The notes under the pieces were generated by a model, which saw only the letters and a list, made by a program, of their open reading frames with translations, made no database searches and was not told the DNA's origin. Below, one piece after another: positions 1-64,000 of a stretch of DNA of 64,000 bases. Position 1 is the first letter of the stretch. Each line of letters starts with the position of its first letter. A program made the translations under genes and the position numbers. This stretch comes from a virus. Its lineage: Duplodnaviria > Heunggongvirae > Uroviricota > Caudoviricetes. The stretch is from IMG/VR virus record IMGVR_UViG_3300029305_011675. One strand, written 5' to 3'.

Positions 1-179
1 GAATTGTACCAATGTTAGAAGTTGGAGACACCTTGGTCGGATACAACAACAATGTCACAATAATTTCTATTGAAACCAGACCTGCAATAGATAACTATAA
101 CACTTACAATTTAGGTGTTGCAAATTTCCACAATTACATTGTTAATGGTGTAGTTGTCCACAATGCAGGTTGCAAATAA
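1..179 (+). CDS. Partial CDS (3' end only; reading frame begins at nt 3): C-terminal Hint / bacterial intein-like (BIL) domain
   Basis: Frame ending TAA at 177-179 translates ...TYNLGVANFHNYIVNGVVVHNAGCK*. The HNF-x-x-NG-x-VVHN motif matches intein/Hint C-terminal blocks F/G. The 5' part lies outside the window. Confidence 0.45.
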   Translation, partial: IVPMLEVGDTLVGYNNNVTIISIETRPAIDNYNTYNLGVANFHNYIVNGVVVHNAGCK

Positions 180-185
180 TTTTCC

Positions 186-218
186 AAAAAGGACATCGAT
201 ATCGATGTCCTTTTTATG
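186..218 (+). terminator. Rho-independent terminator
   Basis: aaaaaggacatcgatatcgatgtccttttta: 10-bp perfect stem followed by a T-run. Confidence 0.75.
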
Positions 219-468
219 TTTTCTACTACCCAATAGCACTTCCCAAAAATTCAAACATTTTTGCCTTTTATCCCTATAATATTATCTATCTTCCCACTTC
301 AAAACCCCACAAAAATTAAACTTATGCAATAGACACCATTAAATAACAAAAAACAAAGAAGTAGACGACGGTGAATACAAATCTCCACGAAAAGTTCGTA
401 GAGATTTTTCATTGACAAGAAAAAAATCACGTATAGTAAATATACTATATGTGAAAGGATGATTTCTT

Positions 469-1776
469 ATGAAACTAAATATTAAATCCCGTAAGGGTTT
501 TACTTTAATTGAATTACTCGTAGTTATTGGCATTCTCGCAGTTCTTGCCGCTATCGCAATTCCTTCAGTTGCAGGACTTATTGACAGAGCAAATGTATCT
601 GCTGATAAAACTAATAGCAACGAGATGACAAATGCACTCGAAAGATTTGCTTCGGAGTATGAACTCTACTGTCAGGACATTGCCTCTGGTACATTAGACC
701 CAGATAATTTAGACAGTGCACAGGGTAGAGTTAAAAATGTAATTGATGTGACAACTCGTGCTGGTATTGAAGGAATCGAGTTCGCTCAAAATGCAACAGT
801 TGCTGATGATGTGATTGCAATTTATAGAGACACCAAATATCCTATGAATGCTTACACTATGCAAAAAGTTGTAGAAAACTATACAAAAACTTCCAGTTCC
901 ACCTTTGAACCAAAGCAATCAGATGTGCACTATTGGTATTCACCAGATTGTGGTGTTGTTGTAGTTGCAGAACCGACAAAAACTGCTGCTGAATTAGATA
1001 AGTATGCTATCTCTGGTATGGATGCAAAAGGTAATGATATCACATCAGACAGTGTAAATGCACAGTGGATTGACCTTACACTTGGTGCTACGTTAAGTGG
1101 AGACACTTCTCTTGATATGTCCACCGTTGATTCAACTCTTGCCAATAACGACTGGACAACAATTCAAGCAGTAATTCGTGCAGGAAAAGTTACCGATGCA
1201 GGTTGGAAAACAGGGGATTTGACTCCAAGTTTTACAATCAACGGGAATACAAGACAAGCACGGATTGTTGACATTGATAGTGATAAAGTTACATTTATGC
1301 TTACATCAAACATTGGCAACCACAGAATGACTGCACCAAGTACAGATTATCCTTGGGGCGATAATATCAATGGTTATACAGATACAGAAATGAAGACATG
1401 GTTGGATGGAGAAGTATATAATAATCTCGATGCAAATTTAAGAGCAGTAATTAGTCCTACAACCATTACATGTGCCGATGGTGATAATAATTTGAATAGC
1501 TCAAAGTGTGTAACTTGTTATTTATTCTTACCTTCCATCAAAGAGGTTGGTTTTAATGACGACATGTCTGGTTGGTACGAGTATATAACTGAAATTGAAG
1601 CAGAAGGCGAAACATTTGATTGGTTTGCCGACGACGGTTATGTTGACGATTGGTTCTGGCTTCGTTCGCCTTATTCTCGCTGTTATGAGGATTTCTTCTG
1701 TTATGGTCGTGGCGATGAATACCATGTCAATGCATACGATAGTCGTCCTGTTTACCCTGCCTTCGTCATCAGTTAA
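469..1776 (+). CDS. Large type IV pilin / pseudopilin-like protein (prepilin-type N-terminal cleavage/methylation domain)
   Basis: N-terminus MKLNIKSRKG|FTLIELLVVIGILAVLAAIAIP is a class III signal peptide with the G-F-T-L-I-E cleavage motif. RBS aaagga sits 10 nt upstream. Paralog of 4521..5519. Confidence 0.75.
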   Translation: MKLNIKSRKGFTLIELLVVIGILAVLAAIAIPSVAGLIDRANVSADKTNSNEMTNALERFASEYELYCQDIASGTLDPDNLDSAQGRVKNVIDVTTRAGIEGIEFAQNATVADDVIAIYRDTKYPMNAYTMQKVVENYTKTSSSTFEPKQSDVHYWYSPDCGVVVVAEPTKTAAELDKYAISGMDAKGNDITSDSVNAQWIDLTLGATLSGDTSLDMSTVDSTLANNDWTTIQAVIRAGKVTDAGWKTGDLTPSFTINGNTRQARIVDIDSDKVTFMLTSNIGNHRMTAPSTDYPWGDNINGYTDTEMKTWLDGEVYNNLDANLRAVISPTTITCADGDNNLNSSKCVTCYLFLPSIKEVGFNDDMSGWYEYITEIEAEGETFDWFADDGYVDDWFWLRSPYSRCYEDFFCYGRGDEYHVNAYDSRPVYPAFVIS

Positions 1777-1789
1777 TCATATATAATCT

Positions 1790-1818
1790 GGGGAACGAAA
1801 GTTCCCCGATTTTTTTAT
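1790..1818 (+). terminator. Rho-independent terminator of the pilin-like gene
   Basis: ggggaacgaaagttcccc + gattttttta. Confidence 0.8.
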
Positions 1819-1835
1819 GCATGCTCGTGAAAAAT

Positions 1836-1935
1836 ATCACCTACCCACCCACCCCACCATCCAACCCCATTCCCATAACCCACTAAAATAATTCACATCC
1901 CCTCGCCTATTCCCATAACCCACTAAAATAGTTCA
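1836..1935 (-). repeat. G-rich (minus strand) intergenic repeat; member of a 4-locus family
   Basis: The reverse complement contains ttttagtgggttatgggaatggggttggatggtggggtgggtgggtagg. It is homologous to + strand 33190-33235, and the internal 25-bp unit attcccataacccactaaaata(a/g)ttcac is duplicated. Confidence 0.55.
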
Positions 1936-2107
1936 CCCACCAATCCCTTTGTTCACGACTCATAAAAAAGAAAACTATTAACTACATTCCATTAACCAGC
2001 CTTAAATATACTAATAACGACACAATATTAAATACCCAATACTTCCATAACCCCACAGAACACCCTATAACACATCCAATATATAACCAATAACCGAATA
2101 TCCCCAA

Positions 2108-2161
2108 TAAAAGAAAAACGGTCTTACCCGCCCTAAAAGGCAGATAAGACCGCTATTTTTA
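2108..2161 (-). terminator. Bidirectional rho-independent terminator (ends the minus-strand operon 4027->2168)
   Basis: cggtcttacccgccctaaaaggcagataagaccg hairpin, flanked by an A-run on the 5' side and ctattttta on the 3' side. Confidence 0.7.
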
Positions 2162-2167
2162 TATTCC

Positions 2168-2977
2168 TCACGTATCCGCTTCATGTTTTGTATTGTATCG
2201 CTCAAGATAATACATAGAGTCACGATACCCATAGAGAAAGTCTACTCCCAAAACTGTCTGATAAATACCGCAACTAAATAGGGGATGGCATTCCAAAATT
2301 GCAGTGCCCTTATCAGAAACCGCAACGTCCATAGTATAACTTCTTGGATAATCTTTCTGCATAGAATAGATTAAGTTTGCCTTTTGTATCAAATTAACAT
2401 CGGGAAAAACCGTTGCATCACCATCATAATAAGCAATAGCATATAACTCTCCAGCGATAAAGTAAACTCGATATTCAGAACGAATATTCAAAATATCAGA
2501 AACTTGATACAAATCATCATCCTCAATAGGTCTTTTTTGCGACAGTGCATCGGGTTCATTGTAAATAGCATCTATTCGACCAGTATAAGAAAATGTTTTT
2601 AAGGTAGAAACATTTTTTATAAAATATGCTTTGTCCTTTGGAATATCTTTGCCGTACATTATACTATATTTTCTTTTCAAAAACTCATCCGTCCGTAAGC
2701 ATTTGGGAATCTCTATTGGATTCATTTTCTCTATATTTTTGAAAATATTAAGATATGCAGTAACGAAATTGATAGTGCCGAGCGGAATAGCATCTTTATA
2801 TTCATTTGGAAATTCAGTAGATTTTTTCAATTGTTTATCACCGTTATAAAAATCTGCTAAACGCATTTCAGCATAGTCAAAATGAGAATATTCAAGAAGT
2901 TCCTTTAATATAGCATAATCAACCTGCATCAACTTCATATCGTCTTGCGCTTGTAATATAAAAAACATATCATTCAC
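2168..2977 (-). CDS. Hypothetical protein (possible ATP-grasp-like fold, unverified); GTG start
   Basis: 269-aa ORF of normal complexity. Last gene of a 3-gene minus-strand operon. No confident motif. Confidence 0.5.
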   Translation of the reverse strand: MNDMFFILQAQDDMKLMQVDYAILKELLEYSHFDYAEMRLADFYNGDKQLKKSTEFPNEYKDAIPLGTINFVTAYLNIFKNIEKMNPIEIPKCLRTDEFLKRKYSIMYGKDIPKDKAYFIKNVSTLKTFSYTGRIDAIYNEPDALSQKRPIEDDDLYQVSDILNIRSEYRVYFIAGELYAIAYYDGDATVFPDVNLIQKANLIYSMQKDYPRSYTMDVAVSDKGTAILECHPLFSCGIYQTVLGVDFLYGYRDSMYYLERYNTKHEADT

Positions 2978-3043
2978 CCCACTGTCTTATTTTAGCATAT
3001 ATTATTCAGAATTACATTTTAACCCGAAGTAGATAAGAAGATA

Positions 3044-3415
3044 TTACTCATTATTGCTCTGAATACTCGTAATGGTATCTCCATATTTATCCGAGAAAGA
3101 CACCCACTCATCAACGAACTCTTTGTCAACGACCTGTCGCTCATAGATATTAAGTGGATTATATTTATTGGTAACTACAATAAAGTATTCGCCATCATCT
3201 TCATATACCTTTTCACCATCAAAGGTACAAACAATATTAGAGCCCTCTACGAAGTTATCTCTTGCCCCTTCAATATAGAAGCAAAAACCTCCAACGATAG
3301 AAAAAGCGAGTACGAAACAAAGAATGGATACCCATTTCTTCTTCGTAGAAAAAACAATAAATACCCAAATTAAAGGTGCTGCTAAAACGATAGTAATTGC
3401 CGCCAGTACATTCAT
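3044..3415 (-). CDS. Small membrane protein, hypothetical
   Basis: Hydrophobic N-terminal segments. RBS aaggagg 7 nt upstream of the ATG. 15 nt after the upstream gene. Confidence 0.6.
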   Translation of the reverse strand: MNVLAAITIVLAAPLIWVFIVFSTKKKWVSILCFVLAFSIVGGFCFYIEGARDNFVEGSNIVCTFDGEKVYEDDGEYFIVVTNKYNPLNIYERQVVDKEFVDEWVSFSDKYGDTITSIQSNNE

Positions 3416-3430
3416 ATATAATCCTCCTTA

Positions 3431-4027
3431 TTAAGCATCGGTTACGGTAAAGAAAATATTAGGGTGTTCTGCATCAAACAAATGAGACAACCATGTTTTT
3501 CTTTCATATCTTTCAAGTTTATCAATCAAAACATCGGAAAGCACATAGGTATTACCAAGCAGAGGAGTAAAACCTCTTTCCTTCTTAAAGATAGAACAAA
3601 GAAAAGAATACATTTCATAACTTTTCTGTTTTACCTTACAAATCTCCTTCTTTCGGAAAACCAGCATATCCTTGTTTTCCTTTTTGAGGAAATGAACACT
3701 TTCGTGCTTACCCATAGTATAGGAATCTCTTCCGTCGGTAAAGGTAATCTCTTTTCTCGAAGCGGTTTCAATTCGGGGAAGTTTCTTAAATCCACAAACT
3801 CTTTGGATTTTATCATAGTCATAATCTTGGGTAACTACATTGATGGGAATTCCAAAGTAATGTCTTGTTTCATCCTCTATATAAGAATTATTTCCTATGG
3901 GTTTCATCGTTAGTCCCTCTTTGAGTAATTCCCCATCACTATATGTTACATTAGGGTCTATATCAGGATATTCTCCTTTATAGAATGTTATTAGATATTT
4001 TTGAGTTCCATAATAGTCTGTTGTCAT
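3431..4027 (-). CDS. Hypothetical protein
   Basis: 198-aa ORF. First gene of the operon, driven by the promoter at 4112-4140. Confidence 0.55.
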   Translation of the reverse strand: MTTDYYGTQKYLITFYKGEYPDIDPNVTYSDGELLKEGLTMKPIGNNSYIEDETRHYFGIPINVVTQDYDYDKIQRVCGFKKLPRIETASRKEITFTDGRDSYTMGKHESVHFLKKENKDMLVFRKKEICKVKQKSYEMYSFLCSIFKKERGFTPLLGNTYVLSDVLIDKLERYERKTWLSHLFDAEHPNIFFTVTDA

Positions 4028-4111
4028 ATTTAATACTCTCTTCTTTCTTATAGTGTATTATGGTTATGTAGTGAATTCTTTTACAGGATTGTATTGGGGG
4101 AGTGTGAGTAT

Positions 4112-4140
4112 ATTATACCATAAATAGTTGGCAATGTCAA
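4112..4140 (-). promoter_or_regulatory. Sigma-A promoter (minus strand): TTGACA-17-TGGTATAAT
   Basis: The reverse complement reads ttgacattgccaactatttatggtataat, with an ~85-nt leader to the ATG at 4027. Confidence 0.7.
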
Positions 4141-4199
4141 CATAAAAGTTTCGTTTTGGGAAGATAAAAGAAGTTTCTTTTTTAAGTGGTTTAAGTAAA

Positions 4200-4440
4200 A
4201 TAATTTTTCTTTTTCAAAGGATTTTGTGGAGAACAGTGTCTCTCCCCAAAAGGGTTTTATGGAGAACAGTGTTTCTTTTTTGAGGGGGTTTGGGGAAATA
4301 GTTTTTCTTCCCCAAAGGGGTTTATGGAGAACAGTGTTTCTTTTTAAGAAGTTTAAGGAGAATAATTCTTCTTTTTTTAAGGGGGTTGGGAAAGAGTTTT
4401 TTCTTTTTGAGGGGGTTTTGGGGAGAAGGGTGGGCGGAAA
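4200..4440. repeat. Degenerate ~55-60-bp tandem repeat array (about 4 units), G-rich
   Basis: ggagaacagtgt(c/t)tct recurs 3 times (a 4th variant is ggagaataattct). tttttgaggggg(t)ttgggga occurs twice, and ccccaaa(a)gggtttatggagaacagtg occurs twice. The array is intergenic, between the operon start and the pilin-2 promoter. Confidence 0.7.
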
Positions 4441-4520
4441 AATAATTATTTGTAAATATCTTTGACAAGAAAAAAAAATCATCTATGCTATGTTTAACAT
4501 AAATGAAAGGATGATTTTTT

Positions 4521-5519
4521 ATGAAAATTTTAACTTCCCGAAAAGGTTTTACACTTATCGAGTTACTTGTGGTAATCGGAATTCTTGCTGTGTTGGCGGC
4601 AATTGCTATTCCTTCCGTTGCTGGACTTATCGACAGAGCAAATGTATCTGCGGATAACACCAATGCCAGTGAAATGACGAATGCGATGGAAAGGTTTGTA
4701 AGCGAATACGAATTATATAAGCAGGATATCGCATCTGGTGCAATCAAAGATGGAGACGGTGATGGAGTTCCTGATAATATGGATGCCGCACAAGGCAGAG
4801 TATATAATGTTACCAAAGCAGTAACCCGTGCTGATATTGAAAAACTCGAAAGTTTGGCAGGTTTCAACGGCATTCGCATCGATATTGATAATAAGTATGC
4901 ACAAAACCATGAAACCGCAAAAGCAGTTATGCAGAATTATATGAAGACCAGTTCTTCCACTTTCGAACCAAAGCAAAGCGACATGACTTATTGGTACAAT
5001 ACTGTAACGGGTTATACACTTGTTGCAGAAAAGAATATCGACACTTCCACTTTATCTGATTTATTACCTTCCAATATCAATTATTCACATACAAAAACTT
5101 CTCTAAATGAATGGATTGATTTATCTTCGGATACTAAAATACCAAATATTTCAATTATAGAAAATTCCTATATTGGAAAAGAAAATGGACTTTACTATAC
5201 AAAATATGACATGGTGCTTGTAAAAGAGGAAGGCATAAATGTTGATTTTGACAAAATATATATTATATATCATAGCGAAAATCATGGAGCGCTCAATATC
5301 AATACCGCCGCATCAAAAATCTTATTAAAAGACAGAATTGATGCAGGAGATTTTGCTTCGTTACAGAATCCCGACAAAAAAGTTGTTAACTTCAGCATCA
5401 CATATAGCACATCAAATGAAAATATAAATAAATATTTTAGATTAGTTTATGAATATGAAGAAAATGGTCAAACAAGATATGCCTATACATCAACTGTTGT
5501 AACTCCAATCACCCAATAA
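4521..5519 (+). CDS. Type IV pilin / pseudopilin-like protein, paralog of 469..1776
   Basis: N-terminus MKILTSRKG|FTLIELLVVIGILAVLAAIAIPSVAGLIDRANVSAD... is nearly identical to the first pilin over ~60 aa and similar over ~170 aa (it ends KTSSSTFEPKQSD). The C-terminal half is unrelated. Confidence 0.75.
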   Translation: MKILTSRKGFTLIELLVVIGILAVLAAIAIPSVAGLIDRANVSADNTNASEMTNAMERFVSEYELYKQDIASGAIKDGDGDGVPDNMDAAQGRVYNVTKAVTRADIEKLESLAGFNGIRIDIDNKYAQNHETAKAVMQNYMKTSSSTFEPKQSDMTYWYNTVTGYTLVAEKNIDTSTLSDLLPSNINYSHTKTSLNEWIDLSSDTKIPNISIIENSYIGKENGLYYTKYDMVLVKEEGINVDFDKIYIIYHSENHGALNINTAASKILLKDRIDAGDFASLQNPDKKVVNFSITYSTSNENINKYFRLVYEYEENGQTRYAYTSTVVTPITQ

Positions 5520-5596
5520 AAATGCAAAAAACCAGTTGACAAACCAAATTGTTTATGATATAATAAACGAGAAATCTAAACAAGGAGGTTATACCA

Positions 5597-6043
5597 ATGA
5601 GCATTCAAGAAACTGCAAAGCAGAATATGTATGCCGCTATGAAGGCGCACGACAAGCAGAAGAAAGATGCCTATGCAATGCTTTACGACCAACTTAAGAA
5701 GAAAGAAATCGACCTCCGTCACCCACTTACGGACGACGAGGAGATTGCCGTAGTCACAAAGATGGTCAAGCAGTGCAAGGACAGCATTGATTCTGTGCCA
5801 GAAGGCAAAGGTGGAGAATTCATTGAGAAGGTAAAATTCGAAATGGAAATCTATTCACAATTCCTTCCAACTTTGATGACCGAAGATGAAATCGTCGTTG
5901 TCATCAAGGAAACGATGGCAGAGTGTGGCATCGAAACTCTTGATAACAAGTCTCGTGGTTTGCTTATGAAGAACCTTATGCCAAAGGTTAAGGGCAAAGC
6001 AGATGGCAAACTCGTAGCAGACACCGTTAACAAGATGATGTAA
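5597..6043 (+). CDS. yqeY: GatB/YqeY domain-containing protein
   Basis: 148 aa. The pattern MS..E.....AMKA.DK..........LKKKE....H.LTDDE...V..K.VKQ....D......G matches the YqeY family. RBS aaggagg is present. Confidence 0.7.
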   Translation: MSIQETAKQNMYAAMKAHDKQKKDAYAMLYDQLKKKEIDLRHPLTDDEEIAVVTKMVKQCKDSIDSVPEGKGGEFIEKVKFEMEIYSQFLPTLMTEDEIVVVIKETMAECGIETLDNKSRGLLMKNLMPKVKGKADGKLVADTVNKMM

Positions 6044-6044
6044 T

Positions 6045-6135
6045 TGTAAAATAGAAACTTAAACCGAAACATAGAAACTTATTCTGAAACATAGGAAAGT
6101 TCTCTAAAAGTAGGTTTGAAACTTATTCCGAAACA
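6045..6135 (+). repeat. Tn7R-like end: four contiguous ~20-bp putative TnsB-binding repeats (consensus gaaactta-n4-gaaaca)
   Basis: Sites at 6053-6071, 6073-6091, 6093-6110 (degenerate) and 6117-6135, preceded by a terminal 8 bp tgtaaaat. Confidence 0.75.
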
Positions 6136-6164
6136 AATGTAAATAATCATTTAATCTAAAACAA

Positions 6165-6200
6165 AAAATCCCTCTCGTAATGAGAGGGATTTTATTTTTT
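6165..6200 (+). terminator. Rho-independent terminator just inside the transposon end
   Basis: atccctctcgtaatgagagggat + tttatttttt. Confidence 0.75.
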
Positions 6201-6443
6201 AATTATAAAAAACACATTCAATACTTGACTTTTTCAGAAAAAGTTTATATATTCTATATTATTGTTGAAAATTTTACACAAGGTTGGAGAAAGCACTCCG
6301 CACTTTAAAAGCAAATCTGTCATTCTTATTGTATCAAAAAAACATATAAATCAGTCAAAATTTATATTTTCCAGTATGCTTTTCTATAATATAAAACAAA
6401 TATGTGCAATAATTTATACAAAAATTAAGAAGGTGGTGAATCT

Positions 6444-6737
6444 GTGATGCAAATTAAATGTTTTATAAATGACAATTTTCGAACACTCTCTTATCTTTAT
6501 GATATTAAAGGTGAGGATAATCGTGCCCGTATCACACAACAAGAGGTGGCTGACGCTCTTGGAATTAGTCGCTCTACGCTAAACAAAATTATGAATGAAC
6601 TGAAAAAAGAAGGTTATGTCGAACAAGATGGTAACTATATGGGTCGCTATATTGTTACGAATGCAGCCATTTCAGTTATCGAGACATTTAGAAGTATTGA
6701 TAAAAACGATAGAGGAGGCACTTATGACAGAAATTAA
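6444..6737 (+). CDS. Small HTH transcriptional regulator
   Basis: 97 aa. ITQQEVADALGISRSTLNKIMNELKKEGYV is a classic helix-turn-helix. RBS aaggtgg. Overlaps the start of the next gene by 14 nt. Confidence 0.65.
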   Translation: MMQIKCFINDNFRTLSYLYDIKGEDNRARITQQEVADALGISRSTLNKIMNELKKEGYVEQDGNYMGRYIVTNAAISVIETFRSIDKNDRGGTYDRN

Positions 6738-9384
6738 CATAAACAAACTGAAAAATTTCAAGACGATTACTTGTGATGAATACTTGGAAGTATATAAAGA
6801 AGAGATTATACCTGACAGCGAAAAAATATTTGTTAGAGACTTTTTGTTTGCGATTTTAGGTGAAGACAAAATGCCTATGGTAATTCCACAATATCCCTTT
6901 ATTGATAGTGAGGGAAAATCAAGAAGAATAGATTTCGGTATTATCACACCTGAAGGACATAAAATTGCATTCGAAATCAATGGAGAAACCTACCATAAAG
7001 AAGGCATTATACCATCTGCTCAATTTGACGATAATTTGTTTAGGCAAAATGAAATTTTATTTCACGGTTGGATTTTAAGAAGGTATTCCTATGCACAACT
7101 ATTAGACCCATCTTGGAGAAGCCGTGTTGCGAGCGAAATACGACTAACCCTAAAAGTTTATGCACCAGAACTACTTCCACCAACCAAAATTGAACCAAAT
7201 GCAATTCAAGAAGAAGTTCTGGTTGCATTAAAAAATAAACGTGCATTAGGTTGGGGAAAAGGATTAGTTATAATGCCAACAGGTACAGGTAAAACATATT
7301 TATCGGCATTAGACGCTCTTCAATACAATAACAAAAATCCAGATGCAAAAATATTGTTTGTGGTTCATAGATTAGAAATTCTATCTCAATCCAAGGAAGC
7401 ATATAGAGATGTTTGGGGAGATGTAAAAACGGGTTTTTTGGGTGGTGGTACATCCGAGAATTTGCACGATTGCAAAATTCTCTTTGCATCCAAGGACTCC
7501 CTTTGTAAAGACGAAACCTTGCGACAATTTAACCCAAAATCATTCAATTATATAGTTGTTGATGAAGTTCATCATGGTGAAAGTAAAACATATAAAAAAA
7601 TTATAAATTATTTTACACCAGAATTTTTGCTTGGTATAACCGCAACACCTGATAGGAAAGATAAAAAAGATATATTAGAATTGTTTGATTATCATAAGGT
7701 AAGTGAGTATACCCTAAATGATGCCATTGAAAAAGGTTTTTTGGTAAGTTATGAATATCATGGACTAAAAGATAATATTGACTATACAAATATTCGTTGG
7801 AACGGTGTAAAATACGATAGTAAAGATTTGGAGAATCATTTAATCATTAACGAGAGAAATAAAATGATTCTTAATAAATATATTGAACTGTGCAATGGCA
7901 ACAAAACCATTGGTTTTTGCGTATCAATTAAACATGCTCAAAGAATGGCGGACTTTTTCAATTCTCACGGAATTTCTGCTGTTGCTATTGTTTCTTCAGT
8001 AGAAAATAATAAAGAGTTGATTAAGAAATTTAGAAATAATGAGTTCGCTGTTGCTTTTACGGTAGATATGTTTAATGAAGGTGTTGATATTCCGAATGTG
8101 CAGTCGCTATTATTTTTAAGACCCACCGAATCAAAAACTGTATTCCTACAACAAATTGGTCGTGGTCTTCGCCTATCTTCAAATAAAGATAAAATAGTTA
8201 TTCTCGACTTTATTGGTAATTACAAACGTGCTAATTTTGTTCGTCAGTATTTAGCAAAAAATGTCAAAGAAAAAACAAAGCAAGGGTCAAATGCATTTGA
8301 AAAATTCGAATATGAATACAATCCCAAATGTGTTGTCAAATTTGATGACGAGGTTCAGCAAATTCTCGATTATCAGGATGAACAAAATCACAATATTAAC
8401 GAAGATGACTTAATAGATGCATACTTCGACTTAAAAACTAAAATTGGTCGAAAACCAACAATGGAAGATATTAATACCGATGGTAAATATAAAACCAGCA
8501 AATATGCTTCGGTGTTTGGTAGTTGGTTTCAATTCTTAACAAAAATCGGAGAGATAACAGAAAATGGATATCATTATCCACAAGGATTACATATCGGTCA
8601 TATTATGTACATTTTAAAATCTCTGTACGAAAAAGATACTTCTGGATATATGAATGAAAAATTCATTCGTATGAGAGGCGACTTTAGTGATGACAGTAAT
8701 TTAGCCACATTTCAAAGACAAACAAAATATAAATTACAAGGTATGATGGGAATGGGATTAATAACTGATGACAGAAAAAATGGTTTAGATGTTAAGATGC
8801 CAGAATTAACGGAATTAGGCAAACAATTATTTACTATTCTAAAACCCATCATTGATTGTGCTGATTTGTCATTTAAACTCAAATCAAAGGATTACAGTTG
8901 GGAAATGAATGTTGGAGTTTCTATTTTTGTAGAAAACATTAAAACATATCTCAATGATAATGACGAAGCGAGAAAGCAATATCTTAACATTATATTTAAT
9001 TTTGATGCAATCAGACAACTTTTGTGCTTCTTGTATTTTGATAATCGAAAAATGAATATCACAAAATCTGATTGCTATCAATTTTTCATCGAAAGTCTAT
9101 CTGTTAAAAAATATTGTGAAACACAAGGAATTGAGGTTCCGACGTCAGAAGGTGCCAAGCATCGTGTCCCATTTCTTGTTACTTTATTAGAAACGGCTGA
9201 TATCGTCAAAACCGACAGAAGCAACATTTTCATAAACAAAATATTAATCACAGATTTCATGTTTGAAAATCATATTGATGCTTTTACAAAATTATCAGAA
9301 GGAAATCACACTGAAGAGATTAAAGAAACATTTGGCACAGACTTTTTATCTCACATTGAACATATTAAATTGGAGGTACTATAA
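6724..9384 (+). CDS. DUF559-type PD-(D/E)xK nuclease fused to an SF2 DEAD/DEAH helicase; restriction-subunit-like (HsdR-like domain order)
   Basis: The internal ATG has RBS agaggagg. The N-terminal RIDFGIITPEGHKIAFEINGETYH...NEILFHGWILRRY matches DUF559/Vsr-like nucleases. Helicase motif I is MPTGTGKT, motif II VVDEVHH and motif III GITATP. The C-terminal ~400 aa is unassigned. Confidence 0.7.
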   Translation: MTEININKLKNFKTITCDEYLEVYKEEIIPDSEKIFVRDFLFAILGEDKMPMVIPQYPFIDSEGKSRRIDFGIITPEGHKIAFEINGETYHKEGIIPSAQFDDNLFRQNEILFHGWILRRYSYAQLLDPSWRSRVASEIRLTLKVYAPELLPPTKIEPNAIQEEVLVALKNKRALGWGKGLVIMPTGTGKTYLSALDALQYNNKNPDAKILFVVHRLEILSQSKEAYRDVWGDVKTGFLGGGTSENLHDCKILFASKDSLCKDETLRQFNPKSFNYIVVDEVHHGESKTYKKIINYFTPEFLLGITATPDRKDKKDILELFDYHKVSEYTLNDAIEKGFLVSYEYHGLKDNIDYTNIRWNGVKYDSKDLENHLIINERNKMILNKYIELCNGNKTIGFCVSIKHAQRMADFFNSHGISAVAIVSSVENNKELIKKFRNNEFAVAFTVDMFNEGVDIPNVQSLLFLRPTESKTVFLQQIGRGLRLSSNKDKIVILDFIGNYKRANFVRQYLAKNVKEKTKQGSNAFEKFEYEYNPKCVVKFDDEVQQILDYQDEQNHNINEDDLIDAYFDLKTKIGRKPTMEDINTDGKYKTSKYASVFGSWFQFLTKIGEITENGYHYPQGLHIGHIMYILKSLYEKDTSGYMNEKFIRMRGDFSDDSNLATFQRQTKYKLQGMMGMGLITDDRKNGLDVKMPELTELGKQLFTILKPIIDCADLSFKLKSKDYSWEMNVGVSIFVENIKTYLNDNDEARKQYLNIIFNFDAIRQLLCFLYFDNRKMNITKSDCYQFFIESLSVKKYCETQGIEVPTSEGAKHRVPFLVTLLETADIVKTDRSNIFINKILITDFMFENHIDAFTKLSEGNHTEEIKETFGTDFLSHIEHIKLEVL

Positions 9385-9386
9385 AT

Positions 9387-10337
9387 ATGGCTATACATAA
9401 TAAATCTCACAACAATTCTGCACTTATGTCTTTAAATAAAATGAATAAGGACAACATCAAGCATAAGACATCAAAGGACTTTGAGATGCCCGAAAAAAGC
9501 ATTCAACTATTAATGATTCAAGATTGCTTGACTGCATTAAAAGAACTACCAGATAAATCAATCCAATTAATTTGCATTGACCCTCCTTATAATTTGGATT
9601 TGGCAGATTGGGATACATATGATAATTATATGAGTTGGTGTGCTGAATGGTTAAATGAATGTTGGAGAGTTTTGAAAGACGAAGGCAGTTTAGTTGTTTT
9701 TGGTGGCACTCAATTTAGAGATGAAAGAAGCGGCGATTTAACTGAAATTATCTATCATTGTCGCCACAATACTAAATGGAAGTTAGTCAACACAATTGTT
9801 TGGTATTACAAAAATGGAATGTCTGCCCATAGATATTTTGCAAACCGTCATGAGGAAATTATTTGGTTCGTAAAAACCGATAAATATTACTTTGATTTAG
9901 ATTCTGTTAGAGTAAAATATTCAGAAGAAGATTTAAAAAATGCCTTAAAAGATAAGAGACTGAATCCTGAAAATGTTAAAAAAGGCAAAAATCCAACAAA
10001 TGTATGGGAAATAGGTAGATTAAATGGTAATTCGTTAGAAAGAGTTGGACATCCAACCCAAAAACCTTTAGCAGTCATCAGGAGATTAGTTAAAGCATTA
10101 TCATATCCTGGGTCAACCGTCTTGGATTTCTTTGCAGGTAGCGGAACAACAGGTAGAGTGTGTATTGAAGAAGGTAGACACTGTATTCTTATAGATAAAG
10201 GCGAAACAACTACCGATTATTTTAAAAAACATATTGAAAAAATGGAAAAAACAACACTTGCAAAACCCCACCAGTCTGTTGAAACAATTGAAGAATTTTT
10301 CAATTGTGTCGAAGAAGAAACAAATAAAAACAATTAA
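9387..10337 (+). CDS. Beta-class N6-adenine/N4-cytosine DNA methyltransferase
   Basis: Motif IV LICIDPPYN lies upstream of motif I VLDFFAGSGTTG. RBS ggagg. Starts 2 nt after the upstream stop. Confidence 0.8.
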   Translation: MAIHNKSHNNSALMSLNKMNKDNIKHKTSKDFEMPEKSIQLLMIQDCLTALKELPDKSIQLICIDPPYNLDLADWDTYDNYMSWCAEWLNECWRVLKDEGSLVVFGGTQFRDERSGDLTEIIYHCRHNTKWKLVNTIVWYYKNGMSAHRYFANRHEEIIWFVKTDKYYFDLDSVRVKYSEEDLKNALKDKRLNPENVKKGKNPTNVWEIGRLNGNSLERVGHPTQKPLAVIRRLVKALSYPGSTVLDFFAGSGTTGRVCIEEGRHCILIDKGETTTDYFKKHIEKMEKTTLAKPHQSVETIEEFFNCVEEETNKNN

Positions 10338-10661
10338 CACCTTAACTTATTACTGCGAATTTTAAGTTAAATACAAACAAAAATATGGAGTCCGCAATAT
10401 CGGACTCTAAACCAAATATAAAAAAGAAGCCCGCTACTGCGAATAGCGGACTTCCGTATAACAACACTAAAATTAACATTTGTATGACTACCAATCTAAC
10501 AAAAGTGTTTTTTAATGCTGCTTTCTTATTATAGCATTTTCTTATCTAAATGTCAACTCATTTTTGTTAGAAATTCAGTATTCTTATACTTTTGTTAATT
10601 TTGACTAATCTCGTTCCTGCTCGGAACACAAAAATATTAAAATATGATAGGAGTAGATATT

Positions 10662-12812
10662 ATGGATAATATAATGCTAACCGTTGGTAATGTTATTATA
10701 GATGAGCATAGTGGCAAACAATATCGAGTTGTTGCAGTTGTAAACAATGATATTACTTTATGCGAGATGAATACTACGAAGTTTTTACTCTCGTTAATGA
10801 ATAAACAAACCTTGTTCGCACTTGTGGCAACAGGTGAATTAATAATCAAAGTCGAACCACCCATCGTTTTCAACAAGGATGACTTACCAGAGGGTTTTCA
10901 GAAAAAATTCACAATAAGACAACAGATAATGAATGAGGTCCTCAAGGAATATGGACCATCTTATATTGAACTAAACGGTAAAAAACGAGGCAGGACAGTC
11001 AAGGATATAATGAGTAAATATAACTTGGCAAGATGTTCTTTCTGGAGAATATGTACTCAATATTTTCAAAGTGGTCTTCAAGATTATTCGTTAGTTGATT
11101 CGAGATATTTTGGTGCAAATACTGGCAAGACATATAATTATGAGACCAAAACTGGTCGCCCACCAGAATACTCTATGGCATCGGGAATTATTATCACCGA
11201 TGAAATTATCAAGCATTTTGAAGAAGCATTGAAAGATTATAAGTCTGGAAGACACAAATCCATCAAGGATGCTTTTGACAAAATGAATTTGTTGCATTTT
11301 ACAAAAACAGAAATAATTAACGGTCAACCCAGTATTGTTTTATTGCCCATATCAGAAAGACCAACACTCGACCAATTTAGATACTATTGCAACAAACATC
11401 TTACAAACCAAGAAAAAGACTTAATAAAAACATCTGCACTCGAACAAAAGAATAACAAAAGACTTCTTGTAAGCGATTCACTCAATGGTGTAAATGGACC
11501 TGGTGATTTGGTAGAAATCGATGCTTGCGAAGCAGATATATCGTTGGTTTCTGTTATTGACTCATCAAAAACTATCGGCAGACCGATAGTGTACTTTATG
11601 GTTGATGTATACTCTCGCATTATCTTGGCAGTGTCTGTTGCTTTTGATAATAACTCTATGCTTGGTTTATCAAACTTATTTCTAAACCTTGCAGATGATA
11701 AACAGAAGTATTGTGAGAGATACGGAATTAGTTATGAAAACAAAGATATTTGGCCATCAAACATTATTCCCAATCGTGTTCGTGTTGACAAAGGTGCTGA
11801 ATTTAGAAGCAAAGAGTTTGAGAGAATCTGCAATGAACTTGGTATTGAAAGAAATATCGTATTGCCAGGGTGTGGTTCTCTCAAAGGTATTGTAGAGCAG
11901 TCATTTAGACAATTACATCTCAAACAAAATCATCATCTTGAAAATCATGGTCTCATTACCCAAAGACACGATTCCAAACATCATCAAGAGGCGATGTTGA
12001 ATATTGAAGAATATACTAAAATGGTTATTGGTTTTGTTCTAACTCACAACCAACAATGCTTAACAAATTTCCCACTCACAAAAGATATGATTTTGAAGAA
12101 GGTTCAACCCATTCCTGCTTTGTTGTGGAAATATGGCATAAACAACGGTTTCACACCGAGACCAATCCCTTCGCTGCAACAATATCTATTCAATCTTATG
12201 ACACCTATCAATGCCAAAGTAAGCAGAAAAGGTATCAGTCATAAGGAATTATATTATCTAAACACAGAAGATAAAAAACTTGCTCGTGAGATGTTTGATG
12301 CTGGCAACAAAAGAAAAGATTTTGAAGCAAGAATGGATATGAGAGATGTTGGTTCGATTTATTATATCAGAGATAATAAGTTAATGGTCGCCAGACTTAA
12401 CCCGCTAATTCAAGGGAATGCGGAATATGCTGGTATGACGATGAAGGAATACGAAGATTTCCGCAAGGGTAAAAAAGAACTTCTCGCAGCAGGCAAGGTT
12501 AATAACGAAGAATTGTCTGCATTCAATTATGCGATGAACAATGCTATTGTTGAAGAAGCGACAAAACCAATGTTACCTTCTGCAAAAGATATGAGACCTG
12601 CTCGTGAGATTGAAAAGCAGGCAAAATCTAAATCTAATAAAATCAGCAAAAGATTAGAACAACCTAAACTCGAAGCACCAAAAACGGAAGATGTTTTGGT
12701 AGAAGAGTTTATTGAAAAAATAACCGAATGTCCTCCTGCAGAGGAAGTCCCAGTAAAGAAAAATAAGTTAAACACATATAGCAATTGGGACGAAGCATTG
12801 GAAGATTGGTAA
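10662..12812 (+). CDS. tnsB: Tn7 TnsB-like / Mu-type DDE transposase
   Basis: About 717 aa. The core matches TnsB/TniA integrases, e.g. IVYFMVDVYSRIILAVSVAFDNNS and RVRVDKGAEFRS. RBS taggag. Confidence 0.75.
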   Translation: MDNIMLTVGNVIIDEHSGKQYRVVAVVNNDITLCEMNTTKFLLSLMNKQTLFALVATGELIIKVEPPIVFNKDDLPEGFQKKFTIRQQIMNEVLKEYGPSYIELNGKKRGRTVKDIMSKYNLARCSFWRICTQYFQSGLQDYSLVDSRYFGANTGKTYNYETKTGRPPEYSMASGIIITDEIIKHFEEALKDYKSGRHKSIKDAFDKMNLLHFTKTEIINGQPSIVLLPISERPTLDQFRYYCNKHLTNQEKDLIKTSALEQKNNKRLLVSDSLNGVNGPGDLVEIDACEADISLVSVIDSSKTIGRPIVYFMVDVYSRIILAVSVAFDNNSMLGLSNLFLNLADDKQKYCERYGISYENKDIWPSNIIPNRVRVDKGAEFRSKEFERICNELGIERNIVLPGCGSLKGIVEQSFRQLHLKQNHHLENHGLITQRHDSKHHQEAMLNIEEYTKMVIGFVLTHNQQCLTNFPLTKDMILKKVQPIPALLWKYGINNGFTPRPIPSLQQYLFNLMTPINAKVSRKGISHKELYYLNTEDKKLAREMFDAGNKRKDFEARMDMRDVGSIYYIRDNKLMVARLNPLIQGNAEYAGMTMKEYEDFRKGKKELLAAGKVNNEELSAFNYAMNNAIVEEATKPMLPSAKDMRPAREIEKQAKSKSNKISKRLEQPKLEAPKTEDVLVEEFIEKITECPPAEEVPVKKNKLNTYSNWDEALEDW

Positions 12813-12825
12813 GGAGGTATTCGAT

Positions 12826-14433
12826 ATGGATATAAAATATAATTATTACGAATGTGAAAAATTCGAGACACAATATGAAGATTATGATTTTGAAGAAAAC
12901 AAAATCGTAAATGCCAGATATGTTAAGGCACTTGTTGAATGTGATATCGGTAACCCATACATAGAGGCATTGCCACATCCGAGACACGAAGATGATGTAA
13001 GAGATGCATACACAAAACATCTTTTAACATACGACTACGATAAGGTCAAAAATATGACCAAATTAGAAAAGATGTTGCAAGTTAGCACTTTAAGGCAGAT
13101 AAGATTTCCTCTTACATTCCACAAGAATTTGGAATTTTCATTCTATAATGCTTTAATTACATCTTATAGGTCAAGGAAAATCAAACCCATAAACGATAAA
13201 CCAATTGAATATATTTCAAACGATATAGAGACAGAAACCAACTGTGTTTTATATGGTAATTCTGCCGATTCTACAAATGCAGGATTCTCTCTCATAGGTT
13301 ATTCTGGTTGTGGCAAAAGTTCCGCAATCCAAACATTGCTTTCGCATTATCCACAAACCATTATACATCGTGTAGATGAGTTTACACAATATGTCCAGAT
13401 TGTTTATTTGGTTGTAAACTGTGTACCCAATAGTAATTTCTCTGCATTATATGAAGGCATTGGCGATGCTGTTGATAAGGCGCTCGGCAATACTCAACCT
13501 GTTTATGCAAAAGAGATTGCAAAAACAACCACACTTGGCAGAAAAATGGAGAAGGTTCGTGAGTTAATAGAAAGATTTGGTATCGGAATGATTATCTTTG
13601 ATGAGATACAACTCATAGATTTTGATAGAACAAAAGAAAGTTCTTTTGAATCTTTAATGACTTTATCTAACAGAACAAAAGTCGCTATCGCTGTTGTAGG
13701 TACAGAAGATGCCAGAGACAAAATGTTTAAGGAATTAAGAACCACAAGAAGAATTGGAACAGTAATCAACGGTAATATGTATTGTGAGAACAAAATGTTT
13801 TTTACATTCCTTGTCACTCAACTATTTAACTATCAATGGTTTGATGAACCAATTGATGTAACAGAGGAACTTGTAGATGCCCTCTACGATGTCACCAAAG
13901 GCATTGTGGACCAACTTATAGGAATATACTCCTGTATGCATTACGACTATTTAGAGCGAAAGAAACGCCCCGTAATCGATGCGAAATATGTCTATGATAT
14001 AGCACAAAGATATTACCCAGGAATTCAGAATGTTCTTGCGGATTTGGAATCAATTGAAGCGGCAAGAAAACTTATGGGCATCAGACAAGATGCAGAAGTT
14101 AGAGTCGCTTCTATCATTGATAATGCAAAGCAGGAAAAAGAAGCAGAAGACTTGTTACAAAAACAAAATAAAGCAGTCGATAAAATGCTAATGTTGAAAA
14201 ATATTGTAGCAAATATCACTGCCCTATATGATGAATATTCTCTTTCTCAAATTGAAAAGGCATTTAATTTAGTTATAAAACAGACCAAAGACAATCCTAA
14301 ATCCGAAAGAGAAATGAGTCGTTTGGTTCTTGATAAACTTACTCACAGAAGAAATACCAAATCTGCAGATAAAAAGAAAAAGTCGAGTATCCCAGAAATG
14401 GATACAACGACTATGAGAGATTTTATTGGATAA
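12826..14433 (+). CDS. tnsC: TnsC-like AAA+ ATPase (transposition regulator)
   Basis: Walker A is GYSGCGKSS and Walker B is GMIIFDEIQ. It sits immediately downstream of tnsB, with RBS aaggagg. Confidence 0.75.
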   Translation: MDIKYNYYECEKFETQYEDYDFEENKIVNARYVKALVECDIGNPYIEALPHPRHEDDVRDAYTKHLLTYDYDKVKNMTKLEKMLQVSTLRQIRFPLTFHKNLEFSFYNALITSYRSRKIKPINDKPIEYISNDIETETNCVLYGNSADSTNAGFSLIGYSGCGKSSAIQTLLSHYPQTIIHRVDEFTQYVQIVYLVVNCVPNSNFSALYEGIGDAVDKALGNTQPVYAKEIAKTTTLGRKMEKVRELIERFGIGMIIFDEIQLIDFDRTKESSFESLMTLSNRTKVAIAVVGTEDARDKMFKELRTTRRIGTVINGNMYCENKMFFTFLVTQLFNYQWFDEPIDVTEELVDALYDVTKGIVDQLIGIYSCMHYDYLERKKRPVIDAKYVYDIAQRYYPGIQNVLADLESIEAARKLMGIRQDAEVRVASIIDNAKQEKEAEDLLQKQNKAVDKMLMLKNIVANITALYDEYSLSQIEKAFNLVIKQTKDNPKSEREMSRLVLDKLTHRRNTKSADKKKKSSIPEMDTTTMRDFIG

Positions 14434-14448
14434 TAGGAGGAATAAAGT

Positions 14449-16575
14449 ATGAATAAATTCATTCCTATGATTGTTGCCCCTTACCCAGACGAATTCTTAT
14501 ATTCTTGGGTAATGAGATTAGCAAACGCCAATAAACTTTCCGTTCCTCTGTTTTTTGAAACCTATTTCGGTAAAGAATACTTTAGCAAGTTTTTACTTCC
14601 CATAGATATTAGAAAAGGTTTTGGTTCATTCTATAATTTTCTTAATTGTACAACCCCTGTTTCAGAATTATATTTAAGTTTATCTACTCTACAATTTGAA
14701 TTATTGTCTTATCCACCCAAGATGCAGACAAAGTTCATAAATCCTATTTTCAGAAAAGAAAATAACATATATACCATAAAAGAATATTTAATGACAGATT
14801 TCCGTATGTGTAAAGAATGTATGAAGGAAGATAAGGAATTATTCGGAGAAACTTACATTCATCGTTCTCATCAGTTAAATGGTGTTTGTGTTTGTCATAA
14901 ACATCACACCCCATTATTTATTCAAAAAAGGAATTCGAAATACATTTACAAAGATGAAACTTTGGAACAAATGGAGTTAGCAGACACTTTTGAAAAAGAG
15001 TGCGAATATGCTGATTATACCCATTTTCTGTTAGAAAACAATTTTCAATCTAATTCTAATGATTTAATGAAAATCATAATCGATAAATTAGGGATATTAG
15101 AATCAAATAAAAAGGAATTGGTCATAAAAATAAACGAAATACTCAAAAATGGCAAAACTTATTCCAAAGAAAGTTTGTGGTCTAAAAACGATTGTAACTT
15201 TCCAATAAAAGATTTTATTAAAGTATTGATGTATGCATACCCAAATCCAAAAGACATATTAGTAAAAGCGAAGAAATTTTCTCTAATCATTGAACAAAAA
15301 TGTGATAAGTGCGGTAAGACTTTTTACACAACAGAACAAGCACTTAAAGATGGATGGGGTTGTACATTTTGTGATGATAAACTTAAAGAAATAGATTTGA
15401 TAAAGAGATTGATTAAAATTGGTGGAAACGGAGAATATGTTTTCAAAGGTTTCCTACCAACTAAAACTAAAAACAGCATACGTCTATTCCATAAACCTTG
15501 TGGCGAAGAACACCTTACCAGTTTAAATAACTTCGTTTTTAATCACAAAAGATGCAAGTGTGGTATAAAAATGCAAAGAAAAGAAGCAGAAAAAGAGATG
15601 AAAAAACACCCACAATTCAAGTTGGTTGAATTTAACGGTGCTACATTTCCTGCAAAGTTCCGTCACAATGATTGTGGTAGAGAGTTTGAATATAAATCAT
15701 TCAGATGGTTTTTAAAATGGCCTAAATGTCCTCATTGTCAAGGATTTACAAAAGAAAATCTTGAACAAGAAATAAGGGATGTTGTTGGGGATGAATATAC
15801 GGTTTGTGATATTGGTTCTATTCGTAAAGATAAAGTCACCATTAGGCACAACATTTGTGGATGCGCACACGAATATGTGCCATACAATTTTCTTATTGGT
15901 GCCAGATGTCCCAAATGCTACAATCAAGTGTCGTTAAGGGAATTGAAAATAATGTTAAAAGAATATTCTGATGATAGATATGAAATTGTAGGAAAAAGAA
16001 AAGAAAAATGTATTATATATGACAAGGAAACAGACGAAACCATTGAGTTGACAAATAGACATATATTGCAAGAGATTAAAAGACCAACACCATCTTCCTT
16101 ATTACCTGTAAAAAATCGCAAATCCATTCAAAGTCCTTTGTCAACTTGGGATTTTTGGTATCAACTTTGTATTGAATACAAAAACGAGTTTGGACATCTG
16201 TGTCCAGTGATGAATGAAACATACAAAGGATATAATCTATATAGTTGGTTGATTGTAACCAGACAATATTACAGAAAAGGACAACTTTCACAAGAAAAGA
16301 TACAAGCACTTAAAGATATAGATTTTGTATTCGATACTGCATTTTATAAGTGGGAACAAAGGTTTAATGAATATAAAGTATTTGTTAATGAAACAGGAAA
16401 TTATTTTCCTTCAGTCAAAGAAATACACAATGGAAATAAAGTGGGTCAGTGGTTTTTAAGGCAACGAAAAGCGAAAAACAGAGGTAGTTTAAAACCAAAG
16501 TATGAAAAAATATTATTGGAATATTATTCAGATTTTTTTAAAAAACATCCAAGATACAAAAACAATACCATTTAA
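14449..16575 (+). CDS. tniQ: TniQ/TnsD-like target-selector protein
   Basis: The N-terminus MIVAPYPDEFLYSWVMRLANAN is the TniQ signature. Multiple CxxC/CxxH zinc-finger clusters. 708 aa, closer in size to TnsD. Confidence 0.7.
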   Translation: MNKFIPMIVAPYPDEFLYSWVMRLANANKLSVPLFFETYFGKEYFSKFLLPIDIRKGFGSFYNFLNCTTPVSELYLSLSTLQFELLSYPPKMQTKFINPIFRKENNIYTIKEYLMTDFRMCKECMKEDKELFGETYIHRSHQLNGVCVCHKHHTPLFIQKRNSKYIYKDETLEQMELADTFEKECEYADYTHFLLENNFQSNSNDLMKIIIDKLGILESNKKELVIKINEILKNGKTYSKESLWSKNDCNFPIKDFIKVLMYAYPNPKDILVKAKKFSLIIEQKCDKCGKTFYTTEQALKDGWGCTFCDDKLKEIDLIKRLIKIGGNGEYVFKGFLPTKTKNSIRLFHKPCGEEHLTSLNNFVFNHKRCKCGIKMQRKEAEKEMKKHPQFKLVEFNGATFPAKFRHNDCGREFEYKSFRWFLKWPKCPHCQGFTKENLEQEIRDVVGDEYTVCDIGSIRKDKVTIRHNICGCAHEYVPYNFLIGARCPKCYNQVSLRELKIMLKEYSDDRYEIVGKRKEKCIIYDKETDETIELTNRHILQEIKRPTPSSLLPVKNRKSIQSPLSTWDFWYQLCIEYKNEFGHLCPVMNETYKGYNLYSWLIVTRQYYRKGQLSQEKIQALKDIDFVFDTAFYKWEQRFNEYKVFVNETGNYFPSVKEIHNGNKVGQWFLRQRKAKNRGSLKPKYEKILLEYYSDFFKKHPRYKNNTI

Positions 16576-16658
16576 TTAAGAGTTTGGCGATAAAAAGAAA
16601 CTCGTTATTTTGATAAAAAAACAGGGGTGCCTTTTTTAATTGCTTTAATTCAATTCTA

Positions 16659-16687
16659 TTGACAGAATGGCATATTTATGTTATAAT
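16659..16687 (+). promoter_or_regulatory. Sigma-A promoter TTGACA-17-TGTTATAAT for the cargo ORFs
   Basis: ttgacagaatggcatatttatgttataat, followed by a ~120-nt leader that contains a 15-bp long-range helix (16716-16731 pairing with 16778-16792). Confidence 0.6.
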
Positions 16688-16809
16688 AAAATTAGAATTC
16701 CGCAAGTTTTAACTACTTATTCTTTTGAAGATTAACCTGAAGTAGAGGTTATAACTGGATTTCCACACACACGAATCTCTTCAAAAAATAAGAAACGAGG
16801 TTAAAAAAT

Positions 16810-17247
16810 ATGTTATTTGAATATGATTATTGCGGAATTATGTTTAGAAATCCTTTTGCATATGATAATAAACAAAATTATCATTGCGCGACAATGCTGT
16901 TAAATGCATTGTCATCGTATATTACCACATATCGTCCAAAGGAAGAACACACAAGCGAAAGTATTTACAAATTGCTTGTCGCCAATTCAGAACAAAGACA
17001 CATTGGTGATTCTCCTTTTGCTATCAATGGAAAAGGTAGTCTTTTAGATGCAATTTTTGAAGAACTCCGAATGAAAGTTCCCTGTTGTATCGAATTAGAA
17101 TATTATAAAATATTTAAAGCATTTCCATTGAAACAACAACTTTCAGTTATTGCCACCTTGATGGCAGAAAATTTTGGTTTAAGAGAAAAGGCAATCGAGA
17201 ATTTTCTTAAAAAATCAAAAGACCCGTTTGTAACAAACAAAGAATAA
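16810..17247 (+). CDS. Hypothetical protein (transposon cargo)
   Basis: 145 aa. RBS gaaacgagg. No recognisable motif. Confidence 0.5.
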   Translation: MLFEYDYCGIMFRNPFAYDNKQNYHCATMLLNALSSYITTYRPKEEHTSESIYKLLVANSEQRHIGDSPFAINGKGSLLDAIFEELRMKVPCCIELEYYKIFKAFPLKQQLSVIATLMAENFGLREKAIENFLKKSKDPFVTNKE

Positions 17248-17308
17248 AATTAATGGCATACGATTGGTTGTGTGTGCAATCGTATGCTATTTTTTAGGAG
17301 AATTAGTT

Positions 17309-18241
17309 ATGAGAGAAAATTTAAAACAACTTATAGGCGAAGAAATTAGTGGTGTAGCAAAGTGTGTCAGAAATGGACATCGTTGCCTATTGAGAGATAT
17401 CGTAGTAGACGACTCTTGTTCTTTTGACCCAGACTTATATTTAGCAATAGAACAACACTTGTGGACAGATTCTAATGTTATTGAGAAAAACAATATAAAA
17501 CGATATTCTTATTTTCGTTTCGCTGGCTCTGTATATGAGTATAAAAGAGAAAACGACACAACAGATTATTCTATCGAATTAAAAGAAGTTGAACCGATTG
17601 ATACTTTTAAGTATTTAAAAAGCAGAATTCAGCAATGCTATTGTAGACATGTGTGTTTATTTTTTGAACACTGCTATTATAACTGCTGTGCACCACAATC
17701 AGAAAAAGATAATTTTGTTATTCCTGTATTAGAAAAGATGTTTTTAGAAGAAGCAGTCAACGATTTTGCAGAAGAATATGAATTTTCACCAAAGGATTTT
17801 CTAAAAGAAATCAGGAACAAAACTCTATTTAAAATTAGTGATGCACATATTTATCTTGGTATGAATAAGGCAGATTTTATCAAAAGATATAAGTCCAACA
17901 TTATTGAGGGCAATGAGTTTGGATATAAAATGAAACCTATTGAAGTAGATAAAATCTTCTTAACTCCAGTTATTCATTTTATGAAAAACGGGATGTGCGA
18001 TGCAATTGCATTTGAGACTAATCAAGATAATTTAAATACTGCAATTCAATATATAAATAAAAAGTATAACACAAATGTTACACTTTTTAATCACAAAGAA
18101 TTGATTGACTTATTCAAAGCAGAGATGGAATTTGGAGATATTATTTTTGGTTATTCAAAAGCACAAGAAAATCATCCTGCTTCCATTGTTATGAGTTTGT
18201 CAACACCAATATCGACATATTTCTCGGTTGGCTTACAATAA
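17309..18241 (+). CDS. Hypothetical protein (transposon cargo)
   Basis: The internal ATG has RBS taggag. 310 aa, Cys-containing, no recognisable motif. Confidence 0.5.
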   Translation: MRENLKQLIGEEISGVAKCVRNGHRCLLRDIVVDDSCSFDPDLYLAIEQHLWTDSNVIEKNNIKRYSYFRFAGSVYEYKRENDTTDYSIELKEVEPIDTFKYLKSRIQQCYCRHVCLFFEHCYYNCCAPQSEKDNFVIPVLEKMFLEEAVNDFAEEYEFSPKDFLKEIRNKTLFKISDAHIYLGMNKADFIKRYKSNIIEGNEFGYKMKPIEVDKIFLTPVIHFMKNGMCDAIAFETNQDNLNTAIQYINKKYNTNVTLFNHKELIDLFKAEMEFGDIIFGYSKAQENHPASIVMSLSTPISTYFSVGLQ

Positions 18242-18303
18242 AATATTTTTATATAAACGGAAACTTATAAAAATAAAAAACAATTTATAACACTATTAAG
18301 TTT

Positions 18304-18439
18304 TGTTTCAAAACAAGTTTCACAACATTGTAACTATCAAAGACATTATATTGCTTTGTTTTATAATAAGTTTCTAATAAATCACGAAGAAAACTATGAA
18401 AAAGCATAGTTCTGTTTCAAAATAAGTTTATAATCAACA
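18304..18439 (-). repeat. Tn7L-like end: three spaced inverted copies of the ~20-bp repeat plus the terminal 8 bp
   Basis: tgtttcaaaacaagtttcac (18304-18323), tgttttataataagtttct (18358-18376) and tgtttcaaaataagtttat (18413-18431). Each is the reverse complement of gaaactt...gaaaca. The element ends ...atcaaca at 18439. Confidence 0.75.
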
Positions 18440-18480
18440 GTAATTGTTAAATGACAATTTAATTTGAAACTAAAATTAAG

Positions 18481-18513
18481 AAACCCCGCATAACGATGCG
18501 GGGTTTCTTGTCG
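18481..18513 (+). terminator. Rho-independent terminator (native yqeY terminator displaced by the insertion)
   Basis: aaaccccgcataacgatgcggggtttcttg. Confidence 0.75.
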
Positions 18514-18672
18514 TATTGGCAATATTTTTTTGAAATAAAAAAACATATTTTATATAATCAAATTGTCCATTATTAAGAATATATTAAGGAGGGATTATGT
18601 TTTATCTTCTGCATATTGTAATGGACAAAAATAATCATTTAACTATAAAAATTTTAGGAGGAAACTAAAAAA

Positions 18673-19236
18673 ATGAAGAAAGTTGTATCTTGTATCTTGG
18701 TTGTTGTATGTATTATGTTCCTGTTTACTGCTTGTGACGCTCCCAGCGGTAGCACTGTAGACAAGACAAATACCAAGGAAATCGCAAACAAATTGCAGAC
18801 CAATCAACCTACCCCTACCGACATTGACTATTCCCTTGAGCGCTACAACCTCATTCGTCGTGCTTACTGGGTAAACGGTCAGAGAGATAAGGCAGATGCT
18901 GTTCCTTGTGCAGTAGAAAAGCCTTTGGGTTATATTGTGCTTTTCACTGAAAGTGGTGCAGTTGTCGGCAAGTTTGTTGTAGATGGTAAGGTAAGTAGTC
19001 TCAACAGTTATTTGACACCCGATAGTGAATATTTCGAAATTTCTTCTGGCAGTACCTATAAGAACGAATGGCTCACCGATGTCGATGGTTCTTATGGAGA
19101 AAATGACAGTGGTATTTTCTTCTTTGACACTATGGGCAATTACATTGAATGGACTGGCACTTATCTGTATACCGATATTCCTATGACTATCGAGAATCCT
19201 GTAATCAATTTTGATGTAACTTATGAGGAGGACTAA
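18673..19236 (+). CDS. Lipoprotein, hypothetical
   Basis: The signal peptide ends in the lipobox LFTAC. RBS aggagg. Confidence 0.6.
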   Translation: MKKVVSCILVVVCIMFLFTACDAPSGSTVDKTNTKEIANKLQTNQPTPTDIDYSLERYNLIRRAYWVNGQRDKADAVPCAVEKPLGYIVLFTESGAVVGKFVVDGKVSSLNSYLTPDSEYFEISSGSTYKNEWLTDVDGSYGENDSGIFFFDTMGNYIEWTGTYLYTDIPMTIENPVINFDVTYEED

Positions 19237-19239
19237 AAA

Positions 19240-19629
19240 ATGAATAAGACTTTAACTGTGATTATTTCCGTCGTTGTTGCTCTCGTCCTGTTTTGTGCCA
19301 TTTTCTTTGGCGCTACTCCCGCAGGCAGAGAAGTGTGGAATGGTTGGTTCAATAAGGTTCAGAAGGCCGATGATAATACCAACTATGAAACCATCAAGAA
19401 GGTAGAAGATACCTGCCGTGCTATGATTGCAAATTATGAAGCAGACAAACTGACCTACGAACAGTATAAGGACAGTGATGATGAAGAAAAGCAGTCTTGG
19501 GCGGAACAGGCAAAAATGCGTGCAAATAAAACCGCATCTTCTTACAACAATTACATCTTGCAGAACAGTCACGTATGGAAAGACAATGTCCCTGCTGACA
19601 TTTTATCCAAACTTCCGTACATCGAATAA
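19240..19629 (+). CDS. Membrane-anchored hypothetical protein
   Basis: N-terminal TM helix. RBS gaggagg. 3 nt after the previous stop. Confidence 0.55.
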   Translation: MNKTLTVIISVVVALVLFCAIFFGATPAGREVWNGWFNKVQKADDNTNYETIKKVEDTCRAMIANYEADKLTYEQYKDSDDEEKQSWAEQAKMRANKTASSYNNYILQNSHVWKDNVPADILSKLPYIE

Positions 19630-19643
19630 AGTGACAATTTGGT

Positions 19644-19675
19644 GAGGGCATCTTTGATGCCCTCATCTTTTTATG
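19644..19675 (+). terminator. Rho-independent terminator
   Basis: gagggcatctttgatgccctc + atcttttta. Confidence 0.75.
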
Positions 19676-19731
19676 CGACCAAAGCAATAAAAAAGTAAGC
19701 GCATTATGTGCTTACTTTTTTGCTTTGTATG

Positions 19732-19760
19732 TTGACATTGGGTATGTTTTATGGTATAAT
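19732..19760 (+). promoter_or_regulatory. Sigma-A promoter ttgacattgggtatgttttatggtataat
   Basis: Perfect -35, 17-bp spacer and an extended -10. A terminator hairpin sits at 19694-19726. Confidence 0.7.
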
Positions 19761-19791
19761 AAGATAAAGAACTAATAGGAGGCATATATAA

Positions 19792-20478
19792 ATGGATATT
19801 GTTATTTCTATATATAAACAATGGTCTCAAATGATTTTGAGCGGAGAAAAACCCATTGAATTTAGAACAAAATTACCCAATGATTTTAAGAGTGGCGACA
19901 AGATTTATATCTACGAAACCGCAAGATATGGTGGTGCTCGTGCTATTGTAGGCGAATGTGTTGTGGATTACATCATTCCTGTATTAAGTTCTATTAAGAA
20001 TAATAAATGGCCTATTTATGGTGCATATCCTTTCATTGACTATTATTTCGAACACATCAAGGGCGATAAGGATATCGCAGAACATTACCGTAAACTCAAG
20101 AAGGAATTCGACACATACAAAAATTATCGCTATGGTTTTATTCTTAATTATGCTTTCTGCGAAGAAGAACTCGAAAGTCTTCGCACAACTGGAAGTTTAA
20201 TTGATACTTTTAAGATTTTTGATTACGACCTCGTAAAAAAGATTATCGACAAAAACGACATTGGTAATGCAAGAATTGAGGAATGCGATAAGTGGTTGTC
20301 CAAAATCGGTTATTACAACGAATTTGACGAAACTTACTACCAATATGGTATCGTCTTGAAAGATGTTATCAAATATGATACCCCCACTCCAACCTGTGAA
20401 TTTTTAGATAGGAACGGAAATCCAATTCAAAGAGCACCTCAATCTTGGATGTACACAAAAGGAAGAAAGGAGAACTAA
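19792..20478 (+). CDS. ASCH (PUA-like) domain protein with an unknown C-terminal domain
   Basis: The N-terminus MDIVISIYKQWSQMILSGEKPIEFRT resembles the ASCH-domain N-terminal strand region. 228 aa. Confidence 0.5.
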   Translation: MDIVISIYKQWSQMILSGEKPIEFRTKLPNDFKSGDKIYIYETARYGGARAIVGECVVDYIIPVLSSIKNNKWPIYGAYPFIDYYFEHIKGDKDIAEHYRKLKKEFDTYKNYRYGFILNYAFCEEELESLRTTGSLIDTFKIFDYDLVKKIIDKNDIGNARIEECDKWLSKIGYYNEFDETYYQYGIVLKDVIKYDTPTPTCEFLDRNGNPIQRAPQSWMYTKGRKEN

Positions 20479-20479
20479 T

Positions 20480-21370
20480 ATGGGTTGCGATATTCATACA
20501 ATTGTTGAAATAAAGAAAAATGGAAAGTGGGAATATGTCCCTGACTTACCCGTTGTTTTTGACAGCAGAAGTTACGGTGTTTTTTCCATCTTAAACAGAA
20601 ATGTCCGTAACAGTTACGGACGAGATGGTTTTGAGCAAAAAGGTCTACCCCACGATGTTAGTGGTCGCCGTTTTAGATTTACTTCTCACCGAGAAGAACT
20701 CGAAAGAGCATATAACCACAAGGAGACTTTTGTCTGTTATATTGGCGGAGAAGACAAAAAATATGTTCAAGTTTATGACGAAAGTCTGAAAACCGAAATT
20801 GATTTCGAATTTTACGAAGAACTTAAGAGCGGAATGACACACGAACAGTCGCTTCGCTATTATTCTCCCACTCAAACCGCTTACCCTCAAAAGTATTTTG
20901 TACAGGATGCACAAAAAGTTGGTGGGCAATTTATGGAAATTCCCTATCGTTTCCTATATTCTGACATCAAGGAATTCAATAAAGCATATTATAATTATCC
21001 TTGGTATGATGAAGAGCAAGACTTTGGATACTATGATGTCGATTTTGACAGCGACCTCCACAGTCATTCTTATCTTTCTCTGGCAGAACTCAAAACCAAG
21101 GTAATGACTAAATCTTCCGAAAAAGAATTTTTGGTTAATAAAGAGTTTTTGGTATGTCTTAAAGAAGAATTAGGTGGCGATTTTCCCGAAACAATGATTA
21201 TTGGTGACGAAGTGGATGGCAATAACAAAGTTTCCTTTGTAGTTGACCCTTATGAAACCTGTTGCCAAGAAAATTACAATGAAGGTGTTGAAGAACTATG
21301 CAAGATTAAAGAAAAGTACAATATAGTAAACGACGAAGATATTCGTATCGTTTTTGCTTTCGATTCTTAA
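20480..21370 (+). CDS. Hypothetical protein, 'MGCDIH...IRIVFAFD' family (paralog A)
   Basis: Shares with 22736..23683 the N-terminus MGCDIH.I.EI.KNGKW, FDSR.YG.FS.L, KGLP.D.S, SYLSL.EL and the C-terminus DIRIVFAFD. Starts 2 nt after the ASCH gene. Confidence 0.6.
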   Translation: MGCDIHTIVEIKKNGKWEYVPDLPVVFDSRSYGVFSILNRNVRNSYGRDGFEQKGLPHDVSGRRFRFTSHREELERAYNHKETFVCYIGGEDKKYVQVYDESLKTEIDFEFYEELKSGMTHEQSLRYYSPTQTAYPQKYFVQDAQKVGGQFMEIPYRFLYSDIKEFNKAYYNYPWYDEEQDFGYYDVDFDSDLHSHSYLSLAELKTKVMTKSSEKEFLVNKEFLVCLKEELGGDFPETMIIGDEVDGNNKVSFVVDPYETCCQENYNEGVEELCKIKEKYNIVNDEDIRIVFAFDS

Positions 21371-21387
21371 CAAAAAGGAGTGATTTT

Positions 21388-21957
21388 GTGATTTTATGGA
21401 CTGTACAACCAGTTGAAGTTTATGAGAAAATTTTAGAAACAGGTAAATATGTTTGTGATGGTAGGCGAACCGATAAATTTTTTCGAGACAGATATAAATG
21501 GTTGTGCGAAGAAATGAAAATCAAAATCGGCAAACCTCCTAAAAATGTAACATACCCTGTTTGGGCATGGCATACAAGGGACTTCAAAAGAAAGAAACCA
21601 GACCTTCGCTCTTCATCCGAACACGGACGCCGTGGCGACAAAATGGTTTGTATGGAAATTGAAGTACCAGATAAAGATGTTCTCCTGACAGACTTCGATG
21701 CTTGGCACTTTGTTCTCAATAAATGGTATTTAAACACCAATTGTTGGGATGAAGAAACCTTTGACAAAGACCATGAATGGTTAGATAGTCTTTCGAAAGA
21801 AGAAAGAGAACATGTCATTGAAGAATCTTGGCAAGGAATTTATAATATTGAACCCAAAGAAACGGACTGGTGTGCTCGTGGGAAATGGGTACAAGCAACC
21901 TTTTGGGAACTCAAAAAAGAATATATCAAAAAAGTACAGTTTTTTACTGTTAGATAA
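21388..21957 (+). CDS. DUF3841-like protein (tentative); GTG start
   Basis: MILWTVQPVEVYEKILETGKY resembles the DUF3841 N-terminus. RBS aaaggag. Confidence 0.4.
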   Translation: MILWTVQPVEVYEKILETGKYVCDGRRTDKFFRDRYKWLCEEMKIKIGKPPKNVTYPVWAWHTRDFKRKKPDLRSSSEHGRRGDKMVCMEIEVPDKDVLLTDFDAWHFVLNKWYLNTNCWDEETFDKDHEWLDSLSKEEREHVIEESWQGIYNIEPKETDWCARGKWVQATFWELKKEYIKKVQFFTVR

Positions 21958-21960
21958 CAC

Positions 21961-21994
21961 AAAAAGCAACTTCTTTTCGAAGTTGCTTTTTTAG
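21961..21994 (+). terminator. Rho-independent terminator
   Basis: aaaaagcaacttcttttcgaagttgctttttt. Confidence 0.8.
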
Positions 21995-22026
21995 TACCCA
22001 AATCAGATACTTTTCATAAAAACAGG

Positions 22027-22055
22027 TTGACATTGAGAATACTTTGTGGTATAAT
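22027..22055 (+). promoter_or_regulatory. Sigma-A promoter ttgacattgagaatactttgtggtataat
   Basis: Consensus -35 and an extended -10. Confidence 0.7.
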
Positions 22056-22089
22056 AATATTAAAGAAAATACACAAAGGAGAATGAATT

Positions 22090-22722
22090 ATGAAGTTATA
22101 TATCTTTTCTTCTGTAAACGGTAAGATTTCTCGTGAGGAAAAGGAAGTTATTGAAAAGAACAAGATTTTTGTTGAGAAAGTTGGCATTTCTGAACGACAT
22201 TATGCAAAGAGTATGCTTGATGTTCCAGAGACCACTATTTCTTCTGTTTCTATGATTTCTTTAAATGGTCGTATTGACCACTTTGCGCAGGAAGTCTTAA
22301 AGGCGCAAAAGAATGAAATCGACAAACTTGAGAGAAAGCTCGCAGAAAAGAAAAATACACTAATTCGCTTTAAGATGAATTATGCTGGTGTATTGGAGTG
22401 TCGTGTTGAAAACGGCATTTATAATGCAGTTTCTACTCTTGAATTTAAGTACAATGGCGATATGGTCTCTGCCACCAAAGAATCTGTTGAAAATAAAACT
22501 CCCGTTCAGATTCCCCTACATCACATTGTGGACGGTGAGTTATTCTTTGAGATGATGGAAGAACACCCTTTCCTTTCCGTCTATAATATTTTTGTAAACG
22601 GAAATGCTACCAACCTTGCATTAGAAGGTTACGAAAACGGTAAGGAAAACGAATGTGTAATTTCTATGGAAAAGTTAAAGAAAATGCACGAAAAAACCAA
22701 GTTAGAAATTGATTGCGAATAA
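22090..22722 (+). CDS. Hypothetical protein
   Basis: 210 aa. RBS aaaggag. Confidence 0.55.
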   Translation: MKLYIFSSVNGKISREEKEVIEKNKIFVEKVGISERHYAKSMLDVPETTISSVSMISLNGRIDHFAQEVLKAQKNEIDKLERKLAEKKNTLIRFKMNYAGVLECRVENGIYNAVSTLEFKYNGDMVSATKESVENKTPVQIPLHHIVDGELFFEMMEEHPFLSVYNIFVNGNATNLALEGYENGKENECVISMEKLKKMHEKTKLEIDCE

Positions 22723-22735
22723 GGAGGAAATTTAA

Positions 22736-23683
22736 ATGGGTTGCGATATTCATATTATCACAGAAATCAGAAAAAATGGCAAATGGCAATGGGTAAAAGA
22801 AATCCCAGAATCATTTGACAGCAGAAATTATGGTCTTTTTTCAGTTCTTGCAGGTGTAAGAAACTCTTTCAACATCAAGGGCTTTGAAGCGAAGGGTCTC
22901 CCCGAAGACATCAGTGCAATGAAATTTGACTTCGAAACTTACACAAACAGAGCAAAAGAAAGATTTTATGACGACAATGATGGTCAAATCCTCTTTGTTG
23001 ACAAAGACGGTAATTACCACGAACCTTCTGCTGTTGAGAAAACTCATCTCACAAAAGAGGAATATGAGACACTCAATGTAAAACAAAGAACAGAAGTTGA
23101 TACATTTGATAAGCAGTATAATTCTCTCGGTTATACTCAAAGCGGAAATCAGACACCCGATTATTATGTTCGAGATGCTTATGCAAATGGTGGTCGCTTT
23201 GAACGGATTCCTCACTATAAGTATTACCCCAATATTGAAGCATTTCTAAAAGATTACTACGAAGACGACTGGGATGAAGAAATGCAAGATTATGGTCGCT
23301 GGAGAGTAAACTTCGAATACTGCGGTCCTCACGGCGATTACCACACCCCAAGTTTCCTTTCTCTCCACGAACTCATCACTGCTGATTTGAAGGACTATTA
23401 TTCTGACAAATACAAGATGGATGTTGCTTTTTATGAAGCATTCAAGAGAATGGGCGGAACTCTTCCCGAAGGTATGACCGTTCAGGAATTCACTCCTGAA
23501 ACTTTGCAGGATGTTTTTCAGTCTGCACTTTGCCCAGTTATTTTGGTAGTCTGGGAAAAGGACGAAGAGGCAAAGAAAGAAACTGCACTTTACTGTGGTA
23601 TCGAAGAAATGAAAGAAATCGCAAAGAAGTACGGCATCGACGACCCTAACGACATTCGTATTGTATTTGCATTCGATAATTAA
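22736..23683 (+). CDS. Hypothetical protein, 'MGCDIH...IRIVFAFD' family (paralog B)
   Basis: Same terminal and internal motifs as 20480..21370. RBS aaggagg. Confidence 0.6.
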   Translation: MGCDIHIITEIRKNGKWQWVKEIPESFDSRNYGLFSVLAGVRNSFNIKGFEAKGLPEDISAMKFDFETYTNRAKERFYDDNDGQILFVDKDGNYHEPSAVEKTHLTKEEYETLNVKQRTEVDTFDKQYNSLGYTQSGNQTPDYYVRDAYANGGRFERIPHYKYYPNIEAFLKDYYEDDWDEEMQDYGRWRVNFEYCGPHGDYHTPSFLSLHELITADLKDYYSDKYKMDVAFYEAFKRMGGTLPEGMTVQEFTPETLQDVFQSALCPVILVVWEKDEEAKKETALYCGIEEMKEIAKKYGIDDPNDIRIVFAFDN

Positions 23684-23708
23684 ATGTGTTAATACTATGT
23701 CTTATTAC

Positions 23709-23749
23709 AGAACCACTTTCTTTGAAAGTGGTTCTTTTGTATGTTTTTT
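23709..23749 (+). terminator. Rho-independent terminator
   Basis: gaaccactttctttgaaagtggttc + ttttgtatgtttttt. Confidence 0.8.
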
Positions 23750-23760
23750 GTATTTTCTGG

Positions 23761-23789
23761 TTGACATTCGCAGTGTTTTATGGTATAAT
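23761..23789 (+). promoter_or_regulatory. Sigma-A promoter ttgacattcgcagtgttttatggtataat
   Basis: Consensus -35 and an extended -10. Confidence 0.7.
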
Positions 23790-23816
23790 TATATTAAAGA
23801 AAAAGGAGGAATTGAT

Positions 23817-26195
23817 ATGAAAAAAGCACATTTTGAAGCACTTTTGGAGGTAAATAATTTACCCACCAAACTTATCACTAAAATGATTGGAAAGAATATT
23901 TTCTTCCCGATTTTTAAGACTTCGCAAAAAACAATTATTGTCCCTAATGGCAAAAAAGAGAAGAAAACCGATTGCATTTGTTCCAACTGCAGTCATAGGT
24001 TCTCTATCTCTGGCGAAGTATCTACTCTCGTCTGCCCAGAATGTGGAAGCAATGATACCTATTACTCTCCGAGAGCAATTAGCGACCTAAAGGAAGACTT
24101 TACTTTTTCAAAAGATGTAGATATTTATATTTGCACCGAAGAAGATAGCAAGAGTTTCTTCCATGCAGACTTCCAGTATGGAAATTCCGACAGTCGTTAT
24201 CGTAATTCCCATGCTACTTTCGTATTAGACAAAGCAGTTGTCGAAGATGAAACCTATTATATTCTTCACGAATACAAAGGATTTTTCAATTTTGACGAAA
24301 CAACTGGTCAGAGAAATCTTATGTTCCTTGATGAAGGAAATATGATTATCTTTAGCAAGTCGGAAATTGCAAATGTTCGTTCTTACAGACGGTCAACCGC
24401 ATCCTTTTATAATTCCTATACAACAACCTATGACCGTAAGAAAATTATTTTGGCAGAGGATGCTTTATTCAATGAGTTTTTCGCAATGACTACTGGTTAT
24501 AATGCGAACAACATCAAAGAACTGTTAAGCAAAACCAAAACCAATGGTTTTTACAGTATCGACCTTGCAAAATTAGATAATGTTCGTTATATGATTAAAG
24601 AGAATAGACCTGTCAGCAAGTCTGCAAATAAGCGAGAGATGTTAGTAAAGTCCATTTACGAAACTCTCCCGAAACCCACTCCTTTCACTGTCAAAAACGA
24701 CCATATTTATTACACCATTACGGAGATTGATGAAATCGCAAACTCACAGACCATTAAATATATTTGTCCCGACTGTGGCGGTATTAATTCTGTTGTAATT
24801 AACAGATACCAAAGTGCTGCCGAAAGAGAGACTATGGAGTTCTCTTGCGACCATTGCGGTGTAGTCATTCCTTTCAATAGGATGAAGGATTTGACAACCA
24901 CAAACAATATCAAACATTCGGTCAATGTTGTTTGCGACTATAATAACGGTATTATTATTTTTGATGCCCTTTACCGTTGTTTGGCAGAAAACGGAAGAAA
25001 TTTATTTATCCCGATTACCGAAAATCATTATCCCAAAACTATTATTGTAATTGATAAAGAGTTTGACAAGGATAACATTATGGCAAACACCACAATTCTT
25101 CGTGGCAATGGTTATGGTTTATCTTATTCTATGGCAAAAACTTTCAAAATCAACTACAATTCATCTATCCCTTATATTCACAATATGGCAACCAATTTCA
25201 ATATGCAATGGTCTGCCATTGATAGAATTAACGAGCAAAGTAGATATCGTGATTCTGCAAGTACAGACACAGTTGCTGCATTTGCACTGCTTTACAGAAA
25301 ATATCCCGTGCTCGAAAAATTCATAAAAGAAGGACAAACATCTATCCTTTCTAACATTTTGGAAAAATTTGATTGGATTACACTTTCTCCAGAAGTAAAG
25401 TTTGACCTTGAAAAGAATGATGTTGCATCTGCTTTGAGAATTTCTAAAAGTTGTGTAAAAATTCTTAACTCGCTTTCTCCCGATAGACGAGTTGATGCAC
25501 ACAACTCTCTGCAATTACTCTATAACCTTGATAACAACATCACTGCTGAAAATTATCAGTATATTACAAACAACTACATTTCTGTATATAAAGTAGCAGA
25601 TATTTGTAGAAAATTTGGTCTTTCCATTCATCAAATTTGTGAATATATTGAACGAGTTCGTCTTACACAATGTGTAAATCCCCAAACAGCAACTTCTGAA
25701 TGGGCAGACTATTTGGATGCCTGTGAAGTTATTGGTTCTGACCTAAATGACAGACGAGTGAAATACCCCGCTGCTCTTCGTACCGAACACGATAAGGTTG
25801 TTTACAAAAAGAAAATTATTGAAGACGAACAGAGCGAAGAAAAATTCCAAAAAACTACCGAAGAATACGGCAAAAAGTATTCCCACAAAGGTCAGAAGTA
25901 TATGATTACCTATCCGAAAACACTGAAAGATTTGTTTGAGGAAGGTAGATTGCTCAACCACTGTGTTGGTTCTTATGGAGATGCCATCAAGCGAGGGGAT
26001 AGTGTCATTCTCTTTGTAAGAAAAGTTGACGAACCTGACACTCCTTACTTCACTCTTGAAGTAAAACCCGCTTACAATGCAATCACCCAGTTTTATGGAC
26101 ATTCTGACCATCCCCCTCACAGAGTAAGGGATAAAGAACTTATTGAATATATCAGTAAGTGGGCAAAAAATAACGATATTCGTTATTCCAAGTAA
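23817..26195 (+). CDS. PcfJ-like domain protein with zinc-ribbon motifs
   Basis: Internal ATG with RBS aaaggagg. CxxC...CxxC pairs (CSNCSH..CPECGS; CPDCGG..CDHCG). The C-terminus LKDLFEEGRLLNHCVGSYGDAIKRGDSVILFVR resembles the PcfJ domain. Confidence 0.5.
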   Translation: MKKAHFEALLEVNNLPTKLITKMIGKNIFFPIFKTSQKTIIVPNGKKEKKTDCICSNCSHRFSISGEVSTLVCPECGSNDTYYSPRAISDLKEDFTFSKDVDIYICTEEDSKSFFHADFQYGNSDSRYRNSHATFVLDKAVVEDETYYILHEYKGFFNFDETTGQRNLMFLDEGNMIIFSKSEIANVRSYRRSTASFYNSYTTTYDRKKIILAEDALFNEFFAMTTGYNANNIKELLSKTKTNGFYSIDLAKLDNVRYMIKENRPVSKSANKREMLVKSIYETLPKPTPFTVKNDHIYYTITEIDEIANSQTIKYICPDCGGINSVVINRYQSAAERETMEFSCDHCGVVIPFNRMKDLTTTNNIKHSVNVVCDYNNGIIIFDALYRCLAENGRNLFIPITENHYPKTIIVIDKEFDKDNIMANTTILRGNGYGLSYSMAKTFKINYNSSIPYIHNMATNFNMQWSAIDRINEQSRYRDSASTDTVAAFALLYRKYPVLEKFIKEGQTSILSNILEKFDWITLSPEVKFDLEKNDVASALRISKSCVKILNSLSPDRRVDAHNSLQLLYNLDNNITAENYQYITNNYISVYKVADICRKFGLSIHQICEYIERVRLTQCVNPQTATSEWADYLDACEVIGSDLNDRRVKYPAALRTEHDKVVYKKKIIEDEQSEEKFQKTTEEYGKKYSHKGQKYMITYPKTLKDLFEEGRLLNHCVGSYGDAIKRGDSVILFVRKVDEPDTPYFTLEVKPAYNAITQFYGHSDHPPHRVRDKELIEYISKWAKNNDIRYSK

Positions 26196-26252
26196 AATCA
26201 AATAGGGGCGAGAAATCGCCCCTATACAAAATCTTGTAAGAAGGTGAGAAAT

Positions 26253-26954
26253 ATGACAGAGAAAATACTATATATTGTAGAAGTATTAAGAGACTTCAAT
26301 ATTTGGTCTGTAATCGTAAGACTGCTTTTGGCAACAATTTTGAGTGGTATCATTGGTGTTGAACGAGAAAAAGTTGGTCGTGCAGCAGGTTTAAGAACCC
26401 ACATACTTGTTTGTCTTGGTGCAACAATTGCCTCGATGGTTGGTCTACATATCAATGCGACCTATGGAACTGGCGATGTAACGAGAATTGCCGCACAGGT
26501 TGTATCTGGTATCGGTTTCCTTGGGGCAGGAACAATATTGGTTAAAAACAAATCTGTCGTAACAGGCCTCACCACAGCCGCTTGTGTCTGGACAACTGGT
26601 GCTGTTGGTATTGCGGTTGGTTATGGTTTCTATGAAGCAGCAATTGTCGGTGCATTATTAGTATTTTTCATCACTGGAAAACTTGGCAGTGTAGATAAAA
26701 AGTTGTATAGAAACACAACCCGTGTTAGTGTTTTCGTGGAATTCGAAGATGCAAAATTTCTAAATGCGAGTTTGAAGAATATTGAAGCAAAAGATATCAC
26801 CATAAACCAGATTAGTCTTACCAAAGCAAAGACAGAAAATCCCAAAGCAGTTGGTGCAGAAATGTTCCTAAAGTTGGGCAAAAAAGCAGATGTCGATAAA
26901 ATTATGGATGAAATTAATGACTTACCAAATGTTAATTTCGCAATTATCATTTAA
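26253..26954 (+). CDS. mgtC: MgtC/SapB family membrane protein
   Basis: GVEREKVGRAAGLRTHILVCLGA is the MgtC signature. Confidence 0.8.
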   Translation: MTEKILYIVEVLRDFNIWSVIVRLLLATILSGIIGVEREKVGRAAGLRTHILVCLGATIASMVGLHINATYGTGDVTRIAAQVVSGIGFLGAGTILVKNKSVVTGLTTAACVWTTGAVGIAVGYGFYEAAIVGALLVFFITGKLGSVDKKLYRNTTRVSVFVEFEDAKFLNASLKNIEAKDITINQISLTKAKTENPKAVGAEMFLKLGKKADVDKIMDEINDLPNVNFAIII

Positions 26955-26994
26955 AAAACAACAATCCGAGACCAGTGGTCTCGGATTTTTTCAT
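26955..26994 (+). terminator. Rho-independent terminator
   Basis: aatccgagaccagtggtctcggatt + ttttc. Confidence 0.8.
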
Positions 26995-27065
26995 AAGTTT
27001 GTTAATTGATTTTTCTGTAAAAATGCTTTATAATTTCTTCATATATATTTGAAGGAGGCAACCAT

Positions 27066-27731
27066 ATGCAAACATATTATGTTGATGAGCAGAGAAAAGC
27101 AGAATTCATAAAAGAATGCAAAAGAACCTTAATCAGAAAGAAAATAGTTGCATATATATTTGCGCTATTCTTTTTCTCGTTGCCAATCATAATTCCAATT
27201 ATCTTATTTATAATTTTTCCAGTACCAGAACTAATTGTTTTTCTGTTCCTCGAAGCATTTCTAATCGCTATAATGGCCGTTCCGTTTGGTTTAGTGTGCT
27301 ACAACAGTATTTTTAAGAATTATATTTGGGATTTTAGAAAAAGAACAAATGAAAGTATTGCCTTGCAAAAAGATTATTTAGAACATACATATGAATTCAA
27401 AGGCGAAAGATTTACTTTTACTATCGAGTATAATACTATTTTAGATATAGTGAAAGACACCGATTTTCCAATCTTTAAAGTTGATTCTCCATTTTTTATA
27501 AGAAAAACAGAGTATGCTACTAAACACTTCAAGGGCGATGTAAGAAATTCCAGTTATATAAATTGCAAACATGAATTGCCCCTTTATTTCAAGGATATAG
27601 ATACTATCAAAGGTATCGTCGAAAATTGTTGCCAAGAAAACAAAAGAAATAATCGCACGAGAACCGAAATTTTAATTGAAAAAGATGTATTCACAAAAGA
27701 AGAACTCTTGGAAATGGAAAGCGAAATCTGA
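27066..27731 (+). CDS. Membrane protein, hypothetical (YcxB-like?)
   Basis: Two TM helices followed by a soluble domain. RBS gaaggagg. Confidence 0.55.
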   Translation: MQTYYVDEQRKAEFIKECKRTLIRKKIVAYIFALFFFSLPIIIPIILFIIFPVPELIVFLFLEAFLIAIMAVPFGLVCYNSIFKNYIWDFRKRTNESIALQKDYLEHTYEFKGERFTFTIEYNTILDIVKDTDFPIFKVDSPFFIRKTEYATKHFKGDVRNSSYINCKHELPLYFKDIDTIKGIVENCCQENKRNNRTRTEILIEKDVFTKEELLEMESEI

Positions 27732-27744
27732 TTAACACATATAC

Positions 27745-27787
27745 AAAAAAGGACTTGGTTATTGCAACCAAGTCCTTATCTTTTATT
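27745..27787. terminator. Bidirectional terminator
   Basis: aaaaaaggacttggttattgcaaccaagtccttatctttta. Confidence 0.8.
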
Positions 27788-28430
27788 CGCAACAAGTGGG
27801 ACAATGAAAATCAATTTGTTTAATAATTTTTGCTGCATATTCAGTTACTTTGTCGTCGTTGACCGTTGTTTCATTTTTTGTACTCAATGTAGTCAAGAAT
27901 TCAACTCGACAATTTTTACAACCATAATCCACATAAATGAAATACACATCATTTTCGTCAGATGCAGGTTCAGTTCGTCTAATTGCTGTATAAGAAATTT
28001 TCTTTTCTCCATTTATATTTGACCCAGAAGCAATTGTTTCTCCATATTCAGATTGAGTATCTGCTTCGCCTTTATTTGTAATTCCACAGGGTAATCGCTT
28101 CTTTTCGGAAACTTTCAGCGAATATCCGCTTCGACTATCCTTATCTTCCACAAAACAATATTCACTTTTTTCAACTTCTTTTACCAATACCTTACATTCT
28201 GGAGCAACATCGCTTTTCGTACCGCCCAAGTAGATATATTGACTTTCTTCCTTTGGTGCAGTATCGGTTGGTGTTGTCGCATTTTCGGAGTTATCTGCTT
28301 CAACAGACCCCTCGGTTTGAGTAATAGATTCAGTTGGGGTGTCTGTTGGTGCGGAAACATCTTTTGCCCCGCAAGAGATAAGAAGCACACATAAAAGAAC
28401 CGCCATAACAACTGGTAGCATAATGCGCAT
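27783..28430 (-). CDS. Lipoprotein, hypothetical, Cys-rich C-terminus
   Basis: Starts at MRIMLPVV (RBS ggagg 9 nt upstream). Lipobox LLISCG. Confidence 0.6.
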   Translation of the reverse strand: MRIMLPVVMAVLLCVLLISCGAKDVSAPTDTPTESITQTEGSVEADNSENATTPTDTAPKEESQYIYLGGTKSDVAPECKVLVKEVEKSEYCFVEDKDSRSGYSLKVSEKKRLPCGITNKGEADTQSEYGETIASGSNINGEKKISYTAIRRTEPASDENDVYFIYVDYGCKNCRVEFLTTLSTKNETTVNDDKVTEYAAKIIKQIDFHCPTCCE

Positions 28431-28572
28431 AAAGAAAACCTCCATATGATTTTTTATACACCCAATATATCACATTTTTTGGCAATTGTCAACTTATTTT
28501 TAACAATATGCAAAATGATTATTTAAAAATTAAAGGGGTCGATTTCGACCCCTTTGCAAATGTACATAATTT

Positions 28573-28980
28573 TTAATATGTTACAATGCCGTGCTTTTTC
28601 AGTGCATTATACATCTTCTGAAAGCATCGTCTTGCATTTTCATCCTTACTTGTCTTCGCTTTTGCGAGTGCTGCTTCAACAGTCTGCATATCGAAAACAT
28701 AGTTTTTCGGTCTCACACTGTGACCGACAGCCTCTTTACTTGTGTTATTGGAAGAAGTTGCAGGGTTGTACTTGTAAACACCCTTTCTCGGTCTCTCGAC
28801 GAATTCGAGTTCGTAAAGAAGTCTAACGGTTCTACCAGGGTCTCTCAATTCTTCGCCAGTCTCAACCATATATGCTTCTCGAATTTTCTCTTCTGCATAT
28901 GCAATTTCAACTTCTTCGTTAGGGTGTCCCTTGAAAAATTCTGCTGCGATGTCTTCTGCTCTTGTCTTTGTGTAGTCCAT
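28573..28980 (-). CDS. Hypothetical protein
   Basis: 135 aa of normal complexity. Consensus promoter at ~29005-29035 on the minus strand. The + strand ORF 28591..29028 is treated as an antisense artefact. Confidence 0.55.
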   Translation of the reverse strand: MDYTKTRAEDIAAEFFKGHPNEEVEIAYAEEKIREAYMVETGEELRDPGRTVRLLYELEFVERPRKGVYKYNPATSSNNTSKEAVGHSVRPKNYVFDMQTVEAALAKAKTSKDENARRCFQKMYNALKKHGIVTY

Positions 28981-29286
28981 TTTCGGAATACCGCCTTTCT
29001 TTATTTTGTTGAACTTATTATATCATAATCCAATGGCAATGTCAACCTTTTTATGTAAAAACAATTGTGTCTTTTTTATGAACAGTGAATCAATAGTCGC
29101 ACCTTGCGACAAGCAACAGACTGCATAAGAACAACGCCTCTCCCACCGCCCTTCAAAATCCCCTAAAACAGCAAATACTTTCTAACCATACACGAACCCT
29201 ATCCACTCCACAAAACCTCCCAAATCGCCATTAAATCGCCCCAGAAACGACAATAGACGGTCTGTTAACCCAGACCGTCTATTTTA

Positions 29287-29676
29287 TCAAAGAATATCCC
29301 GCAAAAGTTTTTGTTTCTTTATAAGTTCTTCCCTAATATCCTTAATTTCCTCTGCAATTTTCTCCTGCAGTTTACTCCGATACTTTTCTACATCATCGGA
29401 ATAACTCCACATGCCATATTTACCAACTCTGGCAAATGGACTATCTACCCGCACAATTTCGTATTCGCTATTAAGAGTTGGTCGCAACGAAAAAACATCG
29501 TCAATTAACTTCATGATTTCCTGTTTCTCTTTACATTCATATAAACGAGAACTTAACGACAGATAAATAGCATCTTTCCAATCTGGAATCTCGATTTCAA
29601 TTTCTTTTCTCTGAATTTCGTTGTTTTCGACCCAAAAAAGATAAACCTTCTTGTAAGTATAAGTGTATTTTGCCAT
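29287..29676 (-). CDS. Hypothetical protein
   Basis: Start MAKYTYTYKK with RBS agagagga. Terminator hairpin tagacggtctg..cagaccgtcta at ~29255-29285. Confidence 0.55.
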   Translation of the reverse strand: MAKYTYTYKKVYLFWVENNEIQRKEIEIEIPDWKDAIYLSLSSRLYECKEKQEIMKLIDDVFSLRPTLNSEYEIVRVDSPFARVGKYGMWSYSDDVEKYRSKLQEKIAEEIKDIREELIKKQKLLRDIL

Positions 29677-30059
29677 AATGTTTTCCTCTCTTTCTTTTGT
29701 TATCATAATTATATCACATTATGTCTAATGTGTCAACCTTTTCTGTTTTGATACAAACTGATACTACTTTGTATCAGAATGAAAAATAGAATACACCCAA
29801 TGAGTGCATTCCACCCATCCCACCTTCACGACCCATCAAAAAAGAACACTCCGCTAATCCCATTACTCCACAAAAAAGTTAAAACACAAAATTATTTCAT
29901 TAAGACTTCCATTATTTCATCAGTAATGAAACAATGCAAACCCGATGAAACAATAGTAGCATATCGGCAGTAAACACCTTCTATTGCCGAAATGCTACTT
30001 TTATATATCAATTATAAACATATATTTAAAACAAAAAGAGAAGGGAAAACCTTCTCTTT

Positions 30060-30812
30060 TTATGTACGACCCCAATTTGGATGAATCGGTTTGCTATTGT
30101 CAGCATACCTCCATTTATATCCACATGCATTATGACTTTCTACTCTTGCAGAATCGCTAATCTTACTAACAGTCCCTTTAAGTTCTTTTGTATTTGAAAG
30201 TCCTCGTCTCCTCATCTCCCTACCAGCATCGCTTATAGTGCAAAAACGCTCCAGAACTTCGCCAGTTTCAATATCACACATTAGAATCTCGCGCCCACGA
30301 TTTGATGTGCAATTTGCTCGTGTATCATATCCATATTCTTGCAACTTTAATCGTACTGTATCTTTATCGTAATTATACATTGCAGCAATTTCCTTTACTT
30401 CATAACCCTCTTCGTATAATTGAGCAAACAATTTACCATCCACTTTCTCGCCGCCTTCGCCACCACTCGTTGAATTATATCCGTTACGAAAAGTATCATG
30501 ATATTGAATAAGTTCTTTTTCTCTTGCTGGTCCTTGTCCTTTTGGAACAAATTCCAAAATAACAAAATCAAAACTTTCAATCCCGTTTTTTCTTATCTCA
30601 TTATAGAACTTGCTGTTTTGACCAATTCCATTGCGTGCATTTTTGATATGTTGCTTTAATCTCGTCTCGAATTGCTTATTTGACCAACCTATGTAAACCA
30701 TACCAGTAATCTTACTGATGAAAGCATATTCGACATCTTGTTTTCTTGTATCGTGTTTTATAAGTTGATTTTTTCTCGATTCTTGTTCCGCACTTAATGT
30801 AAATTTATGCAT
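30060..30812 (-). CDS. GIY-YIG nuclease family protein with a C-terminal NUMOD-like DNA-binding region (homing-endonuclease-like)
   Basis: GMVYIGWSNKQFETRLKQH...NSKFYNEI...GYN matches the GIY-YIG motifs. The C-terminus contains G.KWRY. Confidence 0.65.
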   Translation of the reverse strand: MHKFTLSAEQESRKNQLIKHDTRKQDVEYAFISKITGMVYIGWSNKQFETRLKQHIKNARNGIGQNSKFYNEIRKNGIESFDFVILEFVPKGQGPAREKELIQYHDTFRNGYNSTSGGEGGEKVDGKLFAQLYEEGYEVKEIAAMYNYDKDTVRLKLQEYGYDTRANCTSNRGREILMCDIETGEVLERFCTISDAGREMRRRGLSNTKELKGTVSKISDSARVESHNACGYKWRYADNSKPIHPNWGRT

Positions 30813-31273
30813 ATTTTATTTATTACTCCTTACTATATATTGTGTTTGGATTTGTGCTGAACACATTATATCATACTTTTTTAACAATGTCAACCCATTT
30901 ATTCTGACATAAAACTTGCATTTATTCATCTTTTTTGCATGTTCTGCATAAAACGGAACTACGTTCCACTAAAATACACATAATACACACAATGCACTCA
31001 AAGTTGAATATCTATTCACAAAAATATTCATAAAATTTTTTTATTTTCACCCTCCACCCAACCTTATTCCTGTATTCGATAAAATAGCAAAATACACATA
31101 GTATATATAAAGATAAACATATATAGACTATTAAAATACACATATAGATTAAAACACCAAAGAAAAAACAATTACATATCCAATATATAAAAAAGAACTA
31201 TCACCACAGTGATAATCAATAATGCAAAAAAAGAGAGAAGACTACAAAAGCAATCTTCTCTCATAAATATCTA

Positions 31274-32143
31274 TTAAGCAACTTGAAAAATAGCAGGTGT
31301 CTTTACTTTATTTCTATCCTTTGCAACTTCCTTATAAAAACTATCATAAGGAACTGGTTGAGGATTAATAAGCAAACTAATGAGATTGTGTCTCACCTCA
31401 TTCTTGTCATAAAGAAACCAACCGAAACAATCGTCTTTCTTTTTATAATAATCAAATGGCATAAGAATATTAAAACCGTTATTCTTTTCAGGGGAAAGAC
31501 GAGGATTACCGTCAAAATCAACAATACGATTACTGGTTCTTTCGATACCAGGTTTCGTTACCTGATAAGACCAAACTCGCACCGTCTGATTATCAAACCT
31601 AAATAGAACATCTGCCTTGCCTTCCACGTCGTCATTAGCGGTACTATCAAGCAAACAGTATTGTACCTTTCTTACACGAGAAATAGTCGTCAGAAACTCG
31701 TGTAGGACTTCCTGCAAGTCAATTTCACGAATAAAACTCGCAAAGGAGCGAAGTCCACGGCAAACAGTCTTTGCATAATAGTCCATATCATATTTACCGT
31801 CTTTATTATAAGCATCCAATGTACGAACTACATGATAAACAAAGTTAGAAGGCATAAGTTCGTTCTTATCTCTTAAATCACGGAAGATTTTTGTGAAGAT
31901 AACAGGATTGCTGTCTTTTTCAGCGCTGGTTTTCTTTGTAACATCATTATAGATGCATTCGGTAATAAAACCATTCTGCTTATACTCTGCAAGAGTTTTC
32001 CCCTTTAATTTGTATTTATTATCCTCTCTAATCATAACGGGATTATAAAGGATTTTATCGGGAATTTGAGGTCCGTAAGCATTATATGTAAAATCATATT
32101 TTGCCCACTCTTCCACAAGAACTCTTATCTTTTCGCTTAACAT
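31274..32143 (-). CDS. Hypothetical protein, paralog family with 55875..56729
   Basis: Internal ATG with RBS aaggagg, 11 nt after the CDF stop. Shared motifs are RGLR.FASFIRE, (V/I)LFR(F/Y)DNQ..R.WSYQ.TK.GI..TS.R, GWFLYD and the C-terminus IPAIF.V. Confidence 0.6.
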   Translation of the reverse strand: MLSEKIRVLVEEWAKYDFTYNAYGPQIPDKILYNPVMIREDNKYKLKGKTLAEYKQNGFITECIYNDVTKKTSAEKDSNPVIFTKIFRDLRDKNELMPSNFVYHVVRTLDAYNKDGKYDMDYYAKTVCRGLRSFASFIREIDLQEVLHEFLTTISRVRKVQYCLLDSTANDDVEGKADVLFRFDNQTVRVWSYQVTKPGIERTSNRIVDFDGNPRLSPEKNNGFNILMPFDYYKKKDDCFGWFLYDKNEVRHNLISLLINPQPVPYDSFYKEVAKDRNKVKTPAIFQVA

Positions 32144-32154
32144 AGTTTTCCTCC

Positions 32155-33042
32155 TTAATGGTGATGATGACCGTGATGATGACTGTGGGTATTTACATGA
32201 CAATGTTTGTCATCACAGTGCTCATCTTTACTTTCAATCTCAATTGTTGCATGAGCAATATTATGCTCGTGCAATTTTTCTTTTACTGCTTTCTTAATAT
32301 CCTTCGAATTATCATCGACTACAACATGCATTGTGGCATAGTTGCTGTTTCCATCCATACTCCAAATGTGAATATGGTGAACATCCAAAACACCTTCAAT
32401 TTCTTTCAGATGATGTTTAATTTCGTCAACATCAATTCTTTTCGGGATTTTAACAAGAAACAAGTCTATGGCTTCTTTAAGGTGTTGAAATGCATGAATG
32501 AAAATATAAACAGCAACACAAATAGACAAAATCGGGTCAATAAGTTTGAAGTTGGTGAATTTTATAACAACAGCACCAATTAAAACGACTATCCACCCAA
32601 GAACATCTTCTATCATATGAAGATTAACTGCTTTTTGATTTAGACTATCTCCGTGCCGTGTAAAAAATGCTGCAAAAAAATTAACAACAACACCAATAAC
32701 GGCAAAAATAATCATTCCATTGATATTGATTTCTTGTGGATTTATGATGCGATTTACAGAATTAATAATCACCAAGATAGAACCGACAAGAAGTATCAAA
32801 ACAGTAATAATACTTCCCATTACGGAATATCGTGAATATCCATAAGTATATATTTCATCTGGTTGCTTTTTGCTTTTCTTTTCCAAAATATACGAAATTC
32901 CAATGCTCATTGCATCGCCTATATCGTGAATAGAATCTGACATAATTGCAATACTGTTCGTAAAGATGCCACCGATGAATTCAAAGATGGAAAAAGCAAG
33001 ATTTAAGATGAATGCAATCAGAATATTTTTTTCACTTTTCAT
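32155..33042 (-). CDS. Cation diffusion facilitator (CDF) family transporter with a His-rich C-terminus
   Basis: Six TM helices, the SDSIHDIGDA motif, a C-terminal cytoplasmic domain and an HHHGHHHH tail. Confidence 0.9.
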   Translation of the reverse strand: MKSEKNILIAFILNLAFSIFEFIGGIFTNSIAIMSDSIHDIGDAMSIGISYILEKKSKKQPDEIYTYGYSRYSVMGSIITVLILLVGSILVIINSVNRIINPQEININGMIIFAVIGVVVNFFAAFFTRHGDSLNQKAVNLHMIEDVLGWIVVLIGAVVIKFTNFKLIDPILSICVAVYIFIHAFQHLKEAIDLFLVKIPKRIDVDEIKHHLKEIEGVLDVHHIHIWSMDGNSNYATMHVVVDDNSKDIKKAVKEKLHEHNIAHATIEIESKDEHCDDKHCHVNTHSHHHGHHHH

Positions 33043-33189
33043 ACGGATTCTCCTTATATTTTTCTATACTTATTATATCATATTTAGAGGGTAGTGTCAA
33101 CTGCTTTTTAGGAAATTAGTCGAAAACATAAAGGAAAGATAAAATGTGAAAGGGTTAAGTATAAAAGGTTTTTTAGAGAAGAGTGTGCT

Positions 33190-33240
33190 TTTTTATTTTT
33201 TATTGGGTTATGGATGGAAGGTGGGTGGGAGTATCTTCAA
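33190..33240 (+). repeat. G-rich intergenic repeat (same family as 1836-1935, 29795-29835 and 31040-31080)
   Basis: tttattgggttatggatggaaggtgggtgggagtatc. Confidence 0.5.
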
Positions 33241-33341
33241 TATTTTTACAAAAAAATAACACTCAAATAACTTTGAGTGTCGTATTTTTCCATTTAAAAG
33301 AAAAGAAAGAGAGCTGGCGGGGCTCTCTTCTTCTTATGTGC

Positions 33342-33641
33342 TTATTTACCAGTAATAGCACCGTAAAGCATCACGAGGGGTCTGAAAAGGCCAACGATGA
33401 ACACGGATGCGAAACCAGCAACAGCACAGATGCCTACAACATTTACCCACATTTCGAGAGGGGTAAACCAGCAAGCACCATAAATACCTCCTGCGAGGAA
33501 GAGGATAACAAGGTCGGAAATCAGTGCTGTCCACAGACAGTAATTACGAATTCCGTCCTGATTTGCCATAAACTTATCGACAAGTCTATGGAGCATTCTA
33601 TCGAATGCATTGAGTTTTTTAGCAGTATTAGTAGTTTTCAT
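33342..33641 (-). CDS. Small membrane protein, hypothetical
   Basis: 99 aa with two TM helices. Terminator at ~33296-33326. Confidence 0.5.
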   Translation of the reverse strand: MKTTNTAKKLNAFDRMLHRLVDKFMANQDGIRNYCLWTALISDLVILFLAGGIYGACWFTPLEMWVNVVGICAVAGFASVFIVGLFRPLVMLYGAITGK

Positions 33642-33869
33642 ATTATGTCCTCCTTAAAGACAAATCTTTATAGTGTAAGTATCGTTCAAAGAAAGTCTTA
33701 AATTCCGCCAATATATAAGAACAATCCTAAACATGGTTATTTTATCTTTTATCTATTTAAAAATCAAAAAAATATTTTGCAAATACTTGACAAATAAAAA
33801 AAAATATTTTATATTTATTACAGTTAACTGTAAACAGTACACCGAACTGTAAAAAAAGGAGCGATTTTT

Positions 33870-34673
33870 ATGAATTATACAGCAGAATCTCTTGTGAATA
33901 AATTAAGAGAAGAAGAAGGTGTATCAATTTCTGTCAGAACATTAAATTATTATGCTTATGACAAAAAAATGTTTCCCGATTTAGGAAAAGGTAAATGCGC
34001 TTTTACTGATAAAGAATATGAAATGCTCAAGAGAATTACTTATCTCAAAGATAAAACTTCTATGTCTTTGGATGAAATCAGAGATTGCATTGCCAATGAC
34101 AAAGAATATGATAAACAAGTAGACAATGTTATCACTGATGCAGTAAGCAGAAGCAAAACATATTCTGTTTCTGCGAGCGAAACCTATTCTGCCGCAACTA
34201 CTGATACACCTATGACAATAAGTATGAGAAGTGCGAAACAATCGAAAACCGCTTTTATCAACTCTGTAACTTCAGAGTTACCAGAAAACAATTTTAACAA
34301 ACCAAGAAATTTCAATGATTTTATGGATAATTGTTTTTCGCAATCGGTTTCTTCTTGCTCGTCAAATACTGAAAGTAATTCCGTAGCATATTCTGATGAT
34401 AGTTGCAATTTCTCAAATAGTCAAACATCTGTTTGCGATGGATTATGTGCATCTACAACTGCATATAACGGATATGATAACTCTTGTACAAGTGCAAAAG
34501 ATATTATCCCACAAACATTTATTGTCCCAACTGCAATGGTTGCGGAAACAACCAAACCATATAGAGAACAAGAAACAACAGTTCGCATTAATAAAGATGT
34601 TACAATTACAGTATCATCCGATGTATCGCGCGAACGCTTAATCGAAATTATTAACTTTATTAATTCAAAATAA
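33870..34673 (+). CDS. MerR-like HTH N-terminus followed by a Ser/Thr/Cys-rich low-complexity region
   Basis: SISVRTLNYYAYDKKMFPD...FTDKEYEMLKRITYLKD is the MerR helix-turn-helix pattern. Confidence 0.5.
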   Translation: MNYTAESLVNKLREEEGVSISVRTLNYYAYDKKMFPDLGKGKCAFTDKEYEMLKRITYLKDKTSMSLDEIRDCIANDKEYDKQVDNVITDAVSRSKTYSVSASETYSAATTDTPMTISMRSAKQSKTAFINSVTSELPENNFNKPRNFNDFMDNCFSQSVSSCSSNTESNSVAYSDDSCNFSNSQTSVCDGLCASTTAYNGYDNSCTSAKDIIPQTFIVPTAMVAETTKPYREQETTVRINKDVTITVSSDVSRERLIEIINFINSK

Positions 34674-34690
34674 GAAAGGGTCGAAAAATT

Positions 34691-36049
34691 ATGAAAGTAA
34701 ATTTAAGTTTTGCATCAGATAATATTTTTAGCGGAAATTTGAAAAATTTCCTCAAACTCACTATTGATGTGAGTGAAGACAAAAAGAAACACATTAAGAA
34801 AAGCACAAAACCTGTTTTTCTAATCCCAGTTATTGACCGCAGTGGTTCTATGAGTTCTCCTGCCTCTCGCCAGAGAATCCAAGACTCACCTGTATTATTT
34901 AATGATTCTGTGGTAACTTGCAATTCAATCAGCTCAGCATCCTCCTTTACTTATACCAATAGTCTCAGTGGCAGTTACCATGTATCGAAGTTGGATTGTG
35001 CTTTAAGTGCAACTTGTGAATTACTCGATTTACTTAATGAAGGCGACAAATTTGCTGTCGTATCGTTTGATGATGGAATTAGAGTAGAACAGCAACCAAT
35101 CACTGTTAGCAATAAAAATCGAAACGAAGTAAAGTCAAATATCAACAGAATTCGAACTGGTGGTTGTACGAATATTTCTGGTGCTCTCGAAACTGCAGCG
35201 GATTTATTCACTTCTGCAGATACGGAAAAATACAATTGCAAAATCGTTCTTTTATCTGACGGTTGTGCAAATGTTGGACTCGACACAGAAAAACAGTTTA
35301 TAGAATTTATGCCAAAAATCTTAAATCGTAGCATTTCTACATCTTCCATTGGTCTTGGTGATGATTATGACCTTGGAATTATGGAAGCAATTTCTGGTAA
35401 CTGTGCTGGTTCTTTCAATCACATCTCCGATGCACTTGCAATTAAAGACATTTTTGCAACAGAGTTGAAGTCGGCACAAGCAATTGTGTGTAAAGATGCT
35501 ATTGTAAACATAAAACTACCAGATATGGTGGCATTCAAACCTAATTACAATAATTACAACGAAGAAATCCAAAAGGATAATATTTGCATCAAACTTGGCA
35601 ATCTTTATTCCAATAAAACAATCTACTATGAATTTTCTGTATTGGTTGAAGAGTTAAAAGAAGTTGAAATTGCAGTTAGTGTAACTTATGAAACACCTGA
35701 CGGTGGCAAAAATACCGCAACAATGTCTCGAAAACTGCCTATTGTCGCAAAAAAAGAAGACCTTGTCGAAAACAAAGATGTTATTGATGAGATTATGGCA
35801 ACAGTAAAAGACAGATATGTTTATAATGCTTCAAAAGCATATTCCACTGCTGATTACGAAGGCGCTTCTTTGTCCTTTGCAGAATCTGCCGCTACAATCA
35901 ATTCCATGACCGCTTGCTATAGTTGTTGTGCCTCAACCGCAATGGACGAAATCACTGCAACACAGGCATCTCTTACTTCATCTTCAACGTCACAAGATTG
36001 TTTGAGAAAAGCATTCGATAATTCTTCTAAAAAACTTCGAAATTCCTAA
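34691..36049 (+). CDS. von Willebrand factor A (vWA) domain protein
   Basis: The MIDAS motif VIDRSGSMSS lies in an alpha/beta domain. Confidence 0.75.
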   Translation: MKVNLSFASDNIFSGNLKNFLKLTIDVSEDKKKHIKKSTKPVFLIPVIDRSGSMSSPASRQRIQDSPVLFNDSVVTCNSISSASSFTYTNSLSGSYHVSKLDCALSATCELLDLLNEGDKFAVVSFDDGIRVEQQPITVSNKNRNEVKSNINRIRTGGCTNISGALETAADLFTSADTEKYNCKIVLLSDGCANVGLDTEKQFIEFMPKILNRSISTSSIGLGDDYDLGIMEAISGNCAGSFNHISDALAIKDIFATELKSAQAIVCKDAIVNIKLPDMVAFKPNYNNYNEEIQKDNICIKLGNLYSNKTIYYEFSVLVEELKEVEIAVSVTYETPDGGKNTATMSRKLPIVAKKEDLVENKDVIDEIMATVKDRYVYNASKAYSTADYEGASLSFAESAATINSMTACYSCCASTAMDEITATQASLTSSSTSQDCLRKAFDNSSKKLRNS

Positions 36050-36167
36050 TACTTTCTACACAACGGTTCTTTAAAAGAACCGTTGTTTTTTTCTATCATA
36101 ATCTTGACATTAGGATGGAAATGTTATACTATATACAAATAAGAGACTTATAGGAGAGGTGAAATAA

Positions 36168-37841
36168 ATGGGATTACTCCTAATAAATAAAGCAATTTCT
36201 AATACTGACGATTATCCGATGTATTTTTCTAATATGCCAGATAAAACTTTATTTAAAAAGGCAAATATTTATAATAAAAAAGCAACCTCCGCTCCTCAAT
36301 ATATAAACATCAGCAACAACCAAGGTGTTTTTATTCTCGAAAACGGAAAGTTTTCAGATTTTTGTTTTTCAGAAGGAGTATATTATATTGAAGAATGCTC
36401 TTCGCCAGCATTCATCTTTGGCAGATGCGACAGACAAACTGTTGATATGGATTTTTTCACTAATTCTGACTTTTCTTTTTTGGGAAAAGATAGACAATGT
36501 GTTTTCGTAAACTTCAAACCAATTAACAATATAAGCATCTTCCCTCCAGCGCCAATAGAATACAGATATAATAATAAAGATTTTTTAATTGATTTTAGCG
36601 GAGTGTTTTCTGTTAAGATTTCAGACCCCTTTACACTATTTCAAAGAATAGTAACAAATGATGACGGTGAATATTGTATTACTGATAGTTTTGTAACAAA
36701 AATTTCACAAGACCTATTATCTTGTGTGTTAGATGAATTAAAACAATACTCAATGCAAAATGTAAATCCAGAAGAATTAGAACATTTAAGAAATGATATC
36801 ATAAACAATGCGGCCAACCGAGTTACATTTGCAAAAGTGTTAGGACTGAATTTAACAGAAGCAAGGATTGACGATATTGGTTTTGTCCCTGCCGAAGAAG
36901 ACATTGTTGAAGAACCAGAACCAGATATGAAACGATTTTCACAATTTTCTGTTCAACCAATAATGCCAATCGAAATGCCACAAGAATATATTGAAGAAAA
37001 TGTAAAAGAACAGAAAATTGAAATACCAGAAGATTTTGATTTTAATGTTGAAACGATGGAAATTGGTACCGTCGAAGAAAATACTGAAAACGCTGGTATG
37101 ACACAAGATGTACAAGAAGTTAGTTTTGACTTCACCGCATACGAAGAAAAATTTGATGATTTGCAAAATAGTCAAACAGATGTATTCGTACAACAACCTC
37201 CAAAACAAGGTTTCCAACAATATGTACAACTTCCAGTTGAAACAGTTGATGATTGTGACACAAAAGAGAATAATGACAATAACTTCTCTATAGAAATGTC
37301 ACAACGCACACAACATACACAACAGACGACACCTTTCTTCCCATTAACTCAAAATGTACCACCAAATACTTTTGAGAACACGGTTCAATCAATGCAAATT
37401 CAACCAAAAAGGGAAGAACCAAAGCATATTGATGTAGGAATCGAAGGTCTTAACCTTTCAATGTCTGATATGTCTGTTCAAAAACCCGTTAACAAACCAC
37501 AAAATGCAACTATTTTTTCACCATTTGGCGAAGACAATGAATGGTTGTGCCCAAATTGCTTAAATGAAGCAATAGGTGATTTTTGCGGTTTTTGTGGTCA
37601 AAGAAGAGCAACACCTTTTAAGGTAATGCTTAGCCCTACTGACAATTCACAATGGATGTGCAGAAATTGCGGTACACAAAACTATCTCAAATTCTGCAGT
37701 AATTGCGGTCAACCCAAACCAGTAGAAAACACACAACAGGTAGTGCAACAACCACCAAGGTTCTGCCCCTCCTGTGGATATAATTTTACCAATTTTCAAA
37801 GCGTGCCCAAATTCTGCCCAGAATGCGGACTAAAATTTTAA
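36168..37841 (+). CDS. SPFH-like (COG4260/YdjI-like) protein with 3-4 C-terminal zinc ribbons
   Basis: The C-terminus has CPNCL..CGFCG, CRNCG..CSNCG and CPSCG..CPECG pairs. The N-terminal assignment is tentative. Confidence 0.45.
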   Translation: MGLLLINKAISNTDDYPMYFSNMPDKTLFKKANIYNKKATSAPQYINISNNQGVFILENGKFSDFCFSEGVYYIEECSSPAFIFGRCDRQTVDMDFFTNSDFSFLGKDRQCVFVNFKPINNISIFPPAPIEYRYNNKDFLIDFSGVFSVKISDPFTLFQRIVTNDDGEYCITDSFVTKISQDLLSCVLDELKQYSMQNVNPEELEHLRNDIINNAANRVTFAKVLGLNLTEARIDDIGFVPAEEDIVEEPEPDMKRFSQFSVQPIMPIEMPQEYIEENVKEQKIEIPEDFDFNVETMEIGTVEENTENAGMTQDVQEVSFDFTAYEEKFDDLQNSQTDVFVQQPPKQGFQQYVQLPVETVDDCDTKENNDNNFSIEMSQRTQHTQQTTPFFPLTQNVPPNTFENTVQSMQIQPKREEPKHIDVGIEGLNLSMSDMSVQKPVNKPQNATIFSPFGEDNEWLCPNCLNEAIGDFCGFCGQRRATPFKVMLSPTDNSQWMCRNCGTQNYLKFCSNCGQPKPVENTQQVVQQPPRFCPSCGYNFTNFQSVPKFCPECGLKF

Positions 37842-37845
37842 AGGA

Positions 37846-38277
37846 GTGAAAATGATGAAAAAAATTATTCTTTTATTACTCGTAGGCATTTTGGCAATTT
37901 CGTGTTTTGCAGGTTGTTCTAAAAATAACGAACCAACAGAGAACACACAGTCCCAAGAAGAAGTTGTAATCAACATTGTTTCTGTCCCCGATGCAAGTGC
38001 ATATATTATGGTGGACGGAACGATGTTAAGAACTGGCGATAAATTTCCAGAAAATCCTACTGAAGGCGACATCTTCCAGTGCGAAAATTACAGATATGGT
38101 TATAAAAAGATTTTCAATGCTGAAAAGAATTCATGGATTCCAATAGAAGAAGATGCTTGGACTGTTCATATTATCGGCGAAGAAACAACTTCTTATGATG
38201 ATTGTTTCAAAAAGATAAACGGCAAAAATGTAATCGTTCCAAGTACAACCATAAGCGAAGAAACAACAAAGGCATAA
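37846..38277 (+). CDS. Lipoprotein, hypothetical
   Basis: The signal peptide ends in the lipobox FAGC. Confidence 0.6.
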   Translation: MKMMKKIILLLLVGILAISCFAGCSKNNEPTENTQSQEEVVINIVSVPDASAYIMVDGTMLRTGDKFPENPTEGDIFQCENYRYGYKKIFNAEKNSWIPIEEDAWTVHIIGEETTSYDDCFKKINGKNVIVPSTTISEETTKA

Positions 38278-38280
38278 TAA

Positions 38281-38318
38281 AAACTTCTGCACAAATTTTG
38301 TGCAGAAGTTTCTTTTTC
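38281..38318. terminator. Bidirectional terminator
   Basis: aaacttctgcacaaattttgtgcagaagtttcttttt. Confidence 0.8.
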
Positions 38319-39081
38319 AATATTCAAATTTAGGGATAGGTCTTTCCTTAAAAAGATTCTTGCGGTGTTTTTCATCGATAAGTTCTTTCACCTTAACATC
38401 TTCGCACTTACCAGTACGAATGTATTTATCCAATACTGCATAAGTGAAACCGAGATTATCTTCGTCGGTCTTACCACACAAGTCATCCGTAGGAACTCTG
38501 TCTACAAGATGCTTTGGAAGCAGATGTGCAAGTTCGTAACCAATCTGTTTTAGTTCCGTAACAGTAAAACTCTTCAAAGGGGCAAAATCACCGACGCTAT
38601 CGCCCCATCTTGTAGAATAACCCACCCAATCTTCAGAAAGATTACAGGTGTTTACTACGCGACCATTACAGGACTGGGATACCGCATAAAGAGTAGACAT
38701 ACGAATTCTCGGAGCGAGATTGATGGCAGTCTGTTCACTCACATCCTTATTCATTGCATTCTCAATGCAGTGAATAAGAGAACAATACGGTGCATTGATA
38801 GGTACGGTATAGCATACAATACCAAGACTCTTAACAACATCGTTTACCGCATTCATAGTCTGATTAAGTGCATCCTCGGTTACTTGAACCGTATTTGGCA
38901 TCGTAACACCAATCACCCTATCTTTACCCAATGCTTCTACACACAAGGCGGCGGCGATGGAACTATCCTTACCACCAGAAATACCAATAATGGCATTACA
39001 ACCCTTTCCGTTCTCTTCGAACCACTGACGAATCCACTCAACAATATCATTTTTAACCTTCAAAGCATTAAATTTTTCCAT
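38317..39081 (-). CDS. nadE: NH3-dependent NAD+ synthetase
   Basis: IIGISGGKDSS is the SGGxDS PP-loop. 254 aa, typical for NadE. Confidence 0.85.
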   Translation of the reverse strand: MEKFNALKVKNDIVEWIRQWFEENGKGCNAIIGISGGKDSSIAAALCVEALGKDRVIGVTMPNTVQVTEDALNQTMNAVNDVVKSLGIVCYTVPINAPYCSLIHCIENAMNKDVSEQTAINLAPRIRMSTLYAVSQSCNGRVVNTCNLSEDWVGYSTRWGDSVGDFAPLKSFTVTELKQIGYELAHLLPKHLVDRVPTDDLCGKTDEDNLGFTYAVLDKYIRTGKCEDVKVKELIDEKHRKNLFKERPIPKFEY

Positions 39082-39140
39082 ATAGTTACCTCTTTCCTTA
39101 TTTTATGTAGGTGCTCCCAGATTAACTGGGAGCATTTTTG

Positions 39141-40937
39141 TTAGAAATTGCCATTATTCAAACGAGCACGAATTTCTGCAAGAGAATATTCCTTAACCAT
39201 CACACCATCTTCGAAAATGGTTTCAAGCATATTATCTGCATATTCTTCGCTTTCCATGTCTTCGAAAGTTAAGCAATCCTTGTAAAGAATATCGCCACTT
39301 TCGTCTTCGTAAACATAGCACATTCCCTTCTGGGACTTTTTGAAGTTATTGCCAGCAGAATGGTCGGTCTTGGGGTCCTTGTAAATCTGGGTTTCCTTGC
39401 CATCGATGATAGCATTGGTTGCCTTCAATGCCTGACCGAGAGAGTCACGAGTTACACACTGATAGGTATAAGAACCAATACCAAGAGTTACACAAGTAAC
39501 TGCATACTGCTTATCCATCAATCTCTGATAGATTTCAACTGCTCGCTCATAGGTGATAGCATCACCATAGATAGCACCGATATGCTCATCAAGAACCTTA
39601 AATCCCTTTGCATTGATATAACCACCGAAAATTTCAAACAGAATTTCAACCGTTCCCTTCATTTCGGGAGTAATATAGGTTTTCTTATAATCAACGAATT
39701 CAACAGTTTCACCGTAGCATCCGCCTTCACCGTCATCGGTTTCGGCAATCCATTCGTGTTCGCAAGTAACCTCATAAAGATAATCGCCAATACGAACACG
39801 ATACCAAGTTTCAGAAGTACCATTCCAAGGATATTCGTCTTCTGCCTTCTTCTTAAAGTATGCCTTAATACCGTCTTCGGTAAGACCATCGACTACCATA
39901 TAGTCTTTTGCCTTCAAAGTACCGCAGATAATATCGACAGGGTCGCCAGAGTCGCCACGAATAATAATCTTGCCGTTACGATTCATAATGCTTGCCTTAA
40001 GACGAGGCAAATAGTTGGTGAGCACATTCCAATAATCATAGGTGTCAGATACCATGCTTAAAGGACCAGCAGGAAATACATCTTCAATCAAGTGACGGTA
40101 ACATTCAAACTCGCCCTCACGACCATAAGAGCTCATAACGCTGTGTTCGGTAGAAGGACAACCACGACCAACGACTTCCTTGGTACAATCACAGTTATAG
40201 TACTCTTCCAACCAAGGAATTGCACTAATGGTTGCGGTGTTCACGAAAGAAAGCAGGTGAGCAGCAGAACTCTTGGCAGCACCTTCGATACTGGTCATGC
40301 CTCTCATGGAGAAATCACCACAAGCAGTATTTTCCTTATCATTAAGGCAATCTGCATTCATTGCAGTTTTCATATCGCCATCGACACGAGCAACAGCAGT
40401 CTTGGAAACACTCTTCTCAAATGCATCATTGACAACCTTACGGTATCTCCAAGCAACAGTAGCAGAGTTGATAGGATGCCAAACATTAACAGAGAGATAG
40501 GTTTCCAGATAATTTACAAGCCAACCATAACCAGCAACGGTGTTCTTGAACTCATAAATAGGAGTACGGATGTTTGCAACAGTGCCTTCGGGAAGTGCCT
40601 TAATACGAATAGGCAGATACCCCAAAGAATGCAATGCTTCGAGAATTGTAGTGTCTGCTGCCTGAACACTCATAGTATTCGCAATATAGCGGATGTACTC
40701 TTCCTTAATCTCTTCGATAGGACGCTTAAAGAAATGCTCATTAAAGTACTCAATGAGATACTTCTTTGCAGTACCCTGCAGACCGAAAACAACTGCCTTA
40801 TTGCAATCTTCATATCTGCTCTTTCGAGGTGTCCAGTAACTTACCAGATATTCCAACTTGGGAACATAGGCAAGGTGATGGATGGTCTTATAAAAATCGG
40901 TTAACAACATGGGAATAAGTCTTTCAAATTTACTCAT
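39141..40937 (-). CDS. Nicotinamide phosphoribosyltransferase (NAMPT/NadV-like) with a ~100-aa insertion
   Basis: LTDFYKTIHH corresponds to TDSYKVTHY, IKALPEG to IKAVPEG, DFSMRGMTS to DFGYRGVSS, MVSDTYDYW to VVSDSYD and IIRGDSGDPVD to IIRPDSGNPLD. RBS aaaggag. Confidence 0.8.
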   Translation of the reverse strand: MSKFERLIPMLLTDFYKTIHHLAYVPKLEYLVSYWTPRKSRYEDCNKAVVFGLQGTAKKYLIEYFNEHFFKRPIEEIKEEYIRYIANTMSVQAADTTILEALHSLGYLPIRIKALPEGTVANIRTPIYEFKNTVAGYGWLVNYLETYLSVNVWHPINSATVAWRYRKVVNDAFEKSVSKTAVARVDGDMKTAMNADCLNDKENTACGDFSMRGMTSIEGAAKSSAAHLLSFVNTATISAIPWLEEYYNCDCTKEVVGRGCPSTEHSVMSSYGREGEFECYRHLIEDVFPAGPLSMVSDTYDYWNVLTNYLPRLKASIMNRNGKIIIRGDSGDPVDIICGTLKAKDYMVVDGLTEDGIKAYFKKKAEDEYPWNGTSETWYRVRIGDYLYEVTCEHEWIAETDDGEGGCYGETVEFVDYKKTYITPEMKGTVEILFEIFGGYINAKGFKVLDEHIGAIYGDAITYERAVEIYQRLMDKQYAVTCVTLGIGSYTYQCVTRDSLGQALKATNAIIDGKETQIYKDPKTDHSAGNNFKKSQKGMCYVYEDESGDILYKDCLTFEDMESEEYADNMLETIFEDGVMVKEYSLAEIRARLNNGNF

Positions 40938-41003
40938 AACAATATCTCCTTTTATTTTGGTTTTGTGATATTTTTTACTTAATATCACTTTGATGTTAAG
41001 TAG

Positions 41004-41032
41004 ATTATAGCACAAGATTTTCGATTTGTCAA
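41004..41032 (-). promoter_or_regulatory. Sigma-A promoter, copy 1 of a duplicated ~50-bp promoter region (40986-41036)
   Basis: The reverse complement reads ttgacaaatcgaaaatcttgtgctataat. The second copy is at 46372-46420, upstream of the NADAR-nicotinamidase operon. Confidence 0.7.
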
Positions 41033-41095
41033 GACCTTTTCGATAAAAAAATAAAAAAAAGATGCGATTCTTTTTTAGAACCGCATCATAGTAGA

Positions 41096-41413
41096 TTATT
41101 TTTTGGGAATATCCGCTTCCGCAACCTCTGTTACACTATAAACATCCCAGAACTTCCAATTGTGTTCGAGAGCAATTTCATAGTATTTATTTTCATCTGT
41201 GTCGCAATAATATTTACTAAATTGCTCACCCCTGCATACAAACTCCTTATCGCCAACAACCGCTTGATGTTGAAAAAATACAGGAACAAACATAATTAAA
41301 ATTCCAATTACAAGTGTTAAAGCAGCGAACTGCAACCAATTTAGTTTGCTAAATAGAACAAACCCCGCAAGAATAAGGGTAATTACAATAAATGCAACTA
41401 TGAGAGAAATCAT
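41096..41413 (-). CDS. Membrane protein, hypothetical
   Basis: 105 aa with two TM helices. Confidence 0.5.
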   Translation of the reverse strand: MISLIVAFIVITLILAGFVLFSKLNWLQFAALTLVIGILIMFVPVFFQHQAVVGDKEFVCRGEQFSKYYCDTDENKYYEIALEHNWKFWDVYSVTEVAEADIPKK

Positions 41414-41558
41414 TTCTTCTAACCTCCATATATTTTATAATATAATTATATCACAAAAACTCGGCAATGTCAACTATGCAAATATTTTTTGATAAAAATT
41501 TTCGTATATATTATAATGAATCTGTTAGAAAATTTATATATTCGAAGGAGGATATGTT

Positions 41559-41723
41559 ATGAACAATTTTGCACAGACTAGAAGAGGAGCAAAATTCTTT
41601 GATTGCGATTTCCCTGCAATGGTAAAGGCTGCAAATCGCCTTGCTGAAGCAATCGAAGAATCCAATCGCCTCAAAAAAGAAGAGTTGGAAATGCAAAAAC
41701 AAAAAGACACAAAGCAAGACTAA
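41559..41723 (+). CDS. Small ORF (54 aa) absent from the ORF track
   Basis: RBS gaaggagg 6 nt upstream of the ATG. Translates MNNFAQTRRGAKFFDCDFPAMVKAANRLAEAIEESNRLKKEELEMQKQKDTKQD. A terminator follows directly. Confidence 0.45.
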   Translation: MNNFAQTRRGAKFFDCDFPAMVKAANRLAEAIEESNRLKKEELEMQKQKDTKQD

Positions 41724-41726
41724 TTA

Positions 41727-41756
41727 GAAAACCCGCTTCGGCGGGTTTTTCTATTT
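41727..41756 (+). terminator. Rho-independent terminator
   Basis: aaaacccgcttcggcgggttttt. Confidence 0.8.
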
Positions 41757-41811
41757 GCTTTTTTCATTTCTTTCATATATAATTAAGAAATAACTCAATA
41801 GGAGGGTGTTT

Positions 41812-42522
41812 ATGGGAAATATTTTAGTTTTAGGTGATTGTTTGGAAAATATGAAAAAGATGCAGTCTAAAACAGTCGATTGTGTCATAACGGATATTCC
41901 ATATTTTCAAGTTGTTGATGACGATTGGGATAATCAATGGAAAAATAGCGAAGAATATTTGGAATTTATACATAATTGCATTAAAGAATTCGATAGAATT
42001 ACGAAAGATGATGCTTCAATTATTATGTTTACAGGAAGACAATACAACCGTCACATTGCATTGCTTTTAGATAAATATTTTGAAGAAAGAAGAATAATTA
42101 TCTGGAGCAGAAAAAGAGCATTTAATAATACTCGTGGCAAAGCACTTGCTTCTGGTTATGAACCAATTTGCTATTACACAAAGGGCAATCCTGTTTTTAA
42201 CAACATAAAAATCCAATCCGAATCCAAAAGAAAAGAGTACACAGAGGGAACACTGAAAGATGGTGTCTCTCTTTCGGATGTGTGGAGCGATATCCCAGCA
42301 TTACCGCATAACTCAAAAGAAAAAGTAAAACACTCGTCCCAAAAACCAATTGCTTTAATGGAAAGATGTGTTTTACTTTGCAGTAAAGAAAATGATACGG
42401 TTTTAGACCCTTTTATGGGTAGTGGTTCTACTGGTGTTGCTTGTAAAAACTTAAATAGAACATTTATTGGCATTGAAGCAAACAAAGAACATTTTGAGTT
42501 AGCAAAACACAGAATCCACTAA
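41812..42522 (+). CDS. Orphan beta-class N6A/N4C DNA methyltransferase
   Basis: Motif IV CVITDIPYF, then motif I LDPFMGSGSTGVAC. RBS aggagggtg. Confidence 0.8.
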   Translation: MGNILVLGDCLENMKKMQSKTVDCVITDIPYFQVVDDDWDNQWKNSEEYLEFIHNCIKEFDRITKDDASIIMFTGRQYNRHIALLLDKYFEERRIIIWSRKRAFNNTRGKALASGYEPICYYTKGNPVFNNIKIQSESKRKEYTEGTLKDGVSLSDVWSDIPALPHNSKEKVKHSSQKPIALMERCVLLCSKENDTVLDPFMGSGSTGVACKNLNRTFIGIEANKEHFELAKHRIH

Positions 42523-42995
42523 AAACTATCTATTATTCGCTTCATGTTAAAACCAATAACAATACCAGAAACAACAAGAAAAACAAAAGTTATAAACAAT
42601 ATAAAAACCGAATTATTGCTATAATCGGCAGCGAGAAGGACATCATATGTTCCTCTTGTTGCCGTATTTTTTTCGAAAAAATTCATTATCAGACCCAACA
42701 ACGAATTCATAAAAGTAGAAATCGTAAATGCACAACAAAAAATTTGAACATATAGTTGTTTTATAAACACCAAAATACAAGATATGGTTAGCGGAACAAA
42801 AATACTACTTAATGCAACGAGAGGAATGTATTTTACATCAACATAACCAGACACAAAACTTTCTGTGCCAAAACCTCCATCAACAAAATTGCCATTGCAA
42901 ATATTCAAAAACAAGAAGTGCGAACCCTCGTGAATAAAAAGATTTAACACTAATCCTGAAACTAAACAAAATATACTAATTAAGACTTTTTTCAC
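42519..42995 (-). CDS. Membrane protein with HExxH (putative zincin-like metalloprotease, DUF3267-like)
   Basis: LFIHEGSHFLF lies within the hydrophobic segments. Confidence 0.4.
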   Translation of the reverse strand: MKKVLISIFCLVSGLVLNLFIHEGSHFLFLNICNGNFVDGGFGTESFVSGYVDVKYIPLVALSSIFVPLTISCILVFIKQLYVQIFCCAFTISTFMNSLLGLIMNFFEKNTATRGTYDVLLAADYSNNSVFILFITFVFLVVSGIVIGFNMKRIIDSF

Positions 42996-43113
42996 ATTTT
43001 ATACCTCCTCTTTTAAAACAATTATATCAAAAAACAAACACTTTGTCAATCTAAAATGTTGACAACGGTCTCTCAATATGTTATAATAAAGAAAAAAACA
43101 GGAGGAAAGCACT

Positions 43114-43548
43114 GTGAAATTTAGAACAGGTTTTGTAACAAATAGTTCCAGTTCGTCTTTTGTAATCGCATACAAAAAAGAAGATTATTCCGAAGAAGAA
43201 CTGAAAAAATATCCAATTCTTAAAATGTATGACCATATTGTAGACCACATTGCAACCATTAAAGGCGAAGACTGGTACGATTCGGAGGGTCGAGTTTTCC
43301 GAACCATTGAAGAACTCAATGAACATTATGCTAATTCTTGGTGGAATGAAGACGATGTTGAAAACTTCAACCCAGAAACTCTTCCACCTTATGAACTCGA
43401 AGAATATCAAATGATTAAGAAAGCACTTGAAGAAGGAAAACATGTTGTTGTGAAAGATGTAAAATATCACGACGAAGTTGCCAATGAATTTATCCAAGAG
43501 ATTCTCAAAGACCATCACTTTGAACTTCTCAAAGAATGCGAAGGATAA
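43114..43548 (+). CDS. Hypothetical protein; GTG start
   Basis: RBS aggagg. 144 aa, acidic. Confidence 0.5.
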   Translation: MKFRTGFVTNSSSSSFVIAYKKEDYSEEELKKYPILKMYDHIVDHIATIKGEDWYDSEGRVFRTIEELNEHYANSWWNEDDVENFNPETLPPYELEEYQMIKKALEEGKHVVVKDVKYHDEVANEFIQEILKDHHFELLKECEG

Positions 43549-43660
43549 TGATATTATTCACAATCTCAAACAATGCCATTGGATTAATACATTGTGTGGG
43601 CAAAAAAATTCATCATTCACTTTGTTATATAATATATTTTAAAATAATGGAGGTGTTATT

Positions 43661-43930
43661 GTGAAAGAAAAAGAGATTTTTATCATAGAGCATTTATTTG
43701 ACTTGCAAGGTTGCGGTCGTGTTGAATTTGGAGTAGAAGAAATCGGTTATTTTGAAAACGAAGACGATGCGAAATCATATGTAGAAAAGTATTCCTGTTG
43801 CAAAGTATATGATAAGACAATGCGATATGGAAAGTTGAGATATAGACGAGAAAGTATCCCCACAAAACTAACTCTCAACACCCCACCTGATTTCAAGGGG
43901 ATGGGTTTTAAAGAACAAAAAGAAGGTTGA
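43661..43930 (+). CDS. Hypothetical protein; GTG start
   Basis: RBS ggagg. A terminator follows at 43921-43952. Confidence 0.45.
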   Translation: MKEKEIFIIEHLFDLQGCGRVEFGVEEIGYFENEDDAKSYVEKYSCCKVYDKTMRYGKLRYRRESIPTKLTLNTPPDFKGMGFKEQKEG

Positions 43931-43961
43931 TTTTCATCAACCTTCTTTTTCTATGCCCAAA

Positions 43962-44801
43962 TTACAAATCGACTTTAGTAATTAACGGATGTTCTTCTGT
44001 AAAAATACTATTAGTTGTATAGATATTTTCGACCAAATCAGACTTAATCAAGTCGCCAGTGAGAATTGTGTTTTCGCAATGAGTGATGTAAAGACCGATA
44101 TTGGTCGCCCCACACTCTCGGAGTGCCTTTGCAGAATAATAGAATGTTCCACCCTTGGAACAGATATCATCGACAATAAGAACTCTCTTGCCATCAAGTA
44201 ACTCTTTTCCGACAACCTCAAGACCAAGGATTTTAGCAGTGCTCCAATCACGGTTTTTATTTGCATAAGCAACAGGATAAGCATGCTTATTTTTCGTACT
44301 TCTGCCGTGCATTGCTTTGCCGTTGATGATATCTGCATATCTCTTACAACTTCCTTCATCGGGGAAGAAAATCACATCAGGATTATACATCTCAATAGCA
44401 TTATTGATATATTTACCAACATCAAGTTGCACAACACGGTCAATAAGTGCCAAAGAAACACTGGAATGTGCATCAAGAACAAAAACTTTTTCAAAGTTCA
44501 TCATGTTGATTAACTGGCAGAAATACTTTAAAGTAAAAACTTCAGATATTTCCTTCGTTCTATCCATTCTTGCATTAGGAATATAATACATATATAGATA
44601 AAACTTTGCATCTCTCGGAGCATGCTCTCTCAAATGCATTACAACATTAAAAAGAAGCATAGTTTCGTCGTTATTTTCATAATACCATTCAAATGCAAAT
44701 TCGTTTTCGTTTACGATTTCAGCAAAAAATTCATTCTTAATTGCCATGGTGCCATCTGGGAATCTACCCATTTCAACAATATTTTCATTAAGTTTAATCA
44801 T
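43962..44801 (-). CDS. Divergent ribose-phosphate pyrophosphokinase (Prs)-like phosphoribosyltransferase-fold protein
   Basis: RFPDGT corresponds to Prs FsDGE, VIFFPDEGSCKRYA is also Prs-like, and VLIVDDICSKGGT is the PRPP-binding loop. The canonical Prs N-terminal motif is absent. RBS aaggagtg. Confidence 0.6.
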   Translation of the reverse strand: MIKLNENIVEMGRFPDGTMAIKNEFFAEIVNENEFAFEWYYENNDETMLLFNVVMHLREHAPRDAKFYLYMYYIPNARMDRTKEISEVFTLKYFCQLINMMNFEKVFVLDAHSSVSLALIDRVVQLDVGKYINNAIEMYNPDVIFFPDEGSCKRYADIINGKAMHGRSTKNKHAYPVAYANKNRDWSTAKILGLEVVGKELLDGKRVLIVDDICSKGGTFYYSAKALRECGATNIGLYITHCENTILTGDLIKSDLVENIYTTNSIFTEEHPLITKVDL

Positions 44802-44802
44802 C

Positions 44803-45027
44803 TTAATCGCACTCCTTATCAAAGTTTTCTTCGAAAAATTGTGTCATCAAATTAGTCTTAAACTCTTCAATAACACAACGAATATGGTCTGTGTCAGCAG
44901 AACAACTAATGTCTCCCTGTTGCTTATATACATATTCCTTTCCCCTAAACACAAGGACAAAAGTATATGTCTCCCAGTCAACAGACTTGCAAAGGACATC
45001 TTTATATTCCAGATTATAACTATCCAT
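44803..45027 (-). CDS. Small hypothetical protein
   Basis: 74 aa. Ends 2 nt before the Prs-like start. Confidence 0.4.
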   Translation of the reverse strand: MDSYNLEYKDVLCKSVDWETYTFVLVFRGKEYVYKQQGDISCSADTDHIRCVIEEFKTNLMTQFFEENFDKECD

Positions 45028-45032
45028 TTTCT

Positions 45033-45362
45033 TTACCTCGCAACAGTTGTATTTTTCAAAAAATCACGAAATACATTTTCGAATTTTTCTGCAGTTTGAA
45101 ACAAAAACTTAATTGCTTCGTCATATCCTTCCTTACAATTTATATATGTTTCGGTAGCGATTGGAAACCCATTATGGGTACACCAAGCAACATATATTTT
45201 AGACTGACCATTTATGAATATTAAATTTTCGTTTCTCATTTCAAACAATAGGTATAGGTTTTCTGTCATGTGAACTTTGAATTCCAACCCCTTATATTCC
45301 CTATTATTATTCATTGAACAAAATTGGTCATAAGAAGGGATTGTGATTTTTAAATTATTCAC
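45033..45362 (-). CDS. Hypothetical protein
   Basis: 109 aa. Tightly packed within the operon. Confidence 0.45.
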   Translation of the reverse strand: MNNLKITIPSYDQFCSMNNNREYKGLEFKVHMTENLYLLFEMRNENLIFINGQSKIYVAWCTHNGFPIATETYINCKEGYDEAIKFLFQTAEKFENVFRDFLKNTTVAR

Positions 45363-46344
45363 AGTTAGCCACCTTAACCTGACAGGATTTCATAGTTTCG
45401 ATTGCTGCATTATGCTTTTCAGGAGTTACACCCGCACAACAGTTTTCATAAACCACAACCTCTACCTCTGGCAGAAATGCTTTAACAAGCATAACATTGG
45501 ATACAACACAGATGTCAGTGCAAACACCGACAAACTTAACAACCAACTTCTTACCAATTGCAGCGAGTTCCTTCTCTTTCGTTACCAAATAGTTTGCGAG
45601 TTCAACACTACCAAAAGTAGGTTTCTTAATGCAAATGGCATTAGCGACATAAGGACGAAGTTCATCTACAATTTCCCATCCCTTTTCACCATCAAAACAG
45701 TGAGGAACAGGAAGATTACGACCTTCCTGACTATCCATATAGGTGTCTGCATAGTGAGTATCGTAAGTGAAGATAACTTTGCCACCATTTGCACGATGCT
45801 CTTTAATGCACTTTGCGACAGTAGGAATAACATTCTTCGTTTCCTCGTTACCAAGGACACCTTTGGTGAAGTCATTTTGCATATCGACAACAACAAGAAT
45901 TTCTTCTGCATTGTCAACGATTTCTTTTCTCACCTTACAAAGCAGATAACCGAGAGTATTCTTGCCCTTAATATTTGCACATTTAAAACAAGAACAATCG
46001 CCCCAATAATTATCGTGCCAAGCGTTGCCTTCAACCAACCACTCATTACCAGTGTGAATAAGGCGCTCCCTCAATTCGGGAATAGCGAACTTTGCACGAA
46101 GACAGGTAAGCATAACCTCATCTTTAACATTCTCCCAGTCAGCACGAAGTTTTACAGAACGACCTGCTCGTTTAGCAAGAGAAGGAGTTGTAAGGTTAGC
46201 AATATTTTGTCTCTCGTTTACATCAAGAGTTTTTGCTGCTTGGAAGGCATGTTCCACAGTAGGATAAACAATGCCCTCAAACTCAATCTTACTCTCATAG
46301 AAATTGCTCAAAAAATCATATAAACCGTCAAACTTTTCAATCAT
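45355..46344 (-). CDS. NADAR (YbiA/DUF1768) domain fused to a nicotinamidase/isochorismatase-family (PncA-like) domain
   Basis: The N-terminus FLSNFYESKIEFEGIVYPTVEHAFQAAK is the NADAR signature. The C-terminus has ILVVVDMQNDF and the catalytic Cys in GVCTDICV. Starts at the second ATG (RBS aaaggag). Confidence 0.75.
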   Translation of the reverse strand: MIEKFDGLYDFLSNFYESKIEFEGIVYPTVEHAFQAAKTLDVNERQNIANLTTPSLAKRAGRSVKLRADWENVKDEVMLTCLRAKFAIPELRERLIHTGNEWLVEGNAWHDNYWGDCSCFKCANIKGKNTLGYLLCKVRKEIVDNAEEILVVVDMQNDFTKGVLGNEETKNVIPTVAKCIKEHRANGGKVIFTYDTHYADTYMDSQEGRNLPVPHCFDGEKGWEIVDELRPYVANAICIKKPTFGSVELANYLVTKEKELAAIGKKLVVKFVGVCTDICVVSNVMLVKAFLPEVEVVVYENCCAGVTPEKHNAAIETMKSCQVKVANCE

Positions 46345-46388
46345 AATGTACATCTCCTTTTACTTATTATCATTTTGATGTTAAGTAG

Positions 46389-46417
46389 ATTATAGCACAA
46401 GTTTTTTGATTTGTCAA
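46389..46417 (-). promoter_or_regulatory. Sigma-A promoter, copy 2 of the duplicated promoter region (46372-46420)
   Basis: The reverse complement reads ttgacaaatcaaaaaacttgtgctataat, near-identical to 40986-41036. Confidence 0.7.
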
Positions 46418-46539
46418 GAGTTTTAAGACAAAAAATAAAAATTATTTTCAATTTGATATTAAGTCCATTTTTGTGTTGACATTAGCACTTGTTTATGATA
46501 TAATATATGTAGAAATATAACCACAAAGGAGAATATATT

Positions 46540-47067
46540 ATGTCAAAGATTGAGATTAACAGAGTTTGGTGTATGCCGAACAAAAATACATTCGATATTA
46601 AACCAGTAAAAGAACTTATTGAAAAATATATTGGGAAACTACCCCCAAACCCAACCATTGTAGACCCTTTTGCCAACAAAAATAAAATTGCAACCATTAC
46701 AAATGATTTAGACCCTCAATACGGAACAGATTATAATATGGATGCAACTGACTTTTTAAAAATTTTGGACGACAATTGTGCAGACATGATACTATACGAC
46801 GCACCGTACAGCCCTCGCCAAGTATCAGAAGTATACAAAAAATTTAATATGAGTGTAAATATGGAAACTACACAAGCTTCTTATTGGTCGAAACAAAAAG
46901 AACAAATTAGTCGCCTTGTAAAAAAAGGAGGGTATGTAATAACTTGTTCTTGGAATAGTGGTGGTATTGGTAAAAAATATGGTTTCGAAATCGTGGAAAT
47001 TTTGATGGTGCCTCACGGCGGTTGGCACAATGACACAATTATTACAGTAGAAAGGAAGATTAAGTAA
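46540..47067 (+). CDS. Small putative adenine-specific methyltransferase-like protein
   Basis: Motif-I-like IVDPFANKNKIA is followed by motif-IV-like ILYDAPYSP. 175 aa. Tentative. Confidence 0.35.
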   Translation: MSKIEINRVWCMPNKNTFDIKPVKELIEKYIGKLPPNPTIVDPFANKNKIATITNDLDPQYGTDYNMDATDFLKILDDNCADMILYDAPYSPRQVSEVYKKFNMSVNMETTQASYWSKQKEQISRLVKKGGYVITCSWNSGGIGKKYGFEIVEILMVPHGGWHNDTIITVERKIK

Positions 47068-47825
47068 TGGATGTTTATGTTGTAAAAAAAGGAAAATATG
47101 AAGGTTTCTTTTTTGATGAAGACAATATGAAACTTGCCATTGCAGACTATCCAACACCAGAATACAAAAAGTGCAATGATGTTGTTGAGGCAATCAACTA
47201 TTATGACAAGATTTTAGGAAAGGTTTATCCTGTTTCCAATGGTAGAATTATTGGTATTTTCACTAATTGGCCAGATTGTCAAGCACAAACAAATGGTTTC
47301 CCTTCTGCAAAGTTTATGAGTACTTATATTTTTGATGATGCAGTTTCCACAATTACATCTTATCAAAATAAAAGTACAAACCCAAAACCGACATTTGATA
47401 CCCCAAAAACAGGATGTGTTGCTTATGTTGATGGCAGTTTCAATCTTGAAAAGTTCACTTATGGATGGGGCGCTGTCATTTTCTTTGACGGAGAACAAGT
47501 AAATCTATCTGGTTGCGGTAACGATTTGGAAGATGCACAATTAAGAAATGTTGCTGGCGAAATCATTGCCTCAAAATGTGCCATAAAAGAGGCAATTGCT
47601 CGTGGTTATGATAAAATCGATATTTATTACGACTATGAAGGTATTGAAAAGTGGGCAACTGGTGAGTGGAAAAGAAAGAAAAAACAGACCATCGCATACT
47701 ATAACTTCATTCAAAATGTTTCCGACAAAATCAAAGTTAACTTTTTTAAAGTAAAATCCCATACTGGTGTTGAATTAAACGAATTAGTTGATAAGCTCGC
47801 CAAAGATGCTTGTGGTATTAAATAA
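47067..47825 (+). CDS. rnhA: RNase HI with an N-terminal Cauli_VI (viroplasmin-like) domain
   Basis: The N-terminus VYVVKKGKYEGFFFD is followed by the RNase H core (CVAYVDGSF, GWGAVI, E...D...H..ELNELVDKLAK). Confidence 0.75.
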   Translation: MDVYVVKKGKYEGFFFDEDNMKLAIADYPTPEYKKCNDVVEAINYYDKILGKVYPVSNGRIIGIFTNWPDCQAQTNGFPSAKFMSTYIFDDAVSTITSYQNKSTNPKPTFDTPKTGCVAYVDGSFNLEKFTYGWGAVIFFDGEQVNLSGCGNDLEDAQLRNVAGEIIASKCAIKEAIARGYDKIDIYYDYEGIEKWATGEWKRKKKQTIAYYNFIQNVSDKIKVNFFKVKSHTGVELNELVDKLAKDACGIK

Positions 47826-47827
47826 TG

Positions 47828-47870
47828 AAAAAAGACACATCGAATTGAATTCGATGTGTCTTATTTTTTC
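47828..47870. terminator. Bidirectional terminator
   Basis: aaaaaagacacatcgaattgaattcgatgtgtcttatttttt. Confidence 0.85.
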
Positions 47871-47872
47871 TA

Positions 47873-48307
47873 TTATTCGAGTGCATCTGGGATTCCATCA
47901 CCATCGGTATCTCCGCAAATATGGTCAACATCGTCAGCACTTACCATGCCAGAACCAACCATTTCACGACCCGCCACTCCACGTTCTCTTCTACGCTTTT
48001 CAACTAATTCGCTAATAAAGTGATGGACATCTTTCGGTTTTTTAATATTTTTAAGTTCCAATACTCTATCTGTTTGGTCTGCAGAATACAATGTAACTGT
48101 TCCTACTCCAAAAATTTTCTGCCAAAAAGTTCTTTTTGTTTTGATATCCAAAATTCTGTATAAAAGAATTTCGTCAGAATTTGTTGTGAAGAAACCCTTA
48201 TCTAAATAAAGTCTCTCTTCGTCAACTGCATACTTTGTAAAAGAAATTGGCATCCCCATGTGTCTCTTTCTGTCTTTCCATAAAATTGATTTTTCACATT
48301 TGCTCAT
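47873..48307 (-). CDS. Bacterial PH (bPH_2/YdbT-like) domain protein
   Basis: DEILLYRILDIKTKRTFWQKIFGVGTV fits the bPH_2 pattern. Overlaps the 3' end of the C5-MTase gene by 14 nt. Confidence 0.45.
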   Translation of the reverse strand: MSKCEKSILWKDRKRHMGMPISFTKYAVDEERLYLDKGFFTTNSDEILLYRILDIKTKRTFWQKIFGVGTVTLYSADQTDRVLELKNIKKPKDVHHFISELVEKRRRERGVAGREMVGSGMVSADDVDHICGDTDGDGIPDALE

Positions 48308-49502
48308 TATTATCTGCTCCTTTTAATTTTATTTTTAGCAATTGTTCTGCTATATAAACAATGACATCAACATTGGCACTGTTACCAAGTTGCTTATATG
48401 CCATGTGTTCATTTTTGTTTAATATGTAATTTTCTGGGAAAGATTGCAATCTTGCCGCTTCTCTTGGAGTAATTCTCCTCAAATATTTTCCGACAATAGA
48501 TGTTTGCACTATGGCAACGAGAGCAGGAAAAGTGCTTGTTCTTTTACACCTTATTCCCGATTGTCTCAATTGTATAAGTGTTTCATAAACACTATCTGCG
48601 GTGTCTCCCGCTTGCCATTCAAGTTTCCTATCTCTCTTTTTGAATTTATTAACTTCAAAAAGTTGCATCCAAGCGTCTAAATATTCTTTGTTGTTTAAAT
48701 AAAATTCTCTATTTTTTTGACAATAGTCCTGTTTCCACTTTGGCAAATTTGTATAATCATAATCTTGACCAAATTCGTCAATCAAAATTGGTGAGATTAC
48801 TTTTTTATTATGCTTCCTAAAGTGTTTAATTAAAGCATCCCATGCTCTTAATACATCTCCTTCATATTCACTTATTGCATATTCGGAATAATTATCTATA
48901 TGTCTGTCCAAAACGGAAAATACACTTGTGCTAGGATAATTTTCTTTATTTGGAACATCGATTTCGATATATTCTCCTTCATAATAATCTCGATGAATAC
49001 CAACAATAAAAATACGTTCTCTATTTTGTGGTACTCCTATATGATGAGGAGAAACGATTAGTGGGTCTTTTGTTAAAACATAACCAAGGTCACTTAAATG
49101 CTCTTTAATTACCCTAAATGTATTTCCATCATCGTGATTTACAAGGTGCTTTACGTTTTCTAAAATAATATACTTTGTTTTGTGATATTTTAAAATTCTT
49201 TCAATCTCAAAAAACAAAGTTCCTCTTGTATCAACAAAACCCTTCTTATGTCCAGCATTTGAAAATGGCTGACAAGGAAAACCTGCACACAAAATATCAT
49301 GTTTGGGAATATCTTCTGCTTTCACATCGAATATGTTGCAGTCAGAACTCATGTTGAAATTTTCTTCATAAGTTTCGATTGCATATTTATCTATTTCTGA
49401 TGCAAAAACACATTTGCCTCCAAGTTTTTCAAGTGCTAAATGAAAAGCGCCAATACCAGCAAACAGGTCGATAAAAGTAAAAGAATTATTCAATTTTATC
49501 AC
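48294..49502 (-). CDS. dcm: DNA (cytosine-5)-methyltransferase
   Basis: Motif I is FIDLFAGIGAF, motif IV CAGFPCQPFS and motif VI ENV. Confidence 0.9.
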   Translation of the reverse strand: MIKLNNSFTFIDLFAGIGAFHLALEKLGGKCVFASEIDKYAIETYEENFNMSSDCNIFDVKAEDIPKHDILCAGFPCQPFSNAGHKKGFVDTRGTLFFEIERILKYHKTKYIILENVKHLVNHDDGNTFRVIKEHLSDLGYVLTKDPLIVSPHHIGVPQNRERIFIVGIHRDYYEGEYIEIDVPNKENYPSTSVFSVLDRHIDNYSEYAISEYEGDVLRAWDALIKHFRKHNKKVISPILIDEFGQDYDYTNLPKWKQDYCQKNREFYLNNKEYLDAWMQLFEVNKFKKRDRKLEWQAGDTADSVYETLIQLRQSGIRCKRTSTFPALVAIVQTSIVGKYLRRITPREAARLQSFPENYILNKNEHMAYKQLGNSANVDVIVYIAEQLLKIKLKGADNNEQM

Positions 49503-49602
49503 CTCTTTACTATATTATGACAGCCCATTTATAAAAAGTCAATAAAGATTACTGCAAATAGAAAGTGCCCAAAAGTCATCGACCTTTGAGCACTGTTATT
49601 AA

Positions 49603-52395
49603 TTATTCAAATGAAAATTCGCTAAAATCCATTCCCATACATTCAGTCCAAAAATCATACGACGTTCCGTGATATGTTTGTACAAGGAAGAATAAATTAA
49701 ACCAACTTCCTGTATCTTCTGATGTTTGCCCAGTTTCAGATGACACAGATTCAATCATGGTAGTTCTTGCTTCTTCTGCGAAGTTTTTAACAATTTTCAT
49801 AATCCATTTTGGCATTCTCGAATATTCAACTTTTATATCAAATTTAATATCGAGATATTCATTGTCTGGTATCTGATTATCTCCAACAATAACATCCATC
49901 ATATATTGTGTTAGTTTTTCAGAAATTTGAGCATCAGTCATTGTTTGTTCAAGACTGTTATCTTCTTCGTAAATAAGAATTGGACTTCCAAATAAACTTC
50001 CAATTGGAGACCATACGATTAAGAAATCTTTTTCTACTGTATCATCCTTAAATGCATGACCCTCAACAGACATATTTTGAATTTGCTTTGTTGGCATTTC
50101 ACCAATACCAAGTTCTCCAAAAATATCGCCAATAACAATCAATTGTTCATCTGTATACCCAAGTTTTCTTGCTGCTTTTTCGACATTACTTCTTACATCG
50201 AGGAAATTAGACCAGTCATCGTATCCGTAAAACATAGACTGATACCAAATCTTTGCTACATCCTCATTTGTAAAACCTCTTTGAGTCATTCTAAATGCGG
50301 CACGACTCAATAATATACCGTTAATGTGGCAATCATCGTTGCTCCAATTTTCTCCGAGATAAGTATCTGGATATTTTGTGCCCCAAAGTTCATTACCAGA
50401 AGCACCAGTTGCATCTCTTAATGGTTCTCCCAACCATTCAGCCATTTGCCAATCATTATCAATTAGGCACCCAAAAATATCGGCATATGCCTCATTGATG
50501 GAAGAAAAATTCATTGAACTACCGTCCGCCGTAATCGCATCGAAAACACCGTGAGTATACTCGTGTCCAATTACATCCACACCTGCACAAAGTGCATACT
50601 TAAATGCTGGTGCATCTCCACAGATGAAAAATCTAAAATCTCCGCCAAGATATGAGGCATTATTTTTAGCAGCAGGAGAATTTACAACACATTTTATTTC
50701 TTTACCTTTTCCATCAAAAGAAGTTCTTCCAAGAGTATCTTTATACCAGTCATATGTCGTGATAAAATTCTTATATGCAGAAACACCCTGACCAGCATCT
50801 TTGAAAGTGTTTTTTGTACTCGAAATTGGTAAACCAAACTGCTTTTTTAAAACGACTATCATCATTGGTGCATCATCACCCCAAAAGATTTCATCACCGA
50901 TATCAGTAATATTGTGTGAACCATCAATGATTTTGATATTTCTTCCCGTATCTTCAAGGAAATACAAAGCCGCTTTATTTGCTTTAAACACTTGGTCTTC
51001 ACCGAACACATCCTCGCCATAAGCGGTTGTCATAGACCCCAAACCAGTCGAAATTTCAACATCTGCTACTACTTTTTTGGAGTCAATGTCTAAATAAACA
51101 GTTTTGATAACAATTTTATCATTTTCTTGTCCTAAAGCAGTACACTTATATACAAGATGTGCTTTTTCTTCTGACACGAAAATACCTTTTGTGTGTTCTG
51201 TGATTTTGATTGTAATGCCATAATGAGAAGACAATACAGAATTAATTTCATCTTCGGTCATTTCACCGTTAGTGCCGACATTGATATTTCTAACAATATT
51301 TAAGTTAATTGAATCCAAATGATTAGAAGCGTTAGTTGTCATTGTAACAGTTCTACCAAAGACAGGCAAATCGTTGTAGTATTGTTCAACCATAAAACAT
51401 TTACCTTCTAGTGCCGTCTGAACATCACAAACTTTAAATTCTACTTCATCACCTATATTCATAAGTTGTCTATACTTATTAAGTACTTTTATAGCATCAT
51501 CAGCAGAAGAAACGATTGTAGAATTGAAATTACCATCAATACTATCGATAATATCATCCTCGTTGTAAGTGATAACCATATTGTTGTTTCCGATGCCTTT
51601 TTCAATATCTTCGGGTGTTAACACAAAGATATCTTCATCATCAATTACGTCTGTCTTTATAACGGTAATATAATAATCTTTTTTACCAGTTCCTAAACCG
51701 TGTTTTACTTCTGCCGTTAATTTAACAACAGCATTTGCATTACTCGGTCTATTTACCTCTCCTATTGTATTAAGCACATTAGGATTATCACTTGACCATT
51801 GGATTTTTTCCACATCGCCCTCGCCGACTTCAATTTCTTGCGGAATTACAATGTTGTCAGTTACATAATCACAATAGTTTGTATCGACATATTCAAAAGG
51901 TTGGTCGCTCAAAATATTTTGTAGATATTCTGTTGCTACATTATTTTGCCACTTAAATAAACCAAAGATACCTGCACCAATTAAGATTAAAGATAAGAAA
52001 ATCCATAAACCAATGTGCTTTTTCTTTTTCTTTCCTTTAACCTTTTTATCCTTCTTTGTCTTTTTAGGTTGTTCAGGCGTCATAGGAGGAGTTTGTGGTG
52101 TTGGCGGTACTGGTGGTACTGGTGGAATAGGAATTTGTGTGGGCGGTTGCAGCGGTGCGATAGGTTGTTGTTGCATATACTGCGGATTATTGTATTGCCC
52201 ATAAACCCCACCATTTTGTGTTGGTTGAGTTGGAGGATTTGGATTTCGATATCCATTATTTTGTCCACCAATTACAAATTGAGGATTTGTGTTTTGTGTA
52301 TTTTGCATAGGGACATTATTCATGTTTTGTGGCATAGGTCTTCCCTGATAATTATTATCAGTCGGAATCCCGTTACCAAATTGATTGTTGTCCAT
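49603..52395 (-). CDS. Membrane-anchored M4 (thermolysin-like) zinc metallopeptidase with a Pro/Gln/Asn-rich N-terminal tail
   Basis: VIGHEYTHGVFD is the HExxH motif, followed by INEAYADIFG (the third zinc-ligand Glu). One TM helix. RBS aaaaggag. Confidence 0.8.
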   Translation of the reverse strand: MDNNQFGNGIPTDNNYQGRPMPQNMNNVPMQNTQNTNPQFVIGGQNNGYRNPNPPTQPTQNGGVYGQYNNPQYMQQQPIAPLQPPTQIPIPPVPPVPPTPQTPPMTPEQPKKTKKDKKVKGKKKKKHIGLWIFLSLILIGAGIFGLFKWQNNVATEYLQNILSDQPFEYVDTNYCDYVTDNIVIPQEIEVGEGDVEKIQWSSDNPNVLNTIGEVNRPSNANAVVKLTAEVKHGLGTGKKDYYITVIKTDVIDDEDIFVLTPEDIEKGIGNNNMVITYNEDDIIDSIDGNFNSTIVSSADDAIKVLNKYRQLMNIGDEVEFKVCDVQTALEGKCFMVEQYYNDLPVFGRTVTMTTNASNHLDSINLNIVRNINVGTNGEMTEDEINSVLSSHYGITIKITEHTKGIFVSEEKAHLVYKCTALGQENDKIVIKTVYLDIDSKKVVADVEISTGLGSMTTAYGEDVFGEDQVFKANKAALYFLEDTGRNIKIIDGSHNITDIGDEIFWGDDAPMMIVVLKKQFGLPISSTKNTFKDAGQGVSAYKNFITTYDWYKDTLGRTSFDGKGKEIKCVVNSPAAKNNASYLGGDFRFFICGDAPAFKYALCAGVDVIGHEYTHGVFDAITADGSSMNFSSINEAYADIFGCLIDNDWQMAEWLGEPLRDATGASGNELWGTKYPDTYLGENWSNDDCHINGILLSRAAFRMTQRGFTNEDVAKIWYQSMFYGYDDWSNFLDVRSNVEKAARKLGYTDEQLIVIGDIFGELGIGEMPTKQIQNMSVEGHAFKDDTVEKDFLIVWSPIGSLFGSPILIYEEDNSLEQTMTDAQISEKLTQYMMDVIVGDNQIPDNEYLDIKFDIKVEYSRMPKWIMKIVKNFAEEARTTMIESVSSETGQTSEDTGSWFNLFFLVQTYHGTSYDFWTECMGMDFSEFSFE

Positions 52396-52560
52396 AACGA
52401 TATCTCCTTTTTTATGTAATTTCATATATTATACAATATTTTTGCAACTTTGTCAACAAAATAGAAACTGAACAAATATTAGAAAAAGTTGCATTATTTT
52501 TTGATTTTTTATGTAAACCGATATATTATATAATAAAATATTCCTTTTGGTGGTGTTTTT

Positions 52561-52884
52561 ATGACGTTTTTAACTAAAAAAATTCTATCTCATAACAAAA
52601 CATTATATGAATGTCCCGATAAAAATCGGGTCATAGATTTCGTGCTCGTACACAACACTGATGTTCTTTCAGATTGCTTTGTGTACGACATTACTGTGTA
52701 TTGGCAAAAACAAAACACAAAAAGATGTTTTAGACAGGCAAGACACAAAGAAAATTTGCTTAATGACCCAACAAAATTAGCAGAATTATTCAATGAAAAC
52801 AAAAAGTGTTTTCCACTTAATGCCGAACTTGGTTGGAAAGATTCGGAACTCGACACAAAAGACATAAAAATTTTAGGAGAGTGA
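52561..52884 (+). CDS. Hypothetical protein
   Basis: 107 aa. Immediately upstream of galE. Confidence 0.4.
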   Translation: MTFLTKKILSHNKTLYECPDKNRVIDFVLVHNTDVLSDCFVYDITVYWQKQNTKRCFRQARHKENLLNDPTKLAELFNENKKCFPLNAELGWKDSELDTKDIKILGE

Positions 52885-52888
52885 TACT

Positions 52889-53875
52889 ATGGTTTTAGTA
52901 ACTGGCGGAACTGGTTATATTGGTTCACATACAGCAGTTGAATTACTTAATGAGGGAAAAGAAGTTTTGATTGTTGACAACCTTTCTAATTCCTCGAAAA
53001 GTGTAATAGACGACATTGAAGCAATTACCAATAAAAGGCCTTATTTTATCGAAATGGATATAAGAAATGAAAAAGAGATGAAGGAACTGTTTAAATTTTT
53101 TAATTTTGAATCAGTTGTACACTTTGCGGGACTAAAAGCAGTAGGAGAATCTGTTGAAAAACCGTTAGATTATTACGATAACAATGTCGGTGGCACAATC
53201 AACCTTCTTAAAACAATGAGTGAAAACAACTGTAATAAAATCGTTTTTTCCTCAAGTGCAACAGTATATGGAAATCCAGACATTGTCCCAATCGACGAAA
53301 ATGCACTTTTAAGAACAACAAATCCATACGGAACAACAAAGTTACATATCGAAACAATGCTAAAAGATATTTGTGCAGCAAATCCGCAATTCTCCGCAAC
53401 ACTATTGAGATATTTCAACCCCGTTGGCGCACATGCAAGCAGATTGCTTGGAGAAAACCCCAATGGCATTCCTAATAACTTAATGCCAAGAATTATCGAT
53501 GTAGCACTTGGAAAAGCTGACAAAATCACAGTTTTTGGCACAGACTATCCAACAATAGACGGAACTGGTGTTAGAGATTATATTCATGTAGTTGATTTAG
53601 CAAAAGGTCATATAAAAGCACTTGATAGAATGGGAAATCTCAAAGTATATAATTTGGGAACAGGAACTGGTTATTCTGTTTTAGATATCATCAACACATT
53701 TAACAGGGTAAATCATCTAAATGTAGAAAAGGTTATCTGTGACCGTCGCCCAGGAGACATTGCACAGTGTTATGCAGACCCAATGAAAGCACAAAAAGAA
53801 CTTGGATGGAAAACAGAATTATCTATTGAAGAAATGTGCAAAAGTGCTTGGGAATATGCAAAAAATAGAAACTAA
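52889..53875 (+). CDS. galE: UDP-glucose 4-epimerase
   Basis: VLVTGGTGYIGSH is the Rossmann motif, with YxxxK in an SDR-family context. 328 aa. Confidence 0.9.
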   Translation: MVLVTGGTGYIGSHTAVELLNEGKEVLIVDNLSNSSKSVIDDIEAITNKRPYFIEMDIRNEKEMKELFKFFNFESVVHFAGLKAVGESVEKPLDYYDNNVGGTINLLKTMSENNCNKIVFSSSATVYGNPDIVPIDENALLRTTNPYGTTKLHIETMLKDICAANPQFSATLLRYFNPVGAHASRLLGENPNGIPNNLMPRIIDVALGKADKITVFGTDYPTIDGTGVRDYIHVVDLAKGHIKALDRMGNLKVYNLGTGTGYSVLDIINTFNRVNHLNVEKVICDRRPGDIAQCYADPMKAQKELGWKTELSIEEMCKSAWEYAKNRN

Positions 53876-53883
53876 AGAAAACA

Positions 53884-53922
53884 AGGAGTTGAACATATTC
53901 GTTCAACTCCTTTTTTATTTTA
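53884..53922. terminator. Bidirectional terminator
   Basis: aaggagttgaacatattcgttcaactcctt + ttttttattt. Confidence 0.8.
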
Positions 53923-54277
53923 ACGAATGGATATCTCGTCTAACAACCTCACCTGTACTATCCATAACCCACGAATACAATTGTGCAGTTACAACATCGC
54001 CCTTTTCGACACCCCAATGTTGCGGAGCGAACATGCCTCCGCCTTCGGAAGTTATCGTTTTTTCTAATCCATACTCTTCGCTTTTAACGGTTATCTCAAT
54101 GATGTAATGATGTGTCGTAGCAAACCAATGTTTCCTGTTGACATTGGTAACAACAACATCAATATCTTTCCAGTACAAATGTGGTTGTTCTGGCCGTTCC
54201 ACGGGTTCTAAATCACACCCAACAAGAGAAAAGACAATCAATACTCCGAGCAGAATGCAAACAAACCGTTTAATCAT
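53915..54277 (-). CDS. Lipoprotein, hypothetical
   Basis: Starts at MIKRFVCILLGVLIVFSLVGC (lipobox). Last gene of the Nudix operon. Confidence 0.55.
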   Translation of the reverse strand: MIKRFVCILLGVLIVFSLVGCDLEPVERPEQPHLYWKDIDVVVTNVNRKHWFATTHHYIIEITVKSEEYGLEKTITSEGGGMFAPQHWGVEKGDVVTAQLYSWVMDSTGEVVRRDIHSLK

Positions 54278-54986
54278 CGAGTTTCTTCTTTCGATAAACT
54301 TTTGCAGGACGATATGCCATACCATAGACAGTCTTATCGGTTTCTTCAATACGACTGTCCATAGTGCGCTTAAAGTTACTGATAGGTTTATTTAAAATGG
54401 TCTCAAAAGTTCCCTGTAAAGAACCAACAGTAAACTCCTCTTCTTCAAACTCGAAACCGATATCAGAATAAAACAACTTACCACGAACTCTTTCAAGCGC
54501 CTTTGTGATAATTTTCCCGTGGTCAAAAGCAAGGTCGTCAAAAGTTAAAGTACGAAGTGTATCAATACCAATCAAGGTGTTATCATCAAGAATCTCAAAC
54601 CACTCACCAGCATGAGTTCCATACTGCTTTGTAAAAGTATGAGGTTTCATAATTCCAACATATGCCGTAGAAATAACACGCCAACGACTATCACGGTCAA
54701 TACCATCGAAGGTGTAAAGTTGCTCAAGGTAATACTGGTCATAGCCAGTCTTTTCAAAAACCTTTCTGCGAGCAACTTCCTCAATAGTTTCGTCAATGCC
54801 GACGAAACCACCAGGAAGAGACCACTTACCCTCATAAGGTTCTGTATCTCTTCGAATCAAGAGAACACGAAGACTTTTCTTGCTCTTCTGTCTTTTGTCA
54901 ATGATTTTATCGTGAACCTTAAACATAACGACGTCTGCCGTTACCGAAGGTCTCTCATAACTCATAAAATTTTTATTATCGCTCAT
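54270..54986 (-). CDS. NUDIX hydrolase (ADP-ribose pyrophosphatase-like) with a C-terminal extension
   Basis: The Nudix box is GKWSLPGGFVGIDETIEEVARRKVFEKTG. Confidence 0.8.
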   Translation of the reverse strand: MSDNKNFMSYERPSVTADVVMFKVHDKIIDKRQKSKKSLRVLLIRRDTEPYEGKWSLPGGFVGIDETIEEVARRKVFEKTGYDQYYLEQLYTFDGIDRDSRWRVISTAYVGIMKPHTFTKQYGTHAGEWFEILDDNTLIGIDTLRTLTFDDLAFDHGKIITKALERVRGKLFYSDIGFEFEEEEFTVGSLQGTFETILNKPISNFKRTMDSRIEETDKTVYGMAYRPAKVYRKKKLDD

Positions 54987-54996
54987 TTTTCTTACC

Positions 54997-55431
54997 TCAC
55001 TTTTGGACTATTTCTGCCAATCTTCCTTCTTTTTCTGGCAGAATTCCTTTTCTCAAATCATCAAGTGTAATTACATGACTGCATCCATTCATCATCATCA
55101 AAGAATAATCGCAATCATCCCCGCAACAAACTTGGTAAACCTTTTTGCCTTTTCCAAAGGCATATCCTGCTTCCCAAGCAGTTCCGCTGTCGGAATACAT
55201 TCCGAAATTAAGCACAAATACATATTCACTTTCGCAAAGTGCTTTTCTATCAAGCGCGAAGACCTTTTCTGCCCAAACATGGTTTTCGATTTCTGTGCCG
55301 TTTTCTATTTCGTGTTCCATTGGAACATATACTTCTGTGTCCTTCAATGCCCGCAAAAGTTCGATTACTTCTTTATAGACAACCAATTCTTTTTCAGAGA
55401 AAAAAGGACTTGCTAAATACACTTTTCTCAT
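54997..55431 (-). CDS. Nucleoside 2-deoxyribosyltransferase-like protein
   Basis: VYLASPFF is followed by SDSGTAWEAGYAFGKGKKV. Confidence 0.7.
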   Translation of the reverse strand: MRKVYLASPFFSEKELVVYKEVIELLRALKDTEVYVPMEHEIENGTEIENHVWAEKVFALDRKALCESEYVFVLNFGMYSDSGTAWEAGYAFGKGKKVYQVCCGDDCDYSLMMMNGCSHVITLDDLRKGILPEKEGRLAEIVQK

Positions 55432-55760
55432 AGTGTTTCACCACTATCTTCGAAAACAACAGAGGATTTCGCCTGTTCTTCGGTTACTGTAATAATTTCT
55501 CCTTTGATGTTATAAATAACATAAGAACCTACAGGCGGATACATACGACAGGCAGAATTCGGTTTTACATAACCAATCTTTTCTTGGTCACCGCAAATAC
55601 CATTGCAAGAGCAATATCCGCTGTTTTGATATTCACAATCGCAATTTCGACCACGCTTGCACATCACATCAAAACCATCGTAATCTTCCTCGCTATTGAT
55701 TCTGAATGCCTTTGCTGGCATAATGACCTTACAGTTTACACTTTTTCTATTTTCAAACAT
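55428..55760 (-). CDS. Cys-rich hypothetical protein
   Basis: 110 aa with 10 Cys. First gene of the operon, driven by the promoter at ~55790-55820. Confidence 0.45.
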   Translation of the reverse strand: MFENRKSVNCKVIMPAKAFRINSEEDYDGFDVMCKRGRNCDCEYQNSGYCSCNGICGDQEKIGYVKPNSACRMYPPVGSYVIYNIKGEIITVTEEQAKSSVVFEDSGETL

Positions 55761-55874
55761 ATTATAACAATCCTTTCCTGTTTTATTGTACTTACATTAT
55801 ATCATATTGATATTAAGTTGTCAACCCCTTTTTGCAAAAATAACACCACTTTTTTCAGAAGTGGTGTTATGTAT

Positions 55875-56729
55875 TCACTCTACTACGAAAATAGCAGGTA
55901 TCTTAATTATGTTGTTGTCTTGCATCACTTTCTCACAATATTCCCAATGCTCCATTGGAATCTCTGCATTATTTGTGATTAGTTTTGTAATTGTGTTTTC
56001 CGTAATCTTTTCATCATACAAGAACCAACCAGCAACATTGTTCTTTTCCCACATGTTAAATGGGAACAGAATATTATAACCGCGCCCATTCGCATTAAGA
56101 ACTCGTCTGCTCGTTTTTGGAATTCCGTTTTTCGTAGTCTGATAAGACCAAGCACGATACAGTTGATTATCGTAACGGAAGAGAATATCGGTCTTATATT
56201 TCATGTCTTGTGTTACGGAGGCACGATACATTTCGAATTGTACACCGTATTGAAGAGCATATTTTAGCAGATAATCTTCTATAATTTCCGCCAAACTATA
56301 TTCACGAATATAACTTGCCAAAGCACGAAGACCACGAGCGATTGTTCCTATATAAAAATCTTCAGTGTGAATTATTTCATTTCGTTCTGCATCTTCATCC
56401 TCATAAGCATCGAGAGCATCTATAATATTCACGATGTAATTTGATGGACACATCTTCTCCTCTTGCATCAAACGATGAAAAATTGGAGAAAACGAAACAA
56501 TTTCCCAAATCTCCCACGGAGCCTCTGTTTCTGCAGGAACAATGTAATCCATGCTCCAACCATCTTGTTTCAGTTCAGACAGATTGGCATAATACACTTT
56601 TCTACCGTCCTTGTCATATTCTCTAATAAGTTTTTCGGAGAATAGATATGTACTTGGAATTGATTTACCGTATGGATTGCGCGAATAGAATAGTGTTGAC
56701 CATTGCTTAATATAATCTCGAATTTTCAT
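55875..56729 (-). CDS. Hypothetical protein, paralog of 31274..32143
   Basis: Shared motifs RGLRALASYIRE, ILFRYDNQLYRAWSYQTTKNGIPKTSRR, GWFLYDE and the C-terminus IPAIFVV. Confidence 0.6.
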   Translation of the reverse strand: MKIRDYIKQWSTLFYSRNPYGKSIPSTYLFSEKLIREYDKDGRKVYYANLSELKQDGWSMDYIVPAETEAPWEIWEIVSFSPIFHRLMQEEKMCPSNYIVNIIDALDAYEDEDAERNEIIHTEDFYIGTIARGLRALASYIREYSLAEIIEDYLLKYALQYGVQFEMYRASVTQDMKYKTDILFRYDNQLYRAWSYQTTKNGIPKTSRRVLNANGRGYNILFPFNMWEKNNVAGWFLYDEKITENTITKLITNNAEIPMEHWEYCEKVMQDNNIIKIPAIFVVE

Positions 56730-56860
56730 GAAAACAACTCCTTTCTGTGTATATTTATTGTATCATATTTCATTAGCAATGTCAACATTTTTTTGTTTTT
56801 AAAAATATAAAATGTTAATATGGCATTGTTATATTTTACATATTGGAAGGAGTCTTTATC

Positions 56861-57406
56861 ATGGTAGAAAAAATCTTTAATCTTTTGAACGAGGAAACAG
56901 TTAATCATTCCCGTAGAACTGCTTTAATTTCCAGTATTCTTGCAGAACAGGCTAATTTGCCAAGCGACATTGCTTACGAATGTGGTTTGTGGCATGATGC
57001 AGGTAAAATTCGCATTTTAGACATCATTTCTAAAAATGGGAAATTGACAGATGAAGAGAGAGCATCTGTTAACATGCATCCTGTTTACGGCATAAACTAC
57101 ATAGAAGAGTTTTATGTTGGCGAACACAAGAAGGAAGTTATGGAAGCAGCGATGTATCACCACAGAAAGTCTGACGGTTCTGGTTATCCGCAAACCACCG
57201 CTAAAACAGATTTGCCTTTGATGGTGCAATTAGTGGGCATTGCCGATTGCTTCGAAGCACTGACCGCAAAACGTGCTTATAAAGACGGAATGCCTTTTGA
57301 TGTTGCCAAAAACAAGATTTTCGATGGCGAATGTGGATATTTCACCACAGAAGTGAAATACACCCTTGAAGTCTGTTTTGACAAAATCTGTTCTTCCCTC
57401 AAGTAA
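56861..57406 (+). CDS. Stand-alone HD-GYP domain phosphohydrolase
   Basis: HD is in WHDAGK and the GYP-type motif is HHRKSDGSGYP. Confidence 0.7.
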   Translation: MVEKIFNLLNEETVNHSRRTALISSILAEQANLPSDIAYECGLWHDAGKIRILDIISKNGKLTDEERASVNMHPVYGINYIEEFYVGEHKKEVMEAAMYHHRKSDGSGYPQTTAKTDLPLMVQLVGIADCFEALTAKRAYKDGMPFDVAKNKIFDGECGYFTTEVKYTLEVCFDKICSSLK

Positions 57407-57408
57407 AG

Positions 57409-57445
57409 CAAACACCCCAAGTCTTTCGACTTGGGGTGTCTTGTT
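57409..57445. terminator. Bidirectional terminator
   Basis: aacaccccaagtctttcgacttggggtgtcttgtt. Confidence 0.8.
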
Positions 57446-57456
57446 ATATATAGCGA

Positions 57457-59109
57457 TTATACTTCGCCGTCAGTTTTCTTTGAACCCTTATGGAACTTCT
57501 TGGAAGTCTTTTCCTCTACCACAGGAGCAGGAAGGGACTTATCTTCACCAGTAGTGTTAACAAGCATACCCTTCATAGGGTTCGCTACACTACCAACAAG
57601 ACCCTCTACTTCCTCGTTAAAGGAACGACCATTGAGTGCCTCGTTCTGGACATTCAAACTCTTCATAAGAGTAGGAATGCCAGCAAGAGTGTCGAGAAGT
57701 ACATTGCCACTACCGCCACCGATAGCACCAGGACCCTGTGCCATACCACCGATATTAACAAACTCGGCATTCTGACCAAGGTTTGCCATAATCTGTGCAG
57801 TCTGGGTTGCAATCTGAATCTGTGCATCGCACTTAATCTTGAGACTTTCAATCTCGAAGTTAACCTTTTCGTTAGATGCACGAGCATCAGCAAGTGCTCT
57901 TTCACCATCTGCCTGTGCCATCAACTTTGCACGCTCTGCCTCTGCTTCGGCAAGACCCTTTTCCTTAACGACCTGTGCTTCTGCAAGACCTCTCTGCTTG
58001 GTAACTTCTGCCTCTGCAATACCCTTCTGACGAGCAACATCAGCGACAGCCTGACCTTCCTTACGGGTCTTCTCTGCAATAGCATCCGCAGAAATCTTGG
58101 TTGCATTTGCATCCTTTTCAGCAACCTGAACACGAGTTTCAGCAGCAATGCGGTTAACATTTGCCTCTGCCTCGGCAGCGATACGCTGACGCTCTTTTTC
58201 TGCTTCTGCCTTGGTAGCGATAACTGCCTTTTCCTTTTCGGCAGCAAGGTTTGCCTGTTCCTGTCTTACGACCTCAACACGACCCTGCTGTTCAGCAACT
58301 TCCTGCTGACGAACGGTTCTCTGAAGTTCACCAGCAATTTCTGCATCGGCATTAGCACGGTCAGTTTCTGCCTTGAATCCTGCCTTCTTAATGTCGTTGT
58401 CTCTCTGCTTTTCAGCAATAGCGAGACGAGCATCAAGTTCGTTCTGGGAAGCATCCTTCTCTGCCTCTGCCTTCTTCTTACGAACATCACGGTCAATATC
58501 TGCTCGCTTGTTCTCTGCTGCAAGACGCTTATCTTCCATATCAAGAGCAGCGATATTGTCGTAGTAATGATTGTTGTCGGAAATGTCCTGAATATTCAAG
58601 GAAACAAGTTCCATACCCATATTGCGCATTTCGTCCTGAACAGTATCACGGACATTTTCAGCAAACTTTGCCTTATCCTTCAAAACTGCTTCAGGTGTCA
58701 TAGATGCCACGATATCACGAACAGCACCAGTAAGTGTCAACTTAACATCCTGAATAATACCATCAGAACCGCGCTCCTTAAAGGACATAATTGCCTTCTT
58801 CAAGTTATCAGGATTATTTACATCGGGACGAATCTGTGCAGTCCAGTCAGTAACAATAGGTACAGATGTAATGGTACGAATTTCGTCTCTATCTGCCTTA
58901 ACAGTAAGCATACACAAGTCGAAATACTGTGCCTTGCGGAAAATCGGAATTACGAAACTACCGCCAGATACCTTGATGATAGGTTCCTTACCACCAGTGA
59001 TGATGAGTGCCTTATCGATGTCTGCGACCTTATAAATAGAGCAAAGGAAAATGATAAGTACCACAAGTGCTCCAACTGCGATACCTACGGGAATAAGAAT
59101 TGATTCCAT
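57457..59109 (-). CDS. Flotillin / SPFH family protein (FloT/YuaG-like)
   Basis: N-terminal TM helix, SPFH domain and a long EA-rich coiled coil. Confidence 0.8.
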   Translation of the reverse strand: MESILIPVGIAVGALVVLIIFLCSIYKVADIDKALIITGGKEPIIKVSGGSFVIPIFRKAQYFDLCMLTVKADRDEIRTITSVPIVTDWTAQIRPDVNNPDNLKKAIMSFKERGSDGIIQDVKLTLTGAVRDIVASMTPEAVLKDKAKFAENVRDTVQDEMRNMGMELVSLNIQDISDNNHYYDNIAALDMEDKRLAAENKRADIDRDVRKKKAEAEKDASQNELDARLAIAEKQRDNDIKKAGFKAETDRANADAEIAGELQRTVRQQEVAEQQGRVEVVRQEQANLAAEKEKAVIATKAEAEKERQRIAAEAEANVNRIAAETRVQVAEKDANATKISADAIAEKTRKEGQAVADVARQKGIAEAEVTKQRGLAEAQVVKEKGLAEAEAERAKLMAQADGERALADARASNEKVNFEIESLKIKCDAQIQIATQTAQIMANLGQNAEFVNIGGMAQGPGAIGGGSGNVLLDTLAGIPTLMKSLNVQNEALNGRSFNEEVEGLVGSVANPMKGMLVNTTGEDKSLPAPVVEEKTSKKFHKGSKKTDGEV

Positions 59110-59177
59110 AGTTCAAAACCTCCTGAATATATTTTATTTTTTATTTTTTTTGGCACGGTTTCCCTAACCGTGTTTTT

Positions 59178-59206
59178 ATTATATCACAAACTTTTCCCAA
59201 TGTCAA
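59178..59206 (-). promoter_or_regulatory. Sigma-A promoter for the flotillin gene
   Basis: The reverse complement reads ttgacattgggaaaagtttgtgatataat. Confidence 0.65.
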
Positions 59207-59394
59207 CCCTTAATTTCAAAAAATTTTTTGATTAATTTTTTAATATATTTTATATTATAGTTGTTCTAATTATTCCATTTTTATTTGGAGAAATTTTAAT
59301 TAGATAAGATAATTGGTTTCACCTAATCCGATTATCTGTTTGCTATCCCCGTGGCAAATTGAAAAACAAATTATTGAGAGAGTAGTTTGTAAAA

Positions 59395-59545
59395 TAGGTG
59401 TTTAATATATCGTGTGTTCCTCCCATTCCTTGGCACACGAATTCGTTCAGATGCAAACAGCAACGAAAAAATTACAAGGATTAAAGGGTCTTCTCTCAAC
59501 CCTATACATAAGAAAACACGACCTTCGGGTCGTGTTTTCGTTCTT
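59395..59545 (+). ncRNA. Candidate small RNA (three hairpins ending in an intrinsic terminator)
   Basis: A possible promoter ttgaga..taatat precedes it. The hairpins are cgtgtg-ttcctcccattccttgg-cacacg, then agggtcttctctcaaccct, then aaaacacgaccttcgggtcgtgtttt + cgttcttt. This is structure-only evidence. Confidence 0.25.
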
Positions 59546-59970
59546 TAGTCTTTGTTTTCGTGCGAATAGAAATCAATCATTTCTTTTAGAATTTTATTAA
59601 CTGCCTCCTCAAAAGTGCAGTTATTTTGCTCTTTATATATATTAATGTAGTTAATGGTTTCTTTTTCGAGTTCAAAAGACATCATTTCATAACCTTTTTC
59701 GATTTTTGCTTTTTCGCAAGCAATTACTTTTTCAACAAAGGTTAATTCTTGTTTAGAATAGAATTCTTTATCTTCATCTGTCAGATAGAAAGCATTTGGT
59801 TCCATAAAAGCATCTTTCAATACATCTTCAAATGTATGTTGATGAAAAGAGGTTTCGCTTTCGGAAAAGAACTTCCGTCCTAAAAGTTTAGAATGGTCGA
59901 TATGAAAAGGAAATACAAGATTATAACGAGTGTTTTCTTCCATCTGTTCCATAAACAATATTTTGTCCAT
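59545..59970 (-). CDS. Hypothetical protein
   Basis: 141 aa. Confidence 0.5.
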   Translation of the reverse strand: MDKILFMEQMEENTRYNLVFPFHIDHSKLLGRKFFSESETSFHQHTFEDVLKDAFMEPNAFYLTDEDKEFYSKQELTFVEKVIACEKAKIEKGYEMMSFELEKETINYINIYKEQNNCTFEEAVNKILKEMIDFYSHENKD

Positions 59971-60119
59971 AATTATACCTCCATATATTTCTTTCCTTTA
60001 TTATATAATAAAATCGAAACACTGTCAATACCCATTTTTTGTCTTTTTAGTGTTGACTTATGCTCTTATCTGTGCTATAATATTTAAAATAACACTTTTT
60101 CAGAAAAGAGGGACTTCAT

Positions 60120-61175
60120 ATGATTTTTACAAGCGAACAGGTTTCCAATGGACACCCAGATAAAATTTGCGACCAAATCAGTGATGCAATCTTAACTTAT
60201 CTTTTACAGAACGACAAACAAAGTCGTGTTGCTGTTGAGACAATGATTAAAGATAATGATATTTATATTGTAGGCGAAGTTACATCAAAAGCAACTTTAG
60301 ACGATGCAACCATTACCAGAATTGTTTGTGGTGTTTTATCTAATATTGACCTTGATGTAAGGAATTTCAAAATTCAAACCAATATTTCAAAACAAAGTGC
60401 CGACATTGCAATGGGTGTTGACAAAGGTGGTGCTGGCGACCAAGGAATGATGTTTGGTTATGCAACCAACGAAACTCCCGAAATGTTACCAATCCCCTTT
60501 GCAGTTGCCACACATGCACTGCAAATTTTAGACAAAGAAAGAAACCCAATGCTTGGCAGAGATGCAAAAAGTCAGGTATCGTTTGATTATGACAATCACA
60601 GAATCACAACTTTTCTGATTTCCACTTCTCACAAAAAAGAATATGAAACAGATGATTTCAAAAGTTATATTGAAGATGTAATGTATAGAAGTGCAAAGCA
60701 TTATGGTCTCAATACAGATTTTGAAATTCTAATCAACCCAACTGGAAGATTTGTTGTTTCTGGTTCTTTCGGCGATAGCGGTTTAACAGGCAGAAAAATC
60801 ATTGCAGATACTTATGGCGGTATGTGTCGCCATGGTGGAGGGTGTTTCAGCGGCAAAGATGCCTCGAAAGTTGACCGTTCTGGTGCTTATATTGCACGTA
60901 AAATTGCAAAAGACCTCGTAAGAAAAGAATTTTGTGACAAGTGTGAAATTCAAATTGCATATGCTATTGGTGTAAAAGACCCCGTTTCTATTTGTGTAAC
61001 TGCAGAAGGCATCGAAGAAGATTACACAATTGAGGATTTGGAAAATTACATCAAAAATAATTATGACTTAACTCCACAAGGAATCATTAAGTCATTAGAC
61101 TTACTCAATGTAGATTATAATAAAGTAAGTTCCTACGGACATTTTGGGAACAAGGATGTATCTTGGGAAAAATAA
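60120..61175 (+). CDS. metK: S-adenosylmethionine synthetase
   Basis: FTSEQVSNGHPDKICDQISDA, GAGDQGMMFGYA, DAKSQV and GGGCFSGKDASKVDRSGAY match MetK motifs. At 351 aa it is shorter than the typical ~390 aa. Confidence 0.8.
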   Translation: MIFTSEQVSNGHPDKICDQISDAILTYLLQNDKQSRVAVETMIKDNDIYIVGEVTSKATLDDATITRIVCGVLSNIDLDVRNFKIQTNISKQSADIAMGVDKGGAGDQGMMFGYATNETPEMLPIPFAVATHALQILDKERNPMLGRDAKSQVSFDYDNHRITTFLISTSHKKEYETDDFKSYIEDVMYRSAKHYGLNTDFEILINPTGRFVVSGSFGDSGLTGRKIIADTYGGMCRHGGGCFSGKDASKVDRSGAYIARKIAKDLVRKEFCDKCEIQIAYAIGVKDPVSICVTAEGIEEDYTIEDLENYIKNNYDLTPQGIIKSLDLLNVDYNKVSSYGHFGNKDVSWEK

Positions 61176-61196
61176 TTTAGAAAGAGAGGTATGCAG

Positions 61197-62042
61197 ATGC
61201 AAAACAAATCAAATAAAGAAAAGCATCTGCATACTTTTTTAAGTAAGATGCTTTCTTTTCTTAAATATATAAAGGGAAAAGTTCTCGCTGGTTTTAGCTT
61301 TATTAAGAAAAAATGCGAAACTTTATATGATTTACTCGCTGGGAGAGTTAATGTTGATATTGTGAGGGATGCTAAAATTCTTGTTTTCACTCTGCTGTTA
61401 ATTGTTGTTGGTGTTTTAATCATTCATATCATAAACATATCGTACAATTCTATCACAAACAAGATGTTTGAAAATAAAAAAGTCGAATTATCTCAAATGG
61501 AAGTGGATAAGACTGTCATTCCAACACTCCCGCTTGAAGATATGGACAAACTATCTCCAGTAAGCGATACATCGTCTATTTATCATAATCAAATTTTCTA
61601 TATGTTTGAATTAAAAAAACCAATTAAAAGTACGGGCGAAAATACAGAAGATTATTCCGTATCTGTTTACATCCATAAACCTAATAATGTATTGGAATTT
61701 TTTATGAAAGATTGGTATGGCAATATCATCACAGATAAATATTTAATCAATGTCTCTTTAAGAGAATCGCAAACAGAACACAATTTAGATGTTTTGCAAC
61801 TTAATAAAAAAGACGAAATTGAAAGATTAGAAAACTATATCATTAGCGATATAGAGTTCGAAAGTTACAAAGTAACTTCCCGTAATGTAACAAAATATTT
61901 TCTTTTATCAGAATTAAGTGAAAATATTTGTTTAGTATATTCGATTTCACAAAATAAGGCAGCAGACATTCCAAATTTCAATTATTTATCCCATATAGTT
62001 CCAGCAGAATACAGAAATCTCATAGAGCAACCTTCGAAATAA
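61197..62042 (+). CDS. Membrane-anchored hypothetical protein
   Basis: A single TM helix after a basic N-terminus. Terminator at ~62030-62070. Confidence 0.5.
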   Translation: MQNKSNKEKHLHTFLSKMLSFLKYIKGKVLAGFSFIKKKCETLYDLLAGRVNVDIVRDAKILVFTLLLIVVGVLIIHIINISYNSITNKMFENKKVELSQMEVDKTVIPTLPLEDMDKLSPVSDTSSIYHNQIFYMFELKKPIKSTGENTEDYSVSVYIHKPNNVLEFFMKDWYGNIITDKYLINVSLRESQTEHNLDVLQLNKKDEIERLENYIISDIEFESYKVTSRNVTKYFLLSELSENICLVYSISQNKAADIPNFNYLSHIVPAEYRNLIEQPSK

Positions 62043-62224
62043 GCGAAGGTTGTTTTTATTTTTTGAAATTTCTTTTTTTCTTTATTATAATATTTATATC
62101 AGATTTTTGTTATATTTGCAGGAGAACATCTAAATAACTTTAATCTTTGACATATACACACTAACTAATATTTTGATTTGACAATTTTCTCCAATTGTCG
62201 CTGTCTTTAAGGAGGACATTACTT

Positions 62225-62941
62225 ATGAAAACTTTTGAAACTTCCCCTCGCATGCATTATGCAACCGCTTGTTCTATGATTCACGAACTTGCAAAGACCT
62301 TGGCTGTTCCCTATATTAAGTTGTCAATGGACAACATCGTTATTCCCAGTATGAAGAGATATGGTTTTGCTTCTGCACAGGTCACTTGTGTAAGAAGTAA
62401 GGAAAATCCTGAAGGTCAGATTTACAAAGATGGCCATATGGTCGTTCGTGCCATTGATGGTCACCTCATTGAAGAGACCTTTGAAGATGCTTCCTCTTCT
62501 GGTGTTATCGATGGCAATAACACTTACGATGCTTATGCTTGGACAGAAAAGAAGGTTTCTCGTGCCATCGAAGCTGGCGATACCAAACCCATTGGTCGCT
62601 TTTCGCCCGAAGGACTGGCAAACTTTGCTCGCATCTATAACTCGCTCAAGACCGAAAGAGACAGAGACCTGTTTTGCGACAGTTTTATGCCTTATGGCAT
62701 CGACCTTCTGCTCATTCATACTGATGCAGAAGATAAGATGTGCATTGAAGTCACACAGGAATTGTGGGATGCTGGTTTGAGATATTGGGCAGACGATTGG
62801 CGCAACAATTCTATGGATGAAAACGGCATGGTCGATACCACTGCTTTGAAGGTTGGCGACTTGCTCGTTATTTCTCCCGAAGGTGCTTATGTTTGTGCAG
62901 CAAGTGTTGCTCGCCAGACATATCGCAAAGTAACTGAATAA
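62225..62941 (+). CDS. Hypothetical protein
   Basis: RBS aaggagg. 238 aa. Confidence 0.5.
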   Translation: MKTFETSPRMHYATACSMIHELAKTLAVPYIKLSMDNIVIPSMKRYGFASAQVTCVRSKENPEGQIYKDGHMVVRAIDGHLIEETFEDASSSGVIDGNNTYDAYAWTEKKVSRAIEAGDTKPIGRFSPEGLANFARIYNSLKTERDRDLFCDSFMPYGIDLLLIHTDAEDKMCIEVTQELWDAGLRYWADDWRNNSMDENGMVDTTALKVGDLLVISPEGAYVCAASVARQTYRKVTE

Positions 62942-62947
62942 GTTAAC

Positions 62948-62985
62948 AGATATTGCTCTCACGAAAGTGAGAGCAATATTTGTTT
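62948..62985 (+). terminator. Rho-independent terminator
   Basis: atattgctctcacgaaagtgagagcaatat + ttgtttttt. Confidence 0.8.
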
Positions 62986-62991
62986 TTTATG

Positions 62992-63020
62992 TTGACATTG
63001 CGAATAATTTGTGGTATAAT
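62992..63020 (+). promoter_or_regulatory. Sigma-A promoter ttgacattgcgaataatttgtggtataat
   Basis: Consensus -35 and an extended -10. Confidence 0.7.
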
Positions 63021-63051
63021 AATAACAAATAAGGATGAAGGAGTTGTAAAT

Positions 63052-63519
63052 ATGTATAAAGTAATTAACTTAAATGACCTTTCTACTGAAAAATTTCAAA
63101 CAGAAAAAGAAGCACTAATTTTCATCAATGGATTAGCAACCGCACTATCTTTCGTTGGTTATAGAATCCCCAGCATGCCTATGTCTTGTGGTATTTCTTA
63201 TGATACCCCGCAATTTTTAAAAGCAATCAAGACTGGCAGCGATGATAATGACTGTGAAGAAATCATTATGTTCGCACTAATGTCTTATGATAGAAACGAA
63301 TGTATTATCGTAACAAAAGAAAGTGTGAGCGATACTTGGGGTGCTAATACAGAAAGCGACTTTAATGTTCGCAGGACATCTGAAAAAATTGAACAAGTTG
63401 AAAAAGGTCTTAAAGACCTTGGTTATACTTCAATGAGAACCCAAAACACGCCTCATTGTTATATTCAGAAAACAGATATGGTTACATCTGAAATTTATAT
63501 TTTGAAGGATGGTGAGTAA
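63052..63519 (+). CDS. Hypothetical protein
   Basis: 155 aa. RBS aaggagt. Confidence 0.5.
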   Translation: MYKVINLNDLSTEKFQTEKEALIFINGLATALSFVGYRIPSMPMSCGISYDTPQFLKAIKTGSDDNDCEEIIMFALMSYDRNECIIVTKESVSDTWGANTESDFNVRRTSEKIEQVEKGLKDLGYTSMRTQNTPHCYIQKTDMVTSEIYILKDGE

Positions 63520-63520
63520 A

Positions 63521-64000
63521 ATGGCAAAAGAAACGAGAGCAATTTATGCAGGAAGTTTTGACCCCTTTACAAACGGTCATTTATCTGTTGTAGAAGAAGC
63601 AAGCAAGTTGTTTGATAAAGTTTTTGTTTGTATAGCAAATAATCCAAGCAAAAATCGAAAGACCGATGTTCGAGAGATGGCACTCGCTATTGGTAGAGTA
63701 CTTGGTCGTAAGGGATTAAATAATGTACAAGTTGTAATCACGAAAGGTCTCGTAGCAGAATTCTGCGAAATCAATGACATCGAATATCTTGTTCGTGGTT
63801 TAAGAAACACCTCCGATTATATGTACGAAGAAAATATTGCAAAAATCAATCACGAAATCAATCCAGAGTTAAAAACAATTTATTTTCGCGCCAAAAACGA
63901 TGTTATTTCTTCTTCAATGGTAAGAGAATTACATTCGTTTGGTAAAGACATTTCTCAATATTTACCTTCAGAGGTGCACGAAATTTTCGTTAAAAACTAA
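63521..64000 (+). CDS. coaD: Phosphopantetheine adenylyltransferase
   Basis: AIYAGSFDPFTNGHL is the HxGH-family nucleotidyltransferase motif and the C-terminus has ISSSMVREL. It ends with TAA at the window edge. Confidence 0.85.
   Translation: MAKETRAIYAGSFDPFTNGHLSVVEEASKLFDKVFVCIANNPSKNRKTDVREMALAIGRVLGRKGLNNVQVVITKGLVAEFCEINDIEYLVRGLRNTSDYMYEENIAKINHEINPELKTIYFRAKNDVISSSMVRELHSFGKDISQYLPSEVHEIFVKN

Follow-up and report, generated by a model that had tools for sequence, protein, structure and literature searches.

What are the G-rich sequences that recur between the genes of this phage, and what might they do? The window, as we call the whole stretch of 64,000 nt analysed here, covers 64 kb of a ~680-kb genome and was compared with ~130 kb of relatives, whose contigs are denoted below by L numbers. 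The genome looks megaphage-like, with contigs of up to 679 kb and 18 tRNAs in one relative. A preliminary description had noted G-rich tracts at four loci (1836-1935, near 29800 and 31050, and 33190-33240), regarded them as a family, and offered a REP/BOX-like repeat, a short RNA gene or insulator-like G-quadruplex (G4) DNA as possible identities. The sequences that it quoted are all present, and the reverse complement of 1836-1935 reads as given there. All four of its loci are real members, but the list omits the largest one, a tandem array at 4174-4439, as well as a core at 29142-29170 and the larger C-depleted spacers.

The four loci share a unit of 33-38 nt that is G+T-rich and C-poor, with the consensus CTTTTTTAGRGGGTTATGGRGAGAAGGGTGGRTGG. 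The unit is asymmetric and runs from a T-run through AGRGGGTTATGG and a short purine-rich linker to GGGTGGRTGG, which is near the motif GGTTATGG-n-GGATGG-n-GGTGGGTGGG that had been put forward for a genome-wide scan. Alignment of the cores of nine copies reveals a two-block pattern common to all, in which the G-blocks are kept, the linker between them varies in length, and linker and flanks vary in sequence. Some units stand alone, others are paired or repeated in tandem with a 33-nt period, and paralogous copies share just 63-76% identity. Their sequences identify the G-rich loci as members of a single non-coding DNA repeat family that is specific to this lineage.

The relationship is not evident from every pair of copies. 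The reverse complement of 1836-1935 had been called clearly homologous to 33190-33235, but a Smith-Waterman comparison of this pair alone gives z = 1.9, and 20 of 300 dinucleotide shuffles equal its score. The better-supported pairs are 1820-2120 with 29794-29912 (z 6.7) and with 31045-31206 (z 4.7), similarities that span 130-175 nt. Homology of all four loci follows from intermediate copies in related contigs and from a profile search. A profile built from 7 copies recovered 10 further copies in a search space of 172 kb (the 64-kb window plus ~108 kb of related contigs), compared with a mean of 0.7 in locally shuffled sets (n = 20), and its second iteration gave 14 matches at E < 0.1 and none in shuffles. 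It detects five copies at four sites within the 64 kb and another 14 matches in the ~108 kb of relatives. The cores at 29808-29839 and 31046-31072 are weaker and were assigned through alignment and G4Hunter. A profile made from the 33-nt array units alone retrieved nothing beyond the array itself, which is linked to the other loci via its last unit and copies in relatives.

Word counts in the window point the same way, with one borderline case. There are 17 occurrences of GGGTTATGG with at most one mismatch against 7.5 expected, a number that none of 100 shuffles reaches, and four of the five exact copies fall within repeat elements. TGGGTGG occurs 9 times (2.9 expected), with 4 of the 9 in the four loci, whereas GGTGGGTGGG with at most one mismatch is borderline, being present 3 times against 0.59 expected with 5 of 100 shuffles reaching 3. 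As a negative control we used 876 kb of unrelated bacterial loci, chosen as chance matches from a 16-nt pattern scan of genome contigs, and no profile match in these extends to the second G-block. The scan itself, of 596 Gb, returned single matches in unrelated taxa only, which we regard as chance because the pattern is too short for a collection of this size. An exact 20-mer was not found in IMG/VR, the flanking proteins have no relatives there, and megablast against phage and plasmid collections gave no matches. Strain-level copies of the loci are 100% identical and are therefore uninformative.

Table 1. Repeat elements of the window and the signals and genes that surround them.
Feature	Coordinates	Strand	Remarks
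Element A	1829-2116	-	290-nt spacer, C-depleted on the minus strand, flanked by terminators of two convergent genes
Element A, full units	1857-1890 and 1905-1931	-	Profile E 0.015 and 0.023
Element A, additional parts	1836-1860; ~2045-2053	-	G-run; partial unit
Element C core, TTTTTTATTGGGTTATGGATGGAAGGTGGGTGGG	33196-33229	+	Within C-free spacer 33110-33257; profile E 0.0095; orthologues in L142 and L144
Element E core, TTGATGGGTCGTGAAGGTGGGATGGGTGGAAT	29808-29839	-	Within spacer 29795-29925; orthologue in L144
Element F core, CAGGAATAAGGTTGGGTGGAGGGTGAA	31046-31072	-	Within spacer 31004-31232; alignment and G4Hunter
Fifth-locus core, TGTTTTAGGGGATTTTGAAGGGCGGTGGG	29142-29170	-	Within spacer 29112-29250; profile E 0.08
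Tandem array	4174-4439	+	TRF period 33, 7.8 copies; profile E 7.7e-05; last unit CTTTTTGAGGGGGTTTTGGGGAGAAGGGTGGGCGGAA
Z0, possible weak member	216-350	-	Plus strand C-rich and G-poor; reverse complement contains GTGGGGTTTTGAAGTGGGAAGATAG
Intrinsic terminator of gene 469-1776	1789-1808	+	Left bound of element A
Intrinsic terminator of gene 2168-2968	2117-2154	-	17-bp stem; right bound of element A
Bidirectional terminator hairpin beside element C	33258-33281	-	With 33306-33330, ends minus-strand gene 33342-33641
Further terminators	31262-31233; 29283-29252; 28555-28532		
Sigma-70 promoter of cation-efflux gene	33072-33100	-	12/12 + TG; element C ~96 nt upstream, inverted
Consensus promoter	29708-29736	-	12/12 + TG; downstream of element E
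Promoter of GIY-YIG gene	30865-30893	-	12/12 + TG; downstream of element F
Consensus promoter	29017-29045	-	12/12 + TG; downstream of the 29142-29170 core
Variable segment, 1289 nt	29759-31047	-	Promoter, GIY-YIG gene 30060-30812, terminator and element E

Every unit lies within a spacer of 100-300 nt that is almost without C on one strand and that spans from the intrinsic terminator of one small transcription unit to the consensus sigma-70 promoter of the next (Table 1). Ranked by skew, the top six long intergenic regions are those that bear the elements, the weak candidate at 180-468 included, and the C content of the elements is 3-9%. In nine copies the G strand is the sense strand and a sigma-70-like promoter follows 22-152 nt downstream; similarity among the promoters reaches up to 58 nt. 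As the preliminary description had it, orientation relative to neighbouring genes differs, and copies occur both ways round with respect to transcription. On its reverse complement, element A contains ATTCCCATAACCCACTAAAATARTTCAC twice, as a direct repeat of 28 nt (1867-1894 and 1909-1936; period 42), and its G4Hunter score reaches -2.32. Between the core of element E and the -35 hexamer of its downstream promoter (29736) there are 71 nt. The array is situated between divergent promoters, and 22 nt separate its end from the -35 hexamer of the promoter that serves a pilin-like gene (4521-5519). Z0 has a terminator (186-215) on one side and the promoter of the pilin-like gene 469-1776 on the other, and is not detected by the profile search.

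The element-bearing region is an accessory, fast-changing part of the megaphage-like genome. Copies adjoin the pilin-like genes at 469-1776 and 4521-5519 and others in L133, L137, L138 and L141, and the remainder flank unrelated genes; the type IV pilin-like proteins are a family in which the N-terminus is constant and the C-terminus varies. Gene calling placed an ORF at 4081-4482 on the minus strand, overlapping the array; it is probably spurious. One strand of these spacers is almost without G and therefore has few stop codons, so that gene callers place spurious ORFs there; further examples are an ORF of L144 (7174-7380) and the extended N-terminus of L141 344-1258, and annotators should be aware that such near-G-less strands attract spurious calls.

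Several other identities for the units were considered and rejected. Boxes resembling TTATCCACA with at most one mismatch, which might have indicated a DnaA-box origin, number 31 against 23.5 expected and do not cluster, and a single one-mismatch box at 4225-4233 is the only one within elements. T-run spacings have no consistent period, as helical phasing of T-tracts in curved DNA would have. A reading of the C strand, TAACCCTC...TAAAA, as a T3 RNA polymerase promoter lacks the G start, arrays of such promoters are implausible, and no single-subunit polymerase was seen. Sites for PyrR-, CsrA- or TRAP-like RNA-binding proteins were dismissed as weak.

The suggestion that the G-tracts are capable of G-quadruplex formation holds for some copies. 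G4Hunter reports 19 regions of the window scoring at least 1.2. Annotated intergenic DNA, which makes up 11.6% of bases, contains 12 of them, every one inside a repeat element. By the canonical definition (four or more tracts of at least three Gs, loops of 1-7 nt), a four-tract motif is present in 3 of 15 elements, namely 4411-4434, the sole canonical motif in the window, and those of L137 and L138. If loops of up to 12 nt are allowed, motifs also appear at 1852-1881, where a 9-nt loop is required, and in L141, L140 and L134. A four-tract motif was not found at 33196-33229, 29808-29839, 31046-31072 or 29142-29170, nor in L133 or L131; at none of the copies near 29800, 31050 and 33200 does the number of G3 tracts reach four. 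In two comparisons of orthologues four-tract potential is lost, in L133 relative to 4403-4439 and in the window's 29142-29170 relative to L142. A literature search on G-quadruplexes in huge phages found nothing relevant. For insulator-like G4 DNA, the position between terminator and promoter fits, but the G4 part fits only partly, four-tract potential being confined to some copies and lost in orthologues.

Comparisons with relatives reveal both conservation of cores and junctions next to them. L142 and L144 retain the cores at 33196-33229 and 29142-29170 as islands amid poorly conserved flanks, next to a protein that is only 56% identical in those relatives; in the comparison of the window with L144, conservation of the element E core does not exceed that of its flanks. 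L138 and L144 share a 33-nt core at 94% identity, upstream of a pilin-like gene in L138 and at the position of element C in L144; it is inverted and without flanking homology, so that the same core is present at unrelated loci. Unit number differs as well, with ~8 units at 4174-4439 against 2-3 in L133 and an identical promoter-proximal part.

The evidence on junctions comes from two events. The close relatives L142 and L143 have 63 nt in place of the 1289-nt GIY-YIG segment; one junction coincides with the 3' edge of the F core, and the other precedes the next -35 hexamer by ~10 nt. In the other event a 99-aa ORFan of the window stands where L142 has an unrelated 108-aa ORFan, and homology to L142 picks up again precisely at the C core (33228) on one side and beside the promoter at 33787 on the other. 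Heterology starts in both at the 3' end of the core's G strand (n = 2). The idea that the GIY-YIG cassette had split an A-like element into E and F proved partly right only, as the resident element in L142 is F-like and L144 has E without the nuclease. A conserved A-like element beside the ATP-grasp gene is absent from the relatives, in which synteny is not conserved.

We tentatively favour the explanation that the repeats are DNA-level cassette-boundary sequences, probably patches of shared homology or otherwise recombination-prone DNA and perhaps insulators upstream of promoters, with a mechanism that we infer from the comparisons above. Cores and repeated promoters together would mark the boundaries of cassettes, the cores being short shared G/T-rich patches, prone to recombination, at which cassettes may have been inserted, lost or swapped in exchanges with co-infecting relatives. 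The cores could thereby cause or guide recombination, and a secondary role as a barrier upstream of promoters (through a G-rich non-template strand, a protein site or a G-quadruplex) is conceivable. As a caveat on a boundary role, the junction events number only two. Viable indels must fall between genes, so that some coincidence of junctions with whatever landmarks intergenic DNA contains is to be expected, and since the other junction is at a promoter in both events, promoters alone might suffice. Three further observations tell against a boundary role: a patch of 33 nt is short if homologous recombination is to be efficient, such a patch leaves the extreme C depletion of the whole spacer unexplained, and the E core does not exceed its flanks in conservation.

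An alternative that we consider rather less probable is a regulatory or insulating element upstream of promoters, whose core would be bound by a protein of phage or host origin, or would adopt a G-quadruplex or R-loop structure on the non-template strand, and so tune an early promoter or block read-through. The sense orientation and downstream promoter of the nine copies mentioned above fit such a role, as does an A/T-rich, UP element-like gap between core and promoter, and the gap to the -35 hexamer is 22-23 nt in three copies (window 4403-4439, L133 and L138) and 35-37 nt in L137 and L131. The cores are conservation islands apart from the promoter, and the intergenic G4Hunter regions are confined to the elements. 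However, window 4403-4439 and L133 are orthologous and the fixed spacing therefore comes from few independent cases; other copies are 71-152 nt from a promoter, 33196-33229 is inverted, 1857-1931 has no promoter at all, and copies are present in 5' UTRs in either orientation (L131 6865-6897 and L141 1163-1197). Four-tract G4 potential is missing from many copies and lost in orthologues, and a variable linker between conserved blocks is unusual for a protein-binding site. Slightly less probable again is that the family is neutral debris, a C-less 33-nt unit expanded by slippage, copied along with promoter and terminator cassettes and now decaying without function, its strand bias inherited. The existence of a tandem array whose unit number differs among relatives, the low identity of paralogues, the presence of both orientations, the behaviour of the E core and a C content that by our own estimate matches drift from a C-less ancestor would all be accounted for. 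Neutral decay is harder to reconcile with conservation islands at two orthologous sites beside so diverged a protein, with a nearly identical core at unrelated loci of different genomes without flanking homology, and with the retention of two G-blocks amid varying linker and flanks.

The remaining alternatives have little to recommend them. A rut site consists of unstructured RNA, rich in C and poor in G, that extends for at least 70-80 nt in the sense direction downstream of a gene, and the transcribed C-rich strand might act in this way to stop read-through or antisense transcription by Rho-dependent termination. That strand is long, G-poor and almost structure-free at 1820-2116 (-5.9 kcal/mol over 297 nt; 100 C versus 13 G), and it is sense right after an intrinsic terminator in three cases (1829-2116, 33110-33257 and 216-350). 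It is antisense to the flanking genes at 29808-29839, 31046-31072, 29142-29170 and 4174-4439 and in most of the relatives' copies, and conservation is in the specific G-block motif and not in general C-richness; we consider termination zones of this type improbable. The elements are most likely not RNA genes, and small RNA genes on the G-rich strand, for instance 33130-33289 ending at the terminator, are more improbable still. The C-free stretch 33128-33234 is indeed followed by a hairpin and T-run on the plus strand, and the G-rich strand of L131 6865-6897 is within a 5' UTR. Yet Rfam gives no matches at gathering thresholds in the whole window and none at E <= 1 in 1-2400, and in 28400-33900 a single sub-threshold match to rliD (18 bits against a gathering score of 50 bits) inside a coding region. 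In a scan for promoters of sigma-70 type only, none reads the G strand at 1836-1935 or 33190-33240, and no element has a promoter and terminator pair on the same strand. Fold z-scores against shuffles are +1.08 (the G strand of 1820-2116), 0.01 and -1.73, the last of which 11 of 200 shuffles match. The terminator reported after the 33190 copy (33259-33289) is real, but it is bidirectional and more plausibly ends the converging gene 33342-33641, the G strand of copies 1857-1931 has no terminator, and a tandem array and mixed orientations are unlike a gene; the proposed short RNA gene finds no support. We give almost no credence to the copies being transposase-binding arrays at the ends of the Tn7-like transposon encoded at 10644-16575. 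Copies 1857-1931 and 33196-33229 are mutually inverted and have the rve transposase, TniB and TniQ genes between them, but the transposon's own ends (~6045 and ~18460) are much closer in, with GAAACTTATTCYGAAACA repeats at 6051-6147 that have inverted matches at 18345-18377, within end repeats at ~6051-6147 and 18305-18460, and G-rich units are found both inside and outside that interval in either orientation.

Among known systems, REP/BIME and pneumococcal BOX sequences are dispersed intergenic repeats of bacteria, imperfect palindromes that fold into stable stem-loops. Our repeat is similarly short, dispersed, intergenic and lineage-specific, occurs in both orientations and is modular with a variable number of internal units, as in boxB, so that the suggested REP/BOX likeness is apt in these respects. 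Unlike a REP or BOX unit, ours is not a palindrome, and shuffled sequences fold as well as either strand; the replicon that carries it is phage-like, and no RAYT-type (IS200/IS605-like) transposase was present among ~40 window proteins scanned. The PeSL (promoter-early stem-loop) cassettes of T4-type phages combine a repeated strong sigma-70-like promoter with a stem-loop (Arbiol et al. 2010, PMC2839356; PMC4122927). In those phages they provide the sites at which co-infecting relatives gain, lose or exchange gene cassettes, and the boundary role favoured above is proposed by analogy with them. In both systems, large phage genomes have variable regions whose small accessory genes are separated by short non-coding modules that recur; the genes are flanked by strong early promoters (sigma-70-like) and by stem-loop terminators, and where close relatives differ by an indel or replacement, repeats bound the difference (the two events here). 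In contrast to PeSLs, the repeat described here is a separate G/T-rich, C-depleted block between promoter and stem-loop, its core either precedes the -35 hexamer by 22-152 nt or has another position, and it forms tandem arrays and takes both orientations; recombination is inferred from two junctions.

The known Chi sites are 5-8 nt, and a short asymmetric G/T-rich motif with heterology at the 3' end of the core's G strand in both events recalls them, but our unit is much longer and its orientation mixed, and the polarity comes from two events and could be chance. At the pilE gene of Neisseria, a G4 with a cis-acting sRNA (gar) starts pilin antigenic variation (PMC3547852). By analogy the G-rich cores could be dedicated recombination initiators, G-quadruplex or Chi-like polar hotspots that shuffle accessory cassettes and especially diversify the pilin-like family, as a phage counterpart of the pilE G4; we think this unlikely. 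The start of heterology at the G-strand 3' end, a homing-endonuclease cassette adjoining one core and arrays directly upstream of pilin-like genes are suggestive of it. The likeness to pilE extends to a G-rich tract whose loops are of 1 nt (GGGTGGG), a position upstream of type IV pilin-like genes, and recombination as the proposed outcome. The differences are that window copies are without a predicted promoter from which transcription of the C strand would begin within the G-tract, that many copies are unrelated to pilin-like genes and many have fewer than four G3 tracts, and that silent cassettes were not identified. Only at L131 6865-6897 is the G strand the non-template strand downstream of a promoter, and the gene there is not pilin-like.

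If the copies are neutral debris, the family would merit a minor annotation note only. Giant phages have large blocks of accessory genes that change fast, and how these are rearranged is poorly understood outside the T4-type phages; a ~35-nt boundary repeat in an uncultivated megaphage lineage would give a concrete handle on cassette rearrangement. With such a repeat, the limits of modules could be mapped in metagenomic assemblies, and it could be asked whether G-rich DNA guides recombination or insulates early promoters.

The preliminary description placed G-rich sequences at four intergenic loci (1836-1935, 29795-29835, 31040-31080 and 33190-33240), and all four are present as quoted. The first forms the left end of a 290-nt spacer (1829-2116) flanked by the intrinsic terminators of the convergent genes 469-1776(+) and 2168-2968(-); its plus strand is C-rich and nearly devoid of G (100 C versus 13 G), and it includes a 28-nt direct repeat (1867-1894 and 1909-1936). 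The cores at the other loci (E, 29808-29839; F, 31046-31072; C, 33196-33229) also lie within spacers (100-250 nt) depleted in C or G. Ranking all window intergenic regions of ≥70 nt by strand skew places six element-bearing ones first (GC skew -0.61 to +0.34), a weak candidate at 180-468 among them; the remainder are mostly nearer zero. Two members had not been listed: a core at 29142-29170, and a tandem array at 4174-4439 with a 33-nt period and ~8 units (TRF), which occupies the gap between divergent promoters and differs in unit number from its orthologue in the related contig L133. A 133-aa ORF, 4081-4482(-), is called on the C-rich strand of the array, but it runs through both promoters, is of low complexity, lacks a ribosome-binding site and is probably spurious. 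The same is likely of L144 7174-7380(-), L133 4925-5155(-) and the N-terminal part of L141 344-1258(-), which lie on the G-poor strand of elements, where stop codons are few; 4081-4482 and the L144 ORF are metagenome gene calls, and those of L141 and L133 come from an ORF scan.

In the window, GGGTTATGG (≤1 mismatch) occurs 17 times against 7.5 expected, a count reached by none of 100 shuffles, and TGGGTGG nine times against 2.9; GGTGGGTGGG (≤1 mismatch) is borderline (3 versus 0.59 expected, with 5 of 100 shuffles reaching 3). The pair previously stressed as homologous, the reverse complement of 1836-1935 and 33190-33235, is not significant by itself (z = 1.9); the alignments of 1820-2120 score higher, at z 6.7 against 29794-29912 and z 4.7 against 31045-31206, and span 130-175 nt. 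Cores from the window and related contigs align as a single two-block unit, CTTTTTTAGRGGGTTATGG - linker - GAAGGGTGGRTGG. A profile built from seven cores finds 10 additional copies in 172 kb, where locally shuffled sets (n=20) average 0.7, and the last unit of the array is among its best matches; its second iteration gives 14 matches at E < 0.1, with none in shuffles. Within 876 kb of unrelated bacterial loci, every one of them picked for carrying the first-block 16-mer, no profile match reaches the second block. The copies in relatives are decisive for a family beyond chance, and the core alignment and profile copies bear out the suggestion of a dispersed repeat. It is a lineage-specific non-coding DNA repeat family, and neither Rfam nor the literature searched yielded a counterpart.

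The proposed capacity for G-quadruplex (G4) formation is predicted for part of the family. G4Hunter (≥1.2) reports 19 window regions, of which 12 are in annotated intergenic DNA, all inside elements, and four more are within the array beneath ORF 4081-4482; the array also has the only canonical G4 motif of the window. Only three of 15 elements combine four G3 tracts with loops no longer than 7 nt, and eight do so when loops may reach 12 nt; the potential can vanish in orthologous copies. G4 formation by some copies is possible, but it cannot be a requirement common to all. The option of a short RNA gene is not supported, as the elements have no Rfam match, suitable promoter or folding beyond shuffles (for the 297 nt of the C-rich strand of 1820-2116 the folding energy is a mere -5.9 kcal/mol). 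The terminator noted after 33235 is real, but works in both directions and more plausibly serves the converging gene. A DnaA-box scan rejected a DnaA-box origin. Transposon ends were also rejected, since the Tn7-like or Tn5053-like transposon at 6045-18460 (tnsB/tniB/tniQ, 10644-16575) has its own inverted GAAACTTATTCYGAAACA end repeats (6051-6147 and 18305-18460). It is inserted directly after yqeY (5597-6043), and no TnsA was seen in it.

Coordinates of annotated genes and promoters in the window
Feature	Coordinates	Remark
DEAD/HNH helicase	6616-9384	Transposon cargo
Methyltransferase	9387-10337	Transposon cargo
rve transposase	10644-12812	Transposon
TniB	12826-14433	Transposon
TniQ with HA domain	14449-16575	Transposon
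GIY-YIG homing-endonuclease gene	30060-30812	Free-standing; own consensus promoter
NAD synthetase	38317-39081	NAD-related set found in large phages
Nicotinamide phosphoribosyltransferase	39141-41015	NAD-related set found in large phages
Ribose-phosphate pyrophosphokinase	43962-44822	NAD-related set found in large phages
Strong-promoter family	4112-4147, 5535-5566, 19731-19771, 22020-22068, 23759-23802, 29004-29061, 30865-30900, 33072-33100	

The window is part of a very large replicon; contigs as long as 678,911 bp encode proteins identical to its own. It encodes NAD-salvage genes typical of large phages, most of its ORFs have no Pfam match, and its promoters and ribosome-binding sites are Firmicute-like in appearance. 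The window contains neither a capsid nor a terminase gene, so that a megaphage source is likely but not proven. The 64 kb include no tRNA genes; an 18-tRNA array is present in the relative L127 (7897-11524), whose GyrB is 83% identical. In L121 (123-2579, upstream of the window), L127 (1464-4363) and L129 (10001-12872), gyrB is divided among three ORFs, the gaps between them measuring 220 and 278 nt; in L127 a GIY-YIG gene interrupts it within the gap. This arrangement hints at self-splicing introns, which may or may not carry homing endonucleases. A more distant relative with 30% GC has an iteron-like array in an 860-nt intergenic gap (L132 11560-11960), where AGTAAAGACTATTCT-type units recur every ~40 nt.

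Strong, near-identical promoters (GGTTGACATTG-N-TGGTATAATAA) recur on both strands across the window with similarity up to 58 nt, and the block at 27.8-33.6 kb is a run of small minus-strand units, each with a 12/12 consensus promoter and a terminator. Among 19 copies surveyed for position and orientation, in nine the G strand is the sense strand and a sigma-70-like promoter follows 22-152 nt downstream, the distance from core to -35 hexamer being 22-23 nt in three of these. Two lie within 5' UTRs in opposite orientations, the C core is inverted relative to its neighboring promoter, and no promoter accompanies those at 1857-1931. Orientation thus shows a bias without being fixed, which favors either action at the DNA level or the absence of any role. 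An insulator or protein-binding site upstream of promoters, one of the two main rivals, is less likely than the boundary role given below. Inverted repeats between G-rich spacers and promoters (29750-29780, 29096-29110 and 371-416; e.g. TGATACAAAGTAGTATCAGTTTGTATCA) could be candidate operators; L142 has a different hairpin at the position of the first. Some elements neighbor a type IV pilin-like multigene family, which suggests an analogy with the Neisseria pilE G4 (PMC3547852), but they fail a promoter-geometry test and the reading is unlikely. Members of this gene family (469-1776, 4521-5519, L121 3341-4711 and in L133-L141; prepilin motif KGFTLIE) share a nearly identical N-terminal ~170 aa and a conserved promoter and 5' UTR (TTGACAAGAAAAAAAAATCA...AAAGGATGATTTT), and their C-terminal domains (DUF6273, Hint, others) are not related to one another.

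The C core and that at 29142-29170 persist at the orthologous positions of L142 (DNA ~90% identical) and L144, where the neighboring protein is 56% identical; both are conservation islands, with poorly conserved DNA between them and highly conserved promoters. L144 has the E core as well, though conserved there no better than its flanks. Neutral repeat debris, the other main rival, is slightly less likely than the insulator. L138 and L144 share a 33-nt core at 94% identity, inverted and in unrelated loci with non-homologous flanks. Two strain differences start at cores. The GIY-YIG gene is absent from L142 and L143, the window having 31047-29759 (1289 nt) in place of 63 nt of L142, and a neighboring protein is 99% identical in the relative without it; the left junction lies where the F core ends on its 3' side, and the right one ~10 nt ahead of the following promoter's -35 hexamer. 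In L142 an unrelated 108-aa ORFan (4545-4871) takes the place of the 99-aa ORFan 33342-33641; the two proteins show no detectable similarity, yet their coding sequences begin with 11 identical nt, and homology returns at 33228 (the C core edge) and beside the promoter at 33787. Such junctions at repeats have been described for the promoter-early stem-loop (PeSL) cassettes of T4-type phages (PMC2839356), and the same pattern is seen here from two events only. The repeat family delimits accessory gene cassettes, and by analogy with PeSLs its most likely role, tentatively, would be that of a boundary or recombination patch.

Follow-up and report, generated by a model that had tools for sequence, protein, structure and literature searches.

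A Tn7-like transposon at the 3' end of yqeY, from a gut Lachnospiraceae-type bacterium, in an apparently TnsA-less lineage

INTRODUCTION

The closest described relative of the element reported here is Tn7 of E. coli, which carries tnsABCDE and, through its TnsD pathway, inserts at attTn7 downstream of glmS. Canonical Tn7 shows no activity of any kind without the TnsA protein, and the C-terminal region of its TnsC touches TnsA. V-K elements and Tn5053 are likewise Tn7-like and function without TnsA, hence forming cointegrates according to the literature; the former differ from the present element in having Cas12k and guide RNAs, the latter in having the TniR resolvase and res-site targets, and both in a distant TnsB. 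When TnsA function is lost, Tn7 transposition becomes replicative, and where tnsA-less Tn7-like branches have no resolvase, they can depend on RecA (Benler et al., 10.1101/2021.08.23.457393).

Here we analyze an element that lies next to yqeY in DNA of a gut Lachnospiraceae-type bacterium. The window, by which we mean the whole stretch of DNA analyzed, is 64 kb long, and the features of the locus are collected in Table 1.

Table 1. Positions of the yqeY locus, the transposon and its genes in the window
Feature	Position	Strand	Remarks
yqeY	5597-6043	+	148 aa, GatB/YqeY-domain; Pfam PF09424 E 1e-30; 3' end is the attachment site
Conserved yqeY coding block	5966-6016	+	29-79 bp upstream of R tip; putative TniQ recognition sequence
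Target-site duplication GTAAT, left copy	6040-6044	.	includes yqeY stop codon; single copy in empty sites L002, L024, L031, L036
R-type end	6045-6135	+	tip TGTAAAA; sites 6052-6071, 6072-6091, 6092-6111 (degenerate), 6116-6135
Terminator-like hairpin, bidirectional	6165-6193	.	just inside R end; 13-bp stem, T-runs on both strands
Promoter-like site of wHTH gene	6225-6253		
Small winged-helix regulator (wHTH)	6447-6737	+	96 aa from ATG; Pfam HTH_24, HTH_Crp_2, MarR_2
SF2 helicase (ResIII) restriction-type enzyme, cargo	6724-9384	+	886 aa from M37; 922 aa from first ATG, 6616
N6/N4 DNA methyltransferase, cargo	9387-10337	+	316 aa; Pfam N6_N4_Mtase E 9e-62; PADLOC MTase_II E 2e-106
Candidate ~100-nt small RNA	10415-10556	-	divergent from tnsB; promoter 10556-10528, terminator 10455-10425
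tnsB, DDE transposase	10644-12812	+	722 aa, or 716 aa from M7
tnsC, AAA+ regulator	12826-14433	+	535 aa; Pfam TniB (PF05621) and AAA_22
tniQ/tnsD-type target selector	14449-16575	+	708 aa; N-terminal TniQ, Cys-rich repeats, two C-terminal HA domains
Consensus promoter 5' of orf145/orf325	16659-16687		
orf145 and orf325, cargo without assigned function	16810-18241	+	orf145 16810-17247; orf325 17264-18241
L-type end	18304-18439	-	three inverted sites 18304-18323, 18357-18376, 18413-18432; tip ...ATCAACA
Target-site duplication GTAAT, right copy	18440-18444	.	
Native yqeY-distal flank	18445-18509	+	TGTTAAATGACAAT homologous to flank in element-free strains; GC-rich hairpin 18478-18509

RESULTS

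The transposon spans 6045-18439 (12,395 bp) and has TGT...ACA termini, the left one beginning TGTAAAATAG at 6045 and the right one closing with ...ATAATCAACA at 18439, and a perfect 5-bp target-site duplication, GTAAT, abuts both. All coordinates given in a preliminary description of this DNA proved correct when both ends were re-read, and the Tn7-like identity, base-exact ends and 5-bp duplication that it proposed were independently confirmed by occupied/empty pairs in other assemblies. The native flank likewise begins TGT, which lengthens the perfect direct repeat around the transposon to 8 bp, GTAATTGT. Perfect 5-bp duplications surround five elements of the clade, that of the window included (GTAAT twice, AAAAG, GTTTT and ATTGT). 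A boundary further inside the element, suggested by TGTAAAAT(A), which is common to empty sites, was discarded, since the L015/L025 pair leaves no ambiguity and sites unrelated to this one show the R tip TGTAAAAT again. Beyond the right end, where a canonical terminator had been proposed, there is indeed a strong hairpin (18478-18509), but it scores as a terminator on the minus strand only, the T-run on the plus strand being poor.

The arrays of ~20-bp repeats are asymmetric between the ends, compact beside yqeY and dispersed at the far end. Their 17-nt core motif, AAACTTANNNNGAAACA, occurs with 0-1 mismatch on the plus strand at 6055, 6075 and 6119 and on the minus strand at 18304, 18357 and 18413; the last three are the inverted copies already noted at the right end, and the L-end sites have start-to-start spacings of 53 and 56 bp. 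The left end was thought to hold four contiguous ~20-bp copies; three of them are strong sites, but the fourth (6092-6111, ~12/20 to consensus) is degenerate and not their equal. In relatives, too, the R end consists of two sites that abut, then a spacer, then a third site, and the tip TGTAAAAT together with the site layout recurs in L015, L018 and L030. A scan of the 64 kb for AAACTTANNNNGAAACA (0-1 mismatch) found a single match away from the transposon ends, at 29312. The motif is essentially limited to the two ends, where its copies are putative TnsB sites.

The genes tnsB, tnsC and tniQ, the last with HA domains, are all intact. TnsB matches E. coli Tn7 TnsB over its full length (7pik, E 4.7e-40), whereas its match to V-K/Tn5053-side TnsB is limited to the catalytic core (E 4e-6). 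Residues D293, D382 and E418 are invariant among 16 homologs, and the protein carries a precomputed PF27135 HTH_TnsB annotation, while its Pfam rve score of 27.8 bits lies below the gathering cut-off of 32.6. TnsC scores 40.7 bits for PF05621 (cut-off 22.4), matches Tn7 TnsC (8glu, E 6.6e-15) and has a Walker A motif, GYSGCGKS, and a Walker B motif, IIFDEIQ, both read off the sequence. The selector scores 59.2 bits for PF06527 (cut-off 27; residues 6-156, E 9e-16) and matches Pfam HA in two stretches (E 3e-21). That TnsB and TnsC are closest to those of Tn7 itself was counted against TnsA-independent movement.

The element thus has every feature by which Tn7-like transposons are recognized in the broad sense: TnsB, TnsC, TniQ/TnsD, repeat-array TGT/ACA ends, a 5-bp duplication and site- and orientation-specific insertion. 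It resembles Tn7, which supplies the best matches to TnsB and TnsC among solved structures, in its TGT...ACA tips, its 5-bp duplication, its compact R end and dispersed L end, and the fixed distance, a few tens of bp, between its insertion point and a conserved coding block that lies at the 3' end of an essential-type gene. As in Tn7, and as previously described for this locus, the R end adjoins the recognized gene and tnsB-tnsC-tniQ point away from it; the further likening of the gene order to Tn7 is only partly valid, because tnsA is absent. Unlike Tn7, the element lacks tnsA and tnsE, targets yqeY, has as its selector a TniQ bearing Cys-rich repeats plus two HA domains, carries ~4.5 kb of cargo between the R end and tnsB, and has three strong R sites plus a degenerate one where Tn7 has four overlapping sites.

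The preliminary description expected removal of the element to leave an intact empty site. Contigs that lack the element but encode an identical or near-identical YqeY (L002, L024, L031 and L036; the protein is identical in L002 and L024) do have GTAAT once only, with TGTAAAATAACA or TGTAAAATGCAAT after it, but the simple junction was not upheld: the exact predicted sequence had 0 matches in JGI metagenome contigs, a degenerate yqeY pattern matched L024 only, and in strains without the element the first 8-13 nt beyond the duplication look similar to the R tip. The region 3' of yqeY differs among strains through insertions and deletions. The pair formed by an Agathobacter element, L015, and the empty loci L025/L026 has flanking genes in common and is base-exact, the native YqeY C-terminus ...KSLN being regained only under the 5-bp model. 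Further occupied/empty pairs are L030 (a 3-kb derivative without tns genes) with L031/L036 and the window with L002/L024, and the element is polymorphic, present or absent, between otherwise near-identical loci. The site is identical in all ~21 contigs with this exact element, a distribution that gives no sign of recent movement by this copy.

The insertions in the window, L030 and L015/L017 all lie at the yqeY 3' end, no more than 1 nt apart and with the R end on the yqeY side, and the insertion point (+/-1 nt) and orientation are equal in two different bacteria. In the sister element L015, whose TniQ is 93% identical, the insertion into the orthologous yqeY is displaced by 1 nt; the flanks of the two loci align at 58/85 positions only with a 1-nt shift, and identity is concentrated in the block 5966-6016. 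The agreement of the two insertions to within 1 nt points to TnsD-like homing to this conserved block. TniQ is 93% identical between the two yqeY-inserted elements and 38-72% identical to that of elements at other sites, while across those same elements TnsB is 60-82% and TnsC 66-97% identical. Among the papers that could be searched, nothing relevant linked yqeY with Tn7 or Tn7-like elements; as an attachment site used by Tn7-like elements in abundant gut Firmicutes, yqeY is well delimited and apparently unreported.

The heteromeric transposase of Tn7, TnsA with TnsB, is not present within the 64-kb window. No ORF has a Pfam match to TnsA (PF08722/PF08721), and tblastn with TnsA of the sister clade found nothing in the window, L015-L021 or L037. 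A tnsA remnant in the 307-bp gap 5' of tnsB was rejected, tblastn being silent there even at E 10; the gap holds a conserved minus-strand promoter and terminator. There is no TnsA-TnsB fusion either, because TnsB is not longer than that of TnsA+ relatives. No resolvase or integrase domain was found in any ORF of the element (Pfam, NCBIfam). The absence of tnsA and a resolvase had not been mentioned in the preliminary description.

None of the six distinct elements whose TnsB is 60% or more identical (60-82%) has tnsA, and in them a variable restriction-modification cassette fills the tnsA slot; all six have full-length tnsB, tnsC and tniQ, and they are spread over at least 4 insertion sites, with perfect duplications at four of them. 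Where TnsB identity is 58% or lower, tnsA immediately precedes tnsB in 11/11 relatives. Measured as identity to this TnsB, the break between TnsA-less and TnsA+ elements lies in the interval 58-60%, and the element would belong to a lineage that lost the second transposase subunit. The TnsA+ sister clade, from Lachnospiraceae and related Bacillota (L007-L014, L022, L023, L027 and L028), shares TnsB (47-58% identical), TnsC (57-58%, computed for L022 and L023), a TniQ with HA domains and the R-end layout of two abutting sites, spacer and third site. It differs in a tnsA that overlaps the start of tnsB, in lacking the wHTH gene, the small-RNA region and the R-side cargo, and in its target, with a TniQ only 28-29% identical; nrdD lies upstream in 3/3 elements whose upstream flank was inspected (L008, L022 and L023).

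We class as cargo or regulators the wHTH gene, the pair of restriction enzyme and methylase, and orf145/orf325. The ~4.5 kb between the R end and tnsB, which holds the wHTH gene and that pair, had been left out of the preliminary description. Homologs of the wHTH protein (38-62% identity) lie at the equal position in L015, L017, L020, L021 and L037 and in 0 TnsA+ loci, and the gene is specific to the TnsA-less clade. The idea that it is a leftover TnsA C-terminal winged-helix domain was rejected, profile-profile comparison giving a probability of 0.9%. The restriction-type enzyme has Pfam ResIII, Helicase_C and HNH_repeat and PADLOC mREase_IV (E 6e-77) matches, and by eye its N-terminal ~190 residues look like a putative nuclease. 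Neither orf145 nor orf325 has matches in Pfam, NCBIfam or PADLOC, and they are not core genes because they are absent from sister elements. The candidate small RNA has a TTGACA-17-TATAAT promoter with TG and a terminator with a 14-bp stem and T-run; its -10 element and terminator hairpin align in L015, L018, L020, L021 and L037, the -35 element being clear only in L015, L018 and L020. An Rfam search of the gap upstream of tnsB gave no match above the gathering score, and complementarity of the RNA to yqeY, the ends or tnsB did not rise above noise.

DISCUSSION

We read the window interval 6045-18439 as an intact member of the Tn7 family that homes to the yqeY 3' end and moves replicatively with host resolution, a reading to which we give a probability of about 0.85. 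TniQ would bind yqeY at the conserved coding block, which lies ~30-80 bp from where the element inserts, and then recruit TnsC, which would place the TnsB-end complex with the R end beside yqeY and a 5-bp stagger. Since tnsA and a resolvase are missing in the element and in its whole clade, TnsB would be expected to cut 3' strands only, and transposition is probably replicative, a copy-and-paste movement via a cointegrate that host homologous recombination would resolve into simple insertions as found here. The shared layout of the six elements, their intact genes and their several sites imply that the lineage kept transposing, under selection, after tnsA was lost.

It is possible, though in our judgment unlikely, that the element is instead crippled, the restriction-modification cassette having destroyed tnsA, and that it is now static and inherited vertically or mobile only via TnsA supplied in trans by sister elements. 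Its closest solved relatives, Tn7 TnsB and TnsC, both require TnsA; the TnsC tail motif ...MRDFIG is still present here and in most of the TnsA-less clade, which leaves room for TnsA supplied in trans; TnsA+ sister elements are plentiful in similar samples; copies of this exact element all share one site; and the 3-kb derivative shows that trans-mobilisation or in-situ decay occurs. Against this reading stands a tnsA-less layout common to six elements with full-length transposition genes at several sites, and the divergence of the sister TnsB, only 50-58% identical, and the different end motifs make cross-complementation less likely.

It is improbable that the wHTH gene, the exchangeable restriction-modification cassette and the small RNA form a functional replacement of tnsA, and with it a new compact three-protein homing system in the Tn7-proper branch; if so, (i) the RNA and wHTH would link expression of the cassette and the transposase, and (ii) second-strand processing, the role of TnsA, would come from the restriction-type nuclease or a host factor. 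An element of the Tn5053/Tn402 type (TniA-TniB-TniQ-TniR), which seeks resolution sites and resolves its own cointegrates, would have in common with this one a tnsB/tnsC/tniQ core that lacks tnsA, duplications of 5 bp and several terminal repeats, but we consider it very improbable: neither a serine or tyrosine resolvase, nor any other recombinase domain, nor a res-like site was found in the element, the target is the end of a chromosomal gene, the full-length TnsB match is to Tn7, and the nearest relatives are tnsA-tnsB-tnsC-tniQ operons. That the small RNA, encoded by a clade-specific promoter and terminator unit adjoining tnsB, guides targeting in the manner of CRISPR-associated transposons is scarcely credible, given no Cas domain (Pfam, NCBIfam, PADLOC) and no CRISPR array within 6045-18439, no blastn-short match of the RNA to yqeY or to the junctions at 9 nt (the lower limit of reporting) or longer, and a change of target site that goes with TniQ divergence.

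The adjacency of TnsA+ and TnsA-less elements on the TnsB tree represents a clean, recent evolutionary switch, and since Tn7 needs TnsA, the clade pair is a natural system in which to ask how TnsB and TnsC become TnsA-independent. The element is a candidate, too, for a compact protein-guided integration system, and it illustrates the transposon-borne spread of restriction-modification systems among gut bacteria. As to the wider distribution of related transposases, the TnsB search gave no match in phage records and only distant ones in plasmid records (26-29% identical among the full-length matches listed), while among viral contigs two relatives matched, both of them TnsA+.

Ends and gene content of the element

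Re-reading of the sequence confirmed a Tn7-like transposon with exact ends at precisely the coordinates of the preliminary description, and the finding is real and was interpreted correctly: GTAAT lies at both 6040-6044 and 18440-18444, the left terminus starts with TGTAAAATAG from 6045, and the right terminus closes with ATAATCAACA at 18439. With 0-1 mismatch allowed, the core motif AAACTTANNNNGAAACA occurs on the plus strand at 6055, 6075, and 6119 and on the minus strand at 18304, 18357, and 18413, with a single further match outside the element ends in the whole 64-kb window; the distance from tip to first site is 7 nt at each end. The repeat array described at the yqeY-proximal (R-type) end as four contiguous copies is present, but consists of three strong copies and one weak, a layout also seen in relatives.

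Features of the element and its target site (window coordinates unless stated otherwise; gene order counted from the R-type end)
Feature	Position	Details
Conserved yqeY block ATGAAGAACCTTATGCCAAAGGTTAAGGGCAAAGCAGATGGCAAACTCGTA	5966-6016	29-79 bp from R tip
R-type end, two good sites		abutting, 20 bp each
R-type end, degenerate copy	6092-6111	
R-type end, third good site	6116-6135	
Winged-helix (wHTH) regulator	6447-6737	96 aa
SF2-helicase restriction-type enzyme	6724-9384	PADLOC mREase_IV, E 6e-77
N6/N4 methyltransferase	9387-10337	
Gap, methyltransferase gene to tnsB		307 bp
tnsB	10644-12812	
tnsC	12826-14433	
TniQ gene	14449-16575	708 aa, two HA domains at C-terminus
Two genes	16810-17247, 17264-18241	no family match
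L-type end		three sites, start-to-start spacing 53 and 56 bp
Empty-site flank resembling R tip	L002 2431-2445	also L031/L036

TnsB matches E. coli Tn7 TnsB (7pik) over its full length (E 4.7e-40), its match to type V-K and I-F TnsB being confined to the catalytic core, and its DDE residues D293, D382, and E418 are unchanged across 16 homologs. Among solved structures, the sole match of TnsC is Tn7 TnsC. A domain search found no TnsA domain in any ORF of the element, tblastn with sister-clade TnsA queries gave no tnsA match across the whole 64-kb window, and no resolvase or integrase was found in the element.

A near-palindrome, ACTTTTTCAGAAAAAGT, overlaps the promoter-like site (6225-6260) of the wHTH gene and is likely an autoregulatory operator; the equivalent position in L015, a contig from another assembly, reads ACATTTTCAAAAAAATGT. 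The host region also encodes an N6/N4 DNA methyltransferase (41806-42522) that shares 28% identity with the one in the cargo, and another of the C5 cytosine type (48294-49502).

Occupied and empty sites

The boundaries were checked by three comparisons of occupied and empty sites in public assemblies, and these pairs provide independent proof of them. In the Agathobacter MAG contigs L015 and L017 (TnsB 82% identical), a 13,848-bp element adjoins yqeY, with the left junction reading ...TTTATGAAAAG then TGTAAAATAACAAG... and the right junction ...TATGTCAACA, AAAAG, CCTGAATTAA; contigs L025 and L026, with the same flanking genes, are element-free, carry AAAAG once, and read ...TTTATGAAAAGCTTGAATTAA. 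The native YqeY C-terminus ...KSLN, present in several near-identical proteins, is restored in the L015/L025 comparison only if the 5-bp duplication model is applied. Contig L030 carries, at a GTAAT duplication in yqeY, a 2,990-bp element (4637-7626) whose R and L ends are of the window type. It is a non-autonomous derivative that lacks tns genes and contains solely one unknown gene (274 aa) and one LRR_5 gene (496 aa); the empty sites of L031 and L036, whose YqeY is identical to that of L030, read GATGATGTAATTGTAAAATGCAATGTG. Contigs L002 and L024, with YqeY identical to that of the window, have one GTAAT followed by TGTAAAATAACA, which matches the window right flank TGTTAAATGACAAT at 12/14 nt. 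Five elements of the clade are flanked by perfect 5-bp duplications, with four different sequences among them.

Target choice

The hosts of the window and L015 elements are different bacteria (YqeY of 148 aa versus 168 aa), and in an alignment of the flanks anchored on the conserved yqeY block, the insertion points lie 1 nt apart. Tn7 TnsD binds glmS coding DNA, with insertion at a fixed distance downstream and Tn7R proximal. TniQ is 93% identical between the window and L015, whereas elements at other sites share with the window 38-72% (TniQ), 60-76% (TnsB), and 66-78% (TnsC) identity; since TniQ is kept at the shared site and divergent elsewhere, as expected of a TnsD-like sequence-specific selector, we infer that it binds yqeY in that role. 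The use of yqeY as attachment site by such elements appears to be previously unreported.

Relatives with and without tnsA

A database search returned 658 TnsB homologs, mainly from gut and rumen metagenomes, Agathobacter being the sole named close relative. The tnsA gene is absent from all six distinct elements with TnsB at least 60% identical (window, L015/L017, L018, L020, L021, and L037), five of which have the wHTH gene; this gene was rejected as a TnsA remnant after comparison. Where TnsB is at most 58% identical, a TnsA of 215-223 aa overlaps the tnsB start in 11/11 loci with readable DNA upstream of tnsB, and the tnsA side is free of cargo, with nrdD upstream of the element in L008, L022, and L023. 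As tnsA is reported to be present in 92% of one published Tn7 clade, and tnsA-less branches mostly to acquire a resolvase, resolvase-less ones being able to use RecA (Benler et al., 10.1101/2021.08.23.457393), the configuration of our clade, with neither gene, is atypical yet has precedent.

In L018 (16092-18250), the clade member (TniQ 43% identical) uses a target other than yqeY, and its end lies ~100 bp away from a CRISPR array (type I-C, ~30 repeats) that is followed by cas genes. At 13731-17648 in L008, the TnsA-positive sister element has two TniQ-HA paralogs in tandem, hinting at two target pathways; downstream of the pair lies a gene for an OLD-family nuclease, possibly cargo.

Transposition mechanism

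The element and its clade display an intact TnsB/TnsC/TniQ core, defined ends, and 5-bp duplications, and insertions are specific in site and orientation, with presence/absence polymorphism between loci. In the mechanism we propose, (i) yqeY-bound TniQ would recruit TnsC and the TnsB-end complex, (ii) without TnsA, only the 3' strands would be cleaved, so that transfer would be replicative, and (iii) the cointegrate would be resolved through host recombination. It is possible that TnsA is provided in trans, since the C-terminal tail motif of TnsC is kept in both TnsA-less and TnsA-positive clades and the C-terminal region of Tn7 TnsC contacts TnsA. Between the R end and tnsB, all six TnsA-less elements carry a restriction-modification or methylase/nuclease cassette, different in each; this variation in type from member to member argues against a substitute for TnsA and in favour of exchangeable cargo that probably has a stabilising role. 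The description that fits the element best is a new variant, lacking TnsA, inside the Tn7-proper branch.

The yqeY 3' flank

In element-free strains, the 8-13 nt 3' of GTAAT (TGTAAAATAACA or TGTAAAATGCAAT) are identical to R tips of the clade (TGTAAAATAG, TGTAAAATAACAAG, and TGTAAAATG); the window right flank (18445-18470) matches its own R end (6045-6070) in register at 18/26 positions, and the L018 right flank is similar to the L015-type R end. The simplest idea is that this likeness may be a fossil of former insertions at the same site.

The region right after the R-tip-like motif is an insertion/deletion hotspot. At 18461-19640, the window has a module of two genes (for proteins of 187 aa and 129 aa, neither with a family match) between the 12-nt repeats AAATGACAATTT and AAGTGACAATTT; the module is missing from element-free L002, and every contig listed or grouped by similarity with the 187-aa protein has both module and transposon. 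Since an orphan HEARO (IscB omega-type) RNA (Rfam RF02033, 126.6 bits) lies just after yqeY-GTAAT-TGTAAAATAACA in element-free L024 (622-866) and a 418-aa RRXRR+HNH (IscB-like) gene follows yqeY in L029 (5843-7099), the yqeY 3' flank serves two unrelated mobile systems as a landing site. Upstream of yqeY, gyrB is interrupted by a GIY-YIG gene in L029 (1-1951) and a LAGLIDADG gene in L030 (113-1937), which look like homing-endonuclease or intron-type insertions.

Candidate small RNA upstream of tnsB

The conserved gap upstream of tnsB contains, on the minus strand of the window (10415-10556), a perfect TTGACA-17-TGnTATAAT promoter with a strong terminator ~100 nt on. An Rfam search of this unit gave no match, and no target was obvious. 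The unit is a candidate regulatory small RNA; it is confined to the TnsA-less clade, and a fold of five sequences has compensatory changes in 13/33 predicted pairs.

Follow-up and report, generated by a model that had tools for sequence, protein, structure and literature searches.

Tn7-like transposons have been defined as elements that combine TnsB and TnsC with TnsA and/or TniQ (PMC11406308), and the attachment sites known for them comprise glmS, yhiN, comM, parE, tRNA genes, guide-RNA sites and others (PMC11406308, Table 1; PMC10293859). In Tn6230, which uses yhiN, and in the elements that use comM, parE or tRNA genes, a TniQ-family protein picks a conserved gene as a safe landing site (PMC11406308, Table 1), and relatives that lack TnsA are described as moving replicatively (PMC11406308). 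Elements that target nrdD with a TniQ+HA (helicase-associated) selector have been reported from Agathobacter rectalis and Fusibacillus kribbianus (10.1101/2025.07.27.667033). Here we analysed a 64-kb stretch of DNA, referred to as the window, that holds an element of this family next to yqeY. The element is probably a TnsA-less Tn7-like transposon for which the 3′ end of yqeY is a dedicated chromosomal landing site.

The nrdD elements of the preprint belong to the same family as the element in the window, with which they share a TniQ+HA selector and a tnsB-tnsC-tniQ core; they differ from it in the attachment gene and in a TniQ that is only ~27-31% identical, and the preprint makes no mention of yqeY. 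One of the elements that we recovered (L012) comes from the Fusibacillus strain named there, and this sister clade has thus already been described. Set against prototypic Tn7 (TnsABCDE; attTn7 downstream of glmS), whose TnsB and TnsC are the closest solved relatives of the corresponding proteins here, the element resembles Tn7 in that its R end faces a conserved gene and a fixed distance separates the insertion from a conserved C-terminal coding block. Unlike Tn7, it lacks both TnsA and TnsE, its selector has a C-terminal DNA-binding part made of zinc-ribbon repeats and HA domains, its target is yqeY and not glmS, the insertion falls at or inside the stop codon region and not ~25 bp beyond it, and most of the cargo is placed between its R end and tnsB. 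The apparent choice of a conserved gene by a TniQ-family protein is shared with Tn6230 and with the comM, parE and tRNA elements, the attachment gene being different from that of Tn6230. In contrast to the Tn5053/Tn402 family, no serine resolvase TniR or res site was found (Pfam and NCBIfam gave no resolvase domain), and the target is a chromosomal gene and not a plasmid res site. The element also differs from CRISPR-associated transposons, since Pfam showed no Cas domain in the proteins scanned, the only repeat array is that of the element ends, and no tRNA gene, CRISPR-like array or Rfam match was found in the element region.

Anatomy of the element

The attachment gene yqeY encodes a GatB/YqeY-domain protein of 148 aa (5597-6043, + strand; Pfam YqeY, E 1.1e-30) and ends with a TAA stop codon at 6041-6043. 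The TGT of the element opens at 6045, and the pentamer GTAAT at 6040-6044, which overlaps the stop and takes in its last two bases, is repeated at 18440-18444, so that the two copies bracket an element of 12,395 bp (6045-18439) with TGT...ACA termini. An earlier note on this DNA had described an R-like end opening 2 nt after the yqeY stop and a GTAAT duplication that includes part of the stop codon, and both statements were borne out by the sequence. The interval that it gave for the attachment site (5597-6071) stood in part: the junction is real, its right boundary at 6071 falls inside the R end, and the full element reaches 18439.

A motif search showed that the 17-nt motif GAAACTTRWWYYGAAAC occurs seven times in the 64 kb, a number reached in none of 100 shuffles. 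Three copies, all in + orientation, lie within 90 bp of the yqeY-proximal terminus (6054-6070, 6074-6090 and 6118-6134), and three, all in - orientation, within 135 bp of the distal terminus (18305-18321, 18358-18374 and 18414-18430); the seventh match, with two mismatches, lies inside tnsB. The proximal TnsB sites are closely packed, two of them being 20 bp apart, and Tandem Repeats Finder gave the same 20-bp period for a tandem repeat at 6051-6094, whereas the distal sites are spaced 53-56 bp apart, and both termini are in register with their first TnsB sites. Such an asymmetry, with one end packed and the other spaced, is what tells the R end of Tn7 from its L end. We therefore refer to 6045-6134 (+ strand; TGT terminus and three TnsB-site repeats) as the R-like end and to 18305-18439 (- strand; three spaced TnsB-site repeats and ACA terminus) as the L-like end. 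The packed sites are on the yqeY side, which agrees with the claim of the earlier note that the R end is proximal to the conserved gene, and the orientation is the same in two further elements at yqeY (L104 and L110; see below). The 5-bp duplication, the TGT/ACA termini and the packed R-end and spaced L-end sites are all features shared with Tn7, and the R-end layout recurs in L104, L110, L103, L106 and L038. Like GTAAT on either side of the element in the window, AAAAG is duplicated in L104, with one copy at the empty site. A consensus scan further indicated a terminator-like hairpin (6165-6193, + strand) a short way inside the R end, followed by a promoter-like site (6225-6253); by eye, L104, L110, L103 and L106 have a comparable hairpin with a T-run after their R-end repeats.

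The genes of the element all read in the direction of yqeY. The first gene inside the R end (6447-6737, + strand) encodes a small winged-helix, MarR-like HTH protein (Pfam HTH_24/MarR_2), of which a homologue was found at the same position in L102, L103, L104, L106 and L110. Two cargo genes follow, one for a ResIII/helicase protein resembling type IV methyl-directed restriction enzymes (6724-9384, + strand; Pfam ResIII, Helicase_C and HNH_repeat; PADLOC mREase_IV, E 6e-77) and one for an N6/N4 DNA methyltransferase (9387-10337, + strand; Pfam N6_N4_Mtase, E 9e-62; PADLOC MTase_II, E 2e-106). The core of the element consists of tnsB (10644-12812, + strand), encoding a DDE transposase of 722 aa for which the gene call of an identical contig starts at 10662, tnsC (12826-14433, + strand), encoding an AAA+ regulator of 535 aa, and the tnsD-like selector gene tniQ (14449-16575, + strand), encoding 708 aa. 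Two further cargo ORFs, of 145 aa (16810-17247, + strand) and 325 aa (17264-18241, + strand; likely start at 17309), gave nothing significant in Pfam or PADLOC and no NCBIfam match near the cut-off, and both are missing from relatives in which the L end comes within ~200 bp after tniQ.

The closest solved relative of TnsB was Tn7 TnsB (7pik, E 4.7e-40, residues 24-660), and the alignment showed conservation of the D, D and E columns, which in Tn7 TnsB are the catalytic ones. TnsC, which carries Pfam TniB/AAA_22, matched Tn7 TnsC (8glu_G, E 6.6e-15). Pfam and NCBIfam detected no TnsA domain among the proteins encoded by the element, TnsB has a normal length and is thus not a TnsAB fusion, and minimal relatives of ~7 kb contain only the HTH gene, tnsB, tnsC and tniQ. 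By its genes, then, the element has the TnsB, TnsC and TniQ/TnsD selector of a Tn7-like transposon and lacks the optional TnsA; given this lack, it is Tn7-like in targeting and probably not in excision chemistry.

Recurrent insertion at yqeY

Several metagenome contigs carry the same element at the same place (L005-L007, with 20 similar places), and these copies of an identical element could represent one inherited event. Among other contigs that encode the identical YqeY protein, some have the element and some lack it. In one contig without it (L008), where YqeY is 100% identical and the upstream gene is also shared, the sequence reads ...GATGTAAT and then TGTAAAATAACAATG, followed by a terminator and by the gene found at position 19792 of the window; L008 matches the window up to the duplication, and downstream of it the two are not isogenic.

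At least three yqeY junctions were recovered, namely those of the window, L104 and L110, the last of them one-sided. The L104 element is close to that of the window (TniQ 93%, TnsC 97% and TnsB 82% identical) and has end repeats of its own (ACAAGTCTAATTGCAC), and its cargo is a type I restriction-modification system; the tnsB product of its contig is named 'MAG: Agathobacter sp.' in NCBI. At its R junction the yqeY sequence ...GAATTTATGAAAAG is joined to TGTAAAATAACAAG, and its L end is followed by AAAAG and then CCTGAATTAAATAAC, the duplication being AAAAG. The insertion lies ~10 nt inside the ORF, where the R end supplies a new tail that ends in KSVK and a stop. L111 is the clean empty counterpart of L104, with the same upstream and downstream genes, a single AAAAG and the native tail EFMKSLN, and both L111 and L112 carry the YqeY predicted for the uninterrupted gene of L104 together with the neighbours of L104. 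As an observation in its own right, the first 13 nt after GTAAT in L008 are those of the tip of the L104 R end.

The third junction was found by screening 120 YqeY homologues for altered C-terminal tails, in which P0249 was the true match and led to L110. Two other candidates from YqeY tails were set aside: P0339 (L107-L109) has an altered tail with no transposon genes beside yqeY, which is probably a local rearrangement, and P0292 (L113) has a native tail. In L110 the yqeY sequence ...GAATTCTTGAAGAA is joined to TGATAAATGACAAATTGGTTTGAGAT, with AAGAA as the junction pentamer; only the R junction is present, as the contig ends within the element. The R end begins with TGA and not TGT and carries repeats of another type (ACAAATTGGTTTGAGAC) in the same 20-bp layout, followed by the HTH gene of the family. 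As in L104, the insertion lies inside the yqeY ORF and the last residues are rewritten. The earlier note had proposed a search for homologous elements at yqeY 3′ ends in other hosts, and L104 and the R junction of L110 are such cases.

The YqeY proteins of the L104 and L110 hosts are only ~35-39% identical to that of the window. All three nevertheless share MK.LMP.VKGKADGKLV exactly, a stretch that is conserved at the nucleotide level too, and the insertion occurred 28 nt after the last base of the V codon of GKADGKLV in the window and 29 nt after it in both L104 and L110. Given that this distance is constant at 28-29 nt despite the divergence of YqeY, the landmark is the conserved block and not the stop codon. 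The claim of the earlier note that the element is inserted exactly at the stop codon is thus true of the window, and does not extend to L104 and L110, which lie inside the ORF at the same distance from the GKADGKLV codons. Among hosts with YqeY proteins this diverged, the codons for LMPKVKGKADGKLV (5975-6016, + strand; 26-67 bp from the duplication centre) form the sole block whose nucleotide sequence has been kept across occupied and empty yqeY sites, and from the sequence we infer that TniQ may recognise this block. The R end faces yqeY in every yqeY insertion examined (window, L104 and L110), and the differences in duplications, TnsB-site repeats and cargo indicate that the three are independent events.

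A candidate for a further case is L101 (TnsB 88%, TnsC 98% and TniQ 79% identical to those of the window), whose R side lies off the contig and whose possible attachment to yqeY is read from the L flank only. Its L end is followed by CTTGA, then AGAGCTTATAA and a terminator; the sequence from CTTGA onwards could encode the tail LKSL and stop of many YqeY proteins, which is suggestive only. Wider searches added none. A single-protein TniQ scan of genome contigs gave no match, alignment-based TniQ scans of genome contigs gave distant relatives only and none beside yqeY, and viral contigs, scanned by protein and with a DNA pattern of the junction, yielded two chance matches but no relatives. A TniQ search of a representative library returned 327 clusters at E <= 1e-30, many of which match the zinc-ribbon or HA repeats only; the best full-length representative is 42% identical, which indicates that the yqeY clade is narrow.

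The sequence downstream of the insertion point was also considered as the source of specificity, the recognised feature then being the AT-rich intergenic stretch with the yqeY terminator, or else what remains of the end of an earlier element, and not the yqeY coding sequence. The 'empty' sites of L008 and L111 do share AAATAACAA(A/T)GAA followed by a hairpin, and in both the window and L008 the sequence right after the duplication resembles the R-end tips of the family. In the window, the 26 nt that start exactly at the insertion point (TGTTAAATGACAATTTAATTTGAAAC; 18445-18470, + strand) match the R end of L110 at 20 of 26 positions by manual count and fit the tip-plus-one-site layout of the family, and may tentatively be read as a relic, with one site, of the R-end tip of an older element. 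Such a reading, with that of L008 equally tentative, suggests serial use of these sites with decay of older residents. As a basis for target recognition, however, the downstream sequence fits less well: conservation between distant hosts is much stronger in the coding block upstream than in the sequence downstream, the sister clades too sit at the 3′ ends of conserved genes, and the R end always faces yqeY here. In Tn7 and in CRISPR-guided relatives it is likewise the R end that faces the recognised sequence (attTn7 in the case of Tn7). We therefore regard recognition downstream of the insertion point as unlikely and the coding block of yqeY as the better candidate.

TniQ and the choice of attachment gene

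The Pfam TniQ domain covers residues 6-156 of the selector (E 9e-16), and HA domains lie C-terminal to it. The earlier note had called this a TnsD-size TniQ of 708 aa with several zinc-finger clusters, and an alignment of 41 homologues confirmed four Cys/His clusters (121/124/149/152, 285/288/305/308, 409/427/430 and 467/470/487/490) that are invariant. An AlphaFold model built from the same alignment (mean pLDDT 88.4) has an N-terminal helical and zinc part, repeat units of three strands plus a helix at ~280-545, and two helical HA units. The top fold match of the model was Tn7 TnsD(1-318) bound to TnsC (8glu_X, E 4.6e-5, probability 1.0, TM 0.58 on the target), and the TnsD-TnsC-DNA complex was also among its best structure matches; the N-terminal 300 aa are accordingly predicted by the model to adopt a TnsD-like fold.

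Relatives with more diverged TniQ proteins were then compared with the window, identities being given in the order TnsB/TnsC/TniQ. L102 (76/80/69%) and L105 (79/82/41%) belong to this series, as do L103 (73/73/54%) and L106 (77/84/45%), which both sit at the gene for an FAD-dependent oxidoreductase (Pfam FAD-depend_C), with an R end that starts 1 nt after the stop in L103 and directly after it in L106. An assignment of this gene as yhiN was dropped, the HI0933_like and TIGR00275 matches in L103 and L106 being only faint. In L103 the flanking pentamers differ (GTAGT versus ACTGT); this is an insertion beside a tandem element and has no clean duplication. Tandem R ends come after the L ends in both L103 and L105. 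Eleven more distant elements (L012, L037, L038, L040, L051, L068, L071, L073, L074, L081 and L082; ~53-58/55-58/27-31%) lie 17-22 nt after the stop of nrdD (NCBIfam, E 7e-287) in several hosts, with overlapping duplications ACCCA, CCCAT and CATTT. One copy of an nrdD-type element (L055) was found at an unrelated place, which shows that off-site insertion happens.

The selector is thus most diverged where the target differs, as would be expected if TniQ chooses the site. Sliding-window TniQ identity across the attachment classes showed no localised specificity region, the divergence being spread over the whole protein. The earlier note had named homologous elements at unrelated, non-conserved loci as the sign of random or TnsE-like targeting; the relatives with diverged TniQ for which the attachment gene was read were instead found, apart from L055, at the 3′ ends of conserved genes. 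Together with recurrence at yqeY and a constant orientation, these 3′-end sites support the TnsD-type pattern that the note had proposed, in which TniQ would bind yqeY.

The sequence could alternatively be read by the small winged-helix protein encoded inside the R end, with TniQ as a mere adaptor, comparable to TniQ and TnsF in Tn6022. Split selector systems of this kind are known (PMC10293859; bioRxiv 10.1101/2025.07.27.667033), and the HTH gene is at the same position in all close relatives examined. Against this, the HTH protein is 62-65% identical in the yqeY elements L104 and L110 and just as similar in L102 and beside the tandem element of L103, whose attachment genes lie outside view; tblastn found no HTH homologue in the nrdD clade; and TniQ is large and TnsD-like, with zinc-ribbon and HA domains of its own. 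Since HTH identity does not appear to follow the attachment gene, the HTH protein is more likely a regulator, and we consider it very unlikely that it, and not TniQ, is the reader of the target. If the insertion had arisen by chance or been inherited clonally, and targeting were random or TnsE-like, this would account for the presence of the identical element in most contigs that encode this exact YqeY. Such an origin is highly improbable given that three distinct elements, which differ in their duplications, occupy one nucleotide position in yqeY genes whose products are ~35-39% identical, that their orientation is fixed, and that one insertion has a clean empty site (L104/L111).

Proposed route of insertion and significance

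With TniQ as the likely selector, insertion may be pictured as follows. The large TnsD-like TniQ would bind the conserved coding sequence ending in ...LMPKVKGKADGKLV, ~26-67 bp from the insertion point, and would recruit the AAA+ protein TnsC, which in turn would position TnsB bound to the two asymmetric ends; TnsB would then join the element 28-29 nt downstream of the motif, with the R end towards yqeY and a 5-bp duplication. The TnsD footprint in attTn7 is at a distance from the Tn7 insertion point close to these 26-67 bp. With the distance set from the motif, the element would land at the stop codon here and 9-10 nt inside the ORF in other hosts. In hosts with an insertion inside the ORF the R end would supply new last codons and a stop, and the terminator-like hairpin inside the R end would presumably replace the displaced host terminator. 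As neither TnsA nor a resolvase was found, the element probably moves replicatively and relies for resolution of the cointegrate on host recombination, on which the simple inserts seen here would depend. The anatomy of the element, the identities of its genes, the empty sites and the recurrent insertion at one position and in one orientation are observations; the binding of TniQ to DNA, the exact bases recognised and the replicative route are what we infer from them.

A more far-reaching and rather doubtful possibility is that TniQ reads its target through the four similar zinc-ribbon units and the two HA domains, a scaffold that would have been retuned at least three times (for yqeY, the FAD-dependent oxidoreductase gene and nrdD), and, linked to this, that serial use and decay of elements at yqeY have rewritten the last YqeY residues and left relics of ends in empty-looking sites. 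Were DNA reading by these units modular, the compact TnsB-TnsC-TniQ system of human-gut Clostridia would possess a natural protein guide that can be re-targeted.

The earlier note did not recognise yqeY as an established Tn7-like attachment gene, and we likewise found no paper that names it. A full-text search for yqeY and Tn7 (most subscription journals lay outside it) returned an unrelated Francisella paper only, and the terms yqeY and GatB are absent from the main text of a survey of Tn7 target selectors and from one supplementary file of a survey of Tn7 cargo. yqeY thus appears to be a new attachment gene for a subgroup of Tn7-like transposons, joining the conserved genes that such transposons use as safe landing sites. 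Close relatives of one architecture that target yqeY, an FAD-dependent oxidoreductase gene or nrdD form a natural series for the study of how TnsD-like specificity changes, and the elements also carry restriction-modification cargo between strains. The hosts are gut Lachnospiraceae (the nearest named records being Agathobacter MAGs), which are hard to engineer, and a three-protein system that inserts at the end of a conserved gene could serve as a tool in such hosts.

Tails and possible earlier residents at the yqeY site

Past the invariant GKADGKLV, the YqeY tails of homologues P0241-P0360 were highly variable. Two of these tails, KVDK* in P0304 and NVK* in P0289, correspond to the expected coding product of an R end beginning TGATAAATGA or TGTAAAATAA, and since they match R-end-encoded residues, P0304 and P0289 may represent additional occupied yqeY sites. 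The tail of P0292 (LVK*), which is alike in kind, turned out to be native. In another species (contig L107, 8061-9065), where YqeY is 210 aa long, the 3′ end of yqeY extends into and overlaps an opposite-strand TPP-enzyme gene; because no transposon genes were found near this yqeY, its 3′ end looks like the result of a local rearrangement.

Immediately 3′ of the right-hand duplication, the window sequence at 18445-18470 resembles the R-end tip plus the first TnsB site of a related element. In L008, a contig with an identical YqeY and no element, the first 13 nt of the ‘empty’ site at 2433-2446 are identical to the R-end tip of L104, the second yqeY-inserted element. Both stretches may have been left behind by elements that once occupied this site.

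Tandem elements and a copy at an unrelated position

A second family R end was located no more than 5 nt past the L end in two relatives, L103 (12349-12400) and L105 (about 19680-19720), so that both loci hold tandem elements at one site. The first element of L103 is flanked by mismatched pentamers, GTAGT versus ACTGT. A copy of the nrdD-type sister element (L055, 4575-11529) lies at an unrelated position with the duplication CGTAG, where it apparently interrupts another ORF; this copy is either an off-site insertion or the mark of a second pathway.

Sequence surrounding the element

In the window, two genes of 187 and 129 aa (18673-19629) with no family match separate the element from the gene at 19792; both are missing in L008. 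The similar short sequences AAATGACAATTT (18449-18460) and AAGTGACAATTT (19630-19641) flank this segment. Since the genes past 19792 encode DUF3841, PcfJ-like and MgtC proteins together with many lacking matches, window 19700-63100 may be another mobile region. Numerous near-consensus promoters (TTGACA, 17 nt, TGnTATAAT) are repeated on both strands of 19700-63100 and make up most of the inverted-repeat list. Upstream of the window's start, in a contig carrying the same element (L005, 1-2451), a gyrB-like gene is split into three ORF calls (ATPase/GyrB, Toprim and GyrB_C) and adjoins a pilin-like protein with Hint/intein domains.

Cargo and putative modules of the element family

Whereas Tn7 carries its cargo past tniQ, the bulk of the cargo in this element family lies ahead of tnsB, on the side of the HTH gene that borders the R end, with the HTH gene outermost (window 6447-10337; L104 2586-9671; L105 1-9732; L106, a further relative, 1450-9738). 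This cargo is of defence type and varies among these close relatives, comprising a type IV-like helicase with a methylase, type I R-M systems, and a DUF499/DUF3780/DUF1156 set. Between L104 and the window, TnsC and TniQ are 97 and 93% identical, respectively, but TnsB is only 82% identical and the end repeats are unlike; this uneven identity suggests two modules, ‘ends plus TnsB’ and ‘TnsC plus TniQ’, between which exchange has taken place.

What the first reader, a model, noticed from the sequence alone, without database searches (positions are those of the whole stretch)
6444..10337. tnsA is absent; its position holds an HTH regulator, a DUF559-nuclease/SF2-helicase fusion and a beta-class methyltransferase
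No TnsA-like ORF exists between the R-like end and tnsB. That interval instead encodes a small HTH protein, an 886-aa protein and a 316-aa DPPY-type amino-methyltransferase. The 886-aa protein has an N-terminal DUF559/Vsr-like PD-(D/E)xK domain (RIDFGI...IAFEINGETYH...FHGWILRRY) followed by a DEAD/DEAH SF2 helicase core (MPTGTGKT, VVDEVHH, GITATP) and then ~400 aa of unassigned sequence. A nuclease placed N-terminal to the motor is the HsdR-like order, not the Type III Res order, yet there is no HsdS and the MTase is beta-class rather than gamma-class. This does not fit a canonical RM type. It could be an unusual RM or defence cargo carried next to the transposition genes, or, more speculatively, a nuclease that substitutes for TnsA in a TnsA-less Tn7-like element. 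A TnsB+TnsC+TniQ-only element with no resolvase is in itself noteworthy.
Basis: partly seen in the sequence, partly recalled or inferred. Interest (0 to 1): 0.8.

Follow-up and report, generated by a model that had tools for sequence, protein, structure and literature searches.

The report
Restriction-modification cargo in tnsA-less Tn7-like transposon
The three genes are a regulator that belongs to the transposon itself plus a two-gene restriction-modification cassette carried as cargo; the cassette is an uncharacterised ATP-driven type found in many bacteria without any transposon, so it does not replace the missing TnsA nuclease.

Summary
Window 6045-18439 is a 12.4-kb Tn7-like element with TGT/ACA ends, three TnsB-site repeats per end and a 5-bp duplication (GTAAT). 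It sits at the stop codon of yqeY and encodes TnsB, TnsC and TniQ. No TnsA is found anywhere in the 64 kb.

- **Cargo, not a TnsA substitute.** The 886-aa protein and the 316-aa methyltransferase form a co-evolving pair. The pair recurs without transposition genes in a prophage, in defence islands and in Bacteroidota and CPR genomes.
- **Domains of the 886-aa protein.** It has a Vsr-type nuclease, a SauUSI-like motor and tandem winged-helix domains resembling FokI's DNA-recognition domain.
- **The methyltransferase.** It is a full-length M.RsrI homologue (E = 9e-104).
- **The HTH gene.** This gene belongs to the transposon backbone, not to the cassette.
- **Loss of tnsA is a clade trait.** About 50 sister elements (TnsB 59% identity or less) keep tnsA abutting tnsB. 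All seven elements with TnsB at 65% or more lack it. The six whose slot is visible each hold a different methyltransferase-containing system there.

tnsA-less, resolvase-less Tn7-like branches and RM cargo are both already documented. The cassette type and the fixed cargo slot are moderately new.

The parts
6040..6044 (.). Left copy of the 5-bp target-site duplication GTAAT; it overlaps the yqeY stop codon (TAA 6041-6043)
   Evidence: identical GTAAT at 18440-18444
6045..6135 (+). Right (R) end of the Tn7-like element: terminal TGT and three ~19-bp TnsB-site repeats (6053-6071, 6073-6091, 6117-6135)
   Evidence: 7 repeat matches in the window against 0.05 expected; inverted copies at the other end
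6165..6193 (+). Hairpin terminator just inside the R end; a hairpin occupies the same position in at least four relatives
   Evidence: 13-bp stem plus T run; one search shows equivalent hairpins in L018, L081a, L081b; in L020
6225..6253 (+). Promoter-like site (TTGACT-17-TATATT) overlapping a short palindrome; likely promoter of the HTH/cargo operon
   Evidence: a TACTTGAC motif is conserved at the same place in L018, L020, L081a and L081b
6444..6737 (+). MarR-like winged-helix regulator (97 aa); a backbone gene of the tnsA-less lineage. The usual stop after ...DK(K/R) is lost here, which adds 9 residues and overlaps the next gene
   Evidence: HTH_24 7e-11, MarR_2 2e-9; 41-80% identical 88-aa homologues at the same position in L018, L022, L080, L081a/b and none in non-transposon cassettes
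6724..7173 (+). Restriction subunit, residues 1-150: Vsr-type PD-(D/E)xK nuclease domain (MTES_1575 family)
7186..8238 (+). Restriction subunit, residues ~155-505: SF2 translocase core with motifs I, II (DEVH), III and VI
   Evidence: ResIII, Helicase_C; SauUSI 7clg 2e-73 over residues 95-611; PADLOC mREase_IV 6e-77
8398..9384 (+). Restriction subunit, residues 559-886: HNH_repeat (559-609) plus tandem winged-helix domains; predicted DNA target-recognition module
9387..10337 (+). Beta-class N6-adenine DNA methyltransferase; full-length homologue of M.RsrI
   Evidence: N6_N4_Mtase 9e-62; 1eg2 M.RsrI 9e-104, residues 5-303; MTase_II 2e-106
10342..10370 (.). 29-bp palindrome TTAACTTA-N13-TAAGTTAA marking the right edge of the cargo slot, 4 nt after the MTase stop
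   Evidence: exact in L018, L019, L020 and L081, immediately after their different cargo genes
10420..10556 (-). Candidate ~100-nt small RNA gene in the conserved spacer: perfect TTGACA-17-TGnTATAAT promoter (10556-10528), two hairpins and an intrinsic terminator (10455-10425)
   Evidence: conserved, with compensatory changes in the terminator stem, across relatives
10644..12812 (+). tnsB (722 aa), DDE transposase
   Evidence: rve, weak; homologues carry PF27135; name PF27135 as HTH_TnsB plus rve; (26-29% identity to TnsB of tnsA-bearing Tn7-family elements)
12826..14433 (+). tnsC (535 aa), AAA+ regulator
   Evidence: AAA_22 7e-12, TniB 2e-10
14449..16575 (+). tniQ/tnsD-like target selector (708 aa) with C-terminal HA domains
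   Evidence: TniQ 9e-16, HA 3e-21
16810..18241 (+). Two ORFs of unknown function (145 and 325 aa) between tniQ and the L end; not found in related elements
   Evidence: no family; no homologue in any related locus
18304..18439 (-). Left (L) end: three inverted TnsB-site repeats (18304-18322, 18357-18375, 18413-18431) and terminal ...ACA
18440..18444 (.). Right copy of the target-site duplication GTAAT

Best explanation
The interval holds two things of different origin.

(1) A backbone gene. Gene 6444-6737 is a MarR-like winged-helix regulator that belongs to a lineage of Tn7-like transposons that lost tnsA. It follows the R end, a terminator and a promoter. It probably controls the operon that begins with it (inferred).

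(2) Cargo. Genes 6724-10337 are a self-contained restriction-modification cassette.
- The M.RsrI-like beta-class methyltransferase acts alone and N6-methylates adenine in a short site. By homology the site may be GAATTC (inferred, not shown).
- The 886-aa enzyme reads the unmethylated site with its C-terminal tandem winged-helix module. It then uses its SauUSI-like SF2 motor to translocate on ATP and cuts with its N-terminal Vsr-type nuclease.
- In effect it is a single-chain, ATP-dependent restriction enzyme with an independent Type II-style methyltransferase. The domains are shown; the activities are inferred.

The cassette fills a fixed cargo slot, from the stop codon of the HTH gene to a 29-bp palindrome about 300 nt before tnsB. 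The five relatives in which the slot is visible hold other methyltransferase-containing systems there. The cassette takes no part in transposition.

Without TnsA, the element should move by TnsB-only 3'-end cleavage and strand transfer. That is replicative transposition through a cointegrate, resolved by host homologous recombination or a resolvase in trans. This is inferred from Tn7 TnsA catalytic mutants and type V-K elements.
For: Cassette independent of transposition: an HTH + nuclease-helicase + N6_N4 MTase trio occurs next to Gabija-like genes (L001), after a phage lysin (L003-L006), in a chromosome (L007), in Pedobacter (L082) and in a Doudnabacteria contig (L083). None has tnsB/C/Q nearby.

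R and M co-evolve: R/M identities to the window pair are 74/85, 65/78, 61/69, 50/57 and 51/63%.

Domains. The winged-helix module is portable and is also fused to NgoFVII-type PLD restriction nucleases. MTase versus M.RsrI: 9e-104.

HTH is backbone: homologues occur only in tnsA-less transposons (41-80% identity), each followed 12-14 nt later by a different cargo gene. In non-transposon cassettes where an upstream regulator is seen (five of six contexts), it is an unrelated HTH family (HTH_3, HTH_26, HTH_31, HTH_17).

Variable cargo in the same slot: Type I systems (L018, L020); a 687-aa N6_Mtase plus HsdS (L022); a 628-aa D12 MTase plus an HNH protein (L080); an Eco57I-type MTase with three other proteins (L081).

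tnsA loss is clade-wide and single: about 50 loci with TnsB at 59% identity or less have a 214-225-aa TnsA abutting tnsB. All 7 elements at 65% or more lack it, and they form one clade in a TnsB tree.
Against: No activity was measured. The methylated site, ATP dependence and cleavage are all inferred from homology and predicted folds.

The closest solved relative of the motor, SauUSI, cuts methylated DNA, which is the opposite polarity. GAATTC is not depleted in the window (33 observed against 22 expected).

The winged-helix module is fairly conserved across the family. That fits a shared specificity but does not prove it is the specificity determinant.

PADLOC's REBASE-derived models match only the helicase part, and REBASE itself could not be consulted, so the family may already be listed there as a putative enzyme.

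That every tnsA-less relative with a visible slot carries a nuclease-containing system exactly where tnsA was is an unexplained regularity.
Confidence: 0.8

Rival explanations
1. The N-terminal PD-(D/E)xK nuclease of the 886-aa protein replaces TnsA and cuts the 5' ends of the element, restoring cut-and-paste transposition.
Against: The same protein, at 49-74% identity over its full length, is encoded with its MTase in six contexts with no transposition genes. The other tnsA-less elements lack it and carry unrelated enzymes, which could not all perform a precise end cleavage. hhalign against the sister-clade TnsA gives probability 0.1%. Nine structures match better than TnsA, led by homing-endonuclease, Vsr and RAP-domain proteins.
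Confidence: 0.03
2. The 886-aa protein is a modification-dependent (Type IV, SauUSI-like) enzyme, and the neighbouring methyltransferase is not its protective partner. The MTase might be an orphan or epigenetic enzyme, or a decoy.
Against: The MTase gene abuts or overlaps the nuclease-helicase gene in all six non-transposon contexts across three phyla and co-evolves with it. That is the signature of a protective pair. The SauUSI similarity stops at residue 611, before SauUSI's methyl-reading domain; Pfam finds no DUF3427 in the protein.
Confidence: 0.08
3. The element is an immobile relic: a cargo insertion or deletion destroyed tnsA and the rest is decaying.
For: tnsA is missing, no resolvase is present, and the HTH gene has lost its normal stop codon.
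Against: tnsB, tnsC and tniQ are intact, and both ends and the 5-bp duplication are perfect. The tnsA-less state is shared by a clade that has diverged to 65% TnsB identity. The clade has acquired different TniQ proteins (38-93% identity), different flanking genes and a tandem pair (L081), which implies continued movement after the loss.
Confidence: 0.06
4. The lineage still uses cut-and-paste, with TnsA supplied in trans by a co-resident tnsA-bearing sister element.
For: Sister elements with tnsA are common in the same gut and rumen Lachnospiraceae-type assemblies. TnsC keeps a conserved C-terminal tail in both clades.
Against: No tnsA lies in the 64 kb or in the 20-kb neighbourhoods of the relatives. 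TnsB and TnsC are only 50-59% identical to the sister clade's, so cross-recognition is doubtful. The conserved TnsC tail could equally be the TnsB-binding hook.
Confidence: 0.1

Closest known systems
SauUSI (Type IV ATP-dependent restriction enzyme, PDB 7clg)
   Same: Single chain ordered nuclease, SF2 motor, recognition domain. The motor and the region after it are homologous (2e-73, residues 95-611).
   Different: SauUSI has a PLD nuclease and a DUF3427 methyl-cytosine reader and no partner methyltransferase. Here the nuclease is Vsr-type, the C-terminal module is tandem winged helix, and a methyltransferase gene always follows.
CglI / NgoAVII ATP-dependent restriction-modification systems
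   Same: An independent Type II-style methyltransferase plus an NTP-dependent restriction activity that uses a DEAD-type motor. The C-terminal module found here is also fused to NgoFVII-type PLD nuclease domains in other proteins.
   Different: In CglI/NgoAVII the nuclease-plus-recognition protein (PLD + B3) and the helicase are separate proteins, and the MTase is m5C. Here there is one polypeptide, a Vsr nuclease and a beta-class m6A-type MTase.
Type I HsdR and Type ISP enzymes (EcoAI family; LlaGI/LlaBIII)
   Same: The nuclease lies N-terminal to an SF2 translocase. The NCBIfam EcoAI R-subunit model matches at 4e-39, well below its cutoff.
   Different: There is no HsdS and no gamma-class HsdM, and the MTase is not fused. 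Recognition appears to sit in the R protein itself.
RsrI restriction-modification system (M.RsrI, PDB 1eg2)
   Same: The methyltransferase is a full-length homologue (9e-104) with the same beta-class motif order.
   Different: By established knowledge, M.RsrI's partner is a small EcoRI-like Type IIP nuclease. Here the partner is an 886-aa nuclease-helicase.
tnsA-less Tn7-like elements (type V-K CRISPR-associated transposons; Tn5053/Tn402; the branches noted by Benler et al. 2021)
   Same: TnsB + TnsC + TniQ without TnsA; replicative transposition is expected (PMC8649781).
   Different: This lineage is nested among tnsA-bearing elements that mostly insert after nrdD. It has no resolvase and no CRISPR effector, uses a long TnsD-like TniQ, and has a regulated cargo slot on the R side where tnsA used to be.

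Membership tests
Tn7-like transposon | DDE transposase TnsB with an AAA+ TnsC and a TniQ/TnsD target selector in one operon | tested here: met
Tn7-like transposon | TGT...ACA termini, several TnsB-site repeats at each end, 5-bp target duplication, insertion just after a conserved gene | tested here: met
   GTAAT duplication at the yqeY stop codon.
Tn7-like transposon (heteromeric, cut-and-paste type) | TnsA endonuclease (PF08722) encoded next to tnsB | tested here: not met
   no match in the 64 kb to the sister-clade TnsA by tblastn or HMM; no TnsA domain in any element protein.
Tn5053/Tn402-type replicative elements | Serine or tyrosine resolvase and a res site within the element | tested here: not met
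   no Pfam resolvase or recombinase hit in any of the eight element proteins. A res site was not searched for.
Type I restriction-modification | HsdS specificity subunit and gamma-class HsdM (N6_Mtase) alongside HsdR | tested here: not met
   no Methylase_S or N6_Mtase; the MTase is N6_N4_Mtase (beta class).
Type III restriction-modification | Res with the helicase N-terminal and the nuclease C-terminal; a large Mod subunit that carries the recognition domain | tested here: not met
   The nuclease occupies residues 1-150, ahead of the motor. The MTase is 316 aa and M.RsrI-like. PADLOC REase_III matches only at 1.6e-5.
Type ISP restriction-modification | Nuclease, helicase, methyltransferase and recognition domain in one polypeptide | tested here: not met
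   The MTase is a separate gene.
Type IV SauUSI family | PLD nuclease, SF2 motor, DUF3427 methyl-cytosine reader, no cognate methyltransferase | tested here: not met
   Only the motor matches. The nuclease is Vsr-type, the C-terminus is winged helix, and an MTase is always adjacent.
Type II beta-class N6-adenine methyltransferase (M.RsrI-like) | DPPY motif ahead of the FxGxG AdoMet motif; full-length similarity to a characterised member | tested here: met
   The methylated sequence itself could not be tested.
Restriction-modification system in general | The nuclease cuts unmodified DNA and the partner methylation protects | not testable with these tools
   Only conserved adjacency and co-evolution of R and M are shown.

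The most novel reading that the evidence does not exclude
Two things are not excluded.

(a) The Vsr-nuclease / SauUSI-like motor / winged-helix protein with its M.RsrI-like methyltransferase may be an uncharacterised class of ATP-dependent restriction-modification system, in which the restriction enzyme reads the site itself. It is present across several phyla.

(b) The tnsA-less lineage may have turned the vacated tnsA position into a dedicated, regulated cargo slot. The slot would comprise promoter, winged-helix regulator, exact junction at the regulator's stop codon, a 29-bp palindrome and a conserved antisense small RNA before tnsB. Whole restriction systems would be exchanged through it by an unknown mechanism.
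Probability: 0.4. Interest if true: 0.6.

Novelty: new variant of a known kind. Interest (0 to 1): 0.45.

Why it matters
It removes an attractive but wrong idea, that a helicase-nuclease stands in for TnsA. Two testable points remain.

First, a widespread restriction enzyme architecture combines a SauUSI-type motor with a Vsr nuclease, its own DNA reader and a Type II-style methyltransferase. It is annotated only as 'DEAD/DEAH box helicase', and PADLOC's restriction models match only its helicase part. Characterising it would fill a gap between Type II, Type IV and the CglI-type ATP-dependent enzymes.

Second, a gut and rumen Bacillota lineage of Tn7-like elements lost tnsA once and kept spreading. 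It carries a different restriction system in the same sharply bounded slot each time. That makes it a natural system for two questions: how TnsA-less elements with a TnsD-like selector complete transposition without a resolvase, and how defence cargo is swapped.

Tried and rejected
- **Genome scan with TnsB alone** found no relative. An alignment of homologues was needed.
- **Rfam on the whole element** gave only terminator-like leader hits below threshold.
- **Plasmid and phage collections** hold no full-length homologue of the 886-aa protein, only SauUSI-like DUF3427 proteins. They hold no close TnsB relative either.
- **Literature searches** for MTES_1575, HNH_repeat, and Vsr plus helicase plus methyltransferase found no description of this system. 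The held library is open-access only.
- **Link between TniQ's HA domains and the helicase's HNH_repeat**: rejected, because tnsA-bearing sister elements have the same TniQ-HA architecture without the helicase.
- **orf145 or orf325 as a hidden TnsA or resolvase**: they have no family match and no homologue in any related element.
- **Loss of a TnsA-binding tail in TnsC**: the C-terminal motif is conserved in both clades, so this is uninformative.
- **Known script error**: the tnsA flags for L012, L016 and L059 are a script artefact. L012 and L059 have too little upstream DNA, and L016 had no hit. All three are treated as unknown.

Full report
**1. What is there**

Window 6045-18439 is a 12,395-bp Tn7-like element.
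- It starts with TGT and ends with ACA.
- It has three ~19-bp repeats inside each end, in inverted orientation. Seven matches were found in the window against 0.05 expected by chance.
- It is flanked by a perfect 5-bp duplication, GTAAT, at 6040-6044 and 18440-18444.
- The duplication overlaps the stop codon of a yqeY gene (Pfam YqeY 1e-30).

All genes read left to right:

| Coordinates | Product |
|---|---|
| 6444-6737 | 97-aa winged-helix protein |
| 6724-9384 | 886-aa protein |
| 9387-10337 | 316-aa methyltransferase |
| 10644-12812 | TnsB |
| 12826-14433 | TnsC (AAA_22, TniB) |
| 14449-16575 | 708-aa TniQ with C-terminal HA domains |
| 16810-18241 | two unassigned ORFs (145 and 325 aa) |

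**2. Is tnsA really absent?**

Yes. Relatives were fetched with an alignment of TnsB homologues: 9 loci from genomes and 54 from metagenomes. More were found by exact look-up of closer homologues.

In elements whose TnsB is 59% identical or less to this one, a 214-225-aa ORF abuts or overlaps the start of tnsB. It matches Pfam Tn7_TnsA-like_N (E = 2e-9 to 6e-13). Those TnsA proteins were used as tblastn queries and as an HMM against every stop-to-stop frame of the window. Nothing scored better than E = 0.3. No Pfam resolvase or recombinase hit was found in any of the eight element proteins.

**3. The loss is a property of a clade**

About 50 loci with enough upstream DNA and TnsB at 59% identity or less carry tnsA. 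Most are inserted after nrdD.

All seven distinct elements at 65% or more lack it: the window, L018/L019, L020/L021, L022/L023, L024, L080 and L081. In a neighbour-joining tree of TnsB these seven form one clade nested among tnsA-bearing elements. Three flags in that call (L012, L016, L059) are a script artefact and are treated as unknown.

Within the clade:
- TnsB has diverged to 65% identity.
- TniQ ranges from 93% down to 38% identity.
- Flanking genes differ between elements.
- One locus holds two elements in tandem.

The lineage therefore kept moving after losing tnsA. The relic explanation is unlikely.

**4. The backbone of the tnsA-less lineage**

Relatives show the same order of parts, though not every part was seen in every element (the R end of L022 and L080 was not located, and L020 lacks the HTH gene):
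1. the R end with three repeats;
2. a hairpin terminator;
3. a promoter-like TTGAC site overlapping a small palindrome;
4. about 200 nt of leader;
5. an 88-aa MarR-like winged-helix gene;
6. a ribosome-binding site, with the first cargo gene 12-14 nt after the stop codon;
7. the cargo;
8. a conserved ~300-nt spacer that opens with the palindrome TTAACTTA-N13-TAAGTTAA;
9. tnsB, tnsC, tniQ and the L end.

In L018 and L081 the L end follows tniQ within about 200 bp, so all cargo in those elements lies on the R side. tnsA-bearing sisters carry cargo after tniQ instead.

The window's HTH protein is 41-80% identical to the HTH proteins of L018, L022, L080 and both elements of L081. It has no homologue in any non-transposon locus. 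In the window its usual stop after ...DK(K/R) is gone. This adds nine residues and makes it overlap the next gene, so the cargo junction lies exactly there. L020 lacks the HTH gene.

**5. The cargo differs every time**

In the six elements whose slot is visible, the slot holds:

| Element | Cargo in the slot |
|---|---|
| window | nuclease-helicase plus beta-class MTase |
| L018 | Type I system: HsdM, HsdS, EcoEI-type HsdR, plus a 183-aa protein |
| L020 | another Type I system plus a T5orf172 protein |
| L022 | 687-aa N6_Mtase plus an HsdS-like protein |
| L080 | 628-aa D12-class MTase plus a 478-aa HNH protein |
| L081 | 586-aa Eco57I-type MTase with three other proteins |

Each contains a DNA methyltransferase. 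L024's contig starts too close to tnsB to show its cargo. Restriction-modification is the commonest defence cargo of Tn7-like elements, found in 947 transposons (PMC8649781).

**6. The cassette exists on its own**

The 886-aa protein has very many full-length homologues, about 900 aa long. The 120 best hits alone are all 49% identical or more, and their source names include Pedobacter, Christiangramia, Cyclobacteriaceae and Doudnabacteria.

Six contexts were read: beside Gabija-like OLD/UvrD genes, after a phage holin and lysin, in a chromosome, and in Pedobacter and Doudnabacteria contigs.
- In all six the next gene is a 306-316-aa N6_N4 methyltransferase.
- In five a small HTH gene of an unrelated family (HTH_3, HTH_26, HTH_31, HTH_17) precedes it.
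- None has tnsB, tnsC or tniQ nearby.

R and M identities to the window pair fall together: 74/85, 65/78, 61/69, 50/57 and 51/63%. This is a co-evolving functional pair.

**7. Anatomy of the 886-aa protein**

*Residues 1-150.*
- All 15 diverse members match the Vsr-type family PF18741 MTES_1575, below its gathering score (best 8.8e-7). Four match DUF559 weakly. MTES_1575 was defined as a novel Vsr-type nuclease (PMC3710099).
- D70, E84 and H91 are invariant.
- Profile comparison with the sister clade's TnsA gives probability 0.1%.

*Residues ~155-505.* This is an SF2 core. Its best solved relative is SauUSI (2e-73 over residues 95-611), and its best PADLOC model is Type IV (6e-77, helicase part only).

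*Residues 559-609.* These match HNH_repeat.

*Residues 545-886.*
- The region models confidently (pLDDT 87) as helical and winged-helix units.
- An exhaustive search with this region finds it in full-length family members. It also finds it at the C-terminus of 470-550-aa proteins whose N-terminus is an NgoFVII-type PLD restriction nuclease.
- A module that is swapped between restriction nucleases is most simply a DNA-recognition module.

**8. The methyltransferase**

It aligns end to end with M.RsrI (PDB 1eg2; E = 9e-104, residues 5-303). It has DPPY ahead of FxGxG, which is beta-class order. By established knowledge M.RsrI methylates GAATTC. The same specificity here is only a guess, and GAATTC is not depleted in the window.

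**9. How it most likely works**

*Shown:*
- the domain content of the proteins;
- the conserved R-M adjacency and co-evolution;
- the independence of the cassette from transposition genes;
- the backbone nature of the HTH gene;
- the clade-wide loss of tnsA.

*Inferred:*
- The methyltransferase acts alone, like a Type II enzyme.
- The large protein binds the unmethylated site through its winged-helix module.
- It then translocates on ATP like SauUSI and cuts with the Vsr-type nuclease.
- The HTH protein represses its own promoter and so sets expression of whatever cargo sits behind it.
- The transposon moves by TnsB-only nicking and strand transfer into the site chosen by TniQ. This forms a cointegrate that host recombination resolves. 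The same route is known for Tn7 TnsA catalytic mutants and is argued for tnsA-less branches by Benler et al. (PMC8649781).

**10. Comparison with known systems**

The cassette fails the defining features of Type I, Type III, Type ISP and SauUSI-type Type IV systems (see the membership table). Functionally it is nearest to the CglI/NgoAVII kind, which also pairs a Type II-like methyltransferase with an ATP-dependent nuclease. Here, though, the parts are in one chain with different nuclease and recognition domains.

I found no description of it in the searchable literature and could not consult REBASE.

The transposon is a Tn7-like element that fails only the TnsA criterion. tnsA-less, resolvase-less branches have already been reported.

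**11. Verdict**

The RM-cargo reading is supported and the TnsA-substitute reading is not.

The finding is less surprising than first rated, because both RM cargo and tnsA loss are documented. Two moderately novel points remain: an uncharacterised ATP-dependent RM architecture, and a lineage with a fixed, regulated R-side slot through which different restriction systems have passed.

Noticed in passing
window 10420-10556 (minus strand): The conserved spacer before tnsB holds a perfect minus-strand promoter (TTGACA-17-TGnTATAAT). It is followed by a ~100-nt region that folds into a long hairpin plus an intrinsic terminator (MFE -36.5 kcal/mol). The terminator stem shows compensatory changes across relatives. 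No plus-strand promoter match lies in 10338-10643, so this may be an antisense small RNA acting on a read-through tnsB leader.
   Followed up: partly
window 10342-10370; L018 9711-9740; L019 6260-6289; L020 9737-9767; L081 9689-9717: A 29-bp palindrome, TTAACTTA-N13-TAAGTTAA, sits immediately after the last cargo gene in elements with quite different cargo. It could be an operator for the winged-helix protein or a recombination boundary.
   Followed up: partly
whole window: GATC does not occur once in 64,000 bases (about 206 expected from base composition). AAGCTT occurs once (22 expected). This suggests strong long-term restriction pressure at these sites in the host.
   Followed up: no
window 18445-18510: Directly after the L end comes TGTTAAATGACAATTT..., which resembles the start of an R end of a related element (compare L081a). 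A strong hairpin terminator follows. This is either the displaced native yqeY terminator or the remnant of an older element at the same site.
   Followed up: no
L081 3130-16130 and 16135 onward: Two different tnsA-less elements sit in tandem and share the 5-bp sequence GCGGC at the junction. The second starts with its own R end, terminator, promoter and HTH gene, followed by an EcoRI_methylase-type fragment.
   Followed up: partly
window 14449-16575 and relatives (L018, L020, L022, L078-L081): TniQ proteins of both the tnsA-less and the tnsA-bearing clades carry C-terminal 'helicase associated' (HA, PF03457) domains, presumably as the DNA-reading part of a TnsD-like selector. TniQ identity varies far more than TnsB identity, which fits switching of attachment sites.
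   Followed up: no
window 16810-18241: Two ORFs (145 aa and a Cys-rich 325 aa) lie between tniQ and the L end. They have no family match and no homologue in any related element; their function is unknown.
   Followed up: partly
proteins P0251, P0260, P0264, P0269, P0274, P0284, P0285, P0361: A set of 470-550-aa proteins combines an NgoFVII-type PLD nuclease domain with the same winged-helix module as the 886-aa protein. They are probably a related, motor-less or split restriction enzyme family.
   Followed up: partly
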